NCBI GenBank assembly: GCA_051748565.1
Contig: JBNJHN010000002.1
Span: forward strand, 3,696 to 67,695
Reading direction: 5' to 3'
Length of the DNA: 64,000 bases
Source: Bacillota bacterium
GTDB lineage: Bacteria > Bacillota > Dethiobacteria > DTU022
The number at the start of each line of letters is the position of its first letter. Within the stretch, counting starts at the first letter, position 1. The notes beneath the pieces were generated by a model. The model was not told the origin of the DNA and ran no database searches. It saw only the letters and a program-made list of their open reading frames with translations. Below are positions 1-64,000 of this stretch, piece after piece. The position numbers and the translations under genes were made by a program.

Positions 1-461
1 TGAAAGTGGCCATAGTCGGAGATATCCGCCACAGCCGGGTTGCCCGATCCAACCTGTGGGGGCTGCAAAAGATGGGCGCTGAAGTGGTTGTTGCCGGCCC
101 ACCGACTCTTATGCCGCCGGATCTTACAGCTTTTGGTGTAAACGCATTCCCAAATATTGAAGAAGCCGTTGAAAATGCTGATGTGGTAATGGCCCTGCGA
201 TTACAGAAAGAGCGCCAGGAAGGTGGGCTCTTCCCAAGTCTTCGCGAATATTCAGAATTATACGGGCTGACACCGCAGAGAATCAGAGGGGCGAAAGAAG
301 ATGTTTTAATTATGCACCCCGGGCCGATGAACCGGGGAGTTGAAATAAGTTCGGAATTGGCTGACGGGCCTCGCTCAATCATCCTGGAGCAGGTGACTTC
401 AGGTGTGGCTGTACGCATGGCACTTCTCTATCTTTTGCTGGGAGGGACAAAGGAAGAATGA
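1..461 (+). CDS. pyrB: aspartate carbamoyltransferase catalytic subunit, C-terminal part (5' end lies outside the window)
   Basis: The translation ([12 protein letters not shown]...[11 protein letters not shown]) matches the ATCase C-terminal domain. The stop overlaps the pyrC ATG (ATGA), and the gene sits in pyr-operon context. Confidence 0.88.
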
Positions 462-1762
462 AACCACTTTTAATAAAAGAAGGAAGGGTAATTGATCCTT
501 CCCGGAATTTTAACGGGCAGGCCGATATTTTAGTAAGTAAAGGCAAGATCCATGCAGTAGAGAAAAGCTTGGAACCCTCCCCCGGAACAGAAGTTATCGA
601 TGCGTCCGGCTTAATTGTAATGCCCGGTATGATTGACATGCATGTGCACCTGCGTGATCCGGGTTATGAATACAAAGAAGATATATTTTCGGGGGCCCGG
701 GCGGCGGCTGCCGGTGGATTTACCGCTGTTGCGGCTATGGCCAATACGGATCCGGTTAGTGATGATCCTTCGGTTATCGGCTATATTCATGATCGTGCAG
801 CAAGGGCAGCAGTTCGTGTATACCCGATCGGTGCTTTAACCAAAGGTCTTAAGGGTAAAGAACTGGCCGAGCTTGGCAGAATGAAACAGGCCGGAGCCGT
901 AGGTTTCTCTGATGACGGCAGGCCGGTAGAAAACGGTACAATTATGCGTAATGCCCTTCACTATGCTTCAGGTATTAATGCCCTTTTAATCGTTCACGAA
1001 GAAGACTCTCATCTTGCATCGGGAGGGGTGATGCATGAGGGCTCGGTTTCATCGGTTCTCGGCTTGAGGGGGATTCCGGCAGCAGCTGAGGAAGCTATGC
1101 TGGCCCGGGATCTGATGCTGCTTAAAATGACCGGTGGCCGCCTGCACATTGCCCACGTTTCAACCGCAGGCTCGGTTGAACTTCTGCGCCGGGCCAAGGG
1201 GGAGGGACTTGTGGTAACTGCCGAGGTTACACCTCATCATCTCCTGCTGACTGACAGGGCCGTAAAAAATTCAGGATATCATACAAATACGAAAGTAAAT
1301 CCGCCGCTCAGATCAGAGCATGACCGCCAGGCTTTGTGGAAGGGTTTAATTGATGGGACTATAGATGCCATCGCTTCTGATCATGCCCCCCATCATAACG
1401 ATGACAAAGATGTGGAATTTGATTTTGCGCCCTTCGGTATAGCTGGTTTGGAAACAACGTTGCCGCTGATGCTCGATGAATTTAATTCAGGACGGATTAA
1501 GGAACTGACTTTGCCGCTGCTTGTTGAAAAAATGAGCACCACCCCTGCAACTATACTTGATATTGCCGGTGGATCTCTGTGCCCTGGAAGCCCTGCCGAT
1601 ATAACGATTGTAGACCTTAAACACAGTTTTACCGTCAATCCTGAAGCCTGGCATTCAAAATCCGGCAATACACCTTTTGCCGGCCGCCGTCTCGCCGGTG
1701 CGCCGGTTTATACAATAGTCGGTGGGATGGTTATGATGAAGGAAGGTGTGCTATCTGATTGA
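458..1762 (+). CDS. pyrC: dihydroorotase
   Basis: Carries the [10 protein letters not shown] metal-binding motif and a DHAPH motif, and has the amidohydrolase fold length (434 aa). Pyr-operon context. Confidence 0.9.
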
Positions 1763-2528
1763 TTACAAGAGCAATTGTTATAAACTTGAAAAACTCCTGG
1801 TAATCGAGAACCGTGAAGTGGCTCCCGGATACTTCAGGCTTACCTTAGAGGGTTCTTATCTGGCCCGTGAAGCAAAGCCGGGTCAGTTTGTTATGGTATA
1901 CATGCCCATGGAATACGGATACATGCTGCCCCGCCCCTTCAGTATTTTCAGGGTCGACTGTCAAAGAGACGAACTTGCAATCTTCTTTCAGATCAAGGGA
2001 TATGGCACTGAGTTATTGGCCCGTATTGCTCCGGGTGCGGCATTAAAGATACTCGGTCCTTTAGGAAAAGGTTTTCCACCTTTGCCTCCGAAATCTTTAC
2101 TGGCAGCGGGAGGAATGGGCATAGCGCCTTTGGTTTTCCTGGCTTCATCGGCTAAAGTGCCGAGGACATTGATTTACGGTGCCCCGGCAGCCGAATCGCT
2201 TGCCTGCCCTTCCTTAGATCTCGATCTGCCCGGGTTAACCCTGATTACAGCTACCGAGGATGGAAGCAGGGGCGAAAAGGGCACCGTTGTCGAAGTGCTT
2301 GCAGGGATGGCTGCCGATTTCGAAGCTGTATTTGCCTGTGGCCCGCGGCCAATGCTTGATGAAGTAAATAAGCTTTTTCGGGGGACCGGTATTCAAGCCT
2401 GGTTTTCGATGGAAGAACGGATGGCCTGTGGAATCGGTGCCTGTCTTGGCTGTGTTGTGAAAACAGGCAGTGGATATAAACGAGTTTGTCGTGATGGCCC
2501 GGTATTTCCGGCAGCGGAGGTGTTTTGA
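1746..2528 (+). CDS. pyrK: dihydroorotate dehydrogenase electron-transfer subunit (FAD/2Fe-2S)
   Basis: FNR-like domain with a C-terminal Cys cluster (CGIGACLGC...C). It overlaps pyrC by 17 nt and lies between pyrC and pyrD. Confidence 0.82.
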   Translation: MCYLIDYKSNCYKLEKLLVIENREVAPGYFRLTLEGSYLAREAKPGQFVMVYMPMEYGYMLPRPFSIFRVDCQRDELAIFFQIKGYGTELLARIAPGAALKILGPLGKGFPPLPPKSLLAAGGMGIAPLVFLASSAKVPRTLIYGAPAAESLACPSLDLDLPGLTLITATEDGSRGEKGTVVEVLAGMAADFEAVFACGPRPMLDEVNKLFRGTGIQAWFSMEERMACGIGACLGCVVKTGSGYKRVCRDGPVFPAAEVF

Positions 2529-2529
2529 A

Positions 2530-3456
2530 TTGTTTAATCCCAATCTATGTGTGAATCTGGGCGGTATCGAACTGAATTCTCCTGTTCTGGCGGCATCAGG
2601 CCCTTTCGGTTACGGACATGAATACCATGAATATCTTGATCTTGATGCCCTGGGAGGAATTATAGTAAAAGGAGTTTCACTTAAACCATGGGAAGGGAAT
2701 CCTCCTCCGCGCCTTGCCGAAACTGCCTCAGGCCTGCTTAACTCTATTGGTCTCCAGAATCCTGGATTACTGAATTTCCTGGAGAATGACCTGCCTCTGC
2801 TCAGGAATACAGGGCCGCGCCTTATTGTTAATATTGTCGGTGCGACAATCGAAGAATATGCTGCAGTGGCAGAGGGGCTTACTAATGCCGAAGGAGTAGA
2901 TGGTCTCGAAGTGAACGTTTCCTGCCCTAACCTTAAAGCCGGGGGCATGGCTTTCTGTACCGATCCGGGAGTTACATATGCTGTGGTCAGTGCTGTCAGA
3001 AAGAAGACGGCTCTTCCCCTGCTGGTAAAACTATCTCCCAATGTTACTGATATAAAAACAATTGCCAGTGCTGCCGAAGCAGCAGGAGCTGATGCCCTTT
3101 CCCTGATCAACACGCTATCGGGGATGCTGATTGATATCGAGTCCAGGAAACCGGTTTTGGGAAATATTTTCGGTGGATTATCAGGCCCGGCAGTGATGCC
3201 TGTTGCCCTTAAGATGACCTGGCAGACAGCGGATGCAGTTAAGATTCCCCTTCTCGGGATGGGCGGAATAACTTCAGCTGAAGATGCCCTTCAGTTTATT
3301 ATGGCCGGCGCCAGGGCCGTAGCTGTAGGGACAGGTTTATTTTATAACCCCGGACTGCCCTTTGAAATTCTAAAAGGTTTGAAACAGTACATGATGATAA
3401 ATAATATTGCCGATCTTGGAATACTCGAAGGAGCTGCCAGGAAAGGAGAAGTTTAA
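2530..3456 (+). CDS. pyrD: dihydroorotate dehydrogenase (class 1B) catalytic subunit
   Basis: Shows the typical N-terminus ...NPNLCVNLGGIELNSPV, ASGPFGYG and the family motifs. The ORF-track ATG at 2470 overlaps pyrK, so a TTG at 2530, just after the pyrK stop, is the more plausible start. Confidence 0.82.
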   Translation: MFNPNLCVNLGGIELNSPVLAASGPFGYGHEYHEYLDLDALGGIIVKGVSLKPWEGNPPPRLAETASGLLNSIGLQNPGLLNFLENDLPLLRNTGPRLIVNIVGATIEEYAAVAEGLTNAEGVDGLEVNVSCPNLKAGGMAFCTDPGVTYAVVSAVRKKTALPLLVKLSPNVTDIKTIASAAEAAGADALSLINTLSGMLIDIESRKPVLGNIFGGLSGPAVMPVALKMTWQTADAVKIPLLGMGGITSAEDALQFIMAGARAVAVGTGLFYNPGLPFEILKGLKQYMMINNIADLGILEGAARKGEV

Positions 3457-3457
3457 T

Positions 3458-4165
3458 ATGGAAATTAATCCAGCGCGTTTGATCATAGCCCTTGATCTGC
3501 CCGACCCCGAGCGGGCGCTGATGCTTGTAAAAATACTCGGTCCACTCGATGTAAGCTTTAAAGTGGGCCTGGAGCTTTTTATAGCCGGGGGGCCTTCACT
3601 GGTGTCCGAATTGACTTCCCGCTACCGGGTCTTTCTCGATTTAAAGTTTCACGATATTCCGAACACTGCAGGAGCGGCGGTAAGAGAGGCGGCAAAACTC
3701 GGTGTATGGATGCTTAATCTCCATGCTTCGGGAGGCAGGGATATGATGTTAGCTGCCAGGAGAGTGGTTGAAGGGCTTAAGACAAAACCAATGCTTCTTG
3801 CTGTTACAGTTTTAACCAGCATGAGTTGTCGCCAGCTGGCTGAAACCGGCAATTCAGAAATTATCACTGAAAGGGTTCGCCTGCTTTCCAAACTTGCTTA
3901 TGAGTGCAGTATGGATGGGGTGGTTTGTTCTCCCCTGGAAATAGCCGCAGTTAAAAAAGCGGTGTCGACAGAATTTATTACGGTTACACCAGGAGTCAGG
4001 CCGATCGGTGCAGACAGAGGGGACCAATCCCGAACAGGCACCCCGGCTGATGTTATCCGGGCCGGGGGAGACTACCTCGTAGTTGGCAGGCCGGTTACCG
4101 GGGCTGCAGATCCGCTCATGGCTGCTGAAAATATTCTTGCTCAGATGGGAGAAAGTTATGAATGA
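3458..4165 (+). CDS. pyrF: orotidine 5'-phosphate decarboxylase
   Basis: IIALDLPD...LDLKFHDIPNT motifs are present. An ATG at 3458 is preceded by GGAGAAG, so the ORF-track start at 3407 is probably too early. Confidence 0.85.
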   Translation: MEINPARLIIALDLPDPERALMLVKILGPLDVSFKVGLELFIAGGPSLVSELTSRYRVFLDLKFHDIPNTAGAAVREAAKLGVWMLNLHASGGRDMMLAARRVVEGLKTKPMLLAVTVLTSMSCRQLAETGNSEIITERVRLLSKLAYECSMDGVVCSPLEIAAVKKAVSTEFITVTPGVRPIGADRGDQSRTGTPADVIRAGGDYLVVGRPVTGAADPLMAAENILAQMGESYE

Positions 4166-4718
4166 GGATATTATTAAACTGCTTAAGAAAAGCGGGGCCA
4201 TAATGGAAGGGCATTTTTTACTGACTTCGGGCAGGCACAGCAGCCTGTTCCTGCAGTGTTCGCAGCTTATGCAGTATCCTGAATATGCAGAACTGATCTG
4301 CAGCAGGATGGCCGAGCCTTTTAAGAATGAAAGAATTGAAGCAGTAATTGGCCCGGCCATGGGAGGGATAATCATGGCTTATGAAACGGCCCGCTCGCTT
4401 GGAGCAAGGGCTCTATTTGCCGAACGGTCTGACAGCGGGATGATCCTCAGGCGGGGATTTTCAATAAAGCCGGGAGAAAAAGTGCTGGTTGTTGAAGATG
4501 CTGTCACAACCGGTGGTTCAGTGCAAAAAGTATTGGATATGCTGCACCTCCTTAAAGCCGAGGTAATCGCTGTTTCAATTTTGGTTGATCGGACTGCCGG
4601 CCGCCTTGATTTTGGCTTGCCTTTGAAATCTCTTTTGAGTATGGAAATTGAATCTTACGAGGCGGACAACTGTCCGTTATGCCTTAAAGGTATTCCCATC
4701 CAAAGACCGAAAGGATAA
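4158..4718 (+). CDS. pyrE: orotate phosphoribosyltransferase
   Basis: PRTase motif VLVVEDAVTTGGS. The ATG at 4158 overlaps the pyrF stop (ATGA). Confidence 0.85.
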   Translation: MNEDIIKLLKKSGAIMEGHFLLTSGRHSSLFLQCSQLMQYPEYAELICSRMAEPFKNERIEAVIGPAMGGIIMAYETARSLGARALFAERSDSGMILRRGFSIKPGEKVLVVEDAVTTGGSVQKVLDMLHLLKAEVIAVSILVDRTAGRLDFGLPLKSLLSMEIESYEADNCPLCLKGIPIQRPKG

Positions 4719-4837
4719 AAACCCTTTCCATAGATCGTGGTAGGAATCGAATTTCCCTGTCAATTAAACAGGCTATCGAGAAGTGAGATGCAGAGTTAGG
4801 GAAGTTTAAAATAGCAAGCCTGTAAGTGAAGAAGGTT

Positions 4838-5482
4838 TTATTTCTTTTTTGGCGCCCGTAAAGGATATGTCAGCTGAACCAGAAAAAAGAAGCCGAAAAT
4901 AACAGGAAAACCGGCTGCCAGATGGTATTTTTTGCTGGTAGGCATAACTTCCCAAAACCCACGATAAAAACTTTGCCCGGATCTCTTCAGATCCGGACTG
5001 GGCATAGTTAATCTGACCTGCCCGGAACTATCTATAACAAGCATAGATTCACTGGCATTCTCGAGGGTGTTTTCCCGTTTACCTTCGTAGTCGACCCAGA
5101 TATGTGTCAATGAGATATTTTTATAGTAAGGAATCTCAAGTTCTTCCATTAAAGAAGCGAAAAGGAGGAAGCGGGCTTTGCAGTCACCCCTGCCGTTTTG
5201 CAGAACTTCGTCAAGAGTCGGGAAATACCAGGGCATGTTATAGACTTCCCAGTCATACTGGTAGGGAAGCTGGCTGTAAACGAAGGCCTGAATTTCATCC
5301 GGAGAATTATCCTGCAGCTGTTCGGCAATTTCAACAACATGGTATGGCATTAAGGGTGGATTTTTCAACCTGTAAACACTGGCTGCCAGGTGCCTGGGGT
5401 TTGGGTACAGCACCAGCAGGAACCATAAGGCCAGCATTATTAAGATGTATGAAAATCTCTTCAGATTGTTTTTGTTTCGCAA
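4838..5482 (-). CDS. membrane-anchored transglutaminase-like domain protein (hypothetical)
   Basis: N-terminal TM helix, then a G-D-C-K-A-R-F core that resembles transglutaminase-like cysteine protease motifs. Divergent from the NOX-like gene. Confidence 0.45.
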   Translation of the reverse strand: MRNKNNLKRFSYILIMLALWFLLVLYPNPRHLAASVYRLKNPPLMPYHVVEIAEQLQDNSPDEIQAFVYSQLPYQYDWEVYNMPWYFPTLDEVLQNGRGDCKARFLLFASLMEELEIPYYKNISLTHIWVDYEGKRENTLENASESMLVIDSSGQVRLTMPSPDLKRSGQSFYRGFWEVMPTSKKYHLAAGFPVIFGFFFLVQLTYPLRAPKKK

Positions 5483-5629
5483 TGTGGTTTACCCCTTTTA
5501 AATACTAACAACTATATTATACAGTAGTAAACAGCTGTTTGGCAACGTGATTGACAATAAACCTATTTATCAGGGTAGTGTTTGTATTGTAAGGGTATGT
5601 TTTATAAAATAAGGTAAGGAGGTGTTTGA

Positions 5630-6904
5630 ATGAAAGCGCGTCTGGCATTAACGGTCATTGTCATTATACTTGTGCTGACAATCATAATCTGGGCTTCCGC
5701 AATTGATTTTGAGCCCCTCAGCCTGGGTTACCTGAGGCATTTCGGCCTGTTGTTCGCCGCGGTTGGCCTGGTGTTGATTTTTATGCAGTTTGTTTTCGTT
5801 TCCCGAATTAAAGCAATTGAAAACGGCTTCGGTTTGGATCGGATGTTACGGTGGCACAGGTTTTTCGGGCGGTCCGGCCTTGGTTTTTTATGGTTGCATG
5901 CAGTCATGATTGTGCTATTTCGCTTAATTGAGTTCGGAGATTTATTCTTATCAACTTTCATCTGGGTTGGAGTAGCTGCCCTGCTTGGTTTTTCTGTTAC
6001 AGCCATGCTTGCTTCATTGTACAAGAAACTGGGTTTGCTATATGAAATCTGGCGTAATATTCACTTGTTCAACTATTTATTGTTCCCTTTTGTTTTAGTT
6101 CATGTTTTTTACTTTTCCGTCGGGGCCGGTTCATCGTTTTTACTTATCTGGATCCTCCTGGCTGTTTTTTATGCGTTTTTAATTGTCTATCGTATTGTAA
6201 GAATTTTAGCCATTAGGCGTAACCCCTATGAGGTTATCGGGGTTAAACAGGAAGCCGAAGATATCTGGAGCTTAATTTTTGAAGGTAAAAGGATTGATTT
6301 TCGGCCGGGGCAGTTCATGATCATCCAGCTTTTACGTAACGGCAGGCTTTCATCACCGCATCCTTTTACCATTTCAAACAGCCCCACCCGCGAGAATCTC
6401 TCGATAACCCCAAAAGAACTTGGCGACTTTACAAAGACCATTAAAGAAACCAGGGTTGGAGATCAGGCTTTCATCGATGCACCTTACGGTGTTTTCAGTT
6501 TCTTAAACTACTGGCAGGATGAACTTGTTTTCATAGCCGGTGGAATTGGGATTACCCCTTTTATAAGTATGCTGCGTTATATCTGCGATCAGAAGCTTAA
6601 TCTCAGGGCAACCCTTTTCTGGGCAAATCGTAATGAAAGCAGCCTCTGCTTCAGGGAAGAACTACGGGAAATGGAAAAAGAAATGGAGCAATTTAAAGCG
6701 ATACTGGTTATGTCCGACCAGCCTGACTGGCCCGGTGAGAAAGGTTTTATCAATACCGGTATGATCACCGATTACCTGGGTAATCTCAGCCAAAAAGACT
6801 TTTTTGTCTGTGGGCCGCCTCCGATGATCAAGGCCATAATTAAAGATTTAAAAAAACAAAAAGTTCTTTCCCCCAGGATTCATAACGAGATTTTTGAGCT
6901 TTAA
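5630..6904 (+). CDS. NOX/ferric-reductase-family flavocytochrome (6-TM bis-heme domain + FAD + NAD(P)H-binding domains)
   Basis: His pairs spaced 13-14 residues apart sit in two TM helices (WHRFF...WLHAV; IHLFN...LVHVF). It also has the HPFTIS FAD motif, the GGIGITPF NAD(P)H motif and a C-terminal CGPPPM. Its 424-aa length is like the minimal bacterial NOX homologues. Confidence 0.75.
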   Translation: MKARLALTVIVIILVLTIIIWASAIDFEPLSLGYLRHFGLLFAAVGLVLIFMQFVFVSRIKAIENGFGLDRMLRWHRFFGRSGLGFLWLHAVMIVLFRLIEFGDLFLSTFIWVGVAALLGFSVTAMLASLYKKLGLLYEIWRNIHLFNYLLFPFVLVHVFYFSVGAGSSFLLIWILLAVFYAFLIVYRIVRILAIRRNPYEVIGVKQEAEDIWSLIFEGKRIDFRPGQFMIIQLLRNGRLSSPHPFTISNSPTRENLSITPKELGDFTKTIKETRVGDQAFIDAPYGVFSFLNYWQDELVFIAGGIGITPFISMLRYICDQKLNLRATLFWANRNESSLCFREELREMEKEMEQFKAILVMSDQPDWPGEKGFINTGMITDYLGNLSQKDFFVCGPPPMIKAIIKDLKKQKVLSPRIHNEIFEL

Positions 6905-6956
6905 GGTGATCTTAAAAATATTGAATGAGACATAAGTATCGAAAGGAGCTTGATAT

Positions 6957-8582
6957 TTGAATTATATATTTTACAATGGCCGGGTTGTGACTGTGGAGGG
7001 TGATAAAGAGTCAGCAACAGCTGTCGCTGTAAAGGGCAACAAAATTTTTGCTATTGGCAGAGATGAAGAGATCCTTGCTCTTGCTAACAATGGGACGGAG
7101 CTAACAGACCTGGGTGGGAGATCTTTGCTGCCCGGTTTTAATGACAGCCACCTTCATTTAATCGGTTATGCGCTTAATGCGGCGAAAGTTAATTTGAGTC
7201 AAAGCAGGAGCATAGAGCACGTTGTGGGAGAGATTCAAAACTTTATAATTGAGCGTGAAATTGAAAAAGGTCAATGGGTGCTCGGTTGGGGCTGGAATCA
7301 AAGTCTTTTTGAAGAAGGTAGGATGCCAAACCGCCATGATCTTGACCGGGCTGCCCCTGATAACCCACTTTTGATCATGCGCACCTGCTGTCACATCAGT
7401 TCGGTAAATACAATTGCTTTAAAACAAGCCGGGATATATTCAAATCCGCCTATCTTTGATGGAGGTACTGTGGAAACTGGAGTTGACGGGGTTTCAACCG
7501 GGGTTTTAAAAGAAAAGGCGATATCACTGGTTATGGATTTAATTTCATCAGCGGATACCGATATGCTGAAAGATTTAATTAAAGCGGCAGCAAATGATTT
7601 TCTGGCTGCAGGATTGACTTCAGTGCAGACTGATGACCTGGCAGCTCTCGGCAGTAAAAAATTGCCCGAACTTATCCAGGCTTACCGCGATCTTGAAACT
7701 TCAGGGAGTTTGGGACTGCGCGTTAATCTACAACCACTGTTAATGACAATTGATGAGCTGCACTCTTTTCTTGAGCTTGGCTGCAGGACCGGCCAGGGTA
7801 GTGAATTTTTTAAAATCGGCCCCTTGAAATTGCTGACAGATGGTTCAATTGGCGGCCGGACAGCGCTGCTTTCGGCCCCTTATGCAGATAGTACCGTTAA
7901 CTGTGGAATAGCAGTTTTATCGCGGGATGAACTTAAAAAACTGGTCGAACTTGCTCACAAAAACGGGATGCAGATTGCTGCCCATGCCATCGGGGATGCG
8001 GCGATAGATATGGTGCTTGATATATATGAGGATGTGAGTCGCCAATATTTTCGTTTTGATCCCCGGTTCAGGATAATCCATGTCTCGGTGGTCAGGCATG
8101 ACCAGCTCGAACGCTTCAGGATACAGGACGTAATTGCCGACATTCAACCATCTTTTATCCCTTCAGACTATGGTCTGGTTGATCTGCACCTTGGTAAGGA
8201 GCGGGCATCATGGACATACCGCTGGAAAGATTTTGTGAAGTGTAACATAAAAACGGCTTGTGGCTCTGATTGCCCCGTAGAAAGTTATAAGCCGCTTGAT
8301 GGAATCTATGCCGCAATGACCAGGCAGGACAAAAAGGGTTATCCTCCCGGTGGTTGGTTTCCAGAGCAGAAGTTGGATTTGAACGAGGTTTTGCATATGT
8401 ATACTATGGGTTCGGCTTACTGCAGTTTTGAAGAAGATATAAAAGGAAGCATAAAGGCCGGAAAGCTGGCCGATATGGTAGTTTTATCCGGGAACATTAC
8501 TGCGACCGAACCGGAGATGATTAAAAATCTAACGGTCGACCTGACTATGGTTGACGGAAAGATTGTTTACAGGCGTCAATAA
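6957..8582 (+). CDS. amidohydrolase family protein (amidohydrolase-3 type)
   Basis: HLH metal motif near the N-terminus (NDSHLHLIGY) and a C-terminal ...GSD..V....P... region. TTG start with an AAAGGAG SD. Confidence 0.72.
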   Translation: MNYIFYNGRVVTVEGDKESATAVAVKGNKIFAIGRDEEILALANNGTELTDLGGRSLLPGFNDSHLHLIGYALNAAKVNLSQSRSIEHVVGEIQNFIIEREIEKGQWVLGWGWNQSLFEEGRMPNRHDLDRAAPDNPLLIMRTCCHISSVNTIALKQAGIYSNPPIFDGGTVETGVDGVSTGVLKEKAISLVMDLISSADTDMLKDLIKAAANDFLAAGLTSVQTDDLAALGSKKLPELIQAYRDLETSGSLGLRVNLQPLLMTIDELHSFLELGCRTGQGSEFFKIGPLKLLTDGSIGGRTALLSAPYADSTVNCGIAVLSRDELKKLVELAHKNGMQIAAHAIGDAAIDMVLDIYEDVSRQYFRFDPRFRIIHVSVVRHDQLERFRIQDVIADIQPSFIPSDYGLVDLHLGKERASWTYRWKDFVKCNIKTACGSDCPVESYKPLDGIYAAMTRQDKKGYPPGGWFPEQKLDLNEVLHMYTMGSAYCSFEEDIKGSIKAGKLADMVVLSGNITATEPEMIKNLTVDLTMVDGKIVYRRQ

Positions 8583-8622
8583 AATGGTCGATGCATAAAG
8601 ATAAATGGCCTGTTAGAAAGGA

Positions 8623-9483
8623 TTGAATAATATCAGCAAAAAATTTACCCTTGGTATCCCTATGGACTTTGGTTATCTGACAAATCGTATTATTGTATTT
8701 CTATCCCTGGCTTCTTTTATAAGTGTTCTGGTTTACCAGCTATTTGTCGGTACATCAGTTCTTTCCGGATTAAATATTGCTTTTGCCACCGGTTTTGCCG
8801 TTTTTTTGTCTTGGGCATTGGGCCGGGAAATAGATCCGGCCAGCGATTGGTCTGCTTTTGTAGCTCTGCCGGCGACTTTTATAATTGCCCTCCTATACGG
8901 TGGTCCTGCATTTATGGCTCTTTTGTTTATTCTGCTTTTCAGCAGGGCTCTTAACGGAACAACCGGGACGCAGGCAACTTTTCTTGATTCAGTAATACTC
9001 ATTATTATTGGAGGAGTGCTTCACTTTGACGGTATAACAACGGCTCTGCCCGTCCTGGCCCTGGTTTTCATTCTCGATAGATTACTAAAACCGGTTAACC
9101 GGGAACAGGCATATTTTGTCCTGGCATCCGTGATAATATTTGGAGTTTTACTTGTTATTATGCCCGAAAAAGTAGTCCCTTTTCAAGGCTTAAGCTCATA
9201 CACGGCATATGCTTCATTTCTGCTTATCATAGCAGCAGCTGTGGTTATTTATATGACCAGAAGCGATCGGACATATAACAGTAAGACAGGTCTTCAGCTC
9301 CGGTCCAGGCGGGTATTTGCATCTCAGGCACTGATTGTGCTTTTTATGCTGGCTGAGATCTTTTCCAAAGGCAGTTCAGCTTTTTTATACTTTTATCCTG
9401 CCATGGCAGCTTACTGCGGGGCGGCACTTTTTCACCTGGCCGGTTTAATCCGGCCCAGGCAAAAACAGATTGCCAGAGATTAA
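8623..9483 (+). CDS. polytopic membrane protein, hypothetical
   Basis: Many hydrophobic helices and no recognisable motif. TTG start. Confidence 0.45.
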   Translation: MNNISKKFTLGIPMDFGYLTNRIIVFLSLASFISVLVYQLFVGTSVLSGLNIAFATGFAVFLSWALGREIDPASDWSAFVALPATFIIALLYGGPAFMALLFILLFSRALNGTTGTQATFLDSVILIIIGGVLHFDGITTALPVLALVFILDRLLKPVNREQAYFVLASVIIFGVLLVIMPEKVVPFQGLSSYTAYASFLLIIAAAVVIYMTRSDRTYNSKTGLQLRSRRVFASQALIVLFMLAEIFSKGSSAFLYFYPAMAAYCGAALFHLAGLIRPRQKQIARD

Positions 9484-9797
9484 TAAATAGTGCCATACAC
9501 AGCCATCCATATGCACGGTGGGTCCTGAGAAGTCCAATCAACACGGTGTTGTTCTCCGGCAGGAATCAAAATCCAATCACCTTGTTCCATCAGTATTGAT
9601 TTTCCGCTTTTCCAGGTTAGTTTTGCCTGTCCCTGCAATAAAGCTACCCATTCATTTCTTACCTGCTCATACCAGAACCCATCAGGCCATCTCTGTCCGG
9701 TTGAGAAGATTCTTTCAATGGTAATGTCCCGGTCCGGGATAAGAGGGTCACCAAGCTCCTCTCTTCCGGGTAAGTTTGTCAGCTTGAATAAATTCAT
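9480..9797 (-). CDS. cupin domain protein
   Basis: Small beta-barrel signature (ILIPAGEQHRV). Confidence 0.55.
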   Translation of the reverse strand: MNLFKLTNLPGREELGDPLIPDRDITIERIFSTGQRWPDGFWYEQVRNEWVALLQGQAKLTWKSGKSILMEQGDWILIPAGEQHRVDWTSQDPPCIWMAVYGTIY

Positions 9798-9908
9798 CTT
9801 TCAGGCGCCTCCCTGTTAGAATATAATAGGATAAACATATTAAAGGCAGGAGATTGCATTACGGTTTCCGGATATTTATTAAATCAGAAGCAGGGAGGGC
9901 ACAATGGA

Positions 9909-11624
9909 ATGCCTCTGTTTTCGGAACATAATCAGTGCTTAAAAAATAATATGGTTTTGTATAATGGGGTAATTTATACTGCTGACAACAGTGATAATAT
10001 AGTTGAAGCCCTCGCAGTAAAAGATGGAAAAATAGTTTTTACAGGCGGCAATAAGGAAGCGATGGAAACAGTTGATAATACTGCAGAAATTATCGACCTG
10101 GAAGGTAAAATGATTTTGCCCGGTTTTATCGACGCTCATATCCATGCCCCGGGCAGAATCCTGACCGATCTCTTTAACATAAGCCTTTATGATGAGCTCG
10201 ATCAAAAGGCAATCATCGAAGCTGTCAAGCATTATATAGAAGCAAATCCTGATCTTGAAATATATTACGGTGAAGGGTTTTCAATCGGGGCCTTTCGAGA
10301 AGAAGAAGTATCCCGGGGGCCTAAAAAAGAGCATCTTGACCGGATTTGTTCAACAAAACCGATTGTGCTTTATTCGTCAGACTGCCACCTGGCCTGGTTA
10401 AACAGTAAGGCTTTTGAATGTTTTGGTATAACCGGCAGCAGCCAGTCACCCCGGGGTGGGGTTATTGAGAAAGATCCCCTGTCTGGTGAATTGTGGGGCA
10501 CACTTAAAGAAGCAGCGATGCAGCTTATTCCAGATCAGAATTATAGTAAGGACCAGATTGAAGAGGCAATGTTGTTATTTCAGCAGCACCTTCACAGCCT
10601 GGGGTATACCGGTATTTTATCAGTTTCCATGGCTTCTGCTCCTCATCTGGAGACAATTCGCCTGTTGGAAGAAAAAAATAACCTTAAACTTTATGTGACT
10701 TCAAGTGTAACTATAGATCCGGACAAAGATTTGATTGAACAGTTTGATCGAATAGGAAAACTGCGGGCTGAATTCAGCTCGGACCTGCACTCTGTTAATA
10801 CGGTCAAGTTTTTTGCTGACGGAGTTGTTGAAGGAGCGACTGCTTATCTTCTGGAGCCATACAGCAATGCGGCCGGGAAGGGCAGTGATTATTGCGGGGA
10901 ATTTTTTTGGGATCCGGATAAACTTGAGGAAGCTTTCCTCCTGGCTAACAGTGCCGGTTTCCAGGTTCATGTACATTCTATCGGTGATGCTTCGACCAGG
11001 AATATTCTTAATGCCCTTGAGAAGGTTTCGAAACGTTTTCCCGGTCGGGATTGCCGCAACACTATTACTCATCTGCAGCTGGTCGAACCTTCAGATATCA
11101 GCCGATTCAGAAAAATGAAGATTATCGCCGCTATTCAGCCTTACTGGCATTATAAGGAACCGGGCTGGTGGGAAGTGGTTGATTATCATATGCTTGGTGA
11201 ACGTGCGGAAAGAGAGTATCCGCTTCAGTCTTTTTTGCTGGCCGGTGTCACGGTTGTTTCTTCGTCTGACCATCCGGTTACTCCCGATCCTAACCCGTTA
11301 AAGGCGATCAGGGCCGGAGTTACCCGTAATATCTTTTCTGAAGAATACTATGGAGTTGATCCGATTAAAAATGCAGATGATCCAAGATGGCTTTTAAACA
11401 AAGGAGAACGCAGTTCACTTGCTGATATGATTCGAAGCTTTACCGCAGCAAGTGCATATGCAATGTTCAGAGAAGATATTACAGGAACGCTTGAAGCAGG
11501 CAAAAATGCAGATTTTATCATACTCGATCATAACCTTATCACTATGGATCCTTTGTTTATAGACAAAGTGCGCATCCTGAAAACTTATTTTAAGGGAGAA
11601 CTTGTTTATAACGTAGAAATGTAA
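9909..11624 (+). CDS. amidohydrolase family protein (second paralogue)
   Basis: FIDAHIHAPG HxH motif and the same domain order as the 6957 gene. GGGAGGG SD sits 9 nt upstream. Confidence 0.72.
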   Translation: MPLFSEHNQCLKNNMVLYNGVIYTADNSDNIVEALAVKDGKIVFTGGNKEAMETVDNTAEIIDLEGKMILPGFIDAHIHAPGRILTDLFNISLYDELDQKAIIEAVKHYIEANPDLEIYYGEGFSIGAFREEEVSRGPKKEHLDRICSTKPIVLYSSDCHLAWLNSKAFECFGITGSSQSPRGGVIEKDPLSGELWGTLKEAAMQLIPDQNYSKDQIEEAMLLFQQHLHSLGYTGILSVSMASAPHLETIRLLEEKNNLKLYVTSSVTIDPDKDLIEQFDRIGKLRAEFSSDLHSVNTVKFFADGVVEGATAYLLEPYSNAAGKGSDYCGEFFWDPDKLEEAFLLANSAGFQVHVHSIGDASTRNILNALEKVSKRFPGRDCRNTITHLQLVEPSDISRFRKMKIIAAIQPYWHYKEPGWWEVVDYHMLGERAEREYPLQSFLLAGVTVVSSSDHPVTPDPNPLKAIRAGVTRNIFSEEYYGVDPIKNADDPRWLLNKGERSSLADMIRSFTAASAYAMFREDITGTLEAGKNADFIILDHNLITMDPLFIDKVRILKTYFKGELVYNVEM

Positions 11625-11673
11625 ATTTTATAATAGGCTCTATTTAACCCTAAAAAACGGAGTTGGTTTCTAA

Positions 11674-12594
11674 ATGAAGGGAATAAAATTGTTTATATTG
11701 ATCATCTTATTTTTGTTATTGGTTCCCCTATGCTGGGTTTTTCAGGCCAGTTTAACTGCCGAACTTACTGTACTCAATAGTACTTACTATGAAGACTTGC
11801 TGACAGAAACTGAACTAACCAGTTACTTGCATGAATTACTGCATGATCGATTCTTGGTAAATATTTCGGAACAGATGCCGGAAACCCTGGCAAAAGTTGT
11901 AACCGAAATATTGATGTTTGTTTTTGACGAGGATTGGCTGGAGGAGCAGATCCTTTATATAACCGACGACCTGCTGCTCTACGTTAAAGGGGATCAGCCT
12001 GCGGTGCAGGCTGTAATTGATTTGCGTGTAAAGAAAGAGCAGATCAGGTCCAATCTTGAAACAGCCTTAAATCTATTACCGGATCAACTCCTGGCCATGC
12101 TCGGATTTGACCCGCAGGCGATAGGAGATTTAACGGAAATGTTAGTTGATAATATGCCCCTGCCCAATCGGATCGCAGCAAAGGATATTTTATCCGAAGA
12201 AGGGGAGCATGGTAATTTGATGACTTCACTGATAAAAGTAAGACAGTATCGTTCATTATACACTTATCTGACATATGCTGCTTTAATTCTGCTCATATTA
12301 TTTAATTATCTGTTGGCCGGGGTGGCAGGAGCTTTTAAATGGTTCGGGGCTGCTGTGCTTGTGTCCGGAATTAGTTTTTTCCTGGTCCTGCAGGCGGTAT
12401 TGATGTTTTTAATGGCGCCCCTCACAGATGCTTTGGAAACAGGCGGGCTGCTTCAACCGGATATTTTTGCCACCGTCATAGAATTCAGTGCAACCCGAAC
12501 GACCTTTATACCAGTTTACTTCAGCCTGGCGGGACTGGTTATAGTGCTAAGCGGGATCCTGGCCGGCAGGCTGGTTAAAAGAAATACAATTTAA
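11674..12594 (+). CDS. membrane protein, hypothetical
   Basis: N-terminal signal-anchor, a roughly 180-aa soluble region, then C-terminal TM helices. No HlyD-like motifs, so it is not an obvious membrane fusion protein. Confidence 0.45.
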   Translation: MKGIKLFILIILFLLLVPLCWVFQASLTAELTVLNSTYYEDLLTETELTSYLHELLHDRFLVNISEQMPETLAKVVTEILMFVFDEDWLEEQILYITDDLLLYVKGDQPAVQAVIDLRVKKEQIRSNLETALNLLPDQLLAMLGFDPQAIGDLTEMLVDNMPLPNRIAAKDILSEEGEHGNLMTSLIKVRQYRSLYTYLTYAALILLILFNYLLAGVAGAFKWFGAAVLVSGISFFLVLQAVLMFLMAPLTDALETGGLLQPDIFATVIEFSATRTTFIPVYFSLAGLVIVLSGILAGRLVKRNTI

Positions 12595-12661
12595 GAGAAT
12601 AGGTAATAAAAATAATTGATACCTTTTATTAATCTTATGATATGCTATAATATATCATGAA

Positions 12662-12685
12662 CTGACCGACCGGTCGGCCGGTCAG
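12662..12685. promoter_or_regulatory. inverted repeat CTGACCG-N10-CGGTCAG (with inner palindrome CCGACCGGTCGG), candidate TetR operator
   Basis: Near-perfect dyad located 25 nt upstream of the RND gene start and just downstream of a TATAAT at 12646. Confidence 0.4.
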
Positions 12686-12708
12686 CGTGACTTTTGCGGA
12701 GGCAATAA

Positions 12709-15700
12709 ATGATGAGTTTATCGAAAATAGCAGTTAAAAGACCTGTGGCAACCGGAACGATACTGCTGTTAATATTGTTGATCGGTTCGGTCAGTCTTTA
12801 CCAGAGTCCTCTTGACCTGCTGCCCGATATCCAGCCCCCGGTGCTGGCGGTGATAACTGTATTTCCGGGCAGTTCTCCCCAGGAAACTCTTGAACTGGTT
12901 ACCCGGCCGGTGGAAGAAGGGGTATCTGCTGTCAGCGGCCTGACCAATCTAAATTCTTTTTCCCAGGAAAACCTTTCTCTTGTGATTATGCAGTTTGATT
13001 GGGGTATGGATATCAACAGGGTCCGTGAAGATGTTAATGTGCGTATGGATTTGCTTAATTTACCCGACGGGGTCCAGCGGCCGATGGTTCTCAAATTTGA
13101 TCCGACCCTGATGCCAATTATGGTTGTTTCGGCCAGTGGAAGCAATGATAAGGTTCACTTAACCGAATGGCTTGAAGACACCGTATCTCCGAGACTCGAT
13201 TCGATCCCAGGCGTGGCCAGCGTACAGGTCCAGGGTGGAGCGGAACAAGATCTTTTTGTCCGCACTTCACCTGACACAATGGCCGAGTATGAAGTATCAT
13301 TTGAACAGATTGCCAATGTGCTGCGGGCCAGCCTGGTAGATTTGCCGGCCGGAATTATTGATCTCGAGGATCGTCAGGTGAGGATTCGATTTCTGGGTCG
13401 CTATGCAGAAGTAGAAATGCTTTCCGATCTGGTTGTTGGATTCCAGGTTGACCAGGATGCTCTTGAAGAGATGATCGGTCGGGAAGTTGATATAGATTTA
13501 AACCGGATGCTCGCCGGGCAGGATAATATCTTATCAGGTGGCATTGGCGGAGGATTTAGCCAGGTGCCGATGCGGGAAATATACTGGGATGATATTTTTG
13601 ATTTTAAAAGAGCTGTAATTTCCGCCGGAAAGCTTTTAATTCCCTTGAACGAAGAGTGGGCAGCCCGGCATGATCAAGAAGTTGAAAGCAGGCTGTTTCT
13701 CTTTACAGCCAATCCCCATATAAGTTACGAGCCGGAAAAATTACTCATGAATCTTTCTTTGACTTCTTTGGGCAGATCTCGCTTAGATGACAGTACAGTC
13801 AGCCTGGAGGATATTTGGATTATAGAACAAGCCGTCTGGGACAGCAACCGGATTATTGTTCCAATTGATCCGGTAAGCATGGATCTTTATGCTTTAGATG
13901 CTGCGGATCTTTCTGCCTTGGCCGAAAGCAATCCCCTCGTCATAGGGTCCGGCAGCAATTATCTGCTGGTTGCATTTCATGAAAACTGGGAAAATATCCG
14001 CAGTAAACCTATTGTTTCACTGCCTGATTACGGCGCCTGGCTTTCAAACGTGCAGAGTGAAGTGGCAAAGGGGGTTGACGATGCTACGCGTCGCCTCGAG
14101 GATAGTCTTAGCGATTTGGCCACTACAATGATTCTAAGCTCTATGAACCAGGGTCCTTCCAATTTTGCCGGGTTTGAATTTGACGGCGATTTTCCGATAA
14201 ACCCTGTATCCCTGGGTATGCTGGCAGAGATCGAGCAGGATATTTACAGCCCGACAACTATAACACGCTTTAACCGGCAGCCCAGTATCAGCCTGGTAAT
14301 TCAAAAAGAAGGCGATGCCAATACAGTGCTGGTTTCCCGTCAGATCAGGGGTGTTCTTGACCAGCTTTCTGAAGAGAGTACAGCGGGTTTCTCCCGGGTA
14401 ACCTTTAGCACCGTTTTAGATCAGGCGGAAGAGATTGAGCGGGCTTTGGCCGACCTGGCCTGGGCATTGGCCGGCGGGGCCCTTCTGGCCATTATAGTGT
14501 TGATTTTATTCCTGCGAAACTGGCGTACTACAATGTTCATTGGTTTAAGTATCCCGGTAGCAATCATTGCCACTTTTACACTTCTCTATTTTGCCAACCT
14601 GACTATTAACCTGATGACCCTGGGTGGATTGGCCCTGGCGGCAGGCATGCTTGTAGACAATGCCATTGTTGTCAGTGAAAATATTTTTCGGCGTTACCAG
14701 ATGGGTGAAAATCCTTCGGAAGCATCCGTAAACGGCGCACGGGAGGTTGCAGGAGCCATTACCGCTTCTACGCTGACTACAATAAGCGTCTTTTTCCCCG
14801 TTGTATTTATTAGCGGCCTGGCCGGTCAGATTTTCTGGGAATTTGCCTTAACCGTGGCCTGTGCAATTCTTGCTTCACTTTTAGTCGCCCTGACAGTAAT
14901 TCCTCTTTTAGCTTCACGCTCACTGGGCCTTCACCATCAAAGACATGCTGAGAGCTTTAGCACATCACGCTTGCCTACTTATCGTTCCCTTCTTAAATTG
15001 GCTGTACGTCATCCCTGGTGGGTGCTTATATTTGCCGCTTTTTTTATTGCAATGGGAGCCATCGGTTTTACAACATTGGGAACTGAACTTTTCCCGCCAA
15101 CAGATGAATCATCATTTACGATTAGCATTTCTCTTCTCCCCGGTACTACCCTGGCGATTACAGATGCTTACTCGACTGAAGCGGAAAAGATCCTGGAGAA
15201 CAGGGTGGGAGTTGCTTCCTTCTCGACTACAGTTGGTGGATCCGGCTTCTTAAACATGTTTGGCGGGGGTGGTTCTTCGAATCAGTCCAGCATCAGTGTG
15301 AAAATTGATCCGGATCATATTGGGGATATAGATCGGATCATTGCAGAAGTCAGGCGAGATATGCTGGCCTTGCCGGTAGAAGCAGATCTGAGCTTTTCCA
15401 GGGATTCCGTGCTTGATACTGCCGGACTGGAAAGCGGCCTTGACCTGGTGGTGAGCGGCCCCGATCTGGATCAGATCATTGCTATAACCGGCCAGGCGGT
15501 GCAGGTTCTGTCAGAGAACCCGCAATTTACCGATGTTCAATCTTCGCTTGAAGAGAGCCGTCCGGAAATACATATTCGTTTAGATCAAAGCCAGGCCTTG
15601 CAGAAAGGTGTGACCCAGGTTCAGGTAGCTACAGCAGTTCGTCAGGCACTCGAGGGTATCCCGGTCAGTCGAATTGAGACCGAAGCAGGCATACTGAGCA

Positions 15701-16731
15701 TAATTCTCGGATATCAAAAAAGCGATATTAAGACAATTGAAGACCTTGCCCGGATCGGTTTTTATACACCTGCCGGTGAATTCCTGCACCTGGATGAAAT
15801 TGCTACTTTGACTGAAAATTTTGGGCCCCGGAGTATACCCCGTGAGAATCAAATGGTGGTCGGCCAGATCCAATTGCAGTATGGCGCACTTGATCTCGGC
15901 ATGGCTACAAGCCTTGCTTTAGAAGAACTGGAAGTAATAACTCTGCCGAATGGATATGAAATCAAGCCTGCAGGCAGCTTTACCCTTATGGGAGATGTAC
16001 TTTCAGAGCTGGAACTGGTCCTGTTTATGGCTGCCCTGCTGGTCTACCTGGTCATGGCAGCCCAGTTTGAATCGCTGCTGCACCCGTTTATCATTATCTG
16101 TACTTTACCGCTGGCCTACACCGGTTCGGTAATTGCCCTTATGATTACCGGTAATAGCATCAGTATCCCTGCCATGATCGGCGTAGTGGTTCTTTCAGGT
16201 ATCCTTGTCAATGACGGAATTATTATGGTCGATTTCATTAATCAGCAAAGAAGACTGCACGGTCTTGGCCTGCAGGAAGCAATTATTGAAGGAGCTGTTG
16301 CCCGTTTGAGGCCGATCCTGATGACAACTGCTACAACTGTGCTGGGGCTGATTCCACTGGCTTTAGGCCTGGGAGAAGGAAGTCAACTCCAGGCACCGAT
16401 GGCTATAACGATCATTGGGGGCCAAATCACGGGAACCATTCTGCTCCTTCTGGCCATTCCCTCTATTTATAAAGTTCTGACCCGGGAGACGGCAGAACAA
16501 AGAGACAAGTATGCAGAGGAAGAAGCGCCAGAATCTCTGGCGGCAGCAGGTGGTGGAGCAGGCGTATCGATTCCCGCCCGCGGGCAAAAAAGCAATCATC
16601 AACTCCTGAAAAGTAAAGATAAGCCTCTATTTATACTTATCCTGCGTATGGTAATTGTGCTCATTTTGGCGGCGGTTATTTTAATCCTGCTCGGGACTTC
16701 CGGGCAGGAACTGCTGACTGTAATTCAGTAA
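12709..16731 (+). CDS. RND superfamily efflux permease (AcrB/HAE-like), atypically long
   Basis: 12 core TM helices flank two large periplasmic loops, and conserved RND TM motifs are present. Loop 1 is about 550 aa, roughly 250 aa longer than the AcrB norm. There is also a roughly 100-aa C-terminal extension with an extra hydrophobic helix. Confidence 0.85.
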   Translation: MMSLSKIAVKRPVATGTILLLILLIGSVSLYQSPLDLLPDIQPPVLAVITVFPGSSPQETLELVTRPVEEGVSAVSGLTNLNSFSQENLSLVIMQFDWGMDINRVREDVNVRMDLLNLPDGVQRPMVLKFDPTLMPIMVVSASGSNDKVHLTEWLEDTVSPRLDSIPGVASVQVQGGAEQDLFVRTSPDTMAEYEVSFEQIANVLRASLVDLPAGIIDLEDRQVRIRFLGRYAEVEMLSDLVVGFQVDQDALEEMIGREVDIDLNRMLAGQDNILSGGIGGGFSQVPMREIYWDDIFDFKRAVISAGKLLIPLNEEWAARHDQEVESRLFLFTANPHISYEPEKLLMNLSLTSLGRSRLDDSTVSLEDIWIIEQAVWDSNRIIVPIDPVSMDLYALDAADLSALAESNPLVIGSGSNYLLVAFHENWENIRSKPIVSLPDYGAWLSNVQSEVAKGVDDATRRLEDSLSDLATTMILSSMNQGPSNFAGFEFDGDFPINPVSLGMLAEIEQDIYSPTTITRFNRQPSISLVIQKEGDANTVLVSRQIRGVLDQLSEESTAGFSRVTFSTVLDQAEEIERALADLAWALAGGALLAIIVLILFLRNWRTTMFIGLSIPVAIIATFTLLYFANLTINLMTLGGLALAAGMLVDNAIVVSENIFRRYQMGENPSEASVNGAREVAGAITASTLTTISVFFPVVFISGLAGQIFWEFALTVACAILASLLVALTVIPLLASRSLGLHHQRHAESFSTSRLPTYRSLLKLAVRHPWWVLIFAAFFIAMGAIGFTTLGTELFPPTDESSFTISISLLPGTTLAITDAYSTEAEKILENRVGVASFSTTVGGSGFLNMFGGGGSSNQSSISVKIDPDHIGDIDRIIAEVRRDMLALPVEADLSFSRDSVLDTAGLESGLDLVVSGPDLDQIIAITGQAVQVLSENPQFTDVQSSLEESRPEIHIRLDQSQALQKGVTQVQVATAVRQALEGIPVSRIETEAGILSIILGYQKSDIKTIEDLARIGFYTPAGEFLHLDEIATLTENFGPRSIPRENQMVVGQIQLQYGALDLGMATSLALEELEVITLPNGYEIKPAGSFTLMGDVLSELELVLFMAALLVYLVMAAQFESLLHPFIIICTLPLAYTGSVIALMITGNSISIPAMIGVVVLSGILVNDGIIMVDFINQQRRLHGLGLQEAIIEGAVARLRPILMTTATTVLGLIPLALGLGEGSQLQAPMAITIIGGQITGTILLLLAIPSIYKVLTRETAEQRDKYAEEEAPESLAAAGGGAGVSIPARGQKSNHQLLKSKDKPLFILILRMVIVLILAAVILILLGTSGQELLTVIQ

Positions 16732-16785
16732 CAGCTGAAGAACCGGTTCTTATAGAATCATAGTGCAAGAAAGGAGGAATCACTA

Positions 16786-17424
16786 ATGGAGGTAGTAAAT
16801 CATCAGAAAAGAGAAGCGGGCAAAAAGAAAGAACAGATCCTGTTGGCGGCAGTGGAGATGTTCCTGGATAAAGACTTTTACCAGGTGACTATAGTCGAGA
16901 TTGCCGAACGGGCCGGAGTCGGTAAAGGAACCGTTTATGAATATTTTTCCAGCAAAGAAGACCTCTTTAAAGAAAGTTTCTCTTACTGTGCCGAAGCATA
17001 TCTCCAATCATTCAGGCAGCATTTAACTGAACCGGCATCGGTAAAAAAAACCATGCATGATATAGTCAGGACCCACCTTGAACTGATAAAAGACAATCGC
17101 AAAAGATTGCACCTTCTCTTCAATGAGCGGCCCCTGAGCTTTCAGGAATTGCAATCCTGGGTTCTCGACAGGCGCCAGGAACTACTTCAGGGTATCGCTT
17201 CCTTAATCGATGAAGGCATTAATTTGAAAGAAGTTCGGCCTGATATTGATGTTGAAATGGCAGCACGTCTTTTTCTTGCCCTCAACTATGTAGTGATGGG
17301 CGGCATGGTTATATTGGACAATGTTGAAGTAGGGGAAGAACAGATATCCACCCTGCTTGACATATATTGGAATGGAATAGGCAATAACCTGGCAGCACCC
17401 GGCCTTCAAGATCCGAAATCCTAA
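16786..17424 (+). CDS. TetR/AcrR family transcriptional regulator
   Basis: N-terminal HTH (AGVGKGTVYEYFSSKEDLF), located immediately downstream of the RND gene. Confidence 0.85.
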   Translation: MEVVNHQKREAGKKKEQILLAAVEMFLDKDFYQVTIVEIAERAGVGKGTVYEYFSSKEDLFKESFSYCAEAYLQSFRQHLTEPASVKKTMHDIVRTHLELIKDNRKRLHLLFNERPLSFQELQSWVLDRRQELLQGIASLIDEGINLKEVRPDIDVEMAARLFLALNYVVMGGMVILDNVEVGEEQISTLLDIYWNGIGNNLAAPGLQDPKS

Positions 17425-17505
17425 AGCCATGGTTCTTTTTAGGAGCCAGGCATTACTCTATCACGGGTTTGCCGTATTTCGTTTACCTGATTTATGTTGA
17501 TGCTT

Positions 17506-18702
17506 TTATTTCAAAGCAGCGCCAATTTCTTTGCCGTAATCAACGGCGGAGGCTATTTCTTCGTCACCGGGGCTCCAAAGCATTCTCAGCCCTTTTTTAT
17601 TGATCAGCTCAAAACCAGCATCTTCCAACATCTCACTGACCAGCTTAACCGATTCGCCGCTCCATCCGTAGCATCCAAAAGCTGCTCCTTTTTTCAGCTG
17701 AAAGTTTAAGCCCTTGGCCAAATCCATTAAAGCAGTGATCGAATGAAGGATACCCTTATTTACTGTCGGAGAACCGACTACAATACCTTTGGACTTGAAT
17801 ATTTCAGTGATTACATCATTGATATCCGAACGGGCGGCATTGTAGAGTTTAATATTTATTGTGTCGTTGGTTTCTTTTATACCTGCTGCAATTGCTTCGG
17901 CAGCTTTTCTGGTCCCGTCCCACATGGTGTCGTAGATCACTGTTACCTGGTTCTCCTGGTAGCTGTCGGCCCATTCCAGGTACTTATTTACAATCTGCAG
18001 GGGATCTTCACGCCAGATAACCCCATGACTGGGACAGATCATATCCACAGGTAGCCCTAACCCGACTACCTCTTTTATTTTAGCGCTAACCAGTTTACTG
18101 AAAGGGGTAAGGATATTGGCATAATACTTAATTGCTTCCTCAAAGAGCTCGCATTGATCTACCAGATCATTATACATAAGCTCACTGGCGTAGTGTTGAC
18201 CGAAAGCATCGTTGGGGAACAATATATTATCTTCGGTCAGGTAACAGAACATGCTATCGGGCCAGTGCAGCATTTTCGCTTCAATAAAGATGAGCTCTTT
18301 GCCGCCCAGGTCGATTTTGTCGCCGGTCTTTACCGGCTGGAAATTCCAGTCCTGGTGGTATTGACCGCGCAGTGACTTAACGCCAGCCCCGCTGCAGTAT
18401 ACCGGGGTGCCCGGTATCTCACGCAGTAGTTCAGGCAGGGAACCGCTATGATCAACTTCGCCATGATTGGCGATAATATAATCAATCTCTTTTAAATTAA
18501 TTTCCCTTTTAAGCTTAGTAACGAACTCTTCAGCAAAGGGACGCCAGACCGTATCGATCAAAACAATTTTATCTTTTCCTCTGACCAGGTATGAGTTATA
18601 GGAACTTCCTCTGTGAGCGCTCAACTCCTCACCATGAAATTTGCGCAGTTCCCAATCAATTTTTCCTACCCAGGTTATATTATCGTTAACCTTGAATGCC
18701 AT
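17506..18702 (-). CDS. flavodiiron protein (FprA / rubredoxin:oxygen oxidoreductase type A)
   Basis: Metallo-beta-lactamase-like diiron domain (ANHGEVDHSGSLP) followed by a flavodoxin-like domain. 398 aa. Confidence 0.85.
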   Translation of the reverse strand: MAFKVNDNITWVGKIDWELRKFHGEELSAHRGSSYNSYLVRGKDKIVLIDTVWRPFAEEFVTKLKREINLKEIDYIIANHGEVDHSGSLPELLREIPGTPVYCSGAGVKSLRGQYHQDWNFQPVKTGDKIDLGGKELIFIEAKMLHWPDSMFCYLTEDNILFPNDAFGQHYASELMYNDLVDQCELFEEAIKYYANILTPFSKLVSAKIKEVVGLGLPVDMICPSHGVIWREDPLQIVNKYLEWADSYQENQVTVIYDTMWDGTRKAAEAIAAGIKETNDTINIKLYNAARSDINDVITEIFKSKGIVVGSPTVNKGILHSITALMDLAKGLNFQLKKGAAFGCYGWSGESVKLVSEMLEDAGFELINKKGLRMLWSPGDEEIASAVDYGKEIGAALK

Positions 18703-18729
18703 CTTCGATAACCTCCTTTTAAATATATA

Positions 18730-19056
18730 TTAGGAGCGGATCATAACCAGCATCATTTTGAACCGTTCATTTGCTTTCAGGGCATGCGGTTCATTAGCCG
18801 GCATTATTATTGTTTCGCCTTCCTTAACACTATGTGATTTGCCGGAGATGATTATTTCCCCGGTTCCGTCCAGGATACATACAAGGGCATCAAATGGAGC
18901 AGTATGTTCACTTAATCCCTGGCCCTGTTCAAATGCAAAAACAGTTACCGTCCCGGTTTCTTTTTTCAATATTTCTTTGCTTACTACAGCGCCGTCCTGG
19001 TAATTGGTTAATTCTTTCAGATTTGCAGTTTTTGCCAAAAGGCTTTGCTCATTCAT
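18730..19056 (-). CDS. cupin domain protein (co-transcribed upstream of fprA)
   Basis: Cupin motif (EHTAPFDALVCILDGTGEI...PHAL). The gap to fprA is 27 nt. Confidence 0.55.
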   Translation of the reverse strand: MNEQSLLAKTANLKELTNYQDGAVVSKEILKKETGTVTVFAFEQGQGLSEHTAPFDALVCILDGTGEIIISGKSHSVKEGETIIMPANEPHALKANERFKMMLVMIRS

Positions 19057-19085
19057 TTAACCGCCTCCAAGATAAGGAATAATTT

Positions 19086-19102
19086 ATAACCAATTAGGTT
19101 AT
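19086..19102. promoter_or_regulatory. inverted repeat ATAACC-AATTA-GGTTAT upstream of the cupin-fprA operon
   Basis: Perfect 6-bp arms, 30 nt upstream of the cupin start codon on the minus strand. Confidence 0.3.
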
Positions 19103-19231
19103 GTATATTTTATCATAGGATGGAATCAGGCACAACTGCAAATAAGGAATATTTCGGAGCAGGAATAACCTTAAGCGCTGTCAAAGTTAAATTGAAATTC
19201 GTTAAAAAATAATTGCCGGGAGTGGTGAGTA

Positions 19232-20164
19232 GTGAATAAAAGGAAGGCAATAATAATTTCCCTGGTCGTGATTTCAGTACTTGCGGTTATCGCACTGCCT
19301 TTTCTGGGCGAAATATTTCCCGGACGGGGGCCTTCGCGATTTGGAGAAGATCGAATTGTGGTCATCAGGCTGAGTGGGACAATCCAGGAGGCTCAGGGCG
19401 GTTTCTTGTCCGGCGGAATCTCCCCCCGTCTTGTTCATAGTCAGCTTCAGCGTGCCGCGGTTGACAGCTCGATCGCAGGTGTTATTTTGAGGGTTGATAG
19501 CCCGGGAGGATCATTAGCTGCTTCACAGGAGATTGCCGCCATGGTCAGGGATTTTAAAAAACCGATTGTTGTTTCCATGGCTGATATGGCGGCATCCGGG
19601 GGGTATTACATATCTGCACCTGCCCAGGGTATTGTAGCCCAGCCCGGAACAATGACCGGTTCCATTGGGGTGATCAGCACACTGATGAATTTGGATGGGC
19701 TTTATGAAAAACTTGGCATTGAAGTTGAAACATTCAAGACAGGAGAGCATAAAGATATGTTCAGCCGCAACCTGACTGAAGCAGAGAGGCTGATCATACA
19801 GGAAATTTCGGACGAAGCCTACAATCAGTTTATAGCAGATGTAGCCGAAGGCAGGGGAATGAGCATAGCAGAAGTGCGCAAGCTGGCTACAGGCCAGATC
19901 TATCTCGGCAGCCAGGCACTTGAACTGGGACTGGTGGATCGGCTCGGCGGAGTTGATGAGGCCATTGAATTCCTGGCGGAGCTCAATGACTTGAAAAACC
20001 CGGTTCGTTATGAATTTCCGCAGCCCTCTATGTTTACTCAGCTGTTCGACTATGGCTATCGGCTAATGTCGGTACTTGAGAAAGCTGTGCTCAAACCCGA
20101 ATTGTTAATGTTCAACATGCTGCGGGAAGGTATACCGCCCGATATTCGTTACCAGGTGCGGTAA
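19232..20164 (+). CDS. sppA: signal peptide peptidase SppA (36K type)
   Basis: S49 motifs (VSMADMAASGGYYIS) and an N-terminal TM. GTG start. Confidence 0.82.
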   Translation: MNKRKAIIISLVVISVLAVIALPFLGEIFPGRGPSRFGEDRIVVIRLSGTIQEAQGGFLSGGISPRLVHSQLQRAAVDSSIAGVILRVDSPGGSLAASQEIAAMVRDFKKPIVVSMADMAASGGYYISAPAQGIVAQPGTMTGSIGVISTLMNLDGLYEKLGIEVETFKTGEHKDMFSRNLTEAERLIIQEISDEAYNQFIADVAEGRGMSIAEVRKLATGQIYLGSQALELGLVDRLGGVDEAIEFLAELNDLKNPVRYEFPQPSMFTQLFDYGYRLMSVLEKAVLKPELLMFNMLREGIPPDIRYQVR

Positions 20165-20212
20165 ACCCGTTAAGAGTATAATATTAACCGGAGAATTCAG
20201 GGAGGCTGCAAT

Positions 20213-20812
20213 ATGGGTGATAAAATATTTGACTGGCTCTATGGTGTAATTACCAGACCGGTGCCGACTTTAAATGAAATAGCCCGGGAAAGGCCGGCTG
20301 GCTGGGCTTTCCTGGTTTATATTGGGGTTACCTTCCTTACTGCCGCCACTTCTTTTTACAGTCGACAGGCTTATGGTACCATTGATGAAGTAATGTTTGA
20401 ATTTGGCATGGCTATCCCCATTCCATTAATTTTAGCTGCGGCAATATTGTTCAGTATAGCTTCGCTCTTTCTTTCAACGGCGCTGATCAATATTTTTGCC
20501 CGCCTGTTCGGCGGGCAGGGCGGTTACTGGAACCTATTTTCCGCTTATGCTTTTGCCGGTTTCCCAATGATTATTGCCGTGCCGGTCACCTTTCTGGCCG
20601 GTTTTCTTGGCCTTTTCGGCATTATTATAAGTGGTCTGGTTAGCTTCGCTCTTTCAATATGGGTTCTTGTGCTCATGATCCTGGGAATCAGGGAGAGTCA
20701 TGGCCTCTCTACAGGAATGAGCATCCTTGCTTATATTCTTCAGTTCGTGATTCTGATTATTATTCCGGTTGTAGTAATCATAGCAATCGTGGTTGCAATT
20801 TTTGCTTTTTAG
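20213..20812 (+). CDS. Yip1-domain membrane protein
   Basis: Five TM helices with Yip1-like topology. GGGAGG SD. Confidence 0.55.
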   Translation: MGDKIFDWLYGVITRPVPTLNEIARERPAGWAFLVYIGVTFLTAATSFYSRQAYGTIDEVMFEFGMAIPIPLILAAAILFSIASLFLSTALINIFARLFGGQGGYWNLFSAYAFAGFPMIIAVPVTFLAGFLGLFGIIISGLVSFALSIWVLVLMILGIRESHGLSTGMSILAYILQFVILIIIPVVVIIAIVVAIFAF

Positions 20813-20831
20813 CCGGTTTATGATTGCCGGA

Positions 20832-21098
20832 TTAATCCTCCGGATCATCGGGCAGCAGCAATTCATCGAGCGGTTTTAGTTCTTCGACAACCCAATTAAA
20901 GGCGCCTTCCTTGCTGGCTTCAAAAGCAGCCGGGGCCGCCTCGGACATAATTTGACGCACTATGCCCCGGGCCGCCTCTTCATCGCCCCGGTGCAGGGCA
21001 TTGCGGGCATCAACGAGGGCCCGGTGGATTTTATTTTTCAATTTTTTTCGATCTCCCGATCTAAAAGGCTTTTTGTCTTTGTTATTTCTCATTATCAT
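20832..21098 (-). CDS. small hypothetical protein (basic N-terminus, acidic C-terminus)
   Basis: ORF only; no recognisable motif. Confidence 0.35.
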   Translation of the reverse strand: MIMRNNKDKKPFRSGDRKKLKNKIHRALVDARNALHRGDEEAARGIVRQIMSEAAPAAFEASKEGAFNWVVEELKPLDELLLPDDPED

Positions 21099-21403
21099 CT
21101 GCTCCGTTAACCGATATCAACATTATACCTTCAGCAACTGGCATTAACAATCAGAAGGTATGTTAAAATGTAATTGCTTAAATTTTGCCAGGCCAGATGA
21201 TCATAAATAATTATCCGGACCCATCCCTGGAATTGTTAAACGAGGATGCATTGATCGTTCTGGGCCAGGAAGATCAGGTTGTTCGTCTGCGGGATTTGGC
21301 CCTGTAAATTCTTAACAGCTTTTTGAAAAGCCTTACTCACCGAAGCGGTTCAAAGGAGTGAGCTTAAGTTAAACGCAAAAACCGTGAGGATCTCGATCGT
21401 GAT

Positions 21404-22189
21404 TTGATTGAAGAGATCAACCGTAAATATGAAGGATACGAAGGTCAGGGCCGTGTAAAAGATTACACCGGATGGTTCCGGGCCCGTCGTTTAATTCTGG
21501 GAGCGGTTGCCCTTTTTCTGGCCTTGATATTTCTTTTTTCCGTTACCGGACGCTGGTTGTCTGTTTTTGGGGATCCTGCATTTACTTTCCTGAGGGAATC
21601 ATGGGCTCTTTCCGGAGATCCCCTGGTTGAAGAATTAAGAGATTCTGTAGTCCAGGTATATGTGGAAAGCCGTTCAGAATCAGGGCAGCTGCGCGGCAGT
21701 GGATTTAATATTCAGCCGGATGGGCTGGTTGTTACCAATCGACACATGGTCGAAAATGCAATTTCGGCAAGGGTTTCTTTTCCGGGATTGGGAACCTACA
21801 GGGTATACGAGTGGGTTGTTTCCCCGTATGTTGATCTGGCCGTCCTTCGACTGCAGGCGGAAAATCTGCCTACTGTATCAATTTCCGATGTTCCTGTTTT
21901 GCCCGGCGAAGAAGTTCTCGTTATCGGTAATCCGCTGCAATTCTTTAGTATTGCCAATATGGGAACCCTGGCCGGATATCGGGAAGTCAGGGGTCGTGGG
22001 ACTCCTTTGCTCGTTGTTGAAGCTTTAATATACCCGGGAAGCAGTGGCAGCCCGGTATTCAATAATCGTGGCGAGGTAATCGGTGTCATATTTGCCACTT
22101 TGCGAAACAGCGACCCTGCAGAAGTCAGGGGGCTGGCTGTAGGGGCAGCTGAACTTAAACTTTTTTTGACTGAGCTAGATATATATTAA
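21404..22189 (+). CDS. membrane-anchored trypsin-like serine protease (S1 family)
   Basis: TM anchor, then the catalytic-His region (TNRHMVENA) and a GSSGSP serine motif. The TTG start is uncertain. Confidence 0.6.
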   Translation: MIEEINRKYEGYEGQGRVKDYTGWFRARRLILGAVALFLALIFLFSVTGRWLSVFGDPAFTFLRESWALSGDPLVEELRDSVVQVYVESRSESGQLRGSGFNIQPDGLVVTNRHMVENAISARVSFPGLGTYRVYEWVVSPYVDLAVLRLQAENLPTVSISDVPVLPGEEVLVIGNPLQFFSIANMGTLAGYREVRGRGTPLLVVEALIYPGSSGSPVFNNRGEVIGVIFATLRNSDPAEVRGLAVGAAELKLFLTELDIY

Positions 22190-22288
22190 CCAGGCCCACA
22201 ATTATCCGGCCGGGAAGGGATCTCAGCCGGTTTGCCGGTTGCTCCGGACAAATATTCCGCATTAGCCCTGATTTGTTTTAGGTACTGC

Positions 22289-23146
22289 TCAAGTTGTTTT
22301 AGTTTTCTGCTGCGGCCTGGTGAAGCGATTAATCAGCGGTACCAGCAGATTCATGCCGATAATAGCAAAGGTGGTTCCTTCGGGAAGCCAACCCCACAGG
22401 CGCATCGTCATGATGATTAATCCAACCCCGAATCCGAAAATATAACGGCCTGGTTGTGTTTTGGGTGAAGAAACCGGATCGGTGGCCATAAAGAAAGCTC
22501 CCAGGATCAGGCTGCCTGAGAAAAAGTGAAAGAGTATATTCTGACCTGTCAGCAAACAGACGATAACCACAGCTGCCAGGACGCTGACGGGAATACGCCA
22601 GTTGGCGTAACGCTTATATATAAGCCAGGCACCACCGATTAGCAGCAGGAGAGCCGAACTTTCACCCAGGCTGCCCGGAATTACCCCGATGAAAAGTTCA
22701 TATATTGGTGTTAGAGTCCCCTCACTGCGAAATATTTGCAGAGGAGTAGCTGTGCTTAAACCGTCAATCGGTGTCAGCCATGGGGACATTGTTCCCGGGA
22801 AAGCATATATGATAAACAACCTGCCGAAAAGTGCAGGATTGAAAATATTCTTACCGTAACCGCCGAAGGCCTGTTTACCTATTACAATACCGACTACAGA
22901 ACCTACCGCTACAACATAAAGCGGCAGGGATGGTGAAACAGTAAGAGCCAGCAGCAGGCCGGTAACTACGGCGCTGAGGTCTTTTATCTTAAGCGGTTTT
23001 TTCGTAATATATTGATAAAGTGCTTCCGAGGCTACAGCCGCAGCTACGCCAACAATGATTAAAAGTACAGCATCAAGGCGATATAAATAGATGGCAAAAA
23101 GCGCTGCGGGTGCCAGTGCAATTAGCATCCCTTTCATCATTTTCAT
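22289..23146 (-). CDS. RnfD/NqrB-family membrane protein (orphan)
   Basis: GGYGKNIFNPALFGR and FMATDPVSSP motifs characteristic of RnfD/NqrB. No other rnf/nqr genes are nearby. Confidence 0.7.
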   Translation of the reverse strand: MKMMKGMLIALAPAALFAIYLYRLDAVLLIIVGVAAAVASEALYQYITKKPLKIKDLSAVVTGLLLALTVSPSLPLYVVAVGSVVGIVIGKQAFGGYGKNIFNPALFGRLFIIYAFPGTMSPWLTPIDGLSTATPLQIFRSEGTLTPIYELFIGVIPGSLGESSALLLLIGGAWLIYKRYANWRIPVSVLAAVVIVCLLTGQNILFHFFSGSLILGAFFMATDPVSSPKTQPGRYIFGFGVGLIIMTMRLWGWLPEGTTFAIIGMNLLVPLINRFTRPQQKTKTT

Positions 23147-23300
23147 AAAGATTCCTCCTCTTGTGTATATCCTGATTATAGAATAGAAAAGCCGAATCGA
23201 TCAACAACCGGATCTTTTTTCCGGCAGGACCGCTAACCTTTTTGTAGAATTATTAAGATAAGTAGACATGACTTTCTAATGGGGAAGGAGAATGGGGAAT

Positions 23301-25631
23301 ATGGAGGTGTATAAACATATCGGGAATTCTTTGCCCCGAAAAGATGGTGAAGATAAAGTCAGGGGTAAACTCCGATATCTTGGAGACAGGCAGTCGCCAC
23401 AGATGCTGCATGCGGCAATTAAAACCAGTCCGCATGCCCATGCCCAGATCATTAAGGTCGATACCAGTGCCGCTTTAGAAACTCCGGGAGTCAGGACTGT
23501 ACTTACCGGCGAGGATATTCCCGGAAATATCGGGATCTATCTTGGAGATAAACCGCCCTTAGCCCGCCAAAAAGTTCGCCATTATGGTGAACCGGTAGCA
23601 GCTGTCGTTGCCGACAGCGAAGCGGAAGCAAAAGCAGCCCTCCCGTTAATAAATGTTGAATATAAAACCTTACCGGTGGTTCGCTCCCCCTCCGAGTCCC
23701 TGGCCGAAGATGCTCCCCTGCTTCACGAGGATATGGATAGCTACTCTCATATCCCGGCCATATTCCCTGAACCGGGCAGTAATGTATCTAACAGGACCAA
23801 AATTCGCAAGGGTGATATCGATTCCGGTTTTAATGCAAGCGAAACCGTTATTGAAGAATCATTCAGTTTTCCGCCGGGTGATCACGTGGCCATGGAAACA
23901 CGGGCTTCCACAGCTGAAATTTTAGATGATGGCCAGGTGATTATCCACTCTACCACCCAGGCGCCTTTTGTTGTCCGCAGCCTTTTAGGAGCTTCTTTTA
24001 ATCTTCCGACGGGTAAAATAACTGTTATTACAGCTCCACTCGGCGGGGGCTTCGGAGGCAAAGCCGGCATTCAGCTGGAAGGATTGGCCTATCTGCTTTC
24101 CAAGGCGGTCGGTGGCCGGCTGGTCCGGCTGGTTAACAGCAGGGAAAATGATTTGATTTCTTCTCCGGGGCGGACCGGGTTGGAGGCAAAAATCAGGCTG
24201 GGCTGCTCAAAGGATGGTAAACTGCAGGCTGCTGAAATTAATTACTGTTTTGACAGCGGTGCCTATGCTGACTATGCCGTTAATATCAGCCGGGCCGCAG
24301 CGATTGCCTGTACCGGCCCTTACGCATTACCCAATGTCTGGTGCGATTCCACCTGTGTATACACAAACCATCCTTTTGCCACTGCATATCGCGGATTTGG
24401 CCATATCGAACTCGCTTTTGCCATGGAACGGGCCATAGATTTACTGGCTGAAAAAGCGGGAATTGATCCCCTCGAATTCCGGATGATTAATGCGATCCGG
24501 AAAGGCGATACAACACCTACCCAGAGCGTAATGGATGATAATACCGGAGATTTGAGAAAGTGTCTGAAAAAGGTTTCGGGTATGCTTGAATGGGAGGAGG
24601 GTGCTCGGCAAAAGACGACCAATGGAAAAGTTCGGGCTAAAGGTGTAAGCTGCTTCTGGAAAGCACCTGCTATGCCGACCAACGCCGACGGTGGGGCTAT
24701 TCTCACATTTAACGAGGATGGCACAGTTAACCTGCACTGCGGTGCAATAGAAATCGGGCAGGGATTAAAGACTGCCCTCGCCCAGATCCTGGCAGAAAAG
24801 CTTGGCATGCATCCTGACCAGGTTCATGTTACAGATGAAGTCAGTACCCGTTCTGCTCCTCATGACTGGGCTACAGCTGCCAGCCGCAGTCTTTTTATGA
24901 TCGGCAGGGCTTTGATTGAGGCTGCCGACGATGCCATCAGTCAGATTAAACAAACGGCATCAATAGTCCTGCGCTGTCCGCCGGAAGATCTGCAGGTATC
25001 CGGAGGTCGGGTTTTTTTGGCAGATGAACCGGATACAGGCTTACCTGTTGCTGATGTTGCCCTGGGTTATATGTTTCCTAATGGAAATGCCGTACAGGGG
25101 CAGGTTATTGGTGTTGGGCGATATATCTCACGCTTACTGACTGCGATAGATCCGGAAAGTGGTGCAGGCCGCCCGGCTCTTGAATGGACCATGGGAGCCC
25201 AGGGTGTAGAGGTTGAGCTCGATCCTTCTGACGGCACCTACCGGGTCTTAAAAGCCGTATGTTCCATGGATGTTGGTAAGGTAATCAACCCTTTCCTGGC
25301 CCGCGGACAGGTGGTTGGCGGTATGTCTATGGGACTCGGTTTTGCCGGTTGGGAAAGTTTTACACTTAACAGCCAGGGTCGGGTTATAAATGATAGCCTG
25401 AGGAACTATAAAATATTGCGCTACGGCGAAGAACCTGCTTACCAGGTTGAATTTGTAGAAACCCTTCAGCGCGACGGTCCTTACGGTGCCCGCGGTTTAG
25501 GGGAGCAGGGTGTTCTCGGTATGCCCGGCGCCCTGGCCGGAGCTTTGTCACGCGCCATAGGGCAGCCGCTTAAACAACTGCCGCTAACGCCACAGAAAAT
25601 CTGGGAAGCAGGAAAGGAGGCAGACAAATGA
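23301..25631 (+). CDS. xanthine dehydrogenase/aldehyde oxidase-family molybdopterin-binding large subunit
   Basis: a/b-hammerhead plus MoCo-binding domains, 779 aa. The ATG at 23301 has better SD spacing than the one at 23292. Confidence 0.85.
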   Translation: MEVYKHIGNSLPRKDGEDKVRGKLRYLGDRQSPQMLHAAIKTSPHAHAQIIKVDTSAALETPGVRTVLTGEDIPGNIGIYLGDKPPLARQKVRHYGEPVAAVVADSEAEAKAALPLINVEYKTLPVVRSPSESLAEDAPLLHEDMDSYSHIPAIFPEPGSNVSNRTKIRKGDIDSGFNASETVIEESFSFPPGDHVAMETRASTAEILDDGQVIIHSTTQAPFVVRSLLGASFNLPTGKITVITAPLGGGFGGKAGIQLEGLAYLLSKAVGGRLVRLVNSRENDLISSPGRTGLEAKIRLGCSKDGKLQAAEINYCFDSGAYADYAVNISRAAAIACTGPYALPNVWCDSTCVYTNHPFATAYRGFGHIELAFAMERAIDLLAEKAGIDPLEFRMINAIRKGDTTPTQSVMDDNTGDLRKCLKKVSGMLEWEEGARQKTTNGKVRAKGVSCFWKAPAMPTNADGGAILTFNEDGTVNLHCGAIEIGQGLKTALAQILAEKLGMHPDQVHVTDEVSTRSAPHDWATAASRSLFMIGRALIEAADDAISQIKQTASIVLRCPPEDLQVSGGRVFLADEPDTGLPVADVALGYMFPNGNAVQGQVIGVGRYISRLLTAIDPESGAGRPALEWTMGAQGVEVELDPSDGTYRVLKAVCSMDVGKVINPFLARGQVVGGMSMGLGFAGWESFTLNSQGRVINDSLRNYKILRYGEEPAYQVEFVETLQRDGPYGARGLGEQGVLGMPGALAGALSRAIGQPLKQLPLTPQKIWEAGKEADK

Positions 25632-26461
25632 TTCCTTTTGACCTGGAATATTATGCCCCTGAAAGCACGAAAGAAGCTGTTTTAATTTACGCCGAGCTGG
25701 CCGATTCCGGTAAAGAGCCTGTTTACTATGCTGGAGGCACTGAAATTGTTACTTTCTGCCGCCAGCAAAAAATTAAACCTGGTGCCCTGATCGATCTGAA
25801 AGAAATTGAGGAAACCGTTACGCTTGGGTTCGATGGTGAAAAATTAATCCTGGGAGCTAATACTACTCTCACATCTCTTTCTGAACAGGATTATTTCCCG
25901 CTTCTTGCCAATGTGGCCAGGGGAGTTGCCGACCGAACCACGCGCAATCGTTTGACCCTGGGCGGGAATATCTGCGGGCGGCTGCCCTATCGGGAAGCAA
26001 TCCTGCCCCTGCTAACTGCCGGCGCCGAGGTTGTCCTGGCAGACGGAGAAGGTCATCGCACCGAACCTCTTAGTGAGCTCTTTGATAAAAGACTCAGGTT
26101 GGAAAAAGGAGAAATTTTAGTTCAACTGGTTGTTGCCATGCAAGAATTGGGGAATAATAGTTGGGTCAGGCGCCGTGTCAGACATGGTCCGGTTGACTAT
26201 CCTCTCTGCCACATGGTTGGTGTTGAAAAGGAAAATTATATTGCTGTCGCAGTAAGCGGCCTATGTGCTTTTCCATTCCGAAGTGAGGAAATTGAAAAAG
26301 TGATTAATGATACTGACCTCTCAGCACAGGAAAAGGTTGAGAAATCCACTGCCCTGCTGCCGGGGGCCGTCCGCAGCGATGAGCTCGGCTCAGATGATTA
26401 CCGCCTGGCGCTCTGGCAGAAAGACCTGGCAGAAATGCTGGATTATGTGGAGGGAATATAG
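25628..26461 (+). CDS. molybdopterin dehydrogenase FAD-binding subunit (CoxM/XdhB-like)
   Basis: Opens with the motif YYAGGTEI, and is translationally coupled to the large subunit (ATGA overlap). Confidence 0.8.
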   Translation: MIPFDLEYYAPESTKEAVLIYAELADSGKEPVYYAGGTEIVTFCRQQKIKPGALIDLKEIEETVTLGFDGEKLILGANTTLTSLSEQDYFPLLANVARGVADRTTRNRLTLGGNICGRLPYREAILPLLTAGAEVVLADGEGHRTEPLSELFDKRLRLEKGEILVQLVVAMQELGNNSWVRRRVRHGPVDYPLCHMVGVEKENYIAVAVSGLCAFPFRSEEIEKVINDTDLSAQEKVEKSTALLPGAVRSDELGSDDYRLALWQKDLAEMLDYVEGI

Positions 26462-26463
26462 CG

Positions 26464-26943
26464 ATGAAATCATACCGGGTAATCACAAATATCACCTTGA
26501 ATATCAATGGCGAAGTTAGACGGGCTGCGGTTCGTCCTGCCGATACACTCCTGCGGGTGCTGCGTGAAAAACTCGGCCTGACAGGGGCTAAACCGGGTTG
26601 TGAAAACGGCGACTGTGGAGCCTGCACAGTCCTGCTCGACGGTATGCCTGTAAAATCATGCCTGTTACTTGCAGTCGAAGCCGTGGGCAAAAAAGTTACC
26701 ACAGTGGAAGGTCTAAAAAACACCGCAATCCAGCAGGCTTTTATCCAGGAAGGGGGCTTCCAGTGTGGTTATTGCACTTCAGGGTTTTTGGTTAACGCCT
26801 ACGCCCTATTAGAAAAGCATCCTGCTTCCCCTGGCGAAGCAGATAGGGAGTGGCTTGAAAGCAACCTCTGCCGTTGTACAGGTTACGAAGGTATCAGCAG
26901 GGCTATTGAGAAAGCACGGGAAATAATAAAACAACAAATCTAG
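26464..26943 (+). CDS. (2Fe-2S)-binding small subunit (CoxS-like)
   Basis: CENGDCGACTV and CGYCTSG cluster motifs. The stop codon TAG forms the first 3 nt of a REP copy. Confidence 0.85.
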   Translation: MKSYRVITNITLNINGEVRRAAVRPADTLLRVLREKLGLTGAKPGCENGDCGACTVLLDGMPVKSCLLLAVEAVGKKVTTVEGLKNTAIQQAFIQEGGFQCGYCTSGFLVNAYALLEKHPASPGEADREWLESNLCRCTGYEGISRAIEKAREIIKQQI

Positions 26944-27017
26944 TACAGAGGGACGGGGGTAGTGTACTAAAATATCAATATTTAGTACAGAGGGACGGAG
27001 GTAGTGTACTAAAAATA
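26941..27017. repeat. two tandem REP-like hairpin elements (about 35 bp each, TAGTACAGAGGGACGG[G/A]GGTAGTGTACTAAAA)
   Basis: Direct tandem duplication differing by 1-2 nt. Each copy has a palindromic AGTACA...TGTACT stem. A third, inverted copy sits at 47701-47733 next to the RAYT transposase. Confidence 0.6.
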
Positions 27018-27131
27018 TAGGGGAGGCGGTCAATTATTCCCGATCACAGTAAGCTGGAAGCAATATTTACCCGCTTTAATTTTAATGATTACCGTTGGAT
27101 TGAAGCATCACAAATTGAAGTTGCTCACTGG

Positions 27132-27575
27132 GTGCGCTTTAAGTGTATCTTTGGCTGCACCAGCTATGGCAAGAAAGGATCCTGTCCACCGCAGGTGCCT
27201 TCGGTTGAAGAATGCCGTGCCTTTTTTTCCGAATATAGTGAAGCGGTTATCTTTCACTTTGCAAAAAAAGTTGATCGCCCGGAAGACCGTGTTCCCTGGA
27301 GCAGAGAGCTCAGCAAAAAACTGGTTAGACTTGAAAGAGAGGCTTTTTGGGCAGGTTATTACAAGGCCTTTATGCTCTTCATGGATGAATGTCGTTTCTG
27401 CATAAAATGTACCGGATCCCGGGAGGCCTGCGTTAATAAAGATGATGCCCGCCCCGGTCCGGAATCTTTAGCAGTCGATGTTTTCTCTACTGTCAGGAGT
27501 GCCGGATACCCTATAGAAGTACTAAGTGACTTTGACCAGGAAATGAACCGTTATGCTTTCCTGATGGTTGAATAA
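27132..27575 (+). CDS. DUF2284-like predicted metal-binding protein
   Basis: Cys-rich N-terminus VRFKCIFGCTSYGKKGSCPP. GTG at 27132. The reading frame stays open for 37 more codons upstream to a GGGGAGG SD, with no canonical start codon in that stretch. Confidence 0.55.
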   Translation: MRFKCIFGCTSYGKKGSCPPQVPSVEECRAFFSEYSEAVIFHFAKKVDRPEDRVPWSRELSKKLVRLEREAFWAGYYKAFMLFMDECRFCIKCTGSREACVNKDDARPGPESLAVDVFSTVRSAGYPIEVLSDFDQEMNRYAFLMVE

Positions 27576-27577
27576 AA

Positions 27578-27608
27578 AAACCCGCCACTTATAAACATTG
27601 ACGGGTTA
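27578..27608. terminator. bidirectional stem-loop between convergent DUF2284 and ferritin genes
   Basis: A7-CCCGCCA...TGACGGG-TTATAAA. Confidence 0.4.
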
Positions 27609-27635
27609 TAAACCGTAATCTATAAATTGTGATTG

Positions 27636-28142
27636 TTACTCTGCCGCGGGGGTAAATATTCTCGCGGCAAGTTCTTTGTCTATCATCAATATGCCATGTC
27701 CTTGTTCGCCCACCCGTTTGACTTTGCTTAGGAGCTTGTTCATGTTTGCTTCTTCTTCGACCTGCTCATCAATAAACCACTGCAGGAAACTGATGCTGGG
27801 GTAGTGTTTCTCTTCCTGGGCCAGGTTCATTAATTCATTAATCAGGCTGCTGACCAGCTTTTCATGTTCCAGGGCCAGGGTGAATATTTCCTCTGCTGAT
27901 TTAAAATCGCGCTTTGGATCTTTGAACCCGGTTATTACAGCTTCTTCCCCCTGGTCATTGATAAAGTCGAAAAATTTCATGGCGTGAAACCTTTCTTCTT
28001 CAGCCTGGACGACAAAAAAATTAGCGAAACCATCGAGATCTTCTTTCATGAAGTGGGCTGCCATTGCCAGGTAATAGTGGGCGGAGTAAAATTCGTGAGT
28101 AATCTGTTCGTTTAACTTGGCTAATAACTTATCAGATAACAT
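27636..28142 (-). CDS. ftnA: ferritin (non-haem, FtnA-like)
   Basis: Ferritin-like diiron ligand motifs E..H (EEERFHAMKF), 168 aa. Confidence 0.85.
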   Translation of the reverse strand: MLSDKLLAKLNEQITHEFYSAHYYLAMAAHFMKEDLDGFANFFVVQAEEERFHAMKFFDFINDQGEEAVITGFKDPKRDFKSAEEIFTLALEHEKLVSSLINELMNLAQEEKHYPSISFLQWFIDEQVEEEANMNKLLSKVKRVGEQGHGILMIDKELAARIFTPAAE

Positions 28143-28474
28143 GGTAATCCTCCTTTTCTTTAAATTATATTACGTTTTGTGAATATATGCAAGGCAATTA
28201 AGTTCAATCTTAATATACCAGATTTTGTCTTAATGGTTTTGCACGGCTTCACCTGTTTGGATGAATAGTCTATTTTTCAGGCTAGACAGTCTATTGCGTC
28301 TTTTAATTTATGGTTTATTTTTGTGCATTTATGGCAGGATTCGCCTGTGTAGAAAGAGAATAACAGAAGGTCTGTTTATGTGAAAATTGAAGGGATCCAA
28401 AAAACAGGTTTTTATCTAAGACCAGCGCATTATGTAATTGTATAACTAGAAAATGCAGTAAGGGGAGTGGTATC

Positions 28475-28948
28475 GTGGAAGAGCAACTCAATAATGTCTT
28501 TGCATCATATAAAGGGGAAAAGAATGAACTGATTCCTGTTCTGCAGGATGTCCAGGAGGAAATCGGTTACCTGCCAGATGAAGCAATGCGAGAAGTGGCC
28601 CGTTTTGTAAGAGTGCCTGAAAGCAAGGTGTTCGGAGTGGCCACTTTTTATGCCCGTTTTCACCTCAAACCCCGGGGCGAGCATATTATCCGTCTTTGCT
28701 GCGGCACAGCCTGCCACGTTCGCGGAGCCAGCAGGGTTGCCGACAAAGTTAAAGATGTTCTTAAGGTTGGTGTGGGAGAGACAACTGAAGATTTGAAATA
28801 CACCTACGAAGAAGTTGCCTGTATCGGTGCATGCGGATTGGCACCGGTAATGACCATCGACAAAGAAACTTTCGGTAAGCTCGATCCTGATAAAACAAAA
28901 AAAATCATTGAAACCTTCGGTGAAGTTTCAGAAGGGGGGCAGTTGTAG
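28475..28948 (+). CDS. NuoE-like 2Fe-2S thioredoxin-fold subunit of NAD-linked formate dehydrogenase/hydrogenase
   Basis: Four-Cys pattern CCGTAC...C..GACGLAPV. Confidence 0.85.
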   Translation: MEEQLNNVFASYKGEKNELIPVLQDVQEEIGYLPDEAMREVARFVRVPESKVFGVATFYARFHLKPRGEHIIRLCCGTACHVRGASRVADKVKDVLKVGVGETTEDLKYTYEEVACIGACGLAPVMTIDKETFGKLDPDKTKKIIETFGEVSEGGQL

Positions 28949-29128
28949 GTGGAGAAATTTATCGATCCCTGTTGTGAAAAATGCTTTAATAGTAAGGAAA
29001 AACCCTGTGATCAGTTTGTGGAATGCTGCCTCGAAGGTCCGCTTTGCCATGAAAGTGAGCCCTGCAAAAAAGCGCGTGAAGCAATCGTCGAAAGATATTC
29101 ACACAGCTTAGCTTTCCGGGAGCACTAA
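28949..29128 (+). CDS. candidate small Cys-rich protein (59 aa, 8 Cys) between the nuoE-like and nuoF-like genes
   Basis: GTG start 1 nt after the upstream stop, with a GAAGGGGGG SD 10 nt upstream. The translation VEKFIDPCCEKCFNSKEKPCDQFVECCLEGPLCHESEPCKKAREAIVERYSHSLAFREH shows coding-like periodicity. It is absent from the ORF track because it has no ATG and is under 60 aa. Confidence 0.3.
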   Translation: MEKFIDPCCEKCFNSKEKPCDQFVECCLEGPLCHESEPCKKAREAIVERYSHSLAFREH

Positions 29129-29174
29129 TTTTTTGTTTGACAATAATCTAATGATGAAAGGAGAGAGGACCAAC

Positions 29175-31016
29175 GTGTATGAAAGGCATATTTTGATCTG
29201 TGCTGGAACGGGCTGCATTTCGTCGGGTGCCCTGGATATACAAAATGTCCTGGTCGATGAGCTCAAAAAGCACGATCTCGAGGATAAAGTGCGTATCATA
29301 ATGTCAGGATGTCACGGTTTCTGCGAAAAAGGACCGATTTTTATTGTATACCCGGAAGATGTTTTCTACTGCGAAGTCAAAGCTGAAGATGTTCCTGAAA
29401 TAGTGGAAGAATATCTGGTAAATGGCAATATGGTAGAACGGCTGCTATACAAAGATCCTGTTTCTGAAGAGACAGTCATTAACCACGACAAGATAATGTT
29501 TTACAGCAAACAAAAGCGTTTGGCCCTGCGAAACTGCGGTGTTATTGATCCTGAAAATATTGATGAATACATTATCCGCGGCGGCTATATAGGCCTGAAA
29601 AAAGCATTGCAGATGGAGCCGATGGCGGTAGTTAACGAGGTTAAAAGCTCAGGCCTGCGTGGCAGGGGCGGTGCAGGATTCCCTACCGGGATGAAGTGGC
29701 AGTTTGGAAACAGCAGTCCCGGAGAAAAAAAATACGTTGTCTGCAATGCCGACGAAGGAGACCCCGGAGCTTTTATGGACCGGAGTATTCTCGAGGGTGA
29801 CCCCCATGCGGTTCTCGAAGGCATGCTCATTGCCGGCCGGGCGATCAACGCTGACGAAGGCTATATATATGTTCGCTCCGAGTATCCCCTGGCGATTAAA
29901 CGTCTGCGGACCGCCATTACCCAGGCTGAACAATACGGTATGCTTGGAGAAAACATCTTAGATTTCGGCTTTAATTTTAAGGTAAAAATAAAGGAGGGTG
30001 CGGGTGCTTTTGTCTGTGGAGAAGAGACAGCATTGCTTGCCTCAATCGAAGGGAAACGAGGCGTACCCCGCCATCGTCCTCCCTTTCCAGCTATAAAAGG
30101 ACTCTGGGGTAAACCGACAATTATTAACAATGTTGAAACACTTGCCAATGTGCCTCTAATTATGCGCCGCGGAGCAGAAGAATTTGCATCTGTCGGTACA
30201 GAAGGCAGCAAGGGCACCAAGGTTTTTGCCCTGACCGGTAAAGTTAACAACACCGGCTTGGTTGAAGTTCCTATGGGAATCTCAATTCGTGAAGTTGTTT
30301 TTGACATCGGCGGCGGTATCCGCTACGGCAAAAAATTTAAAGCCGCCCAGATCGGAGGACCTTCGGGAGGTTGTATTCCCGATGAGCATCTCGACCTGCC
30401 CATTGATTTCGATTCTCTTACCGCGGCAGGAGCAATGATGGGTTCAGGTGGCCTTGTCGTTGTTGATGAAGATACCTGTATGGTTGATATGGCCCGCTAC
30501 TTTTTGAACTTTACTAAAAAAGAGTCGTGCGGACAGTGTATTCCCTGCCGCCTCGGTACTACACAGATGTATAATATCCTTGAAGATATTACTGAGGGAC
30601 GGGGAAAACCGGAAGATATTGATCTGCTCGAAGAACTGGCCACAGCGGTTAAGAAAGGTTCTATGTGCGGCCTGGGTCAGACAGCGCCTAACCCGGTTCT
30701 GACTACCCTGCGATATTTCCGCGATGAATACGAGGCTCACGTTATGGAGAAACGCTGTCCGGCCCTTGTTTGTAAAGCTCTGTTAAAATATAGTATCGAT
30801 CCTGAAAAATGTATTGGCTGCCAGCGGTGTATTAAGGCCTGCCCGGTTGATGCCATCAGCGGAGAAAAGAAGGAACCGCATATTATTGACCAGGATAAAT
30901 GTACCCGGTGTGCAGCCTGCTTCGAAGCTTGTCCGAAGAAGGTTCGCGCTGTGGAGGTCGTCTCTGAGGGACTGCCTGAAACAATAGAATTAGCAGTAAG
31001 CAAGGAGGGCAAATAA
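29175..31016 (+). CDS. NuoF-like FMN/NAD-binding Fe-S subunit with a C-terminal 2x[4Fe-4S] ferredoxin domain (HndC/FdhB-like)
   Basis: N-terminal 2Fe-2S Trx-like domain (ILICAGTGCISSG), an FMN/NADH-binding core and the SLBB region ending MCGLGQTAP, plus C-terminal CIGCQRCIKACP...CTRCAACFEACP. The likely start is the GTG at 29175 after AAAGGAGAGAGG; the ORF-track ATG at 29133 has no SD. Confidence 0.85.
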   Translation: MYERHILICAGTGCISSGALDIQNVLVDELKKHDLEDKVRIIMSGCHGFCEKGPIFIVYPEDVFYCEVKAEDVPEIVEEYLVNGNMVERLLYKDPVSEETVINHDKIMFYSKQKRLALRNCGVIDPENIDEYIIRGGYIGLKKALQMEPMAVVNEVKSSGLRGRGGAGFPTGMKWQFGNSSPGEKKYVVCNADEGDPGAFMDRSILEGDPHAVLEGMLIAGRAINADEGYIYVRSEYPLAIKRLRTAITQAEQYGMLGENILDFGFNFKVKIKEGAGAFVCGEETALLASIEGKRGVPRHRPPFPAIKGLWGKPTIINNVETLANVPLIMRRGAEEFASVGTEGSKGTKVFALTGKVNNTGLVEVPMGISIREVVFDIGGGIRYGKKFKAAQIGGPSGGCIPDEHLDLPIDFDSLTAAGAMMGSGGLVVVDEDTCMVDMARYFLNFTKKESCGQCIPCRLGTTQMYNILEDITEGRGKPEDIDLLEELATAVKKGSMCGLGQTAPNPVLTTLRYFRDEYEAHVMEKRCPALVCKALLKYSIDPEKCIGCQRCIKACPVDAISGEKKEPHIIDQDKCTRCAACFEACPKKVRAVEVVSEGLPETIELAVSKEGK

Positions 31017-33688
31017 TGTCAGAGCTAATCACTCTCACCATAGATGACCTGGAGGTTCAAGCTGCTCCCGGCACCTCCATTTTAAGAGCAGCCCTGGATA
31101 ACGGAATATATATTCCCCATCTGTGCGATCACCTAGATCTAACTTCAGTTGGTATCTGCCGGGTCTGCCTGGTAGAGATCGAAGGGCGCCGTCCCACGGT
31201 TTCCTGCATGACCCCTGTTGAAGAGGGTCTGATCGTGCGCACCGCCAGTGAGGAATTGGATAAAACCCGCAGACTCAACCTGGAATTGTTAGTCCTAAAC
31301 CACGATTACGACTGCCAGAACTGTGCCAAGAACAGCAAATGCCAACTGCAGGAATTGACCCGTTTTATCGGCCTTGATGAAGATCGGATCAATTCAATGC
31401 GGAAACCTGAGCTTGCTATGCCTCTGGATGATTCCAACCCTTACTACCTGCGAGATATGAATAAATGTGTTTTATGCGGTATTTGTGTGCGAACCTGCGA
31501 AGAAATTCAGGGTGATGAATGTATCGATTTCACTTTTCGCGGAATTGAAACCAGGATCGGTGTGCTTGGTGATAAGCCAATCATAGATTCCACCTGTGTA
31601 ACCTGCGGAGAATGCGTTGTCCGCTGCCCGGTTGGCGCCTTGATTCCCCGGGAAGCGGTTGAACCAACTTATGAAGTCGAAACGGTATGCCCCTTCTGTG
31701 GTTGTGGCTGCGGTATATTAGTCGGAGCCAGGGGCGGCAAAATTGTCAGCTCAACAGCAGTCGATGATAGCCCATCAAGCGGCGGCAGTCTTTGCGTCAA
31801 AGGGCGTTTCGGACTTGGCTTTGTCAACTCTCCGAAGCGTTTGACAACACCGTTGATTCGCAAAGAAGGCAAACTGGTAGAAGCGAGCTGGGAAGAAGCA
31901 CTCAGCTTAGTGGCGGGAAAGCTTGGCCAGTATAAGGGCGGTCAGTTTGCCACTATTGCTTCTGCCAAGTGCTCCGTTGAAGATAACTATGTGTTGCAAA
32001 AATTTACGAGGGCAGTGATGGGAACAAATAATATTGATCACTGTGCCCGTCTCTGACACGCTCCCACAGTGGCCGGTCTGGCCACTACATTGGGAAGCGG
32101 TGCGATGACCAATACCATTTCTGAGATTGGAGACGCTGCATGTATCATAGCAATCGGCACCAGCACTACTGAAGCGCACCCGATTGTCGGCTACCAGGTT
32201 AAAAAAGCAGTTCGGCAGGGGGCAAAGTTAATTGTTGTCAACCCGCAGGAAGTTCCCCTGGTCCGTTTTGCCGATATATTCCTCCAGATAAAACCGGGCA
32301 GTGATGTGGCTCTTCTGATGGGTATGGCCAGGGCGATTATCGAAGAGGAGTTGCATGATCAAAAATATATTGAAGAGCGCTGTGAGGATTTTGATAAATT
32401 TAAGCAGTCCCTGGAAGAATACGCACCTGATTTTGTCAGCGATATTACCGGTGTTCCCTGGGAAAAGATAGCAGAAGCGGCTAAAATGTATGCTCAAAAT
32501 AACCCAGCATCGATTTTATACTGCATGGGTATAACCCAGCATTCACACGGCACTGATAACGTTATGGCCATAAGTAACCTGGCCCTGATCACCGGCAACC
32601 TGGGTCGTGCTGCAAGCGGGGTTAACCCCCTGCGTGGACAGAACAATGTCCAGGGTGCCTGCGATATGGGCTCACTGCCCAATGTTTTTACCGGTTATCA
32701 AAAAGTTGATAATCCTGAGGCTCGTGAGAAATTTGAGAAAGCCTGGGGTGTATACCTGAGCGGAGAGCCGGGTCTTACCCACACCGAGATTTTTGACGCA
32801 GCTTACAAAGGAGATATAAAAGCCCTTTACCTGGTTGGCGAGAACCCGGTTCTTACCGAAGCCAATGCTGCCCATGCGCAGGAAGCGATGGAGAAACTGG
32901 ACTTTTTAGTCGTTCAGGATATCTTCCTTAACGAGACTGCGGCTATAGCTGATGTGGTCCTGCCGGCAGCATCATTAATTGAGAAGAACGGTACTGTGGT
33001 TAATACTGAAAGACGAGTACAGCGTATACGCAAAGTAATTGAACCGGTTGGAGAGGCAAAGCCTGACTGGTGGATAGTAAGTGCCATTGCCAACGAAATG
33101 GGTGCGGAAGGTTTTGCATATAACAGTGCTGAGGAGATCTTTAAAGAGGCTGCTTCTCTTACTCCAAGCTATGCAGGTATAAACTACGACAGATTAAAAG
33201 AGGGAAGTATTCAATGGCCCTGTCCGACGGAAGATCATCCCGGGACACCAATTCTGCATACCGAGAAATTTAACACTCCTTCGGGCAAAGGCAAACTGGT
33301 ACCGATTGTATACAGACCCTCGGAAGATTGCTGTGATTTCGATTTTCCACTGGTCCTGACCACGGAACGCAACCTTTACCAGTACCACAGCACTATGACC
33401 CGCTACTCCGAAGGGCTGGATGAACTGAGCGGTGGCGAACATATTATGATCAATCCGATTGACGCTGAAAAGATGGGTATATCTGACGGCGAAATGGTTG
33501 AAGTGAAATCGCGTCGTGGTGAACTAAAAGTTAAAGCAAAAATTACCCGGCGCAGTCAGAAGGGTGTCGCTTCACTCAGTTTCCACTTTGCTGAATGTCC
33601 GACCAACCTGCTGACCAGTGCGGCCCTGGACCCGGTATCAAAAACGCCCGAGACCAAGGTGTGTGCCATCAGTATCGAAAAAGCCTGA
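31016..33688 (+). CDS. fdhA: formate dehydrogenase alpha subunit, selenocysteine-containing (in-frame UGA at 32054-32056)
   Basis: The ORFs 31016-32056 and 32069-33688 are in the same frame, separated only by a TGA. The context IDHCARL-U-HAPTVAG matches the FdhA/FdhF Sec active site (ARV-U-HGPSV). The N-terminus has NuoG-like 2Fe-2S/4Fe-4S domains and the C-terminus has the molybdopterin and MGD-binding domains. Confidence 0.85.
32068..32086 (+). other. bacterial SECIS-like hairpin (AGTGGCC-GGUCU-GGCCACU) 12 nt downstream of the fdhA UGA
   Basis: 7-bp perfect stem whose apical loop contains GGUCU, resembling the E. coli fdhF SECIS apical loop. Confidence 0.5.
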
Positions 33689-33711
33689 ATAAGTGTATTC
33701 ATTATATTTCA

Positions 33712-33770
33712 GGGGGGAGTTTCCCGGTCAGGAGAACTCCCCCCTTCTTTTTCATTTTTTTATCCGCCAT
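33712..33770 (+). terminator. rho-independent terminator of the fdh operon
   Basis: GGGGGGAGTT...AACTCCCCCC 10-bp stem followed by TTCTTTTTCATTTTTTT. Confidence 0.6.
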
Positions 33771-33777
33771 TACCTCA

Positions 33778-34598
33778 TCATGAACATGAATAAGAAAGGG
33801 ATGAAAGTATTAATCGATAGAAATCGGCACAGGTGCAGCAGAGATACCTTATATTGTCTGCAACAGTGATACCGATGAAGACTAAAAGCAGGTCTAACAA
33901 GCGCGGCGAAAGTTTGCTTACCGGCACATCGGCCACCGAAATAGAGGCCACGAATATAGTTGATCCAACCAGCAGGCCGGCAGGAACCCCCAGCCATTCC
34001 AACAGCAGGCCACCCACTGAAGCTATTAATAAGGTTATCAGAATTCTAAACCAGGATTCTCTAAATGAAAACATGATGCTGGAAAGTGCCTTCTGATTAA
34101 AATATTTGTTGGATCAATTGCCGTATAATCCAGTTATCTTAAGGAAAGTTATACCGTCAAAATTAATCCTTTTTTTGACGGGGGCAATGCTGTTGTTACA
34201 CTGGCTCTTTGGCGGTTTTTTTGAACTGCGGGTTTCCCGTTCCTCGAGCCATTTAAGCAGTAATGGAAAGATTAGGATAGTGCCAAGCATCCGAATCATA
34301 TGCATGACGATAATCACTGTAACTCCTGCACCGGAAGCAAGGGCGATAACAGTTATCTCGGGCAGACCACCCATACTTGCCGAAAGCATTGCCGTGTAGA
34401 GAACCATCGCGGAATAACAGGTCAAAAAAACCCGATCAAAAATACTATTGAAAGAGCCCATGCGATAATTATGACTGCTGAGACAGCCATGGGCTTGAGT
34501 TCGCGCACCGTGTTCCTATTCAGCATTGAGCCAACAAATATGCCGATAATAATCTGTGTTGCAGGAAATAAAAAATCAGGTGAAGTCGGTAGTTCCAC
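33778..34598 (-). pseudogene. AbrB-family (putative ammonia monooxygenase-like) membrane protein gene disrupted by frameshifts
   Basis: Three successive minus-strand frames carry AbrB-like membrane segments (…SMGGLPEITVIALASGAG…; …SVGGLLLEWLGVPAGLLVGS…). The frame changes fall at homopolymers: A7 at 34424-34430, T7 at 34216-34222 and T7 at 34170-34176. Confidence 0.35.
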
Positions 34599-34821
34599 CT
34601 ATTATATTATATCACTTGCAAGCTTACTCTTCCCATCTGCCCTGCTTCGTTCACACTGAACTATATTAATTTCCCGCCGTCCACACTAATTTAAAATGAC
34701 AATCTTTCCTATGTCATTCAATTTGTCAGTAATAATTTCCGGGTGAGCAGTTTAAATAATATGATATAATTAAACCTGCCCGGTCATAAGCAGTCGGAAG
34801 AGAGGCAGGAATTGCAGCTTT

Positions 34822-35499
34822 ATGTTTCCTTTACGCGATACAATTACTTATCACGGCACCACTCTTGCTACAATCGGCCTGATAATTCTAAATGGTATTG
34901 CTTTCTTATATCAGTTTTCTCTGGGGATTGATGCGTTTCCGGAGATATTTTTTACTTTTGGTTTCACTCCCGAACTTTTCTTTCAGGATCCCATTGGTGA
35001 ATATTGGACTATATTCACAAGTATGTTTGTTCACGGTTCATTTTTCCACCTGTTGAGTAACATTTGGTTCCTCTGGGTATTTGGCCCTGCTGTTGAAGGC
35101 CGGCTCGGATTCTTCCGCTTCATGTTTCTTTATCTGCTTGCAGGCATTGCTGCTGCACTTATGCAGGGTTTATCACTGCCTGAGAGCACGATTCCCATGG
35201 TCGGAGCCTCCGGGGCCGTATCAGGCATTCTTGGCGCCTATCTGATCCTATTTCCCCGGGCCAGAGTGCTAACTATCATTCCGCCTTTATTCTTCTTTTT
35301 CTTCTGGCTGCCTGCGCCGATATACTTAGGTTATTGGATATTGATCCAATTTGTTTATGTTTTTTACGAGGTGGTTGGTATAGCCTGGTGGGCTCATATC
35401 GGAGGGTTTTTTCTCGGCCTGGTGCTGGTCTTGATTATGAGACCCAAAAGGCATTACCGCGCCGACCCCTTTTGGGAATGCTGGCGGGACTACTGCTAG
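34822..35499 (+). CDS. rhomboid family intramembrane serine protease
   Basis: GASGAVSGILGAY (GxSG) motif and the catalytic His in AHIGGF, with 6-7 TM helices. Confidence 0.8.
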   Translation: MFPLRDTITYHGTTLATIGLIILNGIAFLYQFSLGIDAFPEIFFTFGFTPELFFQDPIGEYWTIFTSMFVHGSFFHLLSNIWFLWVFGPAVEGRLGFFRFMFLYLLAGIAAALMQGLSLPESTIPMVGASGAVSGILGAYLILFPRARVLTIIPPLFFFFFWLPAPIYLGYWILIQFVYVFYEVVGIAWWAHIGGFFLGLVLVLIMRPKRHYRADPFWECWRDYC

Positions 35500-35566
35500 C
35501 CGGTCTGGAAGAAAGGGCTTTTGGATATTTGTCAACAAATCGATCTGAAGCAAGGAGGTCACTTTT

Positions 35567-36400
35567 ATGGAGAATATTTCTCAACTTTTCTGGCTATTCA
35601 TAATTATTATGGCGCTGACGCCCTACCTGCAGCAGCAGATCCTGCGCTCTGCACGCACTCGTAAGATAATTGAGCTTGAGCGCAAGCGCGGCAGTCGCGT
35701 TATCACCCTGCTTCACCGCCAGGAAGCGGTAAGCCTGCTTGGTATACCGTTGACACGTTACATTAATATTGAAGATTCGGAGCAGGTATTGACGGCTATT
35801 CGTCTGACTGATAAAGATGTACCCATTGATTTGATTGTCCATACTCCCGGCGGTTTGATCCTTGCATCCGAGCAGATTGCCGAAGCCCTATTGCGTCACC
35901 CCGGAAAAGTTACTGTCTTCGTGCCCCATTATACAATGTCCGGTGGTGCGCTCATAGCTATGGCTGCTGATGAACTGGTCATGGATGAAAATGCTGTCAT
36001 TGGCCCGCTCGATCCCCAGCTTGGCCAATATCCTGCCGCTTCACTGGTTAAAGTCCTCGAATCAAAAGAAATGAAAGATATCGATGACCAGACCATCATA
36101 CTGGCAGATGTTGCCAGTAAAGCCTTGCGTCAAGTGAAGAGTACTGTTAAATGTCTGCTTGCCAAGCATATGGACGAGGAGAAGGCTGAAGAAACTGCTG
36201 AAATACTAACCCAGGGGATCTGGACTCACGATTACCCAATTGATGTTCAGCAAATTGCCGAGTTAGGTATTAATGTAAACACCAATATGCCTGCAGAAAT
36301 TTACAACTTAATGAGCATGTACCCTCAGCCACGCACAGCCAGGCCGAGTGTTGAATACAGCCCCGGCCCGGTTTACCCTTCGGGTCCGAGTGACAAATAA
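35567..36400 (+). CDS. ClpP-class membrane-anchored serine protease (SDH/S49-like family)
   Basis: N-terminal TM, then a ...VHTPGG...TMSGGALIAMAAD... ClpP/S49-like fold. AGGAGG SD. Confidence 0.6.
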   Translation: MENISQLFWLFIIIMALTPYLQQQILRSARTRKIIELERKRGSRVITLLHRQEAVSLLGIPLTRYINIEDSEQVLTAIRLTDKDVPIDLIVHTPGGLILASEQIAEALLRHPGKVTVFVPHYTMSGGALIAMAADELVMDENAVIGPLDPQLGQYPAASLVKVLESKEMKDIDDQTIILADVASKALRQVKSTVKCLLAKHMDEEKAEETAEILTQGIWTHDYPIDVQQIAELGINVNTNMPAEIYNLMSMYPQPRTARPSVEYSPGPVYPSGPSDK

Positions 36401-36418
36401 TTAGAAGGAATAATATTA

Positions 36419-37963
36419 TTGACCGATCAAATTGACCTTTCAAAAATGGAGAAGAAAATTATCATCCGCGTCGTTGAAGAAAAAGATCTCGACGCTATAG
36501 TGGAGCTGAGCAAAATCTGCTTCCCCAACATGGAGCCGTGGGCCAGGGAGCATCTAAAGAGTCATATAGATATTTTTCCAGAAGGTCAGTTTTGTGTAGA
36601 ATATGATGGACTGATTATCGGAGCATCCTCGAGTCTGATAATCGATTTTAATGAGTATGAGGATCGACACACCTTTGATGAAATTACTGACAACGGTTAC
36701 ATAACAAATCACGATCCCCATGGTAAGCATCTGTACGGCATATCGATCATGGTCCATCCGGATTTTCGACGTCTCCACGTCGGTACCCGGATCTACGAAG
36801 CGCGCAAAAAGTTGGTTCAGCGTCTGAATTTAAAAAGTTTCCTCGTCGGAGGACGCATTCCTTTTTATCACAAGTATGCTGACCGCATGACTGCCGCGGA
36901 ATATGTTCAGCAGGTCATCCAGCAGAAGATATATGACCCTGTTCTAAGCTTCCAACTGTTGAACGGCTTTAAACTTAAATGGGTTAACCCTCATTATCTT
37001 GACGACGATAAAGCTTCTCTTAGCTATGCTGTTTTGCTTGAATGGAGCAATGTGGACTACCTGCCCCGATCCAGGAGGCTTTACCTGCGTGCATTTCCTG
37101 TGCGTATCTGTACTGTGCAGTATATGCTTAAAAAAATAAGTTCCTTCGAAGCCTTTGCCAGCCAATGTGAATATTATGTGGATGTTGCTGCACTTGACGA
37201 ATCCGACTTTGTTGTTTTTCCTGAAACTTTTACCTTGCAGCTGCTTTCGTTTCTTGGTGAAAGTGTGCCCAGCCTGCAGGTGCGGCGCCTGGCCGGGTTT
37301 ACTGAACAATATATCGAACTATTCAGCACTCTGGCTGTTAAACACAATGTTAACATAATAGGTGGTTCCCATTTTGTAGAAGAAGATGAGTTAATCTATA
37401 ATGTGAGCTACCTGTTTCGCCGTGATGGGACCATTGACCGCCAGTACAAACTGCACATAACTCCCGATGAAAAAACCTGGTGGGCAATTCAACCCGGAAA
37501 AGAGCTTAACATTTTCGATACCGACTGCGGCAAAATTGCTATCCTGATTTGTTATGATATACAATTCCCCGAACTGTCCCGCCTTGCTGTTGATCGCGGG
37601 GCCCGCATGATTTTTACCCCGTTTTGTACTGATGACCGCCAGGGTTACCTGCGGGTGCGCTACTGTGCCCAGGCGCGGGCCGTCGAAAATGAGATTTACA
37701 CTGTTATATCCGGCACTGTGGGCAACCTGACCCACGTGCCGCGCACAGATACCATGTATGCTCAATCAGGCATCTTCTCACCGTCTGACTTTACATTCTC
37801 CCGGGACGGCATTGTCGGCGAGTGCAGCGCAAATATCGAAACTATCGTCATCGGTGAAGTAGATTTAGAAATCCTCAGGCGCAATCGCATCACTGGAACA
37901 GTTACCCACCTGAAAGATCGACGCAAAGACTTATACAAAATAATAGAAAAAACGCCTGAATAA
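36419..37963 (+). CDS. bifunctional GNAT N-acetyltransferase / carbon-nitrogen hydrolase (nitrilase superfamily) protein
   Basis: N-terminal acetyltransferase fold. The C-terminal domain has the E-K-C triad context (FPETF...; ILICYDIQFPE with the catalytic Cys). TTG start. Confidence 0.72.
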   Translation: MTDQIDLSKMEKKIIIRVVEEKDLDAIVELSKICFPNMEPWAREHLKSHIDIFPEGQFCVEYDGLIIGASSSLIIDFNEYEDRHTFDEITDNGYITNHDPHGKHLYGISIMVHPDFRRLHVGTRIYEARKKLVQRLNLKSFLVGGRIPFYHKYADRMTAAEYVQQVIQQKIYDPVLSFQLLNGFKLKWVNPHYLDDDKASLSYAVLLEWSNVDYLPRSRRLYLRAFPVRICTVQYMLKKISSFEAFASQCEYYVDVAALDESDFVVFPETFTLQLLSFLGESVPSLQVRRLAGFTEQYIELFSTLAVKHNVNIIGGSHFVEEDELIYNVSYLFRRDGTIDRQYKLHITPDEKTWWAIQPGKELNIFDTDCGKIAILICYDIQFPELSRLAVDRGARMIFTPFCTDDRQGYLRVRYCAQARAVENEIYTVISGTVGNLTHVPRTDTMYAQSGIFSPSDFTFSRDGIVGECSANIETIVIGEVDLEILRRNRITGTVTHLKDRRKDLYKIIEKTPE

Positions 37964-38003
37964 GGCCGCAGGTGAGCAGTTTTCATGGATGGAGATAAAA
38001 TAG

Positions 38004-38744
38004 ATGAATGATATTTTACAGATTACTTTAATAGGGTTTGCTGCAGGAACGATTGGCACCGGATCAGGAGCGGTTATTGCATTGTTTGTAAAAAACCCCA
38101 GCAAGGCGCTGCTTGGTTTTATCCTGGGTTTTGCCGGGGGGATTATGCTGGCAATTGTTCTGACGGATCTACTACCTGAGTCAATGGAAGCAGGTAGTTT
38201 TTTTACGGCTTTTATAGGCCTTCTGGTTGGCGCTGTATTCATTCTTGCCCTGGATTTAAGGATGCCGCATTTCCATTTTTTTGAAACAACTGAAGAGCTT
38301 GCTCGTTATATACGGACCGGGACTATTCTCGGTCTTGGAATTGCTATGCATAATTTGCCGGAAGGTATTGCTATCGGGGCCAGTTATGTTGCATCCCCGG
38401 CTCTTGGTTTTTCACTTGCTTTTACTATTGCCCTTCATAATATACCGGAAGGAATTGCCATGGCCTGCCCGCTTTGTGTCGGCGGTATGCGGTTGCGCTG
38501 GATCTTGTTTTATACCGCTATGGCAGGTTTACCGATGGGCCTGGGGGCATTAATAGGAGCAAGCATTGGTGCGATTTCTCCAGTGGTCCTCTCGCTGTCA
38601 CTCGGTTTTGCGGGGGGGGCGATGCTCTATATTATTTTCGGGGAATTAATTCCCGGTGCGCAGAATTCCGGAAGCGGACATTCAGGTACTTTTGGTGCTG
38701 TCTTCGGTACTATCGCCGGTATCCTATTGCTTACATTGTTCTAA
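38004..38744 (+). CDS. zupT: ZIP family metal transporter (ZupT-like)
   Basis: Two HNLPEGIA motifs and 8 TM helices. Confidence 0.85.
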   Translation: MNDILQITLIGFAAGTIGTGSGAVIALFVKNPSKALLGFILGFAGGIMLAIVLTDLLPESMEAGSFFTAFIGLLVGAVFILALDLRMPHFHFFETTEELARYIRTGTILGLGIAMHNLPEGIAIGASYVASPALGFSLAFTIALHNIPEGIAMACPLCVGGMRLRWILFYTAMAGLPMGLGALIGASIGAISPVVLSLSLGFAGGAMLYIIFGELIPGAQNSGSGHSGTFGAVFGTIAGILLLTLF

Positions 38745-38795
38745 AGATTGACTATTGATTGCTGTCACTTAATAAGTTGAAGGAGTTGATTAAAA

Positions 38796-40682
38796 ATGGA
38801 AAAAGCGGGCAAAAACAAACCAAATCGCCTGGTGAAAGAGAAGTCACCTTACCTTTTGCAGCATGCTTATAATCCTGTCGATTGGTTTCCCTGGGGCGAT
38901 GAAGCTTTTGAGAAAGCAAAAAAAGAAAACAAGCCTGTATTCCTGAGTATAGGCTACTCTACATGTCATTGGTGTCATGTAATGGAGAAAGATTCTTTCG
39001 AAGATCAGGAGGTTGCCGCCCTGATCAATGAGCATTTTATACCGATTAAAGTTGATCGCGAAGAACGTCCCGATTTAGATCAAAAGTATATGGCCGCCTG
39101 CCAGGCTTTAACCGGGCAGGGAGGGTGGCCGCTTACAGTATTTCTTACTCCTGATAAAAAGCCCTTTTATGCCGGGACTTTCTTTCCGAAGCGATCGCGT
39201 TACGGGATTAACGGTATGATGGAAATTCTGCCAAAATTGAGTGCTTTCTGGAAGGAAGATCGTGACAGAGTTATTCAAGCCGGCAACGAATTGACCTCTG
39301 CTCTGACTCAAATGGCCCGTAATACCGGAAGTGCTAATGGCAAAGTACTCCGGACGCTGCCGGGAGCAGATCTACTCGACCGGGCCTGTAAACAGTTAAA
39401 AGACAGTTACGATAAACAGTATAGTGGTTTTGGCGAAGCGCCAAAATTTCCGGCCCCACACCAACTGATTTATCTTGTCCGCTGTTGGAATCGTAACAAT
39501 GATAGTAAAGCATTGGAAATGGCCGTAAGTACTTTGCGGGCAATGCACCGGGGAGGAATTTTCGACCAAATAGGTTATGGATTGCACCGCTATTCAGTTG
39601 ACCGCAGGTGGCTGGTGCCTCATTTTGAAAAGATGCTTTACGACCAGGCTCTCGTTGTTCTGGCAGCCCTGGAAGCTTATAAAAGTTCCGGTGAAGATGA
39701 GATGGCTATCTTCGCCCGTAAAGTGATCAGCTATGTTATGACAGAGCTTGCTTCTCCGGAAGGGGCTTTTTTTGCTGCTGAAGATGCTGACAGTGAAGGA
39801 GAAGAAGGAACCTTTTATGTTTGGCGGCCTGAAGAACTCATAGAAGCGCTTGGTAAAGAGCAGGGCAGCCTGGTATCAGATTACTTTGGAGTTACAGAAA
39901 AAGGTAATTTCGAAAAAGGTAAAAGTATTTTTCACCGGGTAGCGGATGATGATAAATTTGCCACTGAAAGAGGTATGACCGAAGAGGATCTGGCAAAAAC
40001 GCTTGAACTTGCAAGGACAACCCTGCTTAAAGTACGCAGCCACCGTGAAAGGCCTTTTCGTGATGATAAAATAATCACCTCATGGAACGGCTTAATTATT
40101 GCCGCACTGGCTCGGGCTGCATATATATTGCAGGAACCAGATTACTTAAGAGCCGCAGAAAAGGCAGTCTCATTTATCACCCATAAGATGGTATCCCCTG
40201 ATGGCCGCTTATTAAGAAGATATCGCGAGGGTGAAGCAGCCATACCTGCTTTTCTCGATGATTATGCTAATTTGACCTGGGGATTCCTGGAGATTTACCG
40301 AAGCAGCAGCGAACCTGTTTACCTCGAGAGGGCTGAAAATCTAAGCCGTGAAATGCTCGATCTTTTTATGAAAGAAAAGGGTATTTTACAATATAGTAAT
40401 TCAAATGAGGAGCCGGAAGATTTTGCTCTTGAAGCAGAAGCCTCCGACAGCGCGACTCCATCTGGAGTCTCTGTTGCAGCGATGAATTTGCTTCGGTTGG
40501 GTAGATTGCTGCAGCAGGAAAGCATGGTTAAGATAGGGCGGGGTCTGATAAAAAGCCAGCAGTCTAAGCTCGAGCGATTTCCAACCAGTTTTACTTACCT
40601 GCTCACAGCCCTGGATTATGCCCTTTCAGCTAATGGAGAGAATTTTTATTGCACTCCCGATGGGAATTGCGGAGAGGAATAA
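38796..40682 (+). CDS. thioredoxin-domain protein YyaL-like (DUF255 + six-hairpin domain)
   Basis: N-terminal thioredoxin-like domain carrying the motif CHWCHVME, then a long alpha/alpha-toroid region. 628 aa. Confidence 0.8.
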
Positions 40683-41028
40683 TTTTTCTTATACCGCCCC
40701 GGGGATCTTCAACATCACCACGGTAACGTGGGATAACATGAACGTGGAAATGAAAAACTGTTTGGCCGGCATCTCGTCCCACATTAGCTCCAATGTTATA
40801 AGCATGGGGACTATATTTTTTGTCCAGATACTGCCTGACCCTGAAAATAAGCTGACTGATAGCATTATGTTCTTCAGGCGAAGCGTCAAAATAGTTTTCC
40901 ACGTGGCGTTTTGGAATAACGAGGATATGACCTTTACTAACCGGGCAGGCATCGTAAAAGGCCAGGGCAAGTTTATTTTCTGCTACTATTTCCAGGGATT
41001 CTCTATTGCAAAAAACACAATCCGTCAT
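40630..41028 (-). CDS. HIT family (histidine triad) protein
   Basis: HFHVHVIPR histidine triad. Its 3' end overlaps the convergent yyaL-like gene by 53 bp. Confidence 0.8.
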
Positions 41029-41231
41029 AAATTGTCCTCCTGATCGGTTATCTTTATTCCTTTACTTGCTCTTTATCATAACATAGGGGTTGTCAAAATA
41101 CATCTCGACCTCATGGTAAGAACCAGACAACCTTTAAATCACAGGCAGGATTACAATGCAACGGTAGTGAATTTAACCAGGGTAAATAATCATGATGATT
41201 AAGGATAACTTATAGAGGGGGTAGCAGGTTT

Positions 41232-41978
41232 TTGGTTGATCTTAGCAACTCCGAACGTTTTTTAACTGCTTTCTCCGCCATTGAACATGAAATGGAAAGG
41301 ATCCTCAAGTTGAAGGATCACAGGCGCTTTTTCGAAATGGTTGAAAAAAGCGCACGGTTGAATCCGGTTATAGAGCGCTATCGTTTTGATTTAAAAGAGT
41401 ATGGTGAATTACGCAATGCTATCGTGCATGATCGGGCCGGTGGTATTATTATTGCTGAGCCGAATGATCAAGCAGTAATGCATATTGAGAAGATTGCCAG
41501 GCTGCTTTTAAAACCGCCAAAGGTTGCGCCTTTATTTCTGAAAGAGGTGTTAGCATTATCAATCAGCCATAACGTATCAAGAGCAATCAGAGATTTAAGC
41601 CGCATGTCTTATACCCAGATCCCTGTACTTGATGATAAAAGGGTTGCCGGATTATTAACTTCGAACATGATTGTAAAGTGGATGGGTATAAGTCTGGCTG
41701 AGAATTCCTTCGATATAGACAACACTACTCTAATCGATGTTATAAATATTGTTGGCCATGAAGGTAACTATGAAATAATAGCGGCTAACAAGTCCCTCTT
41801 TGAAATACCTGATTTATTCTATCACTGGCAGAACGAAGGAAGAAAACTTGAGGCTGTTTTGATTACAAAGCGAGGAGATTCTTCTGAGCCGCTGCTTGGT
41901 ATAATTACAAACCGTGACCTGCCTTTGATTCACAGGGAGCTGGAACAAAACAACTATTCTCAGGCTGAAGAATCCTGA
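41232..41978 (+). CDS. Swt1-like HEPN domain fused to a CBS-domain pair
   Basis: N-terminal FLTAFSAIEHE...ELRNAIVHDR with an R-x4-H HEPN motif of the Swt1 type. The C-terminus has two CBS-like modules (IPVLDDKRVAGLLTSNMI; VLITKRGDSSEPLLGIITNRDL). TTG start with a GAGGGGG SD. Confidence 0.55.
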   Translation: MVDLSNSERFLTAFSAIEHEMERILKLKDHRRFFEMVEKSARLNPVIERYRFDLKEYGELRNAIVHDRAGGIIIAEPNDQAVMHIEKIARLLLKPPKVAPLFLKEVLALSISHNVSRAIRDLSRMSYTQIPVLDDKRVAGLLTSNMIVKWMGISLAENSFDIDNTTLIDVINIVGHEGNYEIIAANKSLFEIPDLFYHWQNEGRKLEAVLITKRGDSSEPLLGIITNRDLPLIHRELEQNNYSQAEES

Positions 41979-42056
41979 AAGCATTTTTCAAATCATTATG
42001 ATATCATAGTAACCTGAAGTATCTTGGCCAGCGCGAAAGTGGAAGGGAGCCCAAAT

Positions 42057-42857
42057 ATGATATTCAAGAAGTTTTGTCATCTTTGTTTATTTGGATTTGT
42101 TTGCTTGCTGATGCCTGTTATGCTTTTTATTACAGACGGTGGAAAACCGGAAATGGTTCCGGCGATTATAGATGGCGATGGTTTTATTAATGAAGATGGA
42201 CGGGATGAATCGTCAAATTTTTATGCCCTGATTTATGCACCTGAGAAGGACACGATTTCAGTACCCGAAAATAAAATTGAACCAGAGCCTGAAGTCGTAC
42301 CCGAACCTGAACCTGAACCCGAGCCTGAGCCTGAACCTGAACCCGAACCTGAACCAGAACCAGTGCCGTCAACCCGGACCGGTTCCGATTCGGCAGAGCC
42401 GGCAACAGAGCAGCAGGTCACAGAGCAGACTGCTTCTCAATCCGGTTCTACCGGAAGTTCATCGGGCCTGAGTAATAAAGAGCAGCAAATGTTAAACCAC
42501 ATCAATGAAGCAAGGAAAAATGCAGGCCTTTCTCCTCTCCGGGTTTGCAGTCAACTAACAGCAGCCGCCCGGGCAAAAAGTAAAGACATGGTTGAAAAAA
42601 ATTATTTCAGCCATACTTCACCGACCTATGGCGGTCTTCAAGGATTGCTCAGCCGTTTCGGGATTAGTTATCGCGCGGCTGGAGAGAACCTGGCCATGAA
42701 TTCTAACGGCAGCGTCAGTGCAGCCCATAATTCACTGATGGGTTCACCCGGCCACCGTGATAATATCCTGGGTCGTAATTACAGCGATGTAGGAATCGGC
42801 ATTCACATAAAAAGTGACGGATGTCATTATTACACCCAAATATTCGTAGGCCGTTAA
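42057..42857 (+). CDS. secreted CAP/SCP (PR-1-like) domain protein with an (EP)n linker
   Basis: Signal/TM segment, an acidic Pro-Glu repeat linker, then a C-terminal CAP domain (NHINEARKNAGLSPL; GSPGHRDNIL). Confidence 0.68.
   Translation: MIFKKFCHLCLFGFVCLLMPVMLFITDGGKPEMVPAIIDGDGFINEDGRDESSNFYALIYAPEKDTISVPENKIEPEPEVVPEPEPEPEPEPEPEPEPEPEPVPSTRTGSDSAEPATEQQVTEQTASQSGSTGSSSGLSNKEQQMLNHINEARKNAGLSPLRVCSQLTAAARAKSKDMVEKNYFSHTSPTYGGLQGLLSRFGISYRAAGENLAMNSNGSVSAAHNSLMGSPGHRDNILGRNYSDVGIGIHIKSDGCHYYTQIFVGR
42284..42365 (+). repeat. GAACCNGAGCC hexanucleotide-type simple repeat encoding (EP)n
   Basis: Encodes EPEPEVVPEPEPEPEPEPEPEPEPEPEPVP. The antisense ORFs over this stretch are repeat artefacts. 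Confidence 0.6.
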
Positions 42858-42956
42858 AATTTCTGCTTTCTCTCTTGAGTAAGAATAGGCCCCGTTTGTT
42901 CGCTTCATTTATAAACCCTTTTGCTTGATTGATGATTGAGGACAGGAGGTGTCCAA

Positions 42957-44072
42957 ATGCTGAAAAAGTTATTTTTAACAGCAGTAACATTAATTGCTTT
43001 GGCGGTTCCCGCCAGCGCCCAAATTGAAGCAGAGCAAGTTCAACATGATAATTCAGTGCAGGAAAATTTCTACAGGGGACGGGTGCTCGAGATTCATGAA
43101 ACAAAAGAGGATGAGCATGAATATTATACGGTTATTGAGCAGCAAGTATTGGTTCGTCTGACCAGTGGCCCTTACAGCGGAGAAACCATAACAATCTTTA
43201 ATACATTTTTTGAAGGTGATCCTGTTTATGATTTTTTGATCGAAGAAGGCCAGGAAGTTATCGTTGTTACTATGGGGGAAGAGGGATCCTTTGATCAGGC
43301 TTATGTCCAGGACATGGCAAGGGATCGAGGAGTTTACTACCTGATTGCTGTTTTCCTGATAGCGCTTTTGGTAGTAGGCCGGATGAAGGGCTTAAAGACA
43401 ATTATAACCCTGGCTGTCACCATCCTCCTGATATTTCAATTCCTTTTGCCTATGCTTCTGGCAGGCTACAGCCCGATTTTGCTGGCAATCATTACAGCTT
43501 CCCTGGCTATAACCTTTACCCTCTTTGTAATCGGCGGCCTGAATATGAAATCTCTGGTTGCCGTCCTGGGAACTGTTACCGGTGTATTCGTAGCCGGGCT
43601 TATGGCATTTTGGGCCGGTAGTTTAGCCCGGTTGACCGGGTTTGGCACACACGAGGCACAGATGCTTTACTTTATGGATCAATCAATCGATTTTCGGGGA
43701 CTGCTTTTCGCCGGTATTATCATCGGCTCGCTGGGCGCTATTATCGACATCGGTATATCGGTTGCCTCTGCTGCTGCTGAAATCAGGCAGGCCTGCCCCG
43801 AGATTCATTTTAAAGAGCTTTTCGGAGGCGCGCTGAACGTTGGACGCGATGTGATGGGAACAATGGCCAATACATTGATTCTTGCTTACGTTGGTGCTGC
43901 TATCCCGATGCTGTTACTGGTAATGGGTTACGAGATTGATTTTCTAAAAGTCATAAACATGGACCTGATCGCTACAGAATTTGTACGCGGGATAGCCGGC
44001 AGTATAGGGTTGATTGCAGCTGTCCCTGTCACTGCTGTTCTGGCCGCCTATTTTCTGGCTGATCACAGATGA
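42957..44072 (+). CDS. YibE/F family membrane protein
   Basis: Signal peptide and a soluble N-domain, followed by about 7 TM helices with a Gly-rich pattern. AGGAGG SD 9 nt before the ATG at 42957. Confidence 0.65.
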   Translation: MLKKLFLTAVTLIALAVPASAQIEAEQVQHDNSVQENFYRGRVLEIHETKEDEHEYYTVIEQQVLVRLTSGPYSGETITIFNTFFEGDPVYDFLIEEGQEVIVVTMGEEGSFDQAYVQDMARDRGVYYLIAVFLIALLVVGRMKGLKTIITLAVTILLIFQFLLPMLLAGYSPILLAIITASLAITFTLFVIGGLNMKSLVAVLGTVTGVFVAGLMAFWAGSLARLTGFGTHEAQMLYFMDQSIDFRGLLFAGIIIGSLGAIIDIGISVASAAAEIRQACPEIHFKELFGGALNVGRDVMGTMANTLILAYVGAAIPMLLLVMGYEIDFLKVINMDLIATEFVRGIAGSIGLIAAVPVTAVLAAYFLADHR

Positions 44073-44120
44073 TTGTTTAAGGTCAGTTAGATCGATGAAA
44101 TAGCAGGAGGATTGATCATA

Positions 44121-45482
44121 ATGAAAAGTTTTGACTTGATAGTAATCGGCGGCGGAACTGCCGGAATGAACTTGCTTTACCGGGCAGCGGGAAAAGGTTG
44201 GAAGGTAGCTGTAATCGAATCAAGCTATTTGGGAGGGACCTGTATTAACGTCGGCTGCATTCCTTCAAAAACCCTGCTCCACTCGGGAAGGGTGATGCAG
44301 AAAGTATGTGATGCCGGAGATTATGGCATTATTGTTGAAGCGCCGCGGGTTGACTGGCCGGCGGTGGTGCGCCGTAAAGACCGCCTTGTTGGGCGCATCC
44401 GCAGTCGTAGCTATGATAACGTCGATAAAAATAAAAATATTACCTTGATCGAGGGTGTAGCAGAGTTTAGCGGACCGCGTGAAATTGAAGTAAACGGAGA
44501 GAAGATTACTGCTGCTAAAATAGTAATTGCAGCCGGCGCACGTCCTGCAATACCGCAGATTACAGGTTTGGACCGGGTTGACTACCTTAACTCCACTTCA
44601 GTCATGGATATGCAGAAGCTGCCGGATAGTTTGTTGATCCTGGGCGGAGGTATCATTGCCCTTGAATTTTCACAGCTTTTTTCCCGCCTGGGAGTCGATG
44701 TGACTATCCTTCAGCGCGGTAAACGGCTGGTTAAAGCCCTTGAACCTGAAATATCAGATGAAATATGCAGCATTTTAGAAAGTGAAGGGGTTGATGTTAA
44801 ACTAGATACTCAGATCATAGAAGTGGGTAAAGAGGGTTTAGGTATCTATGTTGTCGATAAAACTGATAACGGGCCGGTACGCTATAGAGCTGAAAAAATA
44901 ATGCTGGCAGCTGGTAGAACACCAAACACCGACAGGCTTAAAGTAGAGCGTGTCGGAGTTGAAATTGATGAAGGGGGTTTTGTTAAGGTCGATTCAAATT
45001 ATAAAACCACTGCTGAAGGAATTTGGGCTATAGGTGATGTGATAGGCGGGATGATGTTTACCCATGTAGCCTGGCATGATGCATTCCTGCTTTCTGGTTA
45101 CCTTTTACACGGCAGGGAGATCCCTGCCGAAAACAGATTAATTCCTTTTGCCATCTTTGCAGAACCGGAGATTTCAGGAGTCGGTATGGGCGAGGAAGAA
45201 GCTTATAAAGCCGGTTATGAAGTTAAAATCCAGCGCTTTTACTTTGCTCATCATGGGCGGGCCCTGGCCGCAATGGAAACAAAGGGTTTTGTCAAACTGG
45301 TAATCGACAAAACAAATGGCAAGGTACTTGGAGCCCATATAATCGGTCCTGATGCAGGCGAAATGATTCACGAACTGGTCGCTGCTATCCGTTTCGGCGC
45401 AACAGTTTATGACCTGCAGGATATGATGCATATACATCCAACATTAACCGAGGCAATTAAGAGCGCCGCCTGGTCAGATTAA
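44121..45482 (+). CDS. FAD-dependent pyridine nucleotide-disulfide oxidoreductase (dihydrolipoamide dehydrogenase/mercuric reductase-like)
   Basis: GGGTAG FAD motif, the redox-active GGTCINVGCIPSK, and a C-terminal dimerisation domain with the motif HIHPTLTE. AGGAGG SD. Confidence 0.8.
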   Translation: MKSFDLIVIGGGTAGMNLLYRAAGKGWKVAVIESSYLGGTCINVGCIPSKTLLHSGRVMQKVCDAGDYGIIVEAPRVDWPAVVRRKDRLVGRIRSRSYDNVDKNKNITLIEGVAEFSGPREIEVNGEKITAAKIVIAAGARPAIPQITGLDRVDYLNSTSVMDMQKLPDSLLILGGGIIALEFSQLFSRLGVDVTILQRGKRLVKALEPEISDEICSILESEGVDVKLDTQIIEVGKEGLGIYVVDKTDNGPVRYRAEKIMLAAGRTPNTDRLKVERVGVEIDEGGFVKVDSNYKTTAEGIWAIGDVIGGMMFTHVAWHDAFLLSGYLLHGREIPAENRLIPFAIFAEPEISGVGMGEEEAYKAGYEVKIQRFYFAHHGRALAAMETKGFVKLVIDKTNGKVLGAHIIGPDAGEMIHELVAAIRFGATVYDLQDMMHIHPTLTEAIKSAAWSD

Positions 45483-45562
45483 TAAAAAAACGGGATGGAA
45501 TTTTAAACATGGAGTCGTCGCTGTTTTGAATTCGTTTCCAGCTTATTTCGATTTTATTTGAG

Positions 45563-46735
45563 TTATCCAAAAAAAGTGCTGATAAACTTACTGATTACGT
45601 CCGCACCACCGATAATAGTGCCAATGCTACTTCCCAGGTTGGCGAAGACAACAACCAGGAGGATATGGGTTACCTTGTTGCGCCAAAAACCACGGAAGGT
45701 ATGAATGTCTTCAGCAAGATTTTCGAAGTCATTCACATTTGGTTTTCTGACAATAGCTTCAGTTAAGCCGGCAAACCAGCCGGCAGCCAGTAGTGGACTT
45801 AGAGAACTGATTGGCGCTACAACGAAAGCGGTTAAAATGGACAGTGGATGGGCGAAAGCGAGTGCGGCTCCTAAAACTCCCAGGGACCCGTTCCAGAGAA
45901 TCCAGCTTACCATTTGATCTATTCCTGTTGCCCTGTCAACAGAAAATGTCGATGCAATTATGGTAATTATTAATATGGGAATGGCCCAGGCAATAATTTT
46001 AGTTATTTTTGAAGGCGGCAAAATTTTTGAAAGCTCTGCCAGATCGTTATCGATATGCAGTTCCTTCTTAATACCGGGAATGTGGCCCGCTCCCAACACA
46101 GCCACAATTTTGCTGCCGGGTGCTGTTTTTATTTTCTGAGCGAGAAAGCGGTCTCTTTCGTCAATTACAATTGATTTTAGTTGTGGAAAAGCACGGGATA
46201 GTTCTTCCAGGGCGGCGCTGAGCATGTCCTGGCTTTTCATCTTTTCCAGATCTTCCTCGGTCAACTCTTCACTTGCCAGCGTACTCAACATAAAATTAAA
46301 GAACAATTTAAGTTTGCCCCAAAAACCAAGCTTTCGCCATAAACGGAGCATTGTAACCTGGATATCACGATCAGCAAGGCAGAGTTCGGCACCGACTTCT
46401 TTAGCTGATGTAATACCCTGGATCATCTCCTGACCTGGCTGTATCCCGAATTGCCTGGCCAATTTTTTTTGATATGAGGATAAAGCCAGTTTTACTAAAA
46501 GCAGTAGTGCCTTACCTTCTTTAACAATCTTGACTACATCAGTGTTTTTCCACTTTTCCGCATCGACTATAGATTGATAGCGGGATTCGCAAAGTTCTAC
46601 GCATACAGTATCCGGTTTTTCAGTTTCGATAAGCTCCTTGACTTCATCGACACTTTTTCTTGAAACGTGGGCTGTACCGATTAATATTATTTGGCGATCA
46701 TCTATATCTATACGATGGACATTGTCATTGGTCAA
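45563..46735 (-). CDS. TraB/GumN family protein with a C-terminal TM region
   Basis: ILIGTAHVS...S motif. The start is probably the TTG at 46735. The ORF-track extension to 46876 is AT-rich and ends directly at the transposase stop. Confidence 0.55.
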   Translation of the reverse strand: MTNDNVHRIDIDDRQIILIGTAHVSRKSVDEVKELIETEKPDTVCVELCESRYQSIVDAEKWKNTDVVKIVKEGKALLLLVKLALSSYQKKLARQFGIQPGQEMIQGITSAKEVGAELCLADRDIQVTMLRLWRKLGFWGKLKLFFNFMLSTLASEELTEEDLEKMKSQDMLSAALEELSRAFPQLKSIVIDERDRFLAQKIKTAPGSKIVAVLGAGHIPGIKKELHIDNDLAELSKILPPSKITKIIAWAIPILIITIIASTFSVDRATGIDQMVSWILWNGSLGVLGAALAFAHPLSILTAFVVAPISSLSPLLAAGWFAGLTEAIVRKPNVNDFENLAEDIHTFRGFWRNKVTHILLVVVFANLGSSIGTIIGGADVISKFISTFFG

Positions 46736-46877
46736 ATAATCACATCCTGCCGGTATTTCATTCTTAACAAGAGTAATAATATCATATTTTAATACTTCAA
46801 GGGGACAGGGTATAAATTTTATAATCACCGAATTCTTTACAGATCCAGCTACAGCTGTACATATAATATAAAACATT

Positions 46878-47654
46878 TTACTTTTTTCGTATCATATTCT
46901 GTACGGAGCCCTTACTGATTCTCAATGCTGCAGAAATTCTCCTTATGGATAATCCGTGTTTATTATGTAAAATAGAAACAGTAGCCGGAAGGCTTTTATA
47001 CTTTTTAATGCTTGACATATCTGTAATGCCGGCATTTTTTAGTTCTGCCTCTACTATATGATTTATTCTTTCATCGGATAACTGATTATCAGGTAGTTCC
47101 AGGAAAGATTCATGTACCGGTATTTTTAAGAGACGGTTGTATTCTTTGATTGCAACAGATAAGTTTTGGTTGATGAAGTTTAAAATACTGGTATCAACAA
47201 ATGTATTGATTTCAGCATCTCGATAACAGCAGTCACTTGACCACCGGTATTTTTCTACTTCGTCACATATACCGGCTTTGACGGGGTTTTGATGTATATA
47301 TCTTAGAACGGTAAATAGATACTTTTCATCATCAATGCTTTCGCTATCGTACCTGTTTTGGAATAGATGACCCACCCTGTTATACTTTTTATTAAAGTAG
47401 ATTGCGTAAGCTGTACTGAGGCTATGCATTGCCGCGGTTAACTGTCCGTCAATTTCCCGCAGCAGCACATGGAGATGGTTGTCCATAAGACAGTAAGCAA
47501 TAACAGAAATAAAGCCCTTGTCAACCTGCTTCTGCAGAAGCTCTAAAAATTTATGACGATCCTGGTTGTTTTTAAAAATCAGGTTGCGGTTATTTCCGCG
47601 CAGCATAACATGGTAATATCCACTCTCGGATTTCATGCGGGCAGTTCTGACCAT
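46878..47654 (-). CDS. IS200-like / REP-associated tyrosine transposase (Y1 HUH) with a C-terminal HTH extension
   Basis: Opens with GYYHVMLRGNNRNLIF, then the motif MDNHLHVLL with the HUH (HLH), and a catalytic Tyr region. The C-terminal IRRISAALRISKGSVQNM looks like an HTH. Confidence 0.8.
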   Translation of the reverse strand: MVRTARMKSESGYYHVMLRGNNRNLIFKNNQDRHKFLELLQKQVDKGFISVIAYCLMDNHLHVLLREIDGQLTAAMHSLSTAYAIYFNKKYNRVGHLFQNRYDSESIDDEKYLFTVLRYIHQNPVKAGICDEVEKYRWSSDCCYRDAEINTFVDTSILNFINQNLSVAIKEYNRLLKIPVHESFLELPDNQLSDERINHIVEAELKNAGITDMSSIKKYKSLPATVSILHNKHGLSIRRISAALRISKGSVQNMIRKK

Positions 47655-47700
47655 ATGATGGGTCTCCTTTACAATGGATGAATTGTATCACATATATTTT

Positions 47701-47733
47701 TAGTACACAACCTCCGTCCCTGTGTACTGTTAT
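47701..47733. repeat. third REP-like hairpin copy, inverted orientation, 47 nt upstream of the RAYT start
   Basis: The reverse complement reads CAGTACACAGGGACGGAGGTTGTGTACTAAAAATAT, about 90% identical to the 26941-27017 copies. Confidence 0.6.
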
Positions 47734-47736
47734 CTG

Positions 47737-49107
47737 TCAATTTGGGGTATGTTCTATTAATGTTATTGTTTCCACGTGGCTGGTATGAGGGAACATGTCG
47801 ATGGGTTGAACCTGGCGGATTTTGAATTGTTTTTGCAGCAGCTGTTTTAAGTCGCGGGCCAGGGTAGAAGGGTTGCAGGAGATATAAATAATCCGTTCCG
47901 GTTTAGCTGCTGCTGCTGATTCAAGCAGGTCCGGGGAGCAGCCGCCGCGTGGCGGATTGAGATATAACGTTATCGGATGTTCACCCTTAAGAAGCAAACC
48001 GGAGATTTCTTCAGCCCGGCCATTGATAAATTTAACATTGTTAATATTATTTAATATGGCATTAGCCTTGGCATCATCGATAGCAGAGCTTTCTGAATCG
48101 ATGCCAAGCACAGTACCTGCTTTTCTGCTCAGGTAAAGAGCAAAGTTACCGGTACCGCAATATAAATCGTATGCAGTACGCGGACTGCCGGCCAGCTTTG
48201 CGGCTTCTTTGTAGAGTACTGCAGCCTGTCTGGGATTGACCTGGAAAAAAGATTTTGGTGATATGCGGTAGCGGTAAGGAGTAATTTCTTCCTCGAGGAA
48301 AGCTTGTCCGAAAAGGCTGTGATGTTTAATATTTAAGCCTTTATTCCCGGGTTGTAAAAGTGTGACCCCGGATAATAGATGACCTGCTTCACCGGATATC
48401 AGATTTGCCAATTTTTCCAGGCTGCCGGGGCTGCTGTTTACTTTGCCTGGAAGGGTAACCAGGCATCGATTGGTAGAAAATGAAGAGCGAATTACAGCAC
48501 CGGTGACAGGTAAAGGGTTTCTATTCTTTCCGCTTTTCATGTCGAAAAATTTTTGTCCGGAAGTACGGATATGATTGATCATTTGAGCAATCAGAGGGTG
48601 TTGGACCAGGCAGTCTTCAATATCGATGATCCGATGACTTTTTTCTTCAAAAAAGCCTGCTATTACCCGTCCGCTATCAAAGCCAAGGTGAATTTGTGCT
48701 TTGTTGCGAAAGCGCCATGGTTCATCCATGCCGATGATCGGTAAAACCGGAACCTCAATTGCAGCAATTCTGTGCAGGGTTTCAGTTACCATTTCCCGCT
48801 TCCAGGCCAACTGTTTTTTATAATCCAGATGCTGAAGCTGGCAGCCCCCACAGTGCTTGAAATAGGGGCAGGGAGGAGATATCCTTTGTTCGGCAGTACT
48901 GATTAGCGAAAGCAGGGTTGCTTCCGCATAATTTCTGTGAACCGCAGTTATCTTAATTTCTACTTTTTCGCAGGGCAGAGCACCAGGCACAAATATTGTA
49001 AAACCATTTTTCTTTCCCACGCCTTCTCCGCGGTGATTCAGGTCTGTAATTTCCAGCTCTGATATTTCCCCTTCTCTACAGGGCGGGTCGGTTCTTTGGT
49101 CGGTCAT
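47737..49107 (-). CDS. rlmD: 23S rRNA (uracil-5-)-methyltransferase RlmD/RumA family
   Basis: TRAM domain, a Cys cluster (CPYFKHCGGCQLQH) and a SAM-MTase fold. The ATG at 49107 is preceded by GGAGGAGAGGTGG. Confidence 0.8.
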   Translation of the reverse strand: MTDQRTDPPCREGEISELEITDLNHRGEGVGKKNGFTIFVPGALPCEKVEIKITAVHRNYAEATLLSLISTAEQRISPPCPYFKHCGGCQLQHLDYKKQLAWKREMVTETLHRIAAIEVPVLPIIGMDEPWRFRNKAQIHLGFDSGRVIAGFFEEKSHRIIDIEDCLVQHPLIAQMINHIRTSGQKFFDMKSGKNRNPLPVTGAVIRSSFSTNRCLVTLPGKVNSSPGSLEKLANLISGEAGHLLSGVTLLQPGNKGLNIKHHSLFGQAFLEEEITPYRYRISPKSFFQVNPRQAAVLYKEAAKLAGSPRTAYDLYCGTGNFALYLSRKAGTVLGIDSESSAIDDAKANAILNNINNVKFINGRAEEISGLLLKGEHPITLYLNPPRGGCSPDLLESAAAAKPERIIYISCNPSTLARDLKQLLQKQFKIRQVQPIDMFPHTSHVETITLIEHTPN

Positions 49108-49272
49108 GGCTCCACCTCTCCTCCGAAAGCTATGCAAGCGGCTGAAATTGTGATTTTATTATATAATACTTGTCCAGATCGACCATTTATGTGGACCTTG
49201 TGTAATTGATCAACTATAATTAGGCTGACAAGCTCATTAATTTCAAGAATAATTATGAGAAGGAGTAGCTTA

Positions 49273-49626
49273 ATGCAGAAGCCGAAAAATGGTATCCACC
49301 CACAGAATTCCAATTCTAAACTGCCACTGTTTTCGCTTATGTTCGGTGTTGGAAGCATAGCCGGTTTATTAATATCAATTGCTTTAGCTTTAACAATTGA
49401 AGTAATCGGTGCTGTGTCATTATTCCGAGGGCTGGTTTTGCCTCTTTCCATTGCGGCAATCTTTATCGGTGCTATTGCCGCAAACAAGATTTCTGAAGAT
49501 GATTTAAAAGGCCGGACTCAGGCTCGTGTAGGAATAATCCTCGGTGTGGTTGCCTTTGGCCTTATAATCCTGGGTTTTCTTGCAGCAGCTGTAATATTTA
49601 TACCCCTGCGTTTGCTGGGGGCATAA
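49273..49626 (+). CDS. small DUF4190-like membrane protein
   Basis: Two TM helices. AGGAG SD before the ATG at 49273. Confidence 0.45.
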   Translation: MQKPKNGIHPQNSNSKLPLFSLMFGVGSIAGLLISIALALTIEVIGAVSLFRGLVLPLSIAAIFIGAIAANKISEDDLKGRTQARVGIILGVVAFGLIILGFLAAAVIFIPLRLLGA

Positions 49627-49641
49627 GCAGGCAAAGATTGC

Positions 49642-51021
49642 TTAATTACCGGACGCAGCTTTCAGTTTTTCATTGCTTGAAAAGAAATAGGCCCGATGAC
49701 GTTTAATTAACCACATGGCCAGTATAAATGAAAACAGGTCGGCCAGGGGAAAGGCCAGCCATATCCCGATCAGGTCAAGGAAAAGCGGCAGAAGGATGAG
49801 CAAGGGGATCAAAAAGAGAACCTGCCTGGCCAGCGATAAGATGAGGGCTTCCCTTGCTTTGCCGAGAGCCTGAAAAACTCCGGCGGTTATTATTTGCATA
49901 CCGACTGTCATCGAGAGGGCAAACATTATCCGCAGGGCACTTTTTCCCATTTCGATTGCTGCAGGATCGCTTGTAAAAACCATCATCAGGGGACCGGGTA
50001 TAGCCATCACCAGCAGGAAAGCCCCGAAAGCAATATATGTAGAAACTTTCATAGACAGGATAATTGACTCATTTACCCGCAATTTTTTTCTGGCCCCGTA
50101 ATTATAACCAACCAGGGGCAGCATGCCCTGAACTACCCCCAAAATTGGCATTAGCGTGAACATCATAACCCTGTGAATAATTCCCAGTACTGCTATCGCC
50201 AGGTCACCACCATAATGTATAAGCAGGTTATTGGCAATTATGAGCATCACGCTGGCCGATCCCTGACGGGCAAATGCGGAAGCACCTATAGCTAATATTT
50301 CCCTGATCAGGCCAAAACGGGGAGTTAGATAGCGAAACCTGATCATAAGTGAACTTCTCCCGGAAAAGAAGTAGAGAAATAGATATGCAGCCGTGATCCC
50401 CTGTGCAGCAACTGTGCCGTAAGCTGCACCCCTGATCCCCATATTCAGGGCAAACATAAAAAAGGGGGTGAATAATATATTGAGAACTGATGACATGATC
50501 GTCGACAGCATAGCGGTTTTGGCATTTCCTTCGGCACGGATAATGTTTTGTACCGAGAAGCCGAATGCAAAAGAGATTGTTCCGTAGAGGATTATACCCA
50601 GGTAATCACGGGCGTAGGGCATAATTGTTATGCTTGAGCCAAAAAGTTTCAACATCGGTGTTAAATAAATCAGACCTAAGAGAGCTCCGATAAAGCTTAC
50701 TACCAGGACTATGCTTATAATGTTGCCTAAGGCCCGGTTGGCTTTATCAAGATCATTGGCGCCGAGGGCTCTTGAGATTACCGAACCGCCGCCAATACCA
50801 AGGGCGCTGCTCAGGGCAAGAAAGATCATCTGAACCGGAAATGATATGGCCACTGCCGCCACACCGGTTGTGCCTACTCCCCTGGCAATATAAATTGTAT
50901 CGATTACGCTGTGCAGTGCCATGACGAGCATAGCGACTGAAGCCGGCACAGCCAGACTAACGAGCAACTGGGGGATCGGGTCTGTACCCAGTCTTTCACT
51001 TTGCTGTTTCAAATAGGTCAA
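49642..51021 (-). CDS. MATE family efflux transporter
   Basis: 12 TM helices and MATE (NorM-like) conserved segments. Confidence 0.85.
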   Translation of the reverse strand: MTYLKQQSERLGTDPIPQLLVSLAVPASVAMLVMALHSVIDTIYIARGVGTTGVAAVAISFPVQMIFLALSSALGIGGGSVISRALGANDLDKANRALGNIISIVLVVSFIGALLGLIYLTPMLKLFGSSITIMPYARDYLGIILYGTISFAFGFSVQNIIRAEGNAKTAMLSTIMSSVLNILFTPFFMFALNMGIRGAAYGTVAAQGITAAYLFLYFFSGRSSLMIRFRYLTPRFGLIREILAIGASAFARQGSASVMLIIANNLLIHYGGDLAIAVLGIIHRVMMFTLMPILGVVQGMLPLVGYNYGARKKLRVNESIILSMKVSTYIAFGAFLLVMAIPGPLMMVFTSDPAAIEMGKSALRIMFALSMTVGMQIITAGVFQALGKAREALILSLARQVLFLIPLLILLPLFLDLIGIWLAFPLADLFSFILAMWLIKRHRAYFFSSNEKLKAASGN

Positions 51022-51239
51022 CTCCTAAAAGACGTGTGTTTGACGCCTGCATTATATTATACTGCATAATATTTATTCTGCCAGTTAAAAGCAGGATAAG
51101 AACTACTCTGGTGCTATAAATTTAAATATCGTGCTAAACTTGATAAAAAAAGCGTATGTGATAAAATTACAGAGGCAAGCCTGAATAATCGAAATGAACC
51201 GGGTATATACAACTTTGTGCAAGCATATGGAGGTTGGTT

Positions 51240-51836
51240 ATGGTTAAGAAAATACTGCTGGCAATAATCTGTATTTCTTGCCTGCTTGTTATGGCAGGCT
51301 GCGGAAACAGCGAGCCGGCCCTTGAAGTAGAAGATGGTATCTCGATCGTTGTAGTAAATAAAACAGAAAATATAATAATTTCTTATGCTGTAATGTTTGG
51401 CGAAAACCTTGAAGAATGGGGTGAAAATTTACTTGGTGATGAAGTGATCGAGCCCGGTGAAACTTTTTCTTTTGTTATGCCTGAAGGAAACTATGACCTA
51501 TCACTCCTGACATACGAGTTTTTTGTTGTACAAAGTGCCTGGTCAATCAATGATGATATACGAATAGAAGTAGGAGGAGATGGCAAAGCTCCCATTTTAG
51601 TTGAAAATAATTCGGAATTTGATATTGTACTCTTCTACATTTCTCCCAGTGCAAGCGATGATTGGGGCGAGGATTGGCTGGGTGAATTCGGCTATATACC
51701 TGCGGAGACCGGCCGCCGTTTCTTTTTTGTGCAGCCTGATGAATACGATGTCCTGGCCATCGATTCCGAGGGGGAAACAGTTTTGCAGGCGATGGGGATA
51801 GATATAGATTCGGAAAGAAGATTAATTATCGACTAA
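51240..51836 (+). CDS. lipoprotein with an internal tandem-duplicated domain, hypothetical
   Basis: Lipobox LLVMAGC. Two similar roughly 75-aa repeats (…EEWGENLLGDEVIEPGETFSF… / …DDWGEDWLGEFGYIPAETGRRFFF…). Confidence 0.55.
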   Translation: MVKKILLAIICISCLLVMAGCGNSEPALEVEDGISIVVVNKTENIIISYAVMFGENLEEWGENLLGDEVIEPGETFSFVMPEGNYDLSLLTYEFFVVQSAWSINDDIRIEVGGDGKAPILVENNSEFDIVLFYISPSASDDWGEDWLGEFGYIPAETGRRFFFVQPDEYDVLAIDSEGETVLQAMGIDIDSERRLIID

Positions 51837-51889
51837 GCTTTTTGCAAACAGACAGGGCTATTTAATCCTGCGAAATATAGCTTTGTTTT

Positions 51890-53035
51890 TTAGGGATTAT
51901 CAATTAGGAAATGTTTAAAGATTCGAGTCAGTTCAGCTGCTTTTTTTTCAATCAGATGCGGCCCTCTGGAGATCGATTCTTCAATAGAAAGAGGACCGTC
52001 TGCGATTGCGAAACAGGCAGTAATACCTTGCTTATGAAAAATTTCCAGCCCGCCTTCTATAATTCCGGCCAGGGCAATTACCGGCACGTTAAATTTTTGG
52101 GCCCTTCTTGCTACTCCAACCGGTGCTTTACCGCTAGCAGACTGTGCATCCAGTTTGCCTTCACCGGTAACCAGCAGGCTGCAATGGACTAAAAAACGGT
52201 CAACATCAAGGGTATCGAGAACCAATTCTATGCCAGGGCAGATTTCTGCATTTAAAAATGCAATCAACCCCGCTCCCAATCCACCGGCAGCACCACTGCC
52301 GGGGATGTCGCCAATATCTTTTCCAATGGTTTTTTTAATTACTCTCCGGTAATTTTCGAGAGCCCGGTCCAGCATCTTGACCATTTCCGGAGTTGCCCCT
52401 TTTTGTGGGCCGTAAGTATACGAAGCACCTTTTGGTCCCGTAAGGGGATTGTTGACATCAGAGGCAACCTTGACTGAAACCTGCTGCAGTCGGGGGTCGA
52501 GGCCTGACATGTCGATGTGGCTTAATCGAATCAATTCTGCTCCACAGCCCTTAAGCGGCTCTCCTGAATGATCGAAAAATTCAGCGCCCAGGGCTTGTGC
52601 CATGCCGGCCCCACCATCATTGGTTGCACTGCCACCGATACCAATGATCAGATTCGAACAGCCATAATCGAGGGCAGTTTTGATCAACTCACCTGTACCG
52701 AAGGTGGATGTAACAGAAGGATCCCTCTGTGCTTCTGGTACCAGGGTCAGACCGGAAGCAGCCGCCATTTCAATTATTGCTGTTTTCTCAATATCATTAA
52801 ATCCCCATTCGGCTTTTACTAACTGGCCGAGTGGTCCGGTTACTGTGGTGGTTACTACCGAAATGTTTCCTATCCCGGCCAATGATTCAACAAGGCCCTC
52901 TCCGCCGTCCGAAAGAGGCAGTAAGATTAGCTCTGAATTAGGCAGGACAGAATTTATCCCCAGGGCAATATATCGGGCTGCTTCAGATGCAGACATGCTT
53001 CCCTTGAATTTATCGGGCGCTATGACGATTCGCAC
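51890..53035 (-). CDS. glxK: glycerate kinase
   Basis: Glycerate kinase family N-terminus VRIVIAPDKFKGS. GTG start with an AAGGTGG SD, so the ORF-track start is too far upstream. Confidence 0.82.
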   Translation of the reverse strand: MRIVIAPDKFKGSMSASEAARYIALGINSVLPNSELILLPLSDGGEGLVESLAGIGNISVVTTTVTGPLGQLVKAEWGFNDIEKTAIIEMAAASGLTLVPEAQRDPSVTSTFGTGELIKTALDYGCSNLIIGIGGSATNDGGAGMAQALGAEFFDHSGEPLKGCGAELIRLSHIDMSGLDPRLQQVSVKVASDVNNPLTGPKGASYTYGPQKGATPEMVKMLDRALENYRRVIKKTIGKDIGDIPGSGAAGGLGAGLIAFLNAEICPGIELVLDTLDVDRFLVHCSLLVTGEGKLDAQSASGKAPVGVARRAQKFNVPVIALAGIIEGGLEIFHKQGITACFAIADGPLSIEESISRGPHLIEKKAAELTRIFKHFLIDNP

Positions 53036-53226
53036 CGAATAAACCACCTTTGATTGGAGTTTAACTTTTCTATAAAATTTCTTCAATAATACAGGCGATC
53101 CTGCTTGATATTGCAAAACCTCGCGCAGGCATCCATTGCAGCTCTATTTAGGTCAGCGAAGAGCCGGGATCTTGTGGTATAATAAGAATGGTTTTTATTT
53201 AGACTATTCTGAAGGAGCGTTTAATA

Positions 53227-53502
53227 ATGGATAATATAAGCATTATGCCTGCAGCCAAAGAAAGAATGAAAAATTCTTCAAAAACTTATACGCTATACCT
53301 GGCCAGCCGTGGTGGCTGAGGCGGTTCATCCGTGACTCCTGCCGTGAAAGCAGGTATGCCTGTAGAAGTAAATAATTATGAGAAAAAAGAAGTGGAAGGG
53401 ATACCTTTCTATATCCGGAAGGACCTTGTTAACAAGCAGTTTGAAATTAACTGGGCCGGTTTTTGGATCTTCGGACAGTTTGTAGTAACTGAACGGGAAT
53501 AG
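53227..53502 (+). CDS. candidate small selenoprotein (91 codons, in-frame UGA at 53317-53319)
   Basis: An extended -10 TGGTATAAT lies at 53174-53182 and a GAAGGAG SD 11 nt before the ATG. A 30-codon ORF, then TGA, then 60 more in-frame codons (…ASRGG-U-GGSSVTPAVKAG…FVVTERE). A stem-loop follows 19 nt after the UGA, and a 10-bp terminator follows the gene. Confidence 0.3.
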
Positions 53503-53551
53503 TCATGATTGCGCAGGTGGTAATTCAGCCGGCCCGGTCCTTTAATAATTC

Positions 53552-53580
53552 AAACCCTGCTAAGATGGTCAGCAGGGTTT
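53552..53580. terminator. bidirectional terminator AAACCCTGCT-N9-AGCAGGGTTT
   Basis: Perfect 10-bp stem between the convergent candidate selenoprotein and rubredoxin genes. Confidence 0.5.
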
Positions 53581-53586
53581 CATCAT

Positions 53587-53778
53587 TTATACTGTGTCCG
53601 GTACAGCCTGGAATTCATCCTTATCTGCGCCACAAACGGGGCATTTCCAGTCGTCTGGTATTTCTTCAAAGGCAGTTCCCGGCACAATGCCGTTTTCAGG
53701 GTCTCCGATCTCCGGTTCGTAAGTATAATCACAGAGTTCACATACATAACTTTGCATCAAATTAATCCTCCTAAACAT
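53587..53778 (-). CDS. rd: rubredoxin
   Basis: CxxC...CPxCG ([10 protein letters not shown]...[13 protein letters not shown]). Confidence 0.85.
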
Positions 53779-53935
53779 ATTTTTACTTGTTGCAGGGATC
53801 TTTTATAGAAATAATAGATCATAGCTAAGTTTCCGTCAAATTCTTTTAAGCAGCAGCATTTATTACATTTATTCATAGAATAATGATACACATTCTTCAG
53901 AACGGTCAGTTTGTCGGTGCAGAAAGGAAATTTTT

Positions 53936-54646
53936 ATGCGTGTTTGGGACTTACATCCGGGATATCTCTCAAGGCAAAGTCTGCTTGGCCAGCATGCAGA
54001 AATTCATGCCCTGTTCACTATTCTTGGCTCCGGGAAAAAGGGATATTCTTTACATCCTGAAACTTTGCGCTGGAAAGGTAAATTGGGCAGATTGAAACGG
54101 GTACACGATCTTACTGTTTTGGAAATGGAATTGCGCGGATTTAATCATGCCAGTCCTCTTGCCTTATGCAGCGATCTCAATCAAAATAAGCTTTCATTTG
54201 TAGATCAACCGGTAGAACAGATCGCTATTCTTCATGGAAAGTATTTTCTAAGAAACCAGGCCGGCCGTATACCCCTGCCCAAAAATATATATGAACTATG
54301 GGCCCATCACAAGTATTCGGTAATGGCCCGCGGATATGAACATTATAAAAATGTACGGTCTTTAATCAGGAACAATAACAACTGTTCTTTGGAAAAAGCC
54401 GGATCTCTGCCCGAACAAATTATTAAATTACTTTATCTGCCTGTAACTGCACCGGCTTTGGAAAATGTTGTTGATCACCTCTGGGGCTACTTAAAACGAG
54501 AGGCTTCATATGCAGAAAAAGAGCGATACCTGGGCAGGCAGACTGGCGATCTGCCAGCCCTGGTTAGCTTGTTTTTCGATCTTGCCTGCAAATATAACTG
54601 CAAATACCTGCAGCATTCCACCATATTCGCCGACCTTACTGAATAG
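53936..54646 (+). CDS. pyrimidine-dimer DNA glycosylase/endonuclease V-like family protein (tentative)
   Basis: N-terminus MRVWDLHPGYLSRQSLLGQH recalled as typical of this family. The assignment is tentative. Confidence 0.4.
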   Translation: MRVWDLHPGYLSRQSLLGQHAEIHALFTILGSGKKGYSLHPETLRWKGKLGRLKRVHDLTVLEMELRGFNHASPLALCSDLNQNKLSFVDQPVEQIAILHGKYFLRNQAGRIPLPKNIYELWAHHKYSVMARGYEHYKNVRSLIRNNNNCSLEKAGSLPEQIIKLLYLPVTAPALENVVDHLWGYLKREASYAEKERYLGRQTGDLPALVSLFFDLACKYNCKYLQHSTIFADLTE

Positions 54647-54648
54647 CT

Positions 54649-55146
54649 TTAAAACTGTTTAAAGGCTTTTTTTGCCGTGTTACAGATTGGGCAGTTATCG
54701 GGGATGGGATCCATACCTACCCATCCACAAACCGGGCACAAATAAACGTCCTTTTCCTCAGCATCTTTGCCCCCGGCTACGGTTGCTTTTAAATCATTGA
54801 AAATGCCTCCGTGTACTTTCTCCGCTGCATTGGCGTATTCAAATGATTGCAAAGCTTTTTTGTCCCCTTCATTTTTGGCTGCCTCTATAAATTCCGGATA
54901 CATTTCCGTAAATTCATAATTCTCACCTTCGGCAGCTGCTTGCAGGTTTTCAAGGGTATCGCCTACTTTTCCGGCAATTTCGAAGTGCTTCAGGGCATGG
55001 ATGGTTTCAGCCTCGGCAATTGCCTTAAAAATGCGCGCAACATTCTCAAAGCCGTCTTTTTCAGCTTTGTGGGAAAAAGCCAGGTATTTGCGGTTAGCCT
55101 GTGATTCGCCGGCGAATGCAGCCATAAGGTTTTCTTTTGTTTTCAC
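54649..55146 (-). CDS. rbr: rubrerythrin
   Basis: Ferritin-like diiron domain (E..H motifs) plus a C-terminal rubredoxin-like CPVCG...CPICN. Confidence 0.9.
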   Translation of the reverse strand: MKTKENLMAAFAGESQANRKYLAFSHKAEKDGFENVARIFKAIAEAETIHALKHFEIAGKVGDTLENLQAAAEGENYEFTEMYPEFIEAAKNEGDKKALQSFEYANAAEKVHGGIFNDLKATVAGGKDAEEKDVYLCPVCGWVGMDPIPDNCPICNTAKKAFKQF

Positions 55147-55249
55147 AACAAATCATCTCCTTGTTTTTTATTATTTACGCTCGTGTATAAAAATATTACT
55201 TCAACATTTTATTTTTAATTCCTTTTCGCAATTTTGCCCTAATCTTCTA

Positions 55250-55294
55250 TTGACATGGTTTAGCATATATCCTATAATTCTTATAGGAATTATA
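55250..55294 (+). promoter_or_regulatory. sigma-A-type promoter (TTGACA-17-TATAAT) with an overlapping 22-bp near-palindrome TATAATTCTTATAGGAATTATA
   Basis: Consensus -35 and -10 hexamers with a 17-nt spacer. The palindrome (1 mismatch) covers the -10 box and extends downstream. It lies upstream of nifS. Confidence 0.45.
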
Positions 55295-55382
55295 TTATTG
55301 TCTCAAGGCAAAGTCAAGAGTATAATAAAATAAATATTGATTATTCGGCAATTATAAATAAGAAAGTGAAAGGAATGTTACC

Positions 55383-56579
55383 ATGAAAGAAATAAATTTG
55401 GATTATGCAGCTGCTGCACCGGTTGACAGGGTTGTCCTCGATGCAATGCTCCCTTTCTTTACAGAGTATTACGGAAACCCATCCAGTGGGCACAGATTGG
55501 CAGAAAAACCACGAAAAGCTCTTGAAGAAGCCCGCAAAAATGCAGCTCGTCTTATCGGAGCTCAACCAGGGGAGATTATATTTACTGCATCGGGTTCGGA
55601 AGCGAATAATCTGGCTATCAAGGGAATTGCAAAGGCCGGCAAGAAAAAAGGTAATCATATTATTGCTTCTTCTATCGAACATTTTTCAGTGCTTAACCAA
55701 CTTAAAACACTCCAAAAAGAAGGTTTTAACGTAACATTACTTCCTGTTGATCAGTATGGCTTTGTTAACCCGGAACAGCTGGCGGCAGAAATTAGAGATG
55801 AAACTATACTGGTTTCTGTCCAGCTGGCCAACCCTGAAATCGGGACAATCCAGCCAATTGACCGGCTTACAGCGGTTACACGTGAAAAAGGGATCCCCTT
55901 TCATACCGATGCCGCTGCTGCGGCAGGATGGATTCCAATTGACGTAGATAAAATTGGCGTTGACCTGTTAACCATGGCTGGAGATCAGTTTTACGGGCCC
56001 AAAGGTTCAGGAGCCCTGTACCTGCGCCGTGGCGTGCGCATCGGCCCAGTAATAGAAGGTGGTATTCAGGAAAGGGGACTGCGGGCCGGAACCGAAAATG
56101 TAGCTGCTGCTGTTGGATTAGGTGAAGCCGCAAGGCTGGCTTATGAAGCAATACCTGAACGGCCAGACACGATAGCTGCAATTCGGGACAAGCTTAAAGA
56201 TAGTCTTTTTGAATCAATTCCGCAATTGCATCTGAATGGACATCCGGAGAAACGTCTTCCCCATAATTTAAATATTTCTGTTGAGTTTGTCGAAGGCGAA
56301 GCACTTTTAATGCGACTCGAAATGGCCGGTATATATGTATCGAGCGGATCTTCCTGTACTTCACAGGCTTTAAAATCTTCTCATGTTTTAACGGCCATCG
56401 GGGTGCCGCCTGAACTTGCCCAGGGATCATTACTGCTCACGCTTGGTGTGGGAAGCAATGTTGAAGATATCCCTTACATAAAAGAAAAACTGGCACAGGT
56501 TACAGAATTGTTAAGGAATATGTCGCCACTTTACCACAAATATTTAAAGGAGGGAAAAAATAATGCCCGAATACAGTGA
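55383..56579 (+). CDS. nifS: cysteine desulfurase (class V aminotransferase, NifS/IscS)
   Basis: PLP-lysine region, and an active-site Cys loop in the motif SSGSSCTS. Confidence 0.9.
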   Translation: MKEINLDYAAAAPVDRVVLDAMLPFFTEYYGNPSSGHRLAEKPRKALEEARKNAARLIGAQPGEIIFTASGSEANNLAIKGIAKAGKKKGNHIIASSIEHFSVLNQLKTLQKEGFNVTLLPVDQYGFVNPEQLAAEIRDETILVSVQLANPEIGTIQPIDRLTAVTREKGIPFHTDAAAAAGWIPIDVDKIGVDLLTMAGDQFYGPKGSGALYLRRGVRIGPVIEGGIQERGLRAGTENVAAAVGLGEAARLAYEAIPERPDTIAAIRDKLKDSLFESIPQLHLNGHPEKRLPHNLNISVEFVEGEALLMRLEMAGIYVSSGSSCTSQALKSSHVLTAIGVPPELAQGSLLLTLGVGSNVEDIPYIKEKLAQVTELLRNMSPLYHKYLKEGKNNARIQ

Positions 56580-56958
56580 TAAAGTAATGGAACATTTTAC
56601 AAATCCTCGCAATATCGGTGAGATTGATGATCCCGATGGTGTCGGAGAGGTTGGAAATCCGGTTTGTGGTGATATGATGAAATTTACGATCAAGGTCAAA
56701 GATAACCGGATCGAGGATGTTAAATACCTCACATTTGGTTGTGGCGCGGCTATCTCTGTTTCAAGTATGGTTTCTGAAATGGCCAAGGGTAAAACTCTTG
56801 AAGAAGCTTTGAAAATCACCAACAAGCAGGTAGCAGAAGAGCTTGGCGGCTTACCCGGCAACAAGATGCACTGTTCCAACCTTGGAGCGGATGCTTTACA
56901 TAAAGCGATAGAAGATTATATGGAAAAAGAGAAGATATCAACAAAAAGCGGTTCCTGA
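56563..56958 (+). CDS. nifU: Fe-S cluster assembly scaffold NifU/IscU-like
   Basis: NPVCGD...GCGAAIS...HCS motifs. Confidence 0.9.
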   Translation: MPEYSDKVMEHFTNPRNIGEIDDPDGVGEVGNPVCGDMMKFTIKVKDNRIEDVKYLTFGCGAAISVSSMVSEMAKGKTLEEALKITNKQVAEELGGLPGNKMHCSNLGADALHKAIEDYMEKEKISTKSGS

Positions 56959-57004
56959 ATTTTTTGCAAAAATAAGATCCTGCCGTTTATAAGGAGGTTT
57001 ACCA

Positions 57005-57352
57005 ATGAGCAAAGAAAATATAAAAGAAGCCCGTGCCTGCAGCTGTCCCTTTTGCGATGAGCCGATCTGTCCTGATCCTGCTGACGGAAAGTATTCATGC
57101 AAAAATGACGGAAAGCTGAAAGTGCACCAGGTGGATTGTGTTGGCCTTTACTGTCCCGTACCGGTAATGCGGGCTAAAGAAGAGATTGATCAGCTGGAAG
57201 ATGGAAACTTGATGCTACTGGTTGCCGATGATCCGGCATCAGTGGAAGATATCCCCCGCTGGGCAAAGAGGGCCGGACACCTTTTTGTCAGTATGCATCA
57301 GGTTGGTGAGGAATATCATTTCTTAATTCAGAAAGGAAAGGAGGCTTCATAA
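57005..57352 (+). CDS. TusA-like sulfurtransferase with an N-terminal Cys4 ribbon
   Basis: CSCPFCDEPICPDP, followed by the TusA CPxP motif (CVGLYCPVPVMRAKE). Confidence 0.72.
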   Translation: MSKENIKEARACSCPFCDEPICPDPADGKYSCKNDGKLKVHQVDCVGLYCPVPVMRAKEEIDQLEDGNLMLLVADDPASVEDIPRWAKRAGHLFVSMHQVGEEYHFLIQKGKEAS

Positions 57353-57353
57353 A

Positions 57354-57728
57354 ATGACAGAACCTAAAAATATCCTATATGTGCAGACAAGTGGAACTGA
57401 TACGCCGGAAAGGCTTTATTCCCCATTCATACTGGCCCAGACAGCAACGGCGATGGGCCTGGAAGCATCAATATATTTCCTGGGACTCGGCATGAAGGTC
57501 CTGGTAAAAGGAGAAGCGGAAAAAGTAAAGATCGGTGAGTTCCCAACCCTTAAAGAAGTCATGCAGCAAACTGCGGCCCAGGGTGTAAAACTTATAGCCT
57601 GCCAGCAGAGTATGCAGCTTTTTGGCGGTGAGATTAAACCCGAAGATCTGGTGGAAGAGGTGACGATTGCCGGGGCGGCAACTTTAAACGACCTGGCACT
57701 CGATGCTGATGCAGTGCTGACTTTCTAA
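57354..57728 (+). CDS. DsrE/DsrF-like family protein
   Basis: 124-aa DsrE-fold signature and a Cys in the motif LIACQQSM. Immediately follows tusA-like (2-nt gap). Confidence 0.65.
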   Translation: MTEPKNILYVQTSGTDTPERLYSPFILAQTATAMGLEASIYFLGLGMKVLVKGEAEKVKIGEFPTLKEVMQQTAAQGVKLIACQQSMQLFGGEIKPEDLVEEVTIAGAATLNDLALDADAVLTF

Positions 57729-57815
57729 AAAAATTACCATCCGGAAGGTTTTTATAAAGCCCTGACGAAAGGTATTCGTCGTAACATAGCAGGACGGTAG
57801 GGAAGCAAAATATTT

Positions 57816-57841
57816 GCCGGCCGCAAGGCCGGTTTATTTTT
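57816..57841 (+). terminator. rho-independent terminator of the nifS-nifU-tusA-dsrE operon
   Basis: GCCGGCC-GCAA-GGCCGGT followed by TTATTTTT. Confidence 0.5.
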
Positions 57842-57936
57842 GCCCTTTATTAATGTTGGCGGGTTATTATTTTCCGGCAGTACTTGAGTGCTTATCTCCC
57901 GGGAATACAAAATGAGCTCACAGAGGAGGGTTTCTG

Positions 57937-58395
57937 TTGTCTGAAGAAAATAAACTGACCGAAAAAGAAATTTTTGAACTGTTGCTGGATGAACCTGTCG
58001 GGCATCTCGGATTGACTAAAGAAAAACAGCCCTACATTGTTCCCCTGAATTACCTTTATAGCAATGGCGCTGTCTATTTTCACTGTGCCCTGGAAGGACG
58101 GAAAATAGATTACATAAGGATAAACCCAAAAGCCTGCTTCCAGGTAGGCCGCTACGATGGGTTAATCGACTCAGACCTTCCCTGTGCTCATAATTACCAT
58201 TACAAAAGTATAATCGTCGAAGGTATAATTGAAGAGGTGTCCGATCAGAAGGCAAAAGAAGCTGTATTGCGTGGCCTTGTCGCTAAGTATGCCGACCCTG
58301 TAATCGCAGAAAAACCAATTTCCGAAAAGCGGATAGAAACAGTTGCAGTATATCGCCTGATTCCCGATAAAATTTCCGGCAGAAAAAATTCATAA
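57937..58395 (+). CDS. pyridoxamine 5'-phosphate oxidase-related FMN-binding protein
   Basis: 152-aa split-barrel family pattern (…YIVPLNYLYSNGAVYFHCALEG…). Confidence 0.65.
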   Translation: MSEENKLTEKEIFELLLDEPVGHLGLTKEKQPYIVPLNYLYSNGAVYFHCALEGRKIDYIRINPKACFQVGRYDGLIDSDLPCAHNYHYKSIIVEGIIEEVSDQKAKEAVLRGLVAKYADPVIAEKPISEKRIETVAVYRLIPDKISGRKNS

Positions 58396-58482
58396 GGGAT
58401 CATTGCAAAAGGATTATCAATTAAGGGTGACGAATATACAACTATGCTGACTATTTAGTAAGCTGAAACGGAGGCAATAATA

Positions 58483-60180
58483 ATGATCCTTTTGAATCCC
58501 GGGCAGCATGTCAGGACCTATAATGATGATGATTCGCGCGATATAATGCTTAAGACTATCGATTTTTTTGAAAAGAAAGGCAAGCATCAATTAAAGGAAG
58601 ACGATCGAAACAGGGTTTGGTACGAAGATTTTCTTGAATTCATTAAAAGAAATGAAATTTTTTACAAGCTCCTGACTCCCGATAAATACGGAGAAAAAGG
58701 TTGCCGCTGGGATACCTGGCGCAATTGTGAATTTAATGAAATTCTGGCTTTTTACGGTTTACACTATTGGTACACCTGGCAGGTTTCCATTCTTGGCCTG
58801 GGCCCGATTTGGATGGGCAATAACGAGATCCAAAAGAAGCGTGCTGCCCGATTATTAAAAGAAGGAAATGTTTTTGCTTTCGGGCTCTCCGAACGTAACC
58901 ATGGCGCTGATGTTTATTCCACCGAGATGAGTTTGACTCCCCTGCCCGACGGCACCTACAGGGCCAATGGCGAAAAATACTATATCGGTAACGGCAATGT
59001 TGCCGAGATGGTTTCCACTTTCGGCAAGATGGCCGACAGTGGTGAATATGTTTTCTTTACTGCCAACTACAGTCACCAGAATTATGAACTGGTTAAAAAT
59101 GTTGTCAATTCCCAGTCATATGTTGCCGATTTTATCCTCCACAATTACCCGGTGTCGAAAGAAGAGATCTTTTCTGTGGGCCAGGATGCCTGGGATTCGG
59201 CGCTCAATACTGTAAATATTGGCAAATACAACCTGGGCTGGGCATCGATCGGTATTGCCACCCATGCATTTTACGAAGCTTTGAACCACGCCGCCAATCG
59301 TATTCTGTATGGTATGAGGGTAACCGATTTTCCCCATGTCAAGCAGATGTTCGTCGATGCCTATACCCGCCTGACGGCAATGAAGCTTTTTGCCCTGCGT
59401 ACTTCCGACTACATGCGGGCAGCTTCACCTGAAGACAGACGTTACCTTCTGTACAACCCTACAGTGAAGATGAAGGTTACTACCCAGGGGGAAGAAGTAA
59501 TCAACCTTCTTTGGGACGTTATAGCAGCTAAAGGTTTTGAGAGGGATACCTACTTCGAAATGGCCACCCGCGATATCCGTGCCCTGCCTAAACTCGAAGG
59601 GACGGTACATGTCAACATTGCTCTCATCGTCAAATTCATGGCCAACTATTTTTTCAATCCACAGGATTATCCACCGCTGAAGACTCAGGACCGGCCGCAA
59701 AACGATGATTTTCTCTTTAAACAGGGCCCTGCAAGGGGTCTTGGTAAAATCCGTTTTCATGATTACAATGCTGCTTTTAATCTATTTGAACTGCCGAACC
59801 TCAAAGTTTTTAAAGAGCAGACCGTCCTGCTCAAAGAATTTCTGGCCACCGCCACTCCTGATGCTAATCAGCAGAAGGATACTGATTTTCTGCTTTCACT
59901 GGGGGAAATGTTTACCCTGGTGGTTTATGGTCAGCTGATTTTGGAAAATGCGAAAATTTACAAGATAGAGGATGCAATGGTCGATCAGATATTTGATTTC
60001 ATGATACGCGACTTCTCAAAATTCGCCCTAAACCTTTACAGCAAAGCAAGCACCAGTGATAAGCAAATGGATTACCTTCAGAAGATGATCAAAAAACCGG
60101 TCGCGGATATTGACCGGTTTAATAACGTATGGAAAGATCACGTATTTGCCCTGAAAGATGTCTATGAAATGAGTCCATAA
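58483..60180 (+). CDS. acyl-CoA dehydrogenase family protein (long form)
   Basis: GLSERNHGADV...YRANGEKYYIGNG motif in the middle beta-domain. 565 aa. Confidence 0.68.
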   Translation: MILLNPGQHVRTYNDDDSRDIMLKTIDFFEKKGKHQLKEDDRNRVWYEDFLEFIKRNEIFYKLLTPDKYGEKGCRWDTWRNCEFNEILAFYGLHYWYTWQVSILGLGPIWMGNNEIQKKRAARLLKEGNVFAFGLSERNHGADVYSTEMSLTPLPDGTYRANGEKYYIGNGNVAEMVSTFGKMADSGEYVFFTANYSHQNYELVKNVVNSQSYVADFILHNYPVSKEEIFSVGQDAWDSALNTVNIGKYNLGWASIGIATHAFYEALNHAANRILYGMRVTDFPHVKQMFVDAYTRLTAMKLFALRTSDYMRAASPEDRRYLLYNPTVKMKVTTQGEEVINLLWDVIAAKGFERDTYFEMATRDIRALPKLEGTVHVNIALIVKFMANYFFNPQDYPPLKTQDRPQNDDFLFKQGPARGLGKIRFHDYNAAFNLFELPNLKVFKEQTVLLKEFLATATPDANQQKDTDFLLSLGEMFTLVVYGQLILENAKIYKIEDAMVDQIFDFMIRDFSKFALNLYSKASTSDKQMDYLQKMIKKPVADIDRFNNVWKDHVFALKDVYEMSP

Positions 60181-60183
60181 ATA

Positions 60184-61098
60184 TCAGGCTTCGGGTTCCG
60201 CTAATAGCAGTTCACTTAAGGAGCAGGGCTCTAAGCCCCGGGCGCGCAGTCCGTTGATAATGTCCGGAAGCGCGGTAATATCATTTGGAGTGAAATGCAG
60301 CAGAACAATGCTTCCGCCCCTTGCATTTGAAAGGACATGACTGGTAATCCGGGCCGGTGTGGTTACTTCATTGCGCAGAGCGTAAACCAGCTCTACATCC
60401 CACAGGATGGGGAACATGCCTTTATCAGCAATAATCTCCTGGAATCTTTTAGTCTGACTGCTTTGAACATTAGTGAAACCGGCCATACCCGGAGGGCGGA
60501 AAAAGTAAGTTTCATAGGAGTAACCGAGTACATCGTCAACCGATTCCTGCCAGCGGTTTAATTCCTCCCTGATCCTATCTTCAGATATGCTTGTTAAGAA
60601 AGCATGGCTGTAGGTATGGTTGCCAAGTTCGTGACCTTCTTCTACAGCTCGCCGCCAGGCCTCCGGCTCCCGCTCGACCCATGAACCCATCGGAAACAGG
60701 GTGGCCCGTACATTATGCTCTTTCAGATAGTCGAGGGTCCGGTTGATTAAATCTGCGGATGCTCCGTCATCTATGGTTATTGCAACCTTATTGGTGTTGC
60801 GGTTACCGTGGTATTTAATTGTGGAGGAACGAAGCATTTTGTTTTCTTCCACCAGCTTTTCGTTTTCTTTGATTATTTCATCATACTGCCGCCACAGCAT
60901 CTCATTTTCCACTTCAACCTTAATCATTCTTTCTTCAAGCAATTCAAGATCAGACTCAAGGGTCTGGATTAAAAGATACTGGCCCATGCCGAAAACGGCC
61001 AGGGCTGCAATAGTGGCCAGCAATATAAAAAACAGAATCAGGCGAAATATCGGTTTTTTATTTTTCTGTTTTGGTCGGCCATAATAGTTGGTGTCCAT
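60184..61098 (-). CDS. polysaccharide deacetylase (NodB homology) with an N-terminal TM and coiled coil
   Basis: VAITIDDG...HTYSH NodB motifs. Confidence 0.8.
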   Translation of the reverse strand: MDTNYYGRPKQKNKKPIFRLILFFILLATIAALAVFGMGQYLLIQTLESDLELLEERMIKVEVENEMLWRQYDEIIKENEKLVEENKMLRSSTIKYHGNRNTNKVAITIDDGASADLINRTLDYLKEHNVRATLFPMGSWVEREPEAWRRAVEEGHELGNHTYSHAFLTSISEDRIREELNRWQESVDDVLGYSYETYFFRPPGMAGFTNVQSSQTKRFQEIIADKGMFPILWDVELVYALRNEVTTPARITSHVLSNARGGSIVLLHFTPNDITALPDIINGLRARGLEPCSLSELLLAEPEA

Positions 61099-61214
61099 GA
61101 AGTGCTCCTTTACAAAGAACTTGTCGCTATTCCCATTTTCCTATTAGTATGTTAACCTACTTAAAAAGATAAAACAATAGGGTTTAACAAATTTGGAAAG
61201 GGATGTGAATAATA

Positions 61215-61799
61215 ATGAAAACACTTCTGGCGATAGCTCCCAGCCCGCGGCGGAACGGCAACAGTGATCTGCTGTTGAAAGAATTTTGCAGGGCTGCGGA
61301 AGATGCAGGGTGGGAGGTCGATATGATCTATGTAAACGATATGGTATTCAGACCCTGCCAGGCTTGTGATGCCTGTGCCCGTAACGGGCGCTGCATTTGC
61401 AAAGATGACATGCAGGATATTTATCCGAAAATGATTAAATCCGATGCCCTGGTCTTGGCCAGCCCGATCACTTTTGGTTCAATGAATGCCCAGCTCAAGA
61501 TGTTTATTGACCGCTTCCAGTGCTGGTGGCATGCCAAGTATAACCTTAAAACCCCCTTTGTTCCCGAGGATGCCAACCGGCAGGGATTTTTTATATGTGT
61601 AGGCGCCCTGAAGAGGGAGCAATATTGTGACAATGCTCTCCAGATCATAAAGGTCTTTTTCCATAATATCAATCATAAGTTAGCCGGAAACCTTGCTTTC
61701 AGGGGCTATGATGAAAAAGGTGCGGTATTGAAAGATCCCGAAGCTCTTGCCAGGGCATACCAGGCTGGAAAAGATTTTATTGCCGGGATCGAAAGTTAG
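61215..61799 (+). CDS. iron-sulfur flavoprotein (Isf-like NADPH-dependent FMN reductase)
   Basis: Flavodoxin-like N-terminus with a compact Cys cluster CQACDACARNGRCIC. Confidence 0.72.
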   Translation: MKTLLAIAPSPRRNGNSDLLLKEFCRAAEDAGWEVDMIYVNDMVFRPCQACDACARNGRCICKDDMQDIYPKMIKSDALVLASPITFGSMNAQLKMFIDRFQCWWHAKYNLKTPFVPEDANRQGFFICVGALKREQYCDNALQIIKVFFHNINHKLAGNLAFRGYDEKGAVLKDPEALARAYQAGKDFIAGIES

Positions 61800-61888
61800 A
61801 AGCTATCTGGCAAAAAATATATACTTATCAAGGATCTATCTTTCCAGTGTAAAACACCTGTTGAATATATTGAATTCGGATTTAATAT

Positions 61889-61930
61889 AAAAGGGAACTT
61901 TTACCTCTCTGAGATAAATGTTCCCTTTTA
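61889..61930. terminator. stem-loop AAAAGGGAAC-N21-GTTCCCTTTT downstream of clpB (minus) and isf (plus)
   Basis: 10-bp stem with flanking T/A runs. Confidence 0.45.
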
Positions 61931-61996
61931 GTTACTTAAATTTTCACATCTGTTATGCTTGCCAATTAAAGCAAACGAAGCGGAAGTGTAAAAACG

Positions 61997-64000
61997 TCAA
62001 GTGCCCTGTTTGAAACTGACTCCATCTTCAACTTTAACCAGGGTTATCACATCTTTAGGTGTTACCTCCCCGCTAATAATTCGTCGGGATAGAGGTGTTT
62101 CAACTTCCTGCTGTATAACACGTTTTAAGGGTCTTGCTCCGAAAGCAGGATCATAACCCCTTTCGGCCAGATAAGTCACCACTTCTTCATCCCAGATAAG
62201 ATTAAGGTCGGCTGTGGTGGCAAGTCGTCCGGCCAGTTTTTTCAGTAATAGTGAAGCAATTTCTTTTACCTGGTCGCGTTCCAGTGCCCTGAAAACTATA
62301 GTTTCATCAACCCGGTTTAAGAACTCCGGACGAAAATGGTGCCTCAGCAAGCCGAGAACAGTTTCCTTCATTTTCTCATATTCGCCGCCTTTTTCATGGA
62401 AAGCAAGAATTTCCTGGCTGCCTATATTCGAAGTCATGATCACTATTGTGTTGCGAAAATCAACCGTACGGCCCTTACCATCAGTAAGCCGGCCGTCATC
62501 CAGGATTTGCAGCATGGCATTGAAGACATCCTGGTGCGCTTTTTCAACTTCGTCAAAAAGAACTACACTGTACGGCTTGCGCCTCACAAGTTCGGTCAGT
62601 TGGCCGCCTTCATCGTAACCGATATAACCCGGAGGAGCACCGATCAGGCGGGCTACAGTATGTTTTTCCATGTATTCCGACATGTCGAGCCGGATCATAT
62701 TGCGCTCGTCATCAAACAAGGCTTCGGCCAGTGTGCGAGCCAGCTCGGTTTTGCCAACCCCGGTCGGCCCTAAAAAGATGAAACTGCCAACAGGCCTGTT
62801 GGGATCCTTAATGCCGCTGCGTGCCCTTAAAACAGCATCGGAGACTGCATTTACTGCCTCATCCTGTCCGATTACCCTTTCGTGAAGGATCTCTTCCAGG
62901 CGCATCAGTTTCTCACGCTCGCCTTCCAGCAGCCTGCTGACCGGGATACCCGTCCAGCGGCTGACTACGCGGGCGATTTCCGTTTCACTTACCTCTTCAT
63001 TTAAAAGCATATTTTCTTTTTGCTTGCCGGCAATCTGCTCTTCTATCTCATGCAGACGCTGTTCAAGATCGTTTAAACGGCCGTATTTTAATTCTGCAGC
63101 CTTGTTTAAATCATATTCCCTTTCCGCTTTTTCAATTTCGGTGCGCACTTCATCAATTTCACGTTTTATATCACGCACTTGTGAAATCGACTCTTTTTCA
63201 GCCTGCCACTGTGCCTTCATTGCATCGGCTTCAGAGCGAAGTTCAGCCAGCTCCAACTGTAACTTTTCCAGACGATCGCGCGATGCCGGATCTGTTTCTT
63301 TTTTCAGGGCAGCTTCTTCAATCTCAAGCTGCATTACCCGGCGGGTAATTTCATCCAAAGCGGCGGGCATACTGTCAATCTGTGTACGCAGGTGTGCCGC
63401 AGACTCATCAACCAGGTCAATAGCCTTGTCAGGCAGAAAACGATCGCTGATGTAACGGTCGGACAGAACCGCTGCCGAGATCAGGGCACTATCCTGAATA
63501 CGCACCCCGTGGTGCACTTCGTATCGTTCTTTTAAACCGCGTAAAATTGAAATAGTATCTTCAACAGACGGTTCATTGATCCGAACTGGCTGGAAACGTC
63601 TTTCCAGGGCGGCATCTTTTTCAATATGTTTGCGGTATTCATCGATAGTGGTTGCCCCGATGCACTGCAGTTCACCGCGGGCCAGCATGGGTTTTAAAAG
63701 GTTTCCGGCATCCATTGCCCCTTCTGCGGCACCTGCTCCGACTACGGTGTGCAGCTCGTCGATAAAAAGAATAATTCTTCCTTCAGCTTCCTGGACCTCT
63801 TTTAAGACCGCTTTCAATCTTTCTTCAAATTCACCCCGGTATTTTGCCCCGGCAACGAGGGAGCCCATATCAAGGGTGATCACCTTTTTATCCTTTAAAC
63901 CCTCAGGAACATCACCGGCCACGATCCGTCTGGCCAGTCCTTCTGCAACTGCTGTTTTACCTACACCGGGATCGCCGATCAGGACAGGGTTGTTCTTTGT
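61997..64000 (-). CDS. clpB: ATP-dependent chaperone ClpB (C-terminal roughly 668 aa; 5' end beyond the window)
   Basis: The frame stays open to the window edge. NBD1 Walker A ([15 protein letters not shown]) lies at 63935-63980. It also has the coiled-coil middle domain, NBD2 ([11 protein letters not shown]) and a sensor region. Confidence 0.9.

What the first reader, a model, noticed from the sequence alone, without database searches (positions are those of the whole stretch)
5630..6904. Compact bacterial NOX-like flavocytochrome in an apparent anaerobe
It combines a 6-TM ferric-reductase domain whose two bis-His pairs have the 13-14 residue spacing that defines NOX/FRE haem ligation with HPFT (FAD), GGIGITPF (NADPH) and CGPPPM motifs, in 424 aa. 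That is the minimal architecture of the recently characterised prokaryotic NOX homologues. A superoxide- or metal-reducing NOX enzyme is unexpected in a genome otherwise stocked with O2/ROS-scavenging genes (FprA, rubrerythrin, rubredoxin). It is divergent from a transglutaminase-like membrane protein and flanked by two amidohydrolase paralogues.
Basis: partly seen in the sequence, partly recalled or inferred. Interest (0 to 1): 0.5.

Follow-up and report, generated by a model that had tools for sequence, protein, structure and literature searches.

The report
SpNOX-type flavocytochrome in an anaerobe
This gene encodes a small membrane enzyme of the known bacterial NADPH-oxidase-like (SpNOX) family, which passes electrons from NAD(P)H inside the cell through two haems to the outer surface; finding it in an oxygen-avoiding bacterium is ordinary for the family and mainly adds to published doubts that oxygen is its natural substrate.

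Summary
ORF 5630-6904 (+) encodes a 424-aa protein with six TM helices, two bis-His pairs (H76/H90 in TM3, H145/H158 in TM5), HPFT, GGIGITPF, CGPPPM and a C-terminal Phe. It matches full-length SpNOX by sequence (E 1.4e-23) and by fold (AF2 pLDDT 92; TM-score 0.74-0.82).

All four His are conserved in every aligned sequence among 120 homologues, so the MsrQ-like single-haem rival fails.

The protein is not new. It is 100% identical to NCBI MGM0688030.1, named "ferredoxin reductase family protein". The family has 876 cluster representatives at E<=1e-30. The named closest relatives are anaerobic Bacillota (soda-lake Syntrophomonadaceae MAGs, Dethiobacter).

I found no partner gene conserved across the family. 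The amidohydrolases and the transglutaminase-like gene travel only with lineage-level synteny.

The protein lacks the eukaryotic O2-centre His and the putative SpNOX O2-site residues, and its outer loops are minimal. Some relatives at 36-45% identity are fused to extracytoplasmic cytochrome c or cupredoxin domains. This fits published SpNOX data (direct anaerobic cytochrome c reduction, exposed outer haem).

I read it as an NAD(P)H-driven outward electron conduit whose physiological acceptor is probably not O2. The acceptor remains untested. Verdict: new member of a known kind, with modest interest.

The parts
5582..5610 (+). Promoter-like element: TTGTAT, 17 nt spacer, TAAAAT (extended TTTTATAAAAT)
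   Evidence: Read from the sequence. The TTTG..T and T(T)TATA(A/G)AAT blocks are the only invariant blocks in the alignment of 8 orthologous upstream regions. The simple consensus scan did not list it, so it is an inferred promoter.
5615..5623 (+). Ribosome-binding site AAGGAGGTG, with AAGGAGG ending 6 nt before the ATG
   Evidence: Sequence. The GGAGG/GGGGG core is conserved in all 8 orthologous loci.
5630..6904 (+). CDS of the 424-aa SpNOX-type flavocytochrome (stop codon included)
   Evidence: ORF list. Pfam Ferric_reduct + FAD_binding_8 + NAD_binding_1/6. SpNOX 8qq7/8qta/8qt6 at E ~1e-23 over residues 43-414. AF2 pLDDT 92, pTM 0.87. Foldseek top hits are SpNOX, TM-score 0.74-0.82. 100% identical to NCBI MGM0688030.1.
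5630..6220 (+). Six-helix transmembrane ferric-reductase domain (aa 1-197). Predicted N-terminus inside; outer loops of 8, 6 and 5 residues
   Evidence: Model helices 2-24, 33-57, 69-102, 109-134, 148-164 and 170-197. The outer loops have 0 Lys/Arg in total, while two of the three inner segments counted have 1-2 Lys/Arg. By my reading of the sequence, the N-terminus (MKAR) and the helix ends flanking the inner loops are also basic. Pfam Ferric_reduct covers aa 44-154.
5855..5857 (+). H76 (TM3), inferred inner-haem ligand; equals SpNOX H69
   Evidence: His in all 120 aligned sequences (1 gap); aligned to SpNOX H69. Ligand role in SpNOX from PMC11564096.
5897..5899 (+). H90 (TM3), inferred outer-haem ligand; equals SpNOX H83
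   Evidence: His in all 120 aligned sequences (1 gap). The residue at +4 is I94 and is never His in the family, so the eukaryotic NOX2 H119-type O2-centre His is absent.
6062..6064 (+). H145 (TM5), inferred inner-haem ligand; equals SpNOX H129
   Evidence: Invariant in 121/121.
6101..6103 (+). H158 (TM5), inferred outer-haem ligand; equals SpNOX H142
   Evidence: Invariant in 121/121.
6221..6517 (+). FAD-binding lobe of the cytoplasmic dehydrogenase domain (aa 198-296), including HPFT at 6359-6370
   Evidence: Pfam FAD_binding_8 covers aa 222-274. H244, P245 and F246 are invariant. The sequence passes the Hajjar FAD filter H[PSA]F[TS][LIMV]. The D-loop residues Y138/R142 equal the SpNOX FAD contacts Y122/R126.
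6518..6901 (+). NAD(P)H-binding lobe (aa 297-424): GGIGITPF 6539-6562, CGPPPM 6809-6826, gating F422 6893-6895
   Evidence: Pfam NAD_binding_1 at 1.6e-23, aa 301-403. G304, G305, G307, T309, P310, C394, G395, E420 and F422 are invariant. K262/S362 equal the SpNOX NAD(P)H contacts K250/S348. E420-x-F422 corresponds to the SpNOX C-terminus ...E-G-F397 read from the published primers.
4838..5482 (-). Context only: divergently transcribed 214-aa two-TM protein with a weak transglutaminase-core-like motif
   Evidence: ORF. Pfam Transglut_core is sub-threshold, E 0.078. Orthologue found upstream of the NOX-like gene in 6 of the 8 closest loci searched by tblastn, a degraded remnant in L007 and none in L006. 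An unannotated 238-aa minus-strand gene sits at the same place in L015 (homology not tested). Absent in the Dethiobacter locus and other clades.
6957..8582 (+). Context only: Amidohydro_3 gene 52 nt downstream. It may be co-transcribed but is not a conserved partner
   Evidence: Pfam 7.8e-106. Present directly downstream in L001, L004, L012 and L015. Not found in the sequence held for L002 and L007, and absent from the more distant loci.

Best explanation
The gene encodes a constitutive, single-polypeptide transmembrane electron conduit of the SpNOX type.

Proposed mechanism:
- NAD(P)H binds the cytoplasmic FNR-like lobe once F422 moves aside, and it transfers a hydride to FAD.
- FAD passes single electrons to an inner b haem (H76/H145).
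- The inner haem passes them to an outer b haem (H90/H158).
- The outer haem sits under very short loops and is therefore solvent-exposed. It reduces a one-electron acceptor on the outer face of the membrane.

What is shown here: the architecture, conservation of all cofactor-binding residues, the topology, and the fold match to SpNOX.

What is inferred: actual haem and FAD loading, activity, and the acceptor.

My committed reading on the acceptor is that, in this anaerobic Bacillota MAG, the physiological acceptor is an extracytoplasmic oxidant other than O2. The candidates are a chelated metal such as Fe(III), or a soluble or surface redox protein. O2 would then be an opportunistic side acceptor during transient oxygen exposure.
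For: Identity and mechanism
- Four Pfam domains lie in NOX order.
- Full-length SpNOX matches at E 1.4e-23 with 27% identity.
- The AF2 model has pLDDT 92, and the best Foldseek hits are SpNOX at TM-score 0.74-0.82, ahead of NOX2, NOX5 and DUOX.
- H76, H90, H145, H158, HPF, GGxGxTP, CG and F422 are invariant across the family.
- SpNOX FAD and NAD(P)H contacts are conserved: Y122/R126/K250/S348 equal Y138/R142/K262/S362.
- The loop charge pattern supports a cytoplasmic DH domain: no Lys/Arg in any outer loop.

Acceptor other than O2
- The named closest relatives are from anaerobic lineages: soda-lake Syntrophomonadaceae MAGs, Dethiobacter alkaliphilus and a Desulfobacteraceae MAG.
- The window carries an anaerobe-type gene set: FprA, rubredoxin, rubrerythrin, and a selenocysteine formate dehydrogenase with NuoEF-like subunits.
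- The eukaryotic O2-centre His (NOX2 H119) is replaced by I94 and is never His in the family.
- The putative SpNOX O2-site residues N84/S86/N101/Y105 are not conserved.
- The outer loops are only 8, 6 and 5 residues long.
- Relatives are fused to extracytoplasmic one-electron carriers with consistent topology. P0122 (44% identity over the core) has three CxxCH cytochrome c domains between an N-terminal signal or anchor helix and TM2. P0123 has one CxxCH. P0155 has one cytochrome c domain. P0154 has an extra TM helix and a cupredoxin after the DH domain.
- The cytochrome c fusion recurs in 8 clusters at 90% identity. In L013 it is followed by a 925-aa five-CxxCH lipoprotein.
Against: - No biochemical data exist for this protein or its subfamily.
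- SpNOX does reduce O2 in vitro, and its ferric reductase activity is very weak (kcat 0.05 s-1).
- The window protein has no fused carrier.
- The 64-kb window holds no c-type cytochrome. I also found no FMN_bind, ApbE, Feo or VIT1 gene among the 57 ORFs scanned against Pfam, which cover nearly all plausible genes of at least 110 aa. No candidate acceptor or iron-uptake link is therefore visible locally.
- In another sub-clade (L010, L016) the gene is followed by a class-I disulfide reductase and MsrA. That points to oxidative-stress biology, where O2 or ROS could be relevant.
- A conserved Arg at the outer end of TM2 (R36, 104 of 121 sequences) could play the role of the NOX2 R54-type residue near the outer haem.
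- The fusion evidence comes from relatives at 36-45% identity in other phyla and may not transfer to this protein.
Confidence: 0.55

Rival explanations
1. It is a genuine NAD(P)H oxidase. O2 is the physiological acceptor at the outer haem, giving extracellular superoxide or H2O2. The purpose would be either to consume O2 at the cell surface during transient oxygen exposure or to generate ROS as a signal or weapon.
For: - SpNOX, the closest characterised relative, consumes O2 and produces superoxide in vitro.
- The genome invests in O2/ROS defence: FprA, rubredoxin, rubrerythrin and ferritin. FprA stays syntenic about 10 kb away in L007.
- In L010 and L016 the orthologue sits next to a disulfide reductase and MsrA.
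- R36 is conserved at the outer end of TM2.
Against: - The lineage is anaerobic.
- Making superoxide outside the cell is not protective in itself.
- The NOX2 H119/T178 signature is absent, and the putative SpNOX O2-site residues are not conserved.
- Mutating those residues in SpNOX did not change activity, and its authors doubt that O2 is the physiological acceptor.
- Relatives are fused to cytochrome c or cupredoxin.
Confidence: 0.28
2. It is a membrane NAD(P)H:quinone, flavin or other non-surface reductase. The haems would deliver electrons to menaquinone within the membrane, or the FNR lobe would act mainly as a soluble-type flavin reductase with the TM domain serving as an anchor.
For: - MsrQ, the FRD relative, is quinone-linked and carries a ubiquinone cofactor (title and abstract of PMC12525009).
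- NCBIfam gives only sub-threshold hits to flavin and ferredoxin reductases.
Against: - Conservation of both haem pairs in every aligned homologue, and of the B- and D-loop residues that couple FAD to the inner haem, argues that transmembrane transfer is the selected function.
- I identified no quinone-site motif.
- The fusions place carriers outside the membrane, not within it.
Confidence: 0.1
3. It is an MsrQ/YedZ-like single-haem subunit that serves a periplasmic or exoplasmic molybdoenzyme (MsrP).
For: It shares the Pfam Ferric_reduct domain. MsrA genes lie near orthologues in L010 and L016.
Against: - YedZ/STEAP proteins replace the first canonical His with Arg and lack the DH domain. Here H76 is conserved in every aligned homologue, all four His are present, and the DH domain is fused.
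- I found no MsrP/YedY-type molybdoenzyme next to the gene in any of the loci whose gene tables I examined.
Confidence: 0.02

Closest known systems
SpNOX, the Streptococcus pneumoniae NADPH oxidase (PDB 8qq7, 8qt6, 8qta; Hajjar 2017, PMC5676040; Petit-Hartlein 2024, PMC11031084; Dubach 2024, PMC11564096)
   Same: - About 400-424 aa with no regulatory domains.
- Six TM helices, with H-x13-H in TM3 and H-x12-H in TM5.
- HPF(T/S) and GGIGITPF motifs, CGP, and a C-terminal gating Phe.
- D-loop Tyr/Arg and NAD(P)H-contact Lys/Ser conserved.
- Short outer loops.
- Best sequence and fold match.
   Different: - Only 27% identity. SpNOX falls outside the 876 representatives at E<=1e-30, so this is a separate subfamily.
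- The putative SpNOX O2-site residues N84/S86/N101/Y105 are A91/M93/D104/S108 here.
- The host is an anaerobic Bacillota MAG, not an aerotolerant streptococcus.
- No biochemistry exists for this subfamily.
'MsrQ-like' PF01794 + PF00175 proteins of flavinylation-associated gene clusters (Meheust et al. 2021, PMC8238504)
   Same: Same Pfam architecture: Ferric_reduct followed by NAD_binding_1. Same proposed logic: cytosolic NAD(P)H as donor for extracytosolic reduction, with some members proposed to be assimilatory iron reductases.
   Different: - Those clusters are defined by a neighbouring ApbE and/or FMN_bind gene and are mostly actinobacterial.
- No such gene lies within five genes of the window gene, nor among the 57 window ORFs scanned against Pfam.
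- An FMN_bind gene does lie four genes downstream in the Dethiobacter-type loci L008 and L011.
Eukaryotic NOX/DUOX and FRE flavocytochromes (NOX2, NOX5, DUOX1; Zhang et al. 2013, PMC3591440)
   Same: Same FRD + FAD + NAD(P)H core and same four haem-ligating His. Structural similarity: TM-score normalised to the query about 0.70-0.71 to NOX2 and 0.53-0.57 to DUOX1 and NOX5.
   Different: - It lacks the NOX-specific His at +4 from the outer-haem ligand (I94). By my own positional alignment it also lacks the Thr of the TM4 Thr-Gly pair (V113-G114).
- It lacks the long extracellular loops, partner subunits and regulatory domains.
- The DH domain scores better with NAD_binding_1 than with the NOX/FRE-type NAD_binding_6.
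MsrQ/YedZ and short bacterial FRD proteins such as FrcB (as described in PMC3591440 and PMC9218516)
   Same: Homologous six-helix haem-binding membrane domain with an exposed outer haem face.
   Different: The short forms lack the fused dehydrogenase domain. YedZ replaces the first His with Arg and takes electrons from quinol or Fre. Here all four His and the DH domain are present.
Cytochrome c- or cupredoxin-fused relatives found here (P0122 group, P0123, P0155, P0154)
   Same: Same core at 36-45% identity with all four His. The TM2 Arg is also retained in P0122 and P0123.
   Different: They carry extracytoplasmic CxxCH or cupredoxin domains, and in L013 a neighbouring five-haem cytochrome c lipoprotein. 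The window protein has no fused or neighbouring carrier.

Membership tests
Prokaryotic NOX-like flavocytochromes (SpNOX type; filters of Hajjar et al. 2017) | FAD-binding motif H[PSA]F[TS][LIMV] | tested here: met
   HPFTI at aa 244-248. H244/P245/F246 are invariant in 121 sequences.
Prokaryotic NOX-like flavocytochromes (SpNOX type; filters of Hajjar et al. 2017) | [quoted passage not shown] | tested here: met
   GIGITP at aa 305-310. G305/G307/T309/P310 are invariant.
Prokaryotic NOX-like flavocytochromes (SpNOX type; filters of Hajjar et al. 2017) | Two His-x12/14-His pairs, at least 20 residues apart, in TM3 and TM5 | tested here: met
   H76-x13-H90 lies in helix 69-102 and H145-x12-H158 spans helices 138-146 and 148-164. 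All four are conserved in every aligned sequence among 120 homologues and aligned to SpNOX H69/H83/H129/H142.
Prokaryotic NOX-like flavocytochromes (SpNOX type; filters of Hajjar et al. 2017) | Six (3-7 predicted) transmembrane helices followed by a cytoplasmic FNR-like dehydrogenase domain | tested here: met
   The AF2 model has six long helices followed by a beta/alpha DH domain. The hydropathy and loop charge pattern agree. Pfam domain order agrees.
Prokaryotic NOX-like flavocytochromes (SpNOX type; filters of Hajjar et al. 2017) | Full-length sequence and fold similarity to the solved SpNOX structure, including the C-terminal gating aromatic residue (F397) | tested here: met
   phmmer E 1.4e-23 over aa 43-414. 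Foldseek E 5.7e-24, TM-score 0.78/0.82, rmsd 3.6 A. F422 is present in 120 of 121 aligned sequences (the other is a gap) and lies in E-x-F like SpNOX E-G-F397.
Prokaryotic NOX-like flavocytochromes (SpNOX type; filters of Hajjar et al. 2017) | Binds two b haems and FAD, and oxidises NAD(P)H with electron transfer to O2, cytochrome c or another acceptor | not testable with these tools
   This needs expression, pyridine haemochrome and flavin quantification, and activity assays.
ROS-generating NOX group, eukaryote type (signature of Zhang et al. 2013: NOX2 H101, H119, T178, G179) | Extra His four residues after the outer-haem ligand in TM3 (NOX2 H119) | tested here: not met
   Position H90+4 is I94. 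Across 121 sequences the five commonest residues (I, L, F, V, Y) account for 114, and none is His.
ROS-generating NOX group, eukaryote type (signature of Zhang et al. 2013: NOX2 H101, H119, T178, G179) | Thr-Gly dipeptide in TM4 (NOX2 T178-G179) | tested here: inconclusive
   G114 is nearly invariant (120 of 121) and is preceded by V/I/L/F/A, not Thr. However, the equivalence of G114 to NOX2 G179 rests on my own positional alignment using the NOX2 sequence recalled from memory, not on a tool alignment.
MsrQ/YedZ family | First canonical TM3 His replaced by Arg, no fused dehydrogenase domain, and an MsrP/YedY partner | tested here: not met
   H76 is conserved in every aligned homologue. The DH domain is fused. 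No MsrP-type gene lies next to the gene in the window or in the related loci whose gene tables I examined. The definition comes from PMC3591440.
Flavinylation-associated 'MsrQ-like' system (Meheust et al. 2021) | A PF01794 gene within a gene cluster that contains ApbE and/or a secreted FMN_bind protein (within five genes) | tested here: not met
   All neighbours within five genes were scanned against Pfam, and none is FMN_bind or ApbE. No flavinylation motif D[GAS]x[ST]GA[ST] occurs in any window ORF.

The most novel reading that the evidence does not exclude
SpNOX-type proteins of strict anaerobes, this one included, are not oxidases. They are minimal single-gene modules for NAD(P)H-driven extracytoplasmic electron transfer, and their exposed outer haem hands electrons to a redox protein or an insoluble or chelated oxidant such as Fe(III). 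The cytochrome c- and cupredoxin-fused relatives would be 'Rosetta stone' forms that reveal the ancestral partner type. In that case the family name 'bacterial NOX' would describe an in-vitro side reaction.
Probability: 0.35. Interest if true: 0.6.

Novelty: new member of a known kind. Interest (0 to 1): 0.3.

Why it matters
The physiological acceptor of bacterial NOX homologues is an acknowledged open question (Dubach 2024).

This locus does not answer it, but two by-products of the analysis make it more testable:
- A whole subfamily lives in obligately anaerobic Bacillota. One member, Dethiobacter alkaliphilus (P0096), is cultured to my knowledge.
- Relatives fused to, or adjacent to, extracytoplasmic c-type cytochromes or cupredoxin point to protein acceptors.

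If that is confirmed, these enzymes would be a very compact route for exporting cytoplasmic reducing equivalents. That is relevant to extracellular electron transfer and iron acquisition in anaerobes, and to how SpNOX is used as a model for eukaryotic NOX.

Tried and rejected
- **Conserved partner gene.** I compared 16 related loci. The transglutaminase-like gene and Amidohydro_3 travel with the gene only inside one lineage, where the pyr operon, Tex and the RND pump are also syntenic. They are absent in Dethiobacter-type, Clostridium-type and L010/L016-type loci. I rejected them as functional partners.
- **Regulatory operator upstream.** I looked for Fur, PerR or Rex-like sites. An alignment of 8 orthologous upstream regions conserved only the core promoter and the RBS, so I could draw no regulatory inference.
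- **Local acceptor or iron link.** Pfam scans covered 57 window ORFs, which is nearly all plausible genes of at least 110 aa. Motif scans covered CxxCH and the flavinylation motif. I found no cytochrome c, FMN_bind, ApbE, Feo or VIT1.
- **Exact look-up of the window protein's contigs** returned nothing. The identity to NCBI MGM0688030.1 came from the cluster look-up instead.
- **Literature search** for 'bacterial NOX' plus 'anaerobe' gave 0 papers.
- **NADH versus NADPH preference.** K262/S362 are conserved, but the third SpNOX contact (Y353) is F373 here and variable in the family. SpNOX itself uses both. This stays undetermined.
- **Phylogeny with MsrQ and FRE.** Diagnostic-residue tests and profile/fold ranking were used instead.
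- **SifR-regulated spd_0527.** I considered whether the S. pneumoniae 'fre' gene spd_0527 is SpNOX, which would link SpNOX to iron/catechol biology. I could not verify the locus equivalence, so I did not use it as evidence.
Full report
**1. Observation**

The ORF at 5630-6904 on the + strand is real. It has an ATG start, encodes 424 aa, and is preceded by an AAGGAGG ribosome-binding site. A conserved promoter-like TTGTAT-17-TAAAAT element lies upstream.

Pfam finds four domains, all above their curated cut-offs:
- Ferric_reduct, aa 44-154
- FAD_binding_8, aa 222-274
- NAD_binding_1, aa 301-403 (E 1.6e-23)
- NAD_binding_6, a weaker match

The haem-ligand candidates are H76/H90 (13 residues between) and H145/H158 (12 between). 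SpNOX has the same spacing.

NCBIfam gives only sub-threshold hits of the C-terminal half to FNR-type reductases, so no curated equivalog model names the protein.

**2. What it is**

The best solved relative by sequence is full-length Streptococcus pneumoniae NOX (8qq7/8qt6/8qta), at E about 1e-23 over residues 43-414. Identity is 27% in my alignment.

An AlphaFold2 model built from a 62-sequence alignment is confident (pLDDT 92, pTM 0.87). It shows six long helices followed by an FNR-like two-lobe domain. Foldseek against the PDB ranks the three SpNOX structures first (TM-score 0.74-0.82). Flavohaemoglobin and NqrF match the DH domain only. NOX2 reaches a query-normalised TM-score of about 0.70, and NOX5 and DUOX1 reach 0.53-0.57.

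In an alignment with 120 database homologues of at least 45% identity, several residues are invariant or nearly so:
- H76, H90, H145 and H158
- H244-P245-F246
- G304, G305, G307, T309 and P310
- C394-G395
- E420 and F422

Residues that the SpNOX papers show to contact FAD from the D-loop (Y122, R126) correspond to Y138 and R142. Residues that contact NAD(P)H (K250, S348) correspond to K262 and S362. F422 corresponds to the gating F397 of SpNOX.

The three outer loops are 8, 6 and 5 residues long and contain no Lys or Arg. Two of the three inner segments I counted carry Lys or Arg, which fits N-in topology with a cytoplasmic dehydrogenase domain.

**3. How common, and where**

The protein is 100% identical to NCBI MGM0688030.1, 'MAG: ferredoxin reductase family protein [Bacillota bacterium]', on a 77-kb contig.

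The word-indexed search found 1615 relatives at E<=1e-5. The exhaustive search of 50%-identity representatives found 876 at E<=1e-30 and 6465 at E<=1e-10.

The closest named relatives are:
- Syntrophomonadaceae MAGs, which I recognise from their isolate names as soda-lake sediment bins (63-64% identity)
- Dethiobacter alkaliphilus and Dethiobacter sp. (about 50%)
- A Clostridium sp. MAG
- A Desulfobacteraceae MAG (42%)

The window itself carries an anaerobe-type gene set:
- FprA, rubredoxin, rubrerythrin and ferritin
- A NuoE/NuoF-like pair followed by a formate dehydrogenase whose reading frame is interrupted by TGA in the classical CARL-U-HAPTV selenocysteine context
- A molybdenum hydroxylase
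- An RnfD-like gene

So the host is very probably an anaerobe. However, a NOX-like gene in such a host is normal for this subfamily rather than exceptional.

**4. Neighbourhood**

Both Amidohydro_3 genes lie downstream, so the gene is not flanked by them.

The block pyr operon, (Tex), transglutaminase-like gene (-), NOX-like gene, (Amidohydro_3), membrane protein, RND pump recurs in the close lineage down to about 51% identity. Individual members drop out of it. That is lineage-level synteny.

Other clades have different neighbours:
- Dethiobacter-type loci have a pyridoxal decarboxylase upstream and an FMN_bind gene four genes downstream. L008 also has two NapC/NirT cytochromes.
- The Clostridium-type locus shares nothing.
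- L010 and L016 have a class-I disulfide reductase (GGTCTNVGC motif) and MsrA immediately downstream.

No partner is conserved across the family. The gene appears to be a self-sufficient unit.

**5. Mechanism and acceptor**

The donor side and the transmembrane wire follow from the conserved anatomy: NAD(P)H to FAD, to the inner haem b, to the outer haem b.

The acceptor is the real unknown, as it is for SpNOX. Dubach et al. reported several relevant findings:
- Direct anaerobic reduction of cytochrome c and SOD
- A very exposed outer haem
- No eukaryote-type O2 centre
- No effect of mutating the putative O2 site
- An explicit statement that O2 may not be the physiological acceptor and that a protein acceptor may exist

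In the window protein, the eukaryotic signature His (NOX2 H119) is I94 and is never His in the family. The SpNOX candidate O2-site residues are not conserved.

Among the nearest 50%-identity cluster representatives, several carry extra redox domains whose predicted topology puts them outside the cell:
- P0122 (44% identity over the core) has three CxxCH cytochrome c domains between an N-terminal signal or anchor helix and TM2.
- P0123 has a CxxCH-containing N-terminal domain.
- P0155 has a cytochrome c domain plus an extra TM helix.
- P0154 has an extra TM helix and a cupredoxin after the DH domain.

The cytochrome c fusion recurs in eight 90%-identity clusters. In L013 it is followed by a five-haem cytochrome c lipoprotein.

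Together with the anaerobic host range, this makes a non-O2, extracytoplasmic one-electron acceptor the most likely physiological substrate. I put the full statement at about 0.55 and the conduit mechanism itself at about 0.9.

Evidence pointing the other way:
- SpNOX does reduce O2 in vitro, and its ferric reductase activity is weak.
- No candidate acceptor is encoded in the window.
- The disulfide-reductase and MsrA neighbours in another sub-clade suggest oxidative-stress biology.
- An Arg is conserved at the outer end of TM2 (R36).

**6. Comparison with known families**

The protein meets every sequence and structure criterion used to define prokaryotic NOX homologues (the Hajjar filters), and it is closest to SpNOX. 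It belongs to a distinct subfamily at 27% identity.

It has the same Pfam architecture as the 'MsrQ-like + NAD-binding' proteins of Meheust et al., but it lacks their defining ApbE/FMN_bind cluster. It is not MsrQ/YedZ, because the first His is retained and the DH domain is fused. It does not carry the eukaryotic ROS-generating signature.

**7. Verdict**

This is a correctly spotted, real and well-conserved gene, and a new member of a known, structurally characterised kind. It is already in public databases under a generic name.

Interest is modest (0.3). The anaerobe context and the cytochrome c and cupredoxin fusions sharpen an existing open question about the physiological acceptor of bacterial NOX homologues. 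This locus alone does not resolve it.

Noticed in passing
window 31016-33688 (+), in-frame TGA at 32054-32056; upstream genes 28475-28948 and 29133-31016: A formate dehydrogenase alpha subunit appears as two ORFs (346 + 539 aa) in one frame. They are separated by a TGA in the context IDHCARL-*-HAPTVAGL, the classical selenocysteine site. NuoE-like and NuoF-like genes precede it, which suggests an NAD-linked Sec-FDH.
   Followed up: partly
P0122/P0283-P0289 (L013:6001-8145), P0123, P0155, P0154: Relatives of the NOX-like core (36-45% identity) are fused to extracytoplasmic domains: three CxxCH cytochrome c domains, one CxxCH domain, one cytochrome c domain plus an extra TM helix, or a C-terminal TM helix plus cupredoxin. 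The cytochrome c fusion recurs in 8 clusters at 90% identity.
   Followed up: partly
L013:8228-11005 (+) and L013:13698-14145: Directly downstream of the cytochrome c-fused NOX-like gene lies a 925-aa lipoprotein with five CxxCH domains very similar to the fused ones. A second Ferric_reduct-domain gene starts at the end of the locus.
   Followed up: partly
L010:6001-9332 and L016:6001-9337: In two loci (45-49% identity to the window protein) the NOX-like gene is followed after a 18-22 nt gap by a class-I pyridine-nucleotide disulfide reductase (GGTCTNVGC motif) and then by an MsrA-domain gene. Carotenoid genes lie beyond these. This may be an oxidative-stress operon.
   Followed up: partly
window 4838-5482 (-): A 214-aa protein with N- and C-terminal TM helices carries a GDC...THIWVD motif resembling a transglutaminase-like Cys/His/Asp core. 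Pfam supports this only below threshold. It is conserved as the divergent neighbour of the NOX-like gene in most close relatives and is decayed to fragments in L007 (5674-5850).
   Followed up: partly
window 22289-23146 (-): A stand-alone RnfD/NqrB-family membrane protein (Pfam E 5.7e-100) has no other Rnf/Nqr subunits next to it. Its neighbours are a trypsin-like protease and a three-subunit molybdenum hydroxylase (23292-26943).
   Followed up: no
window 12709-18702: A 1340-aa RND (ACR_tran) transporter, a TetR regulator and a divergently oriented FprA flavodiiron protein form a block that is syntenic in L007 (70-83% identity).
   Followed up: partly
window 53587-55146 (-): Rubredoxin (classical CxxC...CxxC) and a rubrerythrin with a C-terminal rubredoxin-like domain lie on the same strand. 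A pyrimidine-dimer glycosylase/DUF1722 gene on the opposite strand sits between them.
   Followed up: partly
window 46878-47654 (-): An IS200/Y1-type transposase domain protein (258 aa) is the only mobile-element signature I saw in the window.
   Followed up: no
L008:11016-12812 and L011:8883-9284: In Dethiobacter-type loci an FMN_bind-domain gene lies four genes downstream of the NOX-like gene. In D. alkaliphilus two NapC/NirT-type cytochrome genes also lie there. This may link to flavinylated extracytosolic electron transfer.
   Followed up: no

Follow-up and report, generated by a model that had tools for sequence, protein, structure and literature searches.

Gene structure and expression signals

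The window, by which we mean the whole 64-kb stretch of DNA that was analysed, contains on its forward strand a short gene whose reading frame, read directly from the sequence, runs through 30 sense codons, a TGA at codon 31 and then 60 further in-frame codons. With the TGA taken as selenocysteine (Sec), the residues around it would be ...SRGG-U-GGSS..., and there is no Cys among the 91 residues. The gene and its expression signals are as follows.

53175-53183, + strand: extended -10 element TGgTATAAT (TATAAT at 53178-53183), with a poor -35; sequence read directly
53183-53197, + strand: conserved motif TAAGAATGGTTTTTA directly after the -10 (post-(-10) consensus A-a-n-AATgAtT, 24 loci)
53211-53217, + strand: Shine-Dalgarno sequence GAAGGAG, 9 nt before the ATG; sequence read directly
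53227-53502, + strand: putative complete CDS of a 91-residue CC/Se motif family selenoprotein, from ATG 53227 to the stop TAG 53500-53502
53317-53319, + strand: candidate Sec codon UGA (U31), TGA in 26/26 loci
53552-53561 and 53571-53580, no strand assigned: perfect 10-bp hairpin with stem AAACCCUGCU/AGCAGGGUUU and a 9-nt loop

A preliminary description of this locus had listed the extended -10, the GAAGGAG and the ATG at 53227, the frame of 30 codons, TGA and 60 codons (91 in total) with its Gly-rich, Cys-free product and U31, and the perfect 10-bp terminator stem, and all of these are present. Its account of why the gene had been missed also stands, since the UGA would split a single selenoprotein gene into two short ORFs. 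The GenBank entry for the locus consists of a 56-aa fragment only, the hypothetical protein MGM0688073.1, with its start at GTG 53332.

Neither the promoter nor the terminator hairpin was found by consensus scans, so that support for them comes from conservation instead. The promoter at 53175-53183 went uncalled by a scan that demands a -35 match, and the hairpin at 53552-53580 was not called by the terminator scan because of its 9-nt loop and weak T-run. For comparison we used 26 loci, comprising the window and 25 syntenic loci from Syntrophomonadaceae/Bacillota metagenome-assembled genomes (MAGs). The sequence TGNTATAAT is present upstream of the gene in 24 of these, 39-137 nt before the ATG; the Shine-Dalgarno position is occupied by GGAGG, AGGAG or a weaker G-rich variant in nearly all; and a strong hairpin follows the stop codon, at the same position, in most. 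In the window this hairpin folds at -14.3 kcal/mol (z -3.0; none of 200 shuffled sequences folds as stably), and, lying as it does between the convergent selenoprotein and rubredoxin genes, it is probably a bidirectional terminator. What the conserved motif at 53183-53197 does is uncertain; it could serve as an operator or mark where the transcript begins. In two loci (L022 and L025), a perfect 7-1-7 palindrome, TAAGAATgATTCTTA, follows the -10. A search of the window for this palindrome as a Fur/PerR-type operator turned up 9 matches where 4.9 would be expected, not a significant excess, and none lay upstream of rubredoxin or rubrerythrin; we therefore make no claim of a regulon.

Membership of the CC/Se motif family

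Translated through the UGA, the protein matches the NCBIfam profile NF041239, "CC/Se motif family (seleno)protein" ('Moor_selen_rel'), with 54.8 bits (E 7.4e-15) against a curated cutoff of 40 bits, and the match covers profile positions 2-89 of 91. The 56-aa C-terminal piece alone reaches 34 bits, below that cutoff. All 27 aligned relatives match the same profile, and the close homologues all carry the precomputed Pfam assignment PF28096 (CC_Se_fam); our local copy of Pfam, from which PF28096 is possibly missing, gave no match for the window protein. The family is also listed among the selenoproteins tabulated in a 2026 review (PMC13188914). Thus the earlier proposal of a "novel" small protein does not hold, and by its profile matches the protein is a missed annotation within a catalogued family rather than a new kind of selenoprotein.

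The window protein shares with the family a length of about 91 aa, a Sec at the position of the CC motif and the conserved P-x-V-x-x-G-x-P segment after it. It differs in the motif itself, which is given as CxxU in the review (PMC13188914), whereas the window protein has no Cys and reads ASRGG-U-GGSS. In the literature examined, NF041239 is named only in this review; the main texts of two papers cited for the family (GOS 2008 and ISME J 2016) contain neither Moorella nor the family.

The practical consequence is one of annotation: the public MAG record holds only the 56-aa "hypothetical protein", and many database entries of the family end at the UGA or carry a false Trp there. Nothing in the finding overturns current understanding.

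Conservation of the UGA codon and coding constraint

The preliminary description had called for homologues that span the UGA, for a comparison of synteny in related genomes and for a measure of constraint across the junction, and each of these came out in favour of readthrough. The 25 syntenic homologues cover the whole length of the protein, across the UGA, with both flanks conserved as protein. The TGA is kept by all 26 sequences, among which protein identity has fallen to 51-70%. The two sides of the codon are under equal purifying selection, with dN/dS of 0.198 in the N-terminal part and 0.205 in the C-terminal part, while off-frame controls give pN/pS of 1.25 and 1.48. This combination is far beyond chance. 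As the 30 N-terminal codons are constrained like the C-terminal part, the start of the protein is neither ATG 53356, the internal start against which the readthrough reading had been set, nor GTG 53332.

The pattern extends beyond the syntenic loci. In distant clades (L026-L031 and L034-L036, 9 loci), a TGA again stands at the equivalent position, and the Cys-containing homologues that the preliminary description had suggested looking for exist as CC forms. These were retrieved from a search of 1.84 billion representative proteins, are uninterrupted, and have the second Cys of a GCCGG motif aligned with U31 (P0036, P0056, P0057, P0064, P0072). About half of the window protein's clade has a CxxxU motif (ACRGGU).

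If the UGA were an ordinary stop, the locus would encode a 30-aa peptide and, independently, a 56-aa protein whose start would be GTG 53332, as in GenBank, or ATG 53356. This is how GenBank has it, with MGM0688073.1 annotated alone; the gene callers of several databases agree (P0002, P0003, P0006, P0007), and TGA does serve as a normal stop in this genome. Nevertheless, we regard two separate products as very unlikely. They would leave unexplained why, in 26/26 loci, the first 30 codons stay in frame with the rest at an unchanging distance and show protein-level conservation (dN/dS 0.20), why it is the readthrough product and not the subthreshold 56-aa piece that fits NF041239 end to end, and why the Cys-Cys homologues are uninterrupted. 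In addition, GTG 53332 has no Shine-Dalgarno sequence before it.

A predicted SECIS hairpin downstream of the UGA

Shortly after the UGA and still within the coding region, as in bacterial SECIS elements of the fdhF/fdhA type, lies a small hairpin that may be enclosed by a second helix.

53338-53354, + strand: predicted bSECIS core hairpin CCUGC-CGUGAAA-GCAGG, with an invariant 5-bp stem and a geometry that fits the bSECIS model
53319-53361, + strand: possible lower SECIS helix, in which AGGCG (53319-53323) pairs with UGCCU (53357-53361) and encloses the core hairpin

In the core hairpin, CCUGC (53338-53342) pairs with GCAGG (53350-53354) around a 7-nt apical loop, CGUGAAA (53343-53349). The stem-loop had been reported to lie 19 nt after the UGA; the structure itself is there, but a count of 19 already includes the first base of the stem. 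The spacer from the UGA is 18 nt to the stem and 23 nt to the apical loop. According to the bSECIS model, the apical loop has 3-9 nt with a G in its first two positions, the upper stem has 4-16 bp and the apical loop lies 16-37 nt from the UGA (PMC13188914). The window element falls within this geometry, with its 7-nt loop, 5-bp stem, spacing of 23 nt, and G at loop position 2 followed by U.

The strongest evidence for the hairpin comes from its nucleotides. The stem and the first four bases of the loop are invariant in 26/26 loci, including the fourfold synonymous third positions of codons 38, 39, 40 and 42. At ten comparable fourfold sites outside the hairpin, H3 ranges from 1.0 to 1.9 bits (1.4-1.9 for invariant Gly, Thr and Pro codons). 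This shows that selection acts on the hairpin at the RNA level, and the expectation of a SECIS-compatible fold in the downstream RNA is borne out. The hairpin is also the sole helix predicted by RNAalifold. Its stem shows no covariation across the 26 loci, because it never varies. It makes a clean natural case of a minimal bacterial SECIS, 17 nt long, for which the evidence is synonymous-site invariance and not covariation.

Energetically, the hairpin alone folds at -6.6 kcal/mol (z -2.4), as compared with the free-energy criterion of the bSECIS model of -7.5 kcal/mol or lower. When the hairpin is enforced, the window sequence folds at -11.7 kcal/mol and forms the lower helix, and the folds of 26/26 loci reach -7.8 kcal/mol or lower. 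The unconstrained minimum in the window is a different fold, at -13.6 kcal/mol, and the 49-nt fold has a z of -0.57. For the lower helix, pairing of the GGNGG region just after the UGA with the CC region of Pro45 is found in 61.7% of cells across loci, with a covariation score reached by 10 of 500 shuffles; such a helix is possible, with an ambiguous register and weak to moderate support. An extension of the upper stem (columns 18-21 with 39-42) was considered as well and rejected, since it has 68.9% paired cells and no gain over shuffles. A scan of the whole window against Rfam at gathering thresholds gave no match, to a bacterial SECIS model or to any other.

The window offers a direct comparison in the SECIS of its formate dehydrogenase gene, fdhA, whose loop is GGUCU. 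Both elements have G-U at apical loop positions 2-3, but the FdhA SECIS folds at -23.8 kcal/mol, in contrast with the -6.6 kcal/mol, 5-bp stem, 7-nt loop and poorly defined lower helix of the element described here.

Probable selenocysteine decoding

That gene, which the preliminary description had also pointed to, is a genuine Sec-containing FdhA, with the canonical context HCARL-TGA-HAPT (TGA at 32054-32056) and a strong GGUCU-loop SECIS; its presence suggests that the organism uses the Sec-insertion machinery. The 64-kb window holds no tRNA genes and hence no tRNA-Sec, and selA, selB and selD were not found among the selected ORFs of the window that were scanned. We envisage that the small gene would be transcribed from its own extended -10 promoter, that the hairpin 18 nt after the UGA would recruit SelB with Sec-tRNASec to the ribosome, and that UGA31 would be read as selenocysteine. 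Both SelB binding and Sec insertion at residue 31 are what we infer from the codon and the RNA element.

The W that appears at the aligned position in a number of homologues (P0001, P0004, P0005, P0008-P0014 and many proteins of the representative library) might suggest that the UGA encodes Trp or Gly under a variant code (table 4 or 25). Wherever the underlying DNA could be read, however (L001, L026-L031, L034-L036), this W is a TGA translated by the gene caller. TGA ends 13 of the 44 long ORFs in the window, which indicates the standard genetic code, the other in-frame TGA is the FdhA Sec site, and the uninterrupted homologues have Cys at the aligned residue, neither Trp nor Gly. We thus consider recoding to either amino acid extremely improbable. 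Finally, with related proteins uninterrupted, the in-frame stop could in formal terms mark a CC-family gene decaying after a nonsense mutation, but this is effectively refuted by conservation, given the same TGA in 26 sequences at 51-70% protein identity, undiminished selection downstream of it and a nucleotide-invariant hairpin at SECIS distance.

The in-frame UGA of the 91-residue protein is thus almost certainly a real selenocysteine codon, judging from the comparative evidence. The best overall explanation is that 53227-53502 is one gene encoding a selenoprotein of the CC/Se motif family, to which we assign a probability of about 0.92.

Predicted fold and comparison with IscA-type proteins

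AlphaFold2 models of the protein have pLDDT values of 76.6 and 79.1, and the top 10 matches in a Foldseek search against the PDB are all of the IscA/SufA/DsrR type. The protein is therefore predicted to adopt the HesB/IscA (A-type carrier) fold. In the models, Sec31 would sit at the tip of the beta2-beta3 hairpin, no more than one residue from the first cluster-ligand Cys of IscA; hhalign likewise places U31 beside Cys35 of E. coli IscA, with a probability of 5%.

At the sequence level, the likeness to IscA is marginal. The window protein has no HesB/IscA match in Pfam or NCBIfam (PF01521 / TIGR00049), the family profile has no match among PDB sequences, and matches to ErpA-related (ErpA_rel) and SufA profiles are weak, the former in 3 of 27 relatives (best E 0.015) and the latter in 1 of 27 (E 0.068). 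We take the cluster-ligand Cys residues of E. coli IscA to be C35, C99 and C101. Of these three sites, only the first is occupied in the CC/Se family, by U or CC within one residue, while the other two Cys are missing. As compared with IscA, SufA and ErpA (HesB domain, PF01521; ~107 aa), the window protein is shorter, at 91 aa, and ends before any CxC, so that the C-terminal CxC ligands are absent, and the single Cys of those proteins is replaced by Sec or CC in the CC/Se family.

Two further groups of proteins invite comparison. The HesB-like selenoprotein (TIGR01911) is also small, with a HesB-type fold and a Sec that occupies, or lies close to, the first conserved Cys site; its motif is U-x-G-P (UxGP in PMC13188914), as against GG-U-GG in the window protein. 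TIGR01911 has no match to the window protein at E <= 1, nor to its 27 relatives at E <= 10, and it is a separate family. DsrR, an IscA-like protein of the dsr sulfur-oxidation cluster (PDB 2k4z), is a structural match with which no sequence similarity was detected. DsrR itself is not known to have a conserved reactive Cys or Sec.

Genomic neighbourhood and possible function

Genes for rubredoxin, rubrerythrin, NifS, NifU, TusA and DsrE lie beside the gene in 25 loci, wherever the contig reaches. The link to the rubredoxin/rubrerythrin/NifS island that had been suggested for the window is thus conserved within its clade, but it is not seen around distant members of the family. The surroundings of the latter, which rest on about 8 contigs, include ArsR-type regulators, an SBF/ACR3-like permease, SOD, Usp and an SDF transporter. 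A metagenome scan for such members gave a single contig, of 1.2 kb, and none was found to carry the Acetoanaerobium protein P0097. It may be, then, that the conserved neighbourhood reflects only shared ancestry within one family-level clade.

The functional hypothesis for the protein is a weak one. We propose that it serves, through its Sec, as a carrier or in redox reactions connected with the adjacent rubredoxin-rubrerythrin-NifS-NifU-TusA-DsrE cluster. The lone selenol would be a reactive or ligand-binding group, probably within a dimer, and would bind or transfer a thiophilic species, be it Fe or Fe-S, persulfide sulfur, selenium or a soft metal; in the clade of the window, this activity would serve the adjacent rubredoxin/rubrerythrin and NifS-NifU-TusA-DsrE genes. 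In its most specific form, the proposal is that the CC/Se family is a pared-down A-type-carrier fold that keeps the first ligand site only and has Sec there, and that the window protein is a Cys-free, single-Sec dimer whose two selenols bridge Fe/Fe-S, persulfide/perselenide or a soft metal, making it a trafficking or repair factor for NifS-NifU-TusA-DsrE and rubredoxin/rubrerythrin. This we put forward as a speculative and rather doubtful model; if true, selenium-ligated trafficking or repair would be the first biochemical role for the CC/Se family.

The protein could also be a real selenoprotein with a role outside Fe-S and sulfur trafficking, in the binding or detoxification of soft metals and metalloids (Cu, As, Hg) or as a reductase of peroxides or disulfides that works on its own. 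Pairs of vicinal Cys are well-known ligands of soft metals or metalloids. The gene of one CC-form relative (L032) is flanked by an ArsR-type regulator and an SBF/ACR3-like permease, and other relatives adjoin an HTH_5 regulator, an Fe/Mn SOD or Usp. A palindrome, TACC-N4-6-GGGGTA, also lies at the promoter -35 in five loci near the window's clade, and presumably resembles operators of the CsoR/CstR type. However, the palindrome is absent from the window's own promoter and was not found elsewhere in the window, the constant neighbours in the window's clade are rubredoxin/rubrerythrin and NifS-NifU-TusA-DsrE, and in structure the protein resembles only Fe-S A-type carriers and DsrR. On balance, a role of this kind is a minority possibility that deserves to be taken seriously.

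The predicted HesB/IscA fold, the placement of Sec at the turn of IscA Cys35 and the neighbourhood in alkaliphilic Syntrophomonadaceae point to assays of Fe-S, persulfide and metal binding. At one of the syntenic loci (L017), NifS is the next gene downstream.

Gene structure and public annotation

Direct reading of positions 52900-53800 and translation of 53227-53502 bear out the structure first assigned to this gene by a preliminary description, with a promoter -10, a Shine-Dalgarno sequence (SD) and a start codon ahead of 30 + 60 codons around an in-frame UGA, a stem-loop past the UGA and a perfect hairpin downstream.

Features read in the sequence of the gene (+)
53175-53183: extended -10, TGgTATAAT
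53211-53217: SD, GAAGGAG
53227: start ATG
53317-53319: in-frame TGA after 30 sense codons
53338-53342 and 53350-53354: core hairpin CCUGC/GCAGG, loop CGUGAAA, 18 nt past the UGA
53500-53502: stop TAG, after 60 further in-frame codons past the TGA
53552-53580: perfect 10-bp hairpin

The readthrough product, MDNISIMPAAKERMKNSSKTYTLYLASRGG-U-GGSSVTPAVKAGMPVEVNNYEKKEVEGIPFYIRKDLVNKQFEINWAGFWIFGQFVVTERE, has 91 residues and, as had been stated, no Cys. The feature is real and had been spotted correctly. The public annotation misses the selenoprotein: its record for 53332-53502 is the 56-aa C-terminal piece only, "hypothetical protein ACQESO_00640" (MGM0688073.1), and this truncation to a hypothetical protein is one of the points particular to the case.

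Family membership and reading frame

The protein had been put forward as novel, but it does not represent a new selenoprotein family, because curated entries, NF041239 and PF28096 (CC_Se_fam), already exist for the family, which is also listed among selenoprotein families, with the motif CxxU, in PMC13188914 (referring to Zhang & Gladyshev 2008 and Peng et al. 2016). What is particular to this case is instead the Cys-free GG-U-GG variant, which differs from that motif and belongs to a clade of Syntrophomonadaceae and Bacillota MAGs. With Sec entered as Cys, the readthrough protein aligns to positions 2-89 of the 91-position NF041239 profile at 54.8 bits (curated cutoff 40); on its own, the 56-aa C-terminal piece reaches 34 bits and stays under the cutoff.

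Searching 5.8 billion proteins under a k-mer limit yielded only close relatives, every one with PF28096; these were either C-terminal fragments of 51-56 aa or complete proteins in which residue 31 reads "W". This "W" stands at the Sec position in the database proteins P0001, P0004, P0005, P0008-P0014, P0048, P0051, P0087 and P0089, and wherever DNA was read, whether the entry's own or that of a near-identical relative (loci L001, L026-L031, L034-L036), the codon behind it is TGA. Apparently, gene callers translated short contigs with TGA as Trp, which gives the false "W".

Homologues spanning the UGA were found at 25 loci (22 from a one-genome-per-species scan and three metagenome contigs), all from Syntrophomonadaceae or Bacillota MAGs. 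The TGA occupies the same codon in the window and in 25/25 of these loci, in the context RGG-U-[GAC][GCS], and a codon table of the 26 sequences shows amino acids kept and third positions variable on either side of it. Since dN/dS (Nei-Gojobori) is 0.198 for codons 2-30 and 0.205 for codons 32-89, compared with pN/pS of 1.25 and 1.48 when the N-terminal DNA is read in frames +1 and +2, the 30 upstream codons are part of the same protein. The same N-terminal constraint rules out a downstream protein starting at GTG 53332 or ATG 53356.

UGA31 as a probable selenocysteine codon

Four lines of evidence say that UGA31 is selenocysteine: Cys homologues, a standard genetic code, a Sec-containing FdhA and selection on the hairpin. 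We infer, with a probability of about 0.9, that UGA31 is recoded to Sec, SelB being recruited to the 17-nt hairpin and thereby directing insertion.

The Cys homologues emerged when 1.84 billion representatives were searched exhaustively with a profile: the distant relatives P0036, P0056, P0057, P0064, P0072 and P0077 carry an unbroken Cys-Cys at this place in the alignment, U31 aligning with the second Cys of GCCGG; in other distant clades, this search together with DNA reading found the TGA interruption again. The code is standard, with 13 of the 44 long ORFs in the window ending in TGA. No tRNA-Sec gene was found within the 64-kb window. Sec decoding in the same organism is indicated by FdhA (31016-33688, +; 2Fe-2S, 4Fe-4S and molybdopterin domains), previously noted as Sec-containing, which is split at a TGA (32054-32056) in the canonical motif HCARL-U-HAPTVAGL, followed by a strong SECIS (AGUGGCC-GGUCU-GGCCACU, -23.8 kcal/mol, z -4.2). 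Upstream of FdhA, 29133-31016 encodes a NuoF-like subunit.

Selection on the hairpin is seen in codons 38, 39, 40 and 42 (CCT GCC GTG ... GCA), which are invariant in 26/26 loci, 4-fold degenerate third positions included. At ten comparable sites (A10, R28, G29, G30, T37, G43, P45, G58, G78, G83) the third position varies, with entropies of 1.0-1.9 bits; were the four lowest of all 14 such sites drawn at random, they would coincide with these codons about once in 1000 draws. As judged from this alignment, nucleotide-level selection acts on the hairpin, and the constraint shown at synonymous sites of a minimal SECIS is a further point particular to this case. Stem, loop and spacing are SECIS-compatible under the bSECIS model.

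The hairpin compared with the bSECIS model quoted in PMC13188914
Apical loop: model 3-9 nt; element 7 nt
Upper stem: model 4-16 bp; element 5 bp
G in first two loop positions: required; element has G at position 2, then U
UGA to apical loop: model 16-37 nt; element 23 nt
Free energy: model <= -7.5 kcal/mol; hairpin alone -6.6 kcal/mol

When folding is made to include the hairpin, the free energy is -11.7 kcal/mol in the window and <= -7.8 kcal/mol in 26/26 loci; the unconstrained minimum in the window is a competing fold (-13.6 kcal/mol, z -0.57). The stem shows no covariation across the 26 loci because it never varies. Extension to a longer upper stem is unsupported. A lower helix, pairing GGNGG 3' of the UGA with the CC region at Pro45, has 61.7% of cells paired, and its covariation score was equalled in 10/500 shuffles, which is modest support. 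Rfam gave no match.

Predicted fold

Two AlphaFold2 models of P0001, a homologue 61% identical to the window protein, with 9 and 22 aligned sequences as input, reached pLDDT 76.6 and 79.1 with the same topology (beta-alpha-beta-beta-beta-beta-beta-beta), placing residue 31 in a tight turn joining strands 21-30 and 33-42. The ten best Foldseek matches in the PDB were IscA, SufA, AQ_1857, DsrR and HI1723 structures (E 2e-4 to 6e-3, TM 0.51-0.64), and this predicted HesB/IscA fold is also particular to the present case. At the sequence level, IscA is only marginally similar: an hhalign comparison with the E. coli protein gave E 0.0076 and a probability of 5%, three of 27 relatives weakly matched an ErpA-related model, and Pfam, NCBIfam and PDB-sequence searches gave no HesB match for the window protein. 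In the hhalign alignment U31 adjoins IscA Cys35, which would put the first of the two Cys in CC forms on Cys35.

Failing the profile test and lacking the C-terminal CxC ligands of A-type carriers, the CC/Se family lies outside the A-type carrier family; the models suggest that it uses an IscA-like scaffold without being a member. It is likewise distinct from the HesB-like selenoprotein family TIGR01911, which matched neither the window protein nor any of the 27 relatives.

Gene neighbourhood and possible function

Immediate neighbours in the window
glycerate kinase (-)
rubredoxin (-), convergent with the selenoprotein gene
53936-54646 (+): Pyr_excise (pyrimidine dimer DNA glycosylase) + DUF1722 protein, between rubredoxin and rubrerythrin
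rubrerythrin (-)
NifS, NifU, TusA and DsrE (+)
PNPOx-like protein

The proposed link to a redox island stands in part. Gene order is the same across the 25 related loci where the contig reaches far enough, apart from L017, which lacks rubredoxin and rubrerythrin, and from the Pyr_excise/DUF1722 gene, a variable insertion present in about half of the loci; distant family members, however, lie in other settings. Moreover, the 25 loci are related at the family level (neighbours 55-94% identical), so their shared order argues only weakly for functional coupling. Tentatively, the lone selenol, located where the IscA-like hairpin turns, would be a reactive or ligand-binding group, probably acting across a dimer, which might handle thiophilic species, whether Fe, Fe-S, persulfide, perselenide or a soft metal, in a role tied to the adjacent Fe-S/sulfur-relay and peroxide-defence genes.

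A role in metal or metalloid handling is a serious alternative, held at a similarly low confidence. At locus L032 (34-1979), the CC form P0036 lies between an ArsR-type HTH_5 regulator and an SBF/ACR3-like permease, in what looks like a metalloid-resistance operon. The distant TGA forms adjoin an HTH_5 regulator (L026) or a Questin-oxidase-like protein and Fe/Mn SOD (L029-L031), or lie directly 3' of an SDF transporter (L035) or near Usp and PspC (L036); at most, these distant contexts share a theme of stress, metal or redox.

Expression signals

A simple consensus scan called neither a promoter nor a terminator at the gene (poor -35, 9-nt loop, weak T-run). The presence of TGNTATAAT upstream in 24/26 loci nevertheless supports a promoter of its own. 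At L017 (6001-6700), which has neither rubredoxin nor rubrerythrin, NifS follows the selenoprotein gene in the same orientation at a distance of 413 nt, and the lack of TGNTATAAT within 160 nt upstream of the selenoprotein gene suggests co-transcription with flanking genes.

Directly 3' of TGNTATAAT, A-a-n-AATGATT is conserved. In L022 and L025 this motif makes up the 7-1-7 palindrome TAAGAATgATTCTTA without a mismatch, and the window copy (53183-53197) is a degenerate version with two mismatches; a window-wide search for the palindrome was not significant and found no enrichment elsewhere. The motif may be an operator, with an architecture like Fur-family boxes, or a 5'-leader feature. A second palindrome, TACC-N4-6-GGGGTA (e.g. 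ATACCCATGGGGGTAT), absent from the window, lies at the -35 of the CC/Se promoter in five related loci (L018 ~1371-1386, L020 ~925-940, L021 ~5893-5908, L022 ~5910-5925, L025 ~2456-2471). It resembles CsoR/CstR-type operators and may point to copper- or persulfide-responsive regulation in some members of the clade.

The perfect 10-bp hairpin between the gene and convergent rubredoxin (-14.3 kcal/mol, z -3.0) is consistent with a bidirectional terminator, and strong hairpins lie 3' of the stop codon in most loci. Elsewhere the window encodes a 628-aa Thioredox_DsbH (DUF255) protein (38796-40682, +), a xanthine-dehydrogenase-type MoCoBD protein (23292-25631) and several further redox/molybdoenzyme genes.
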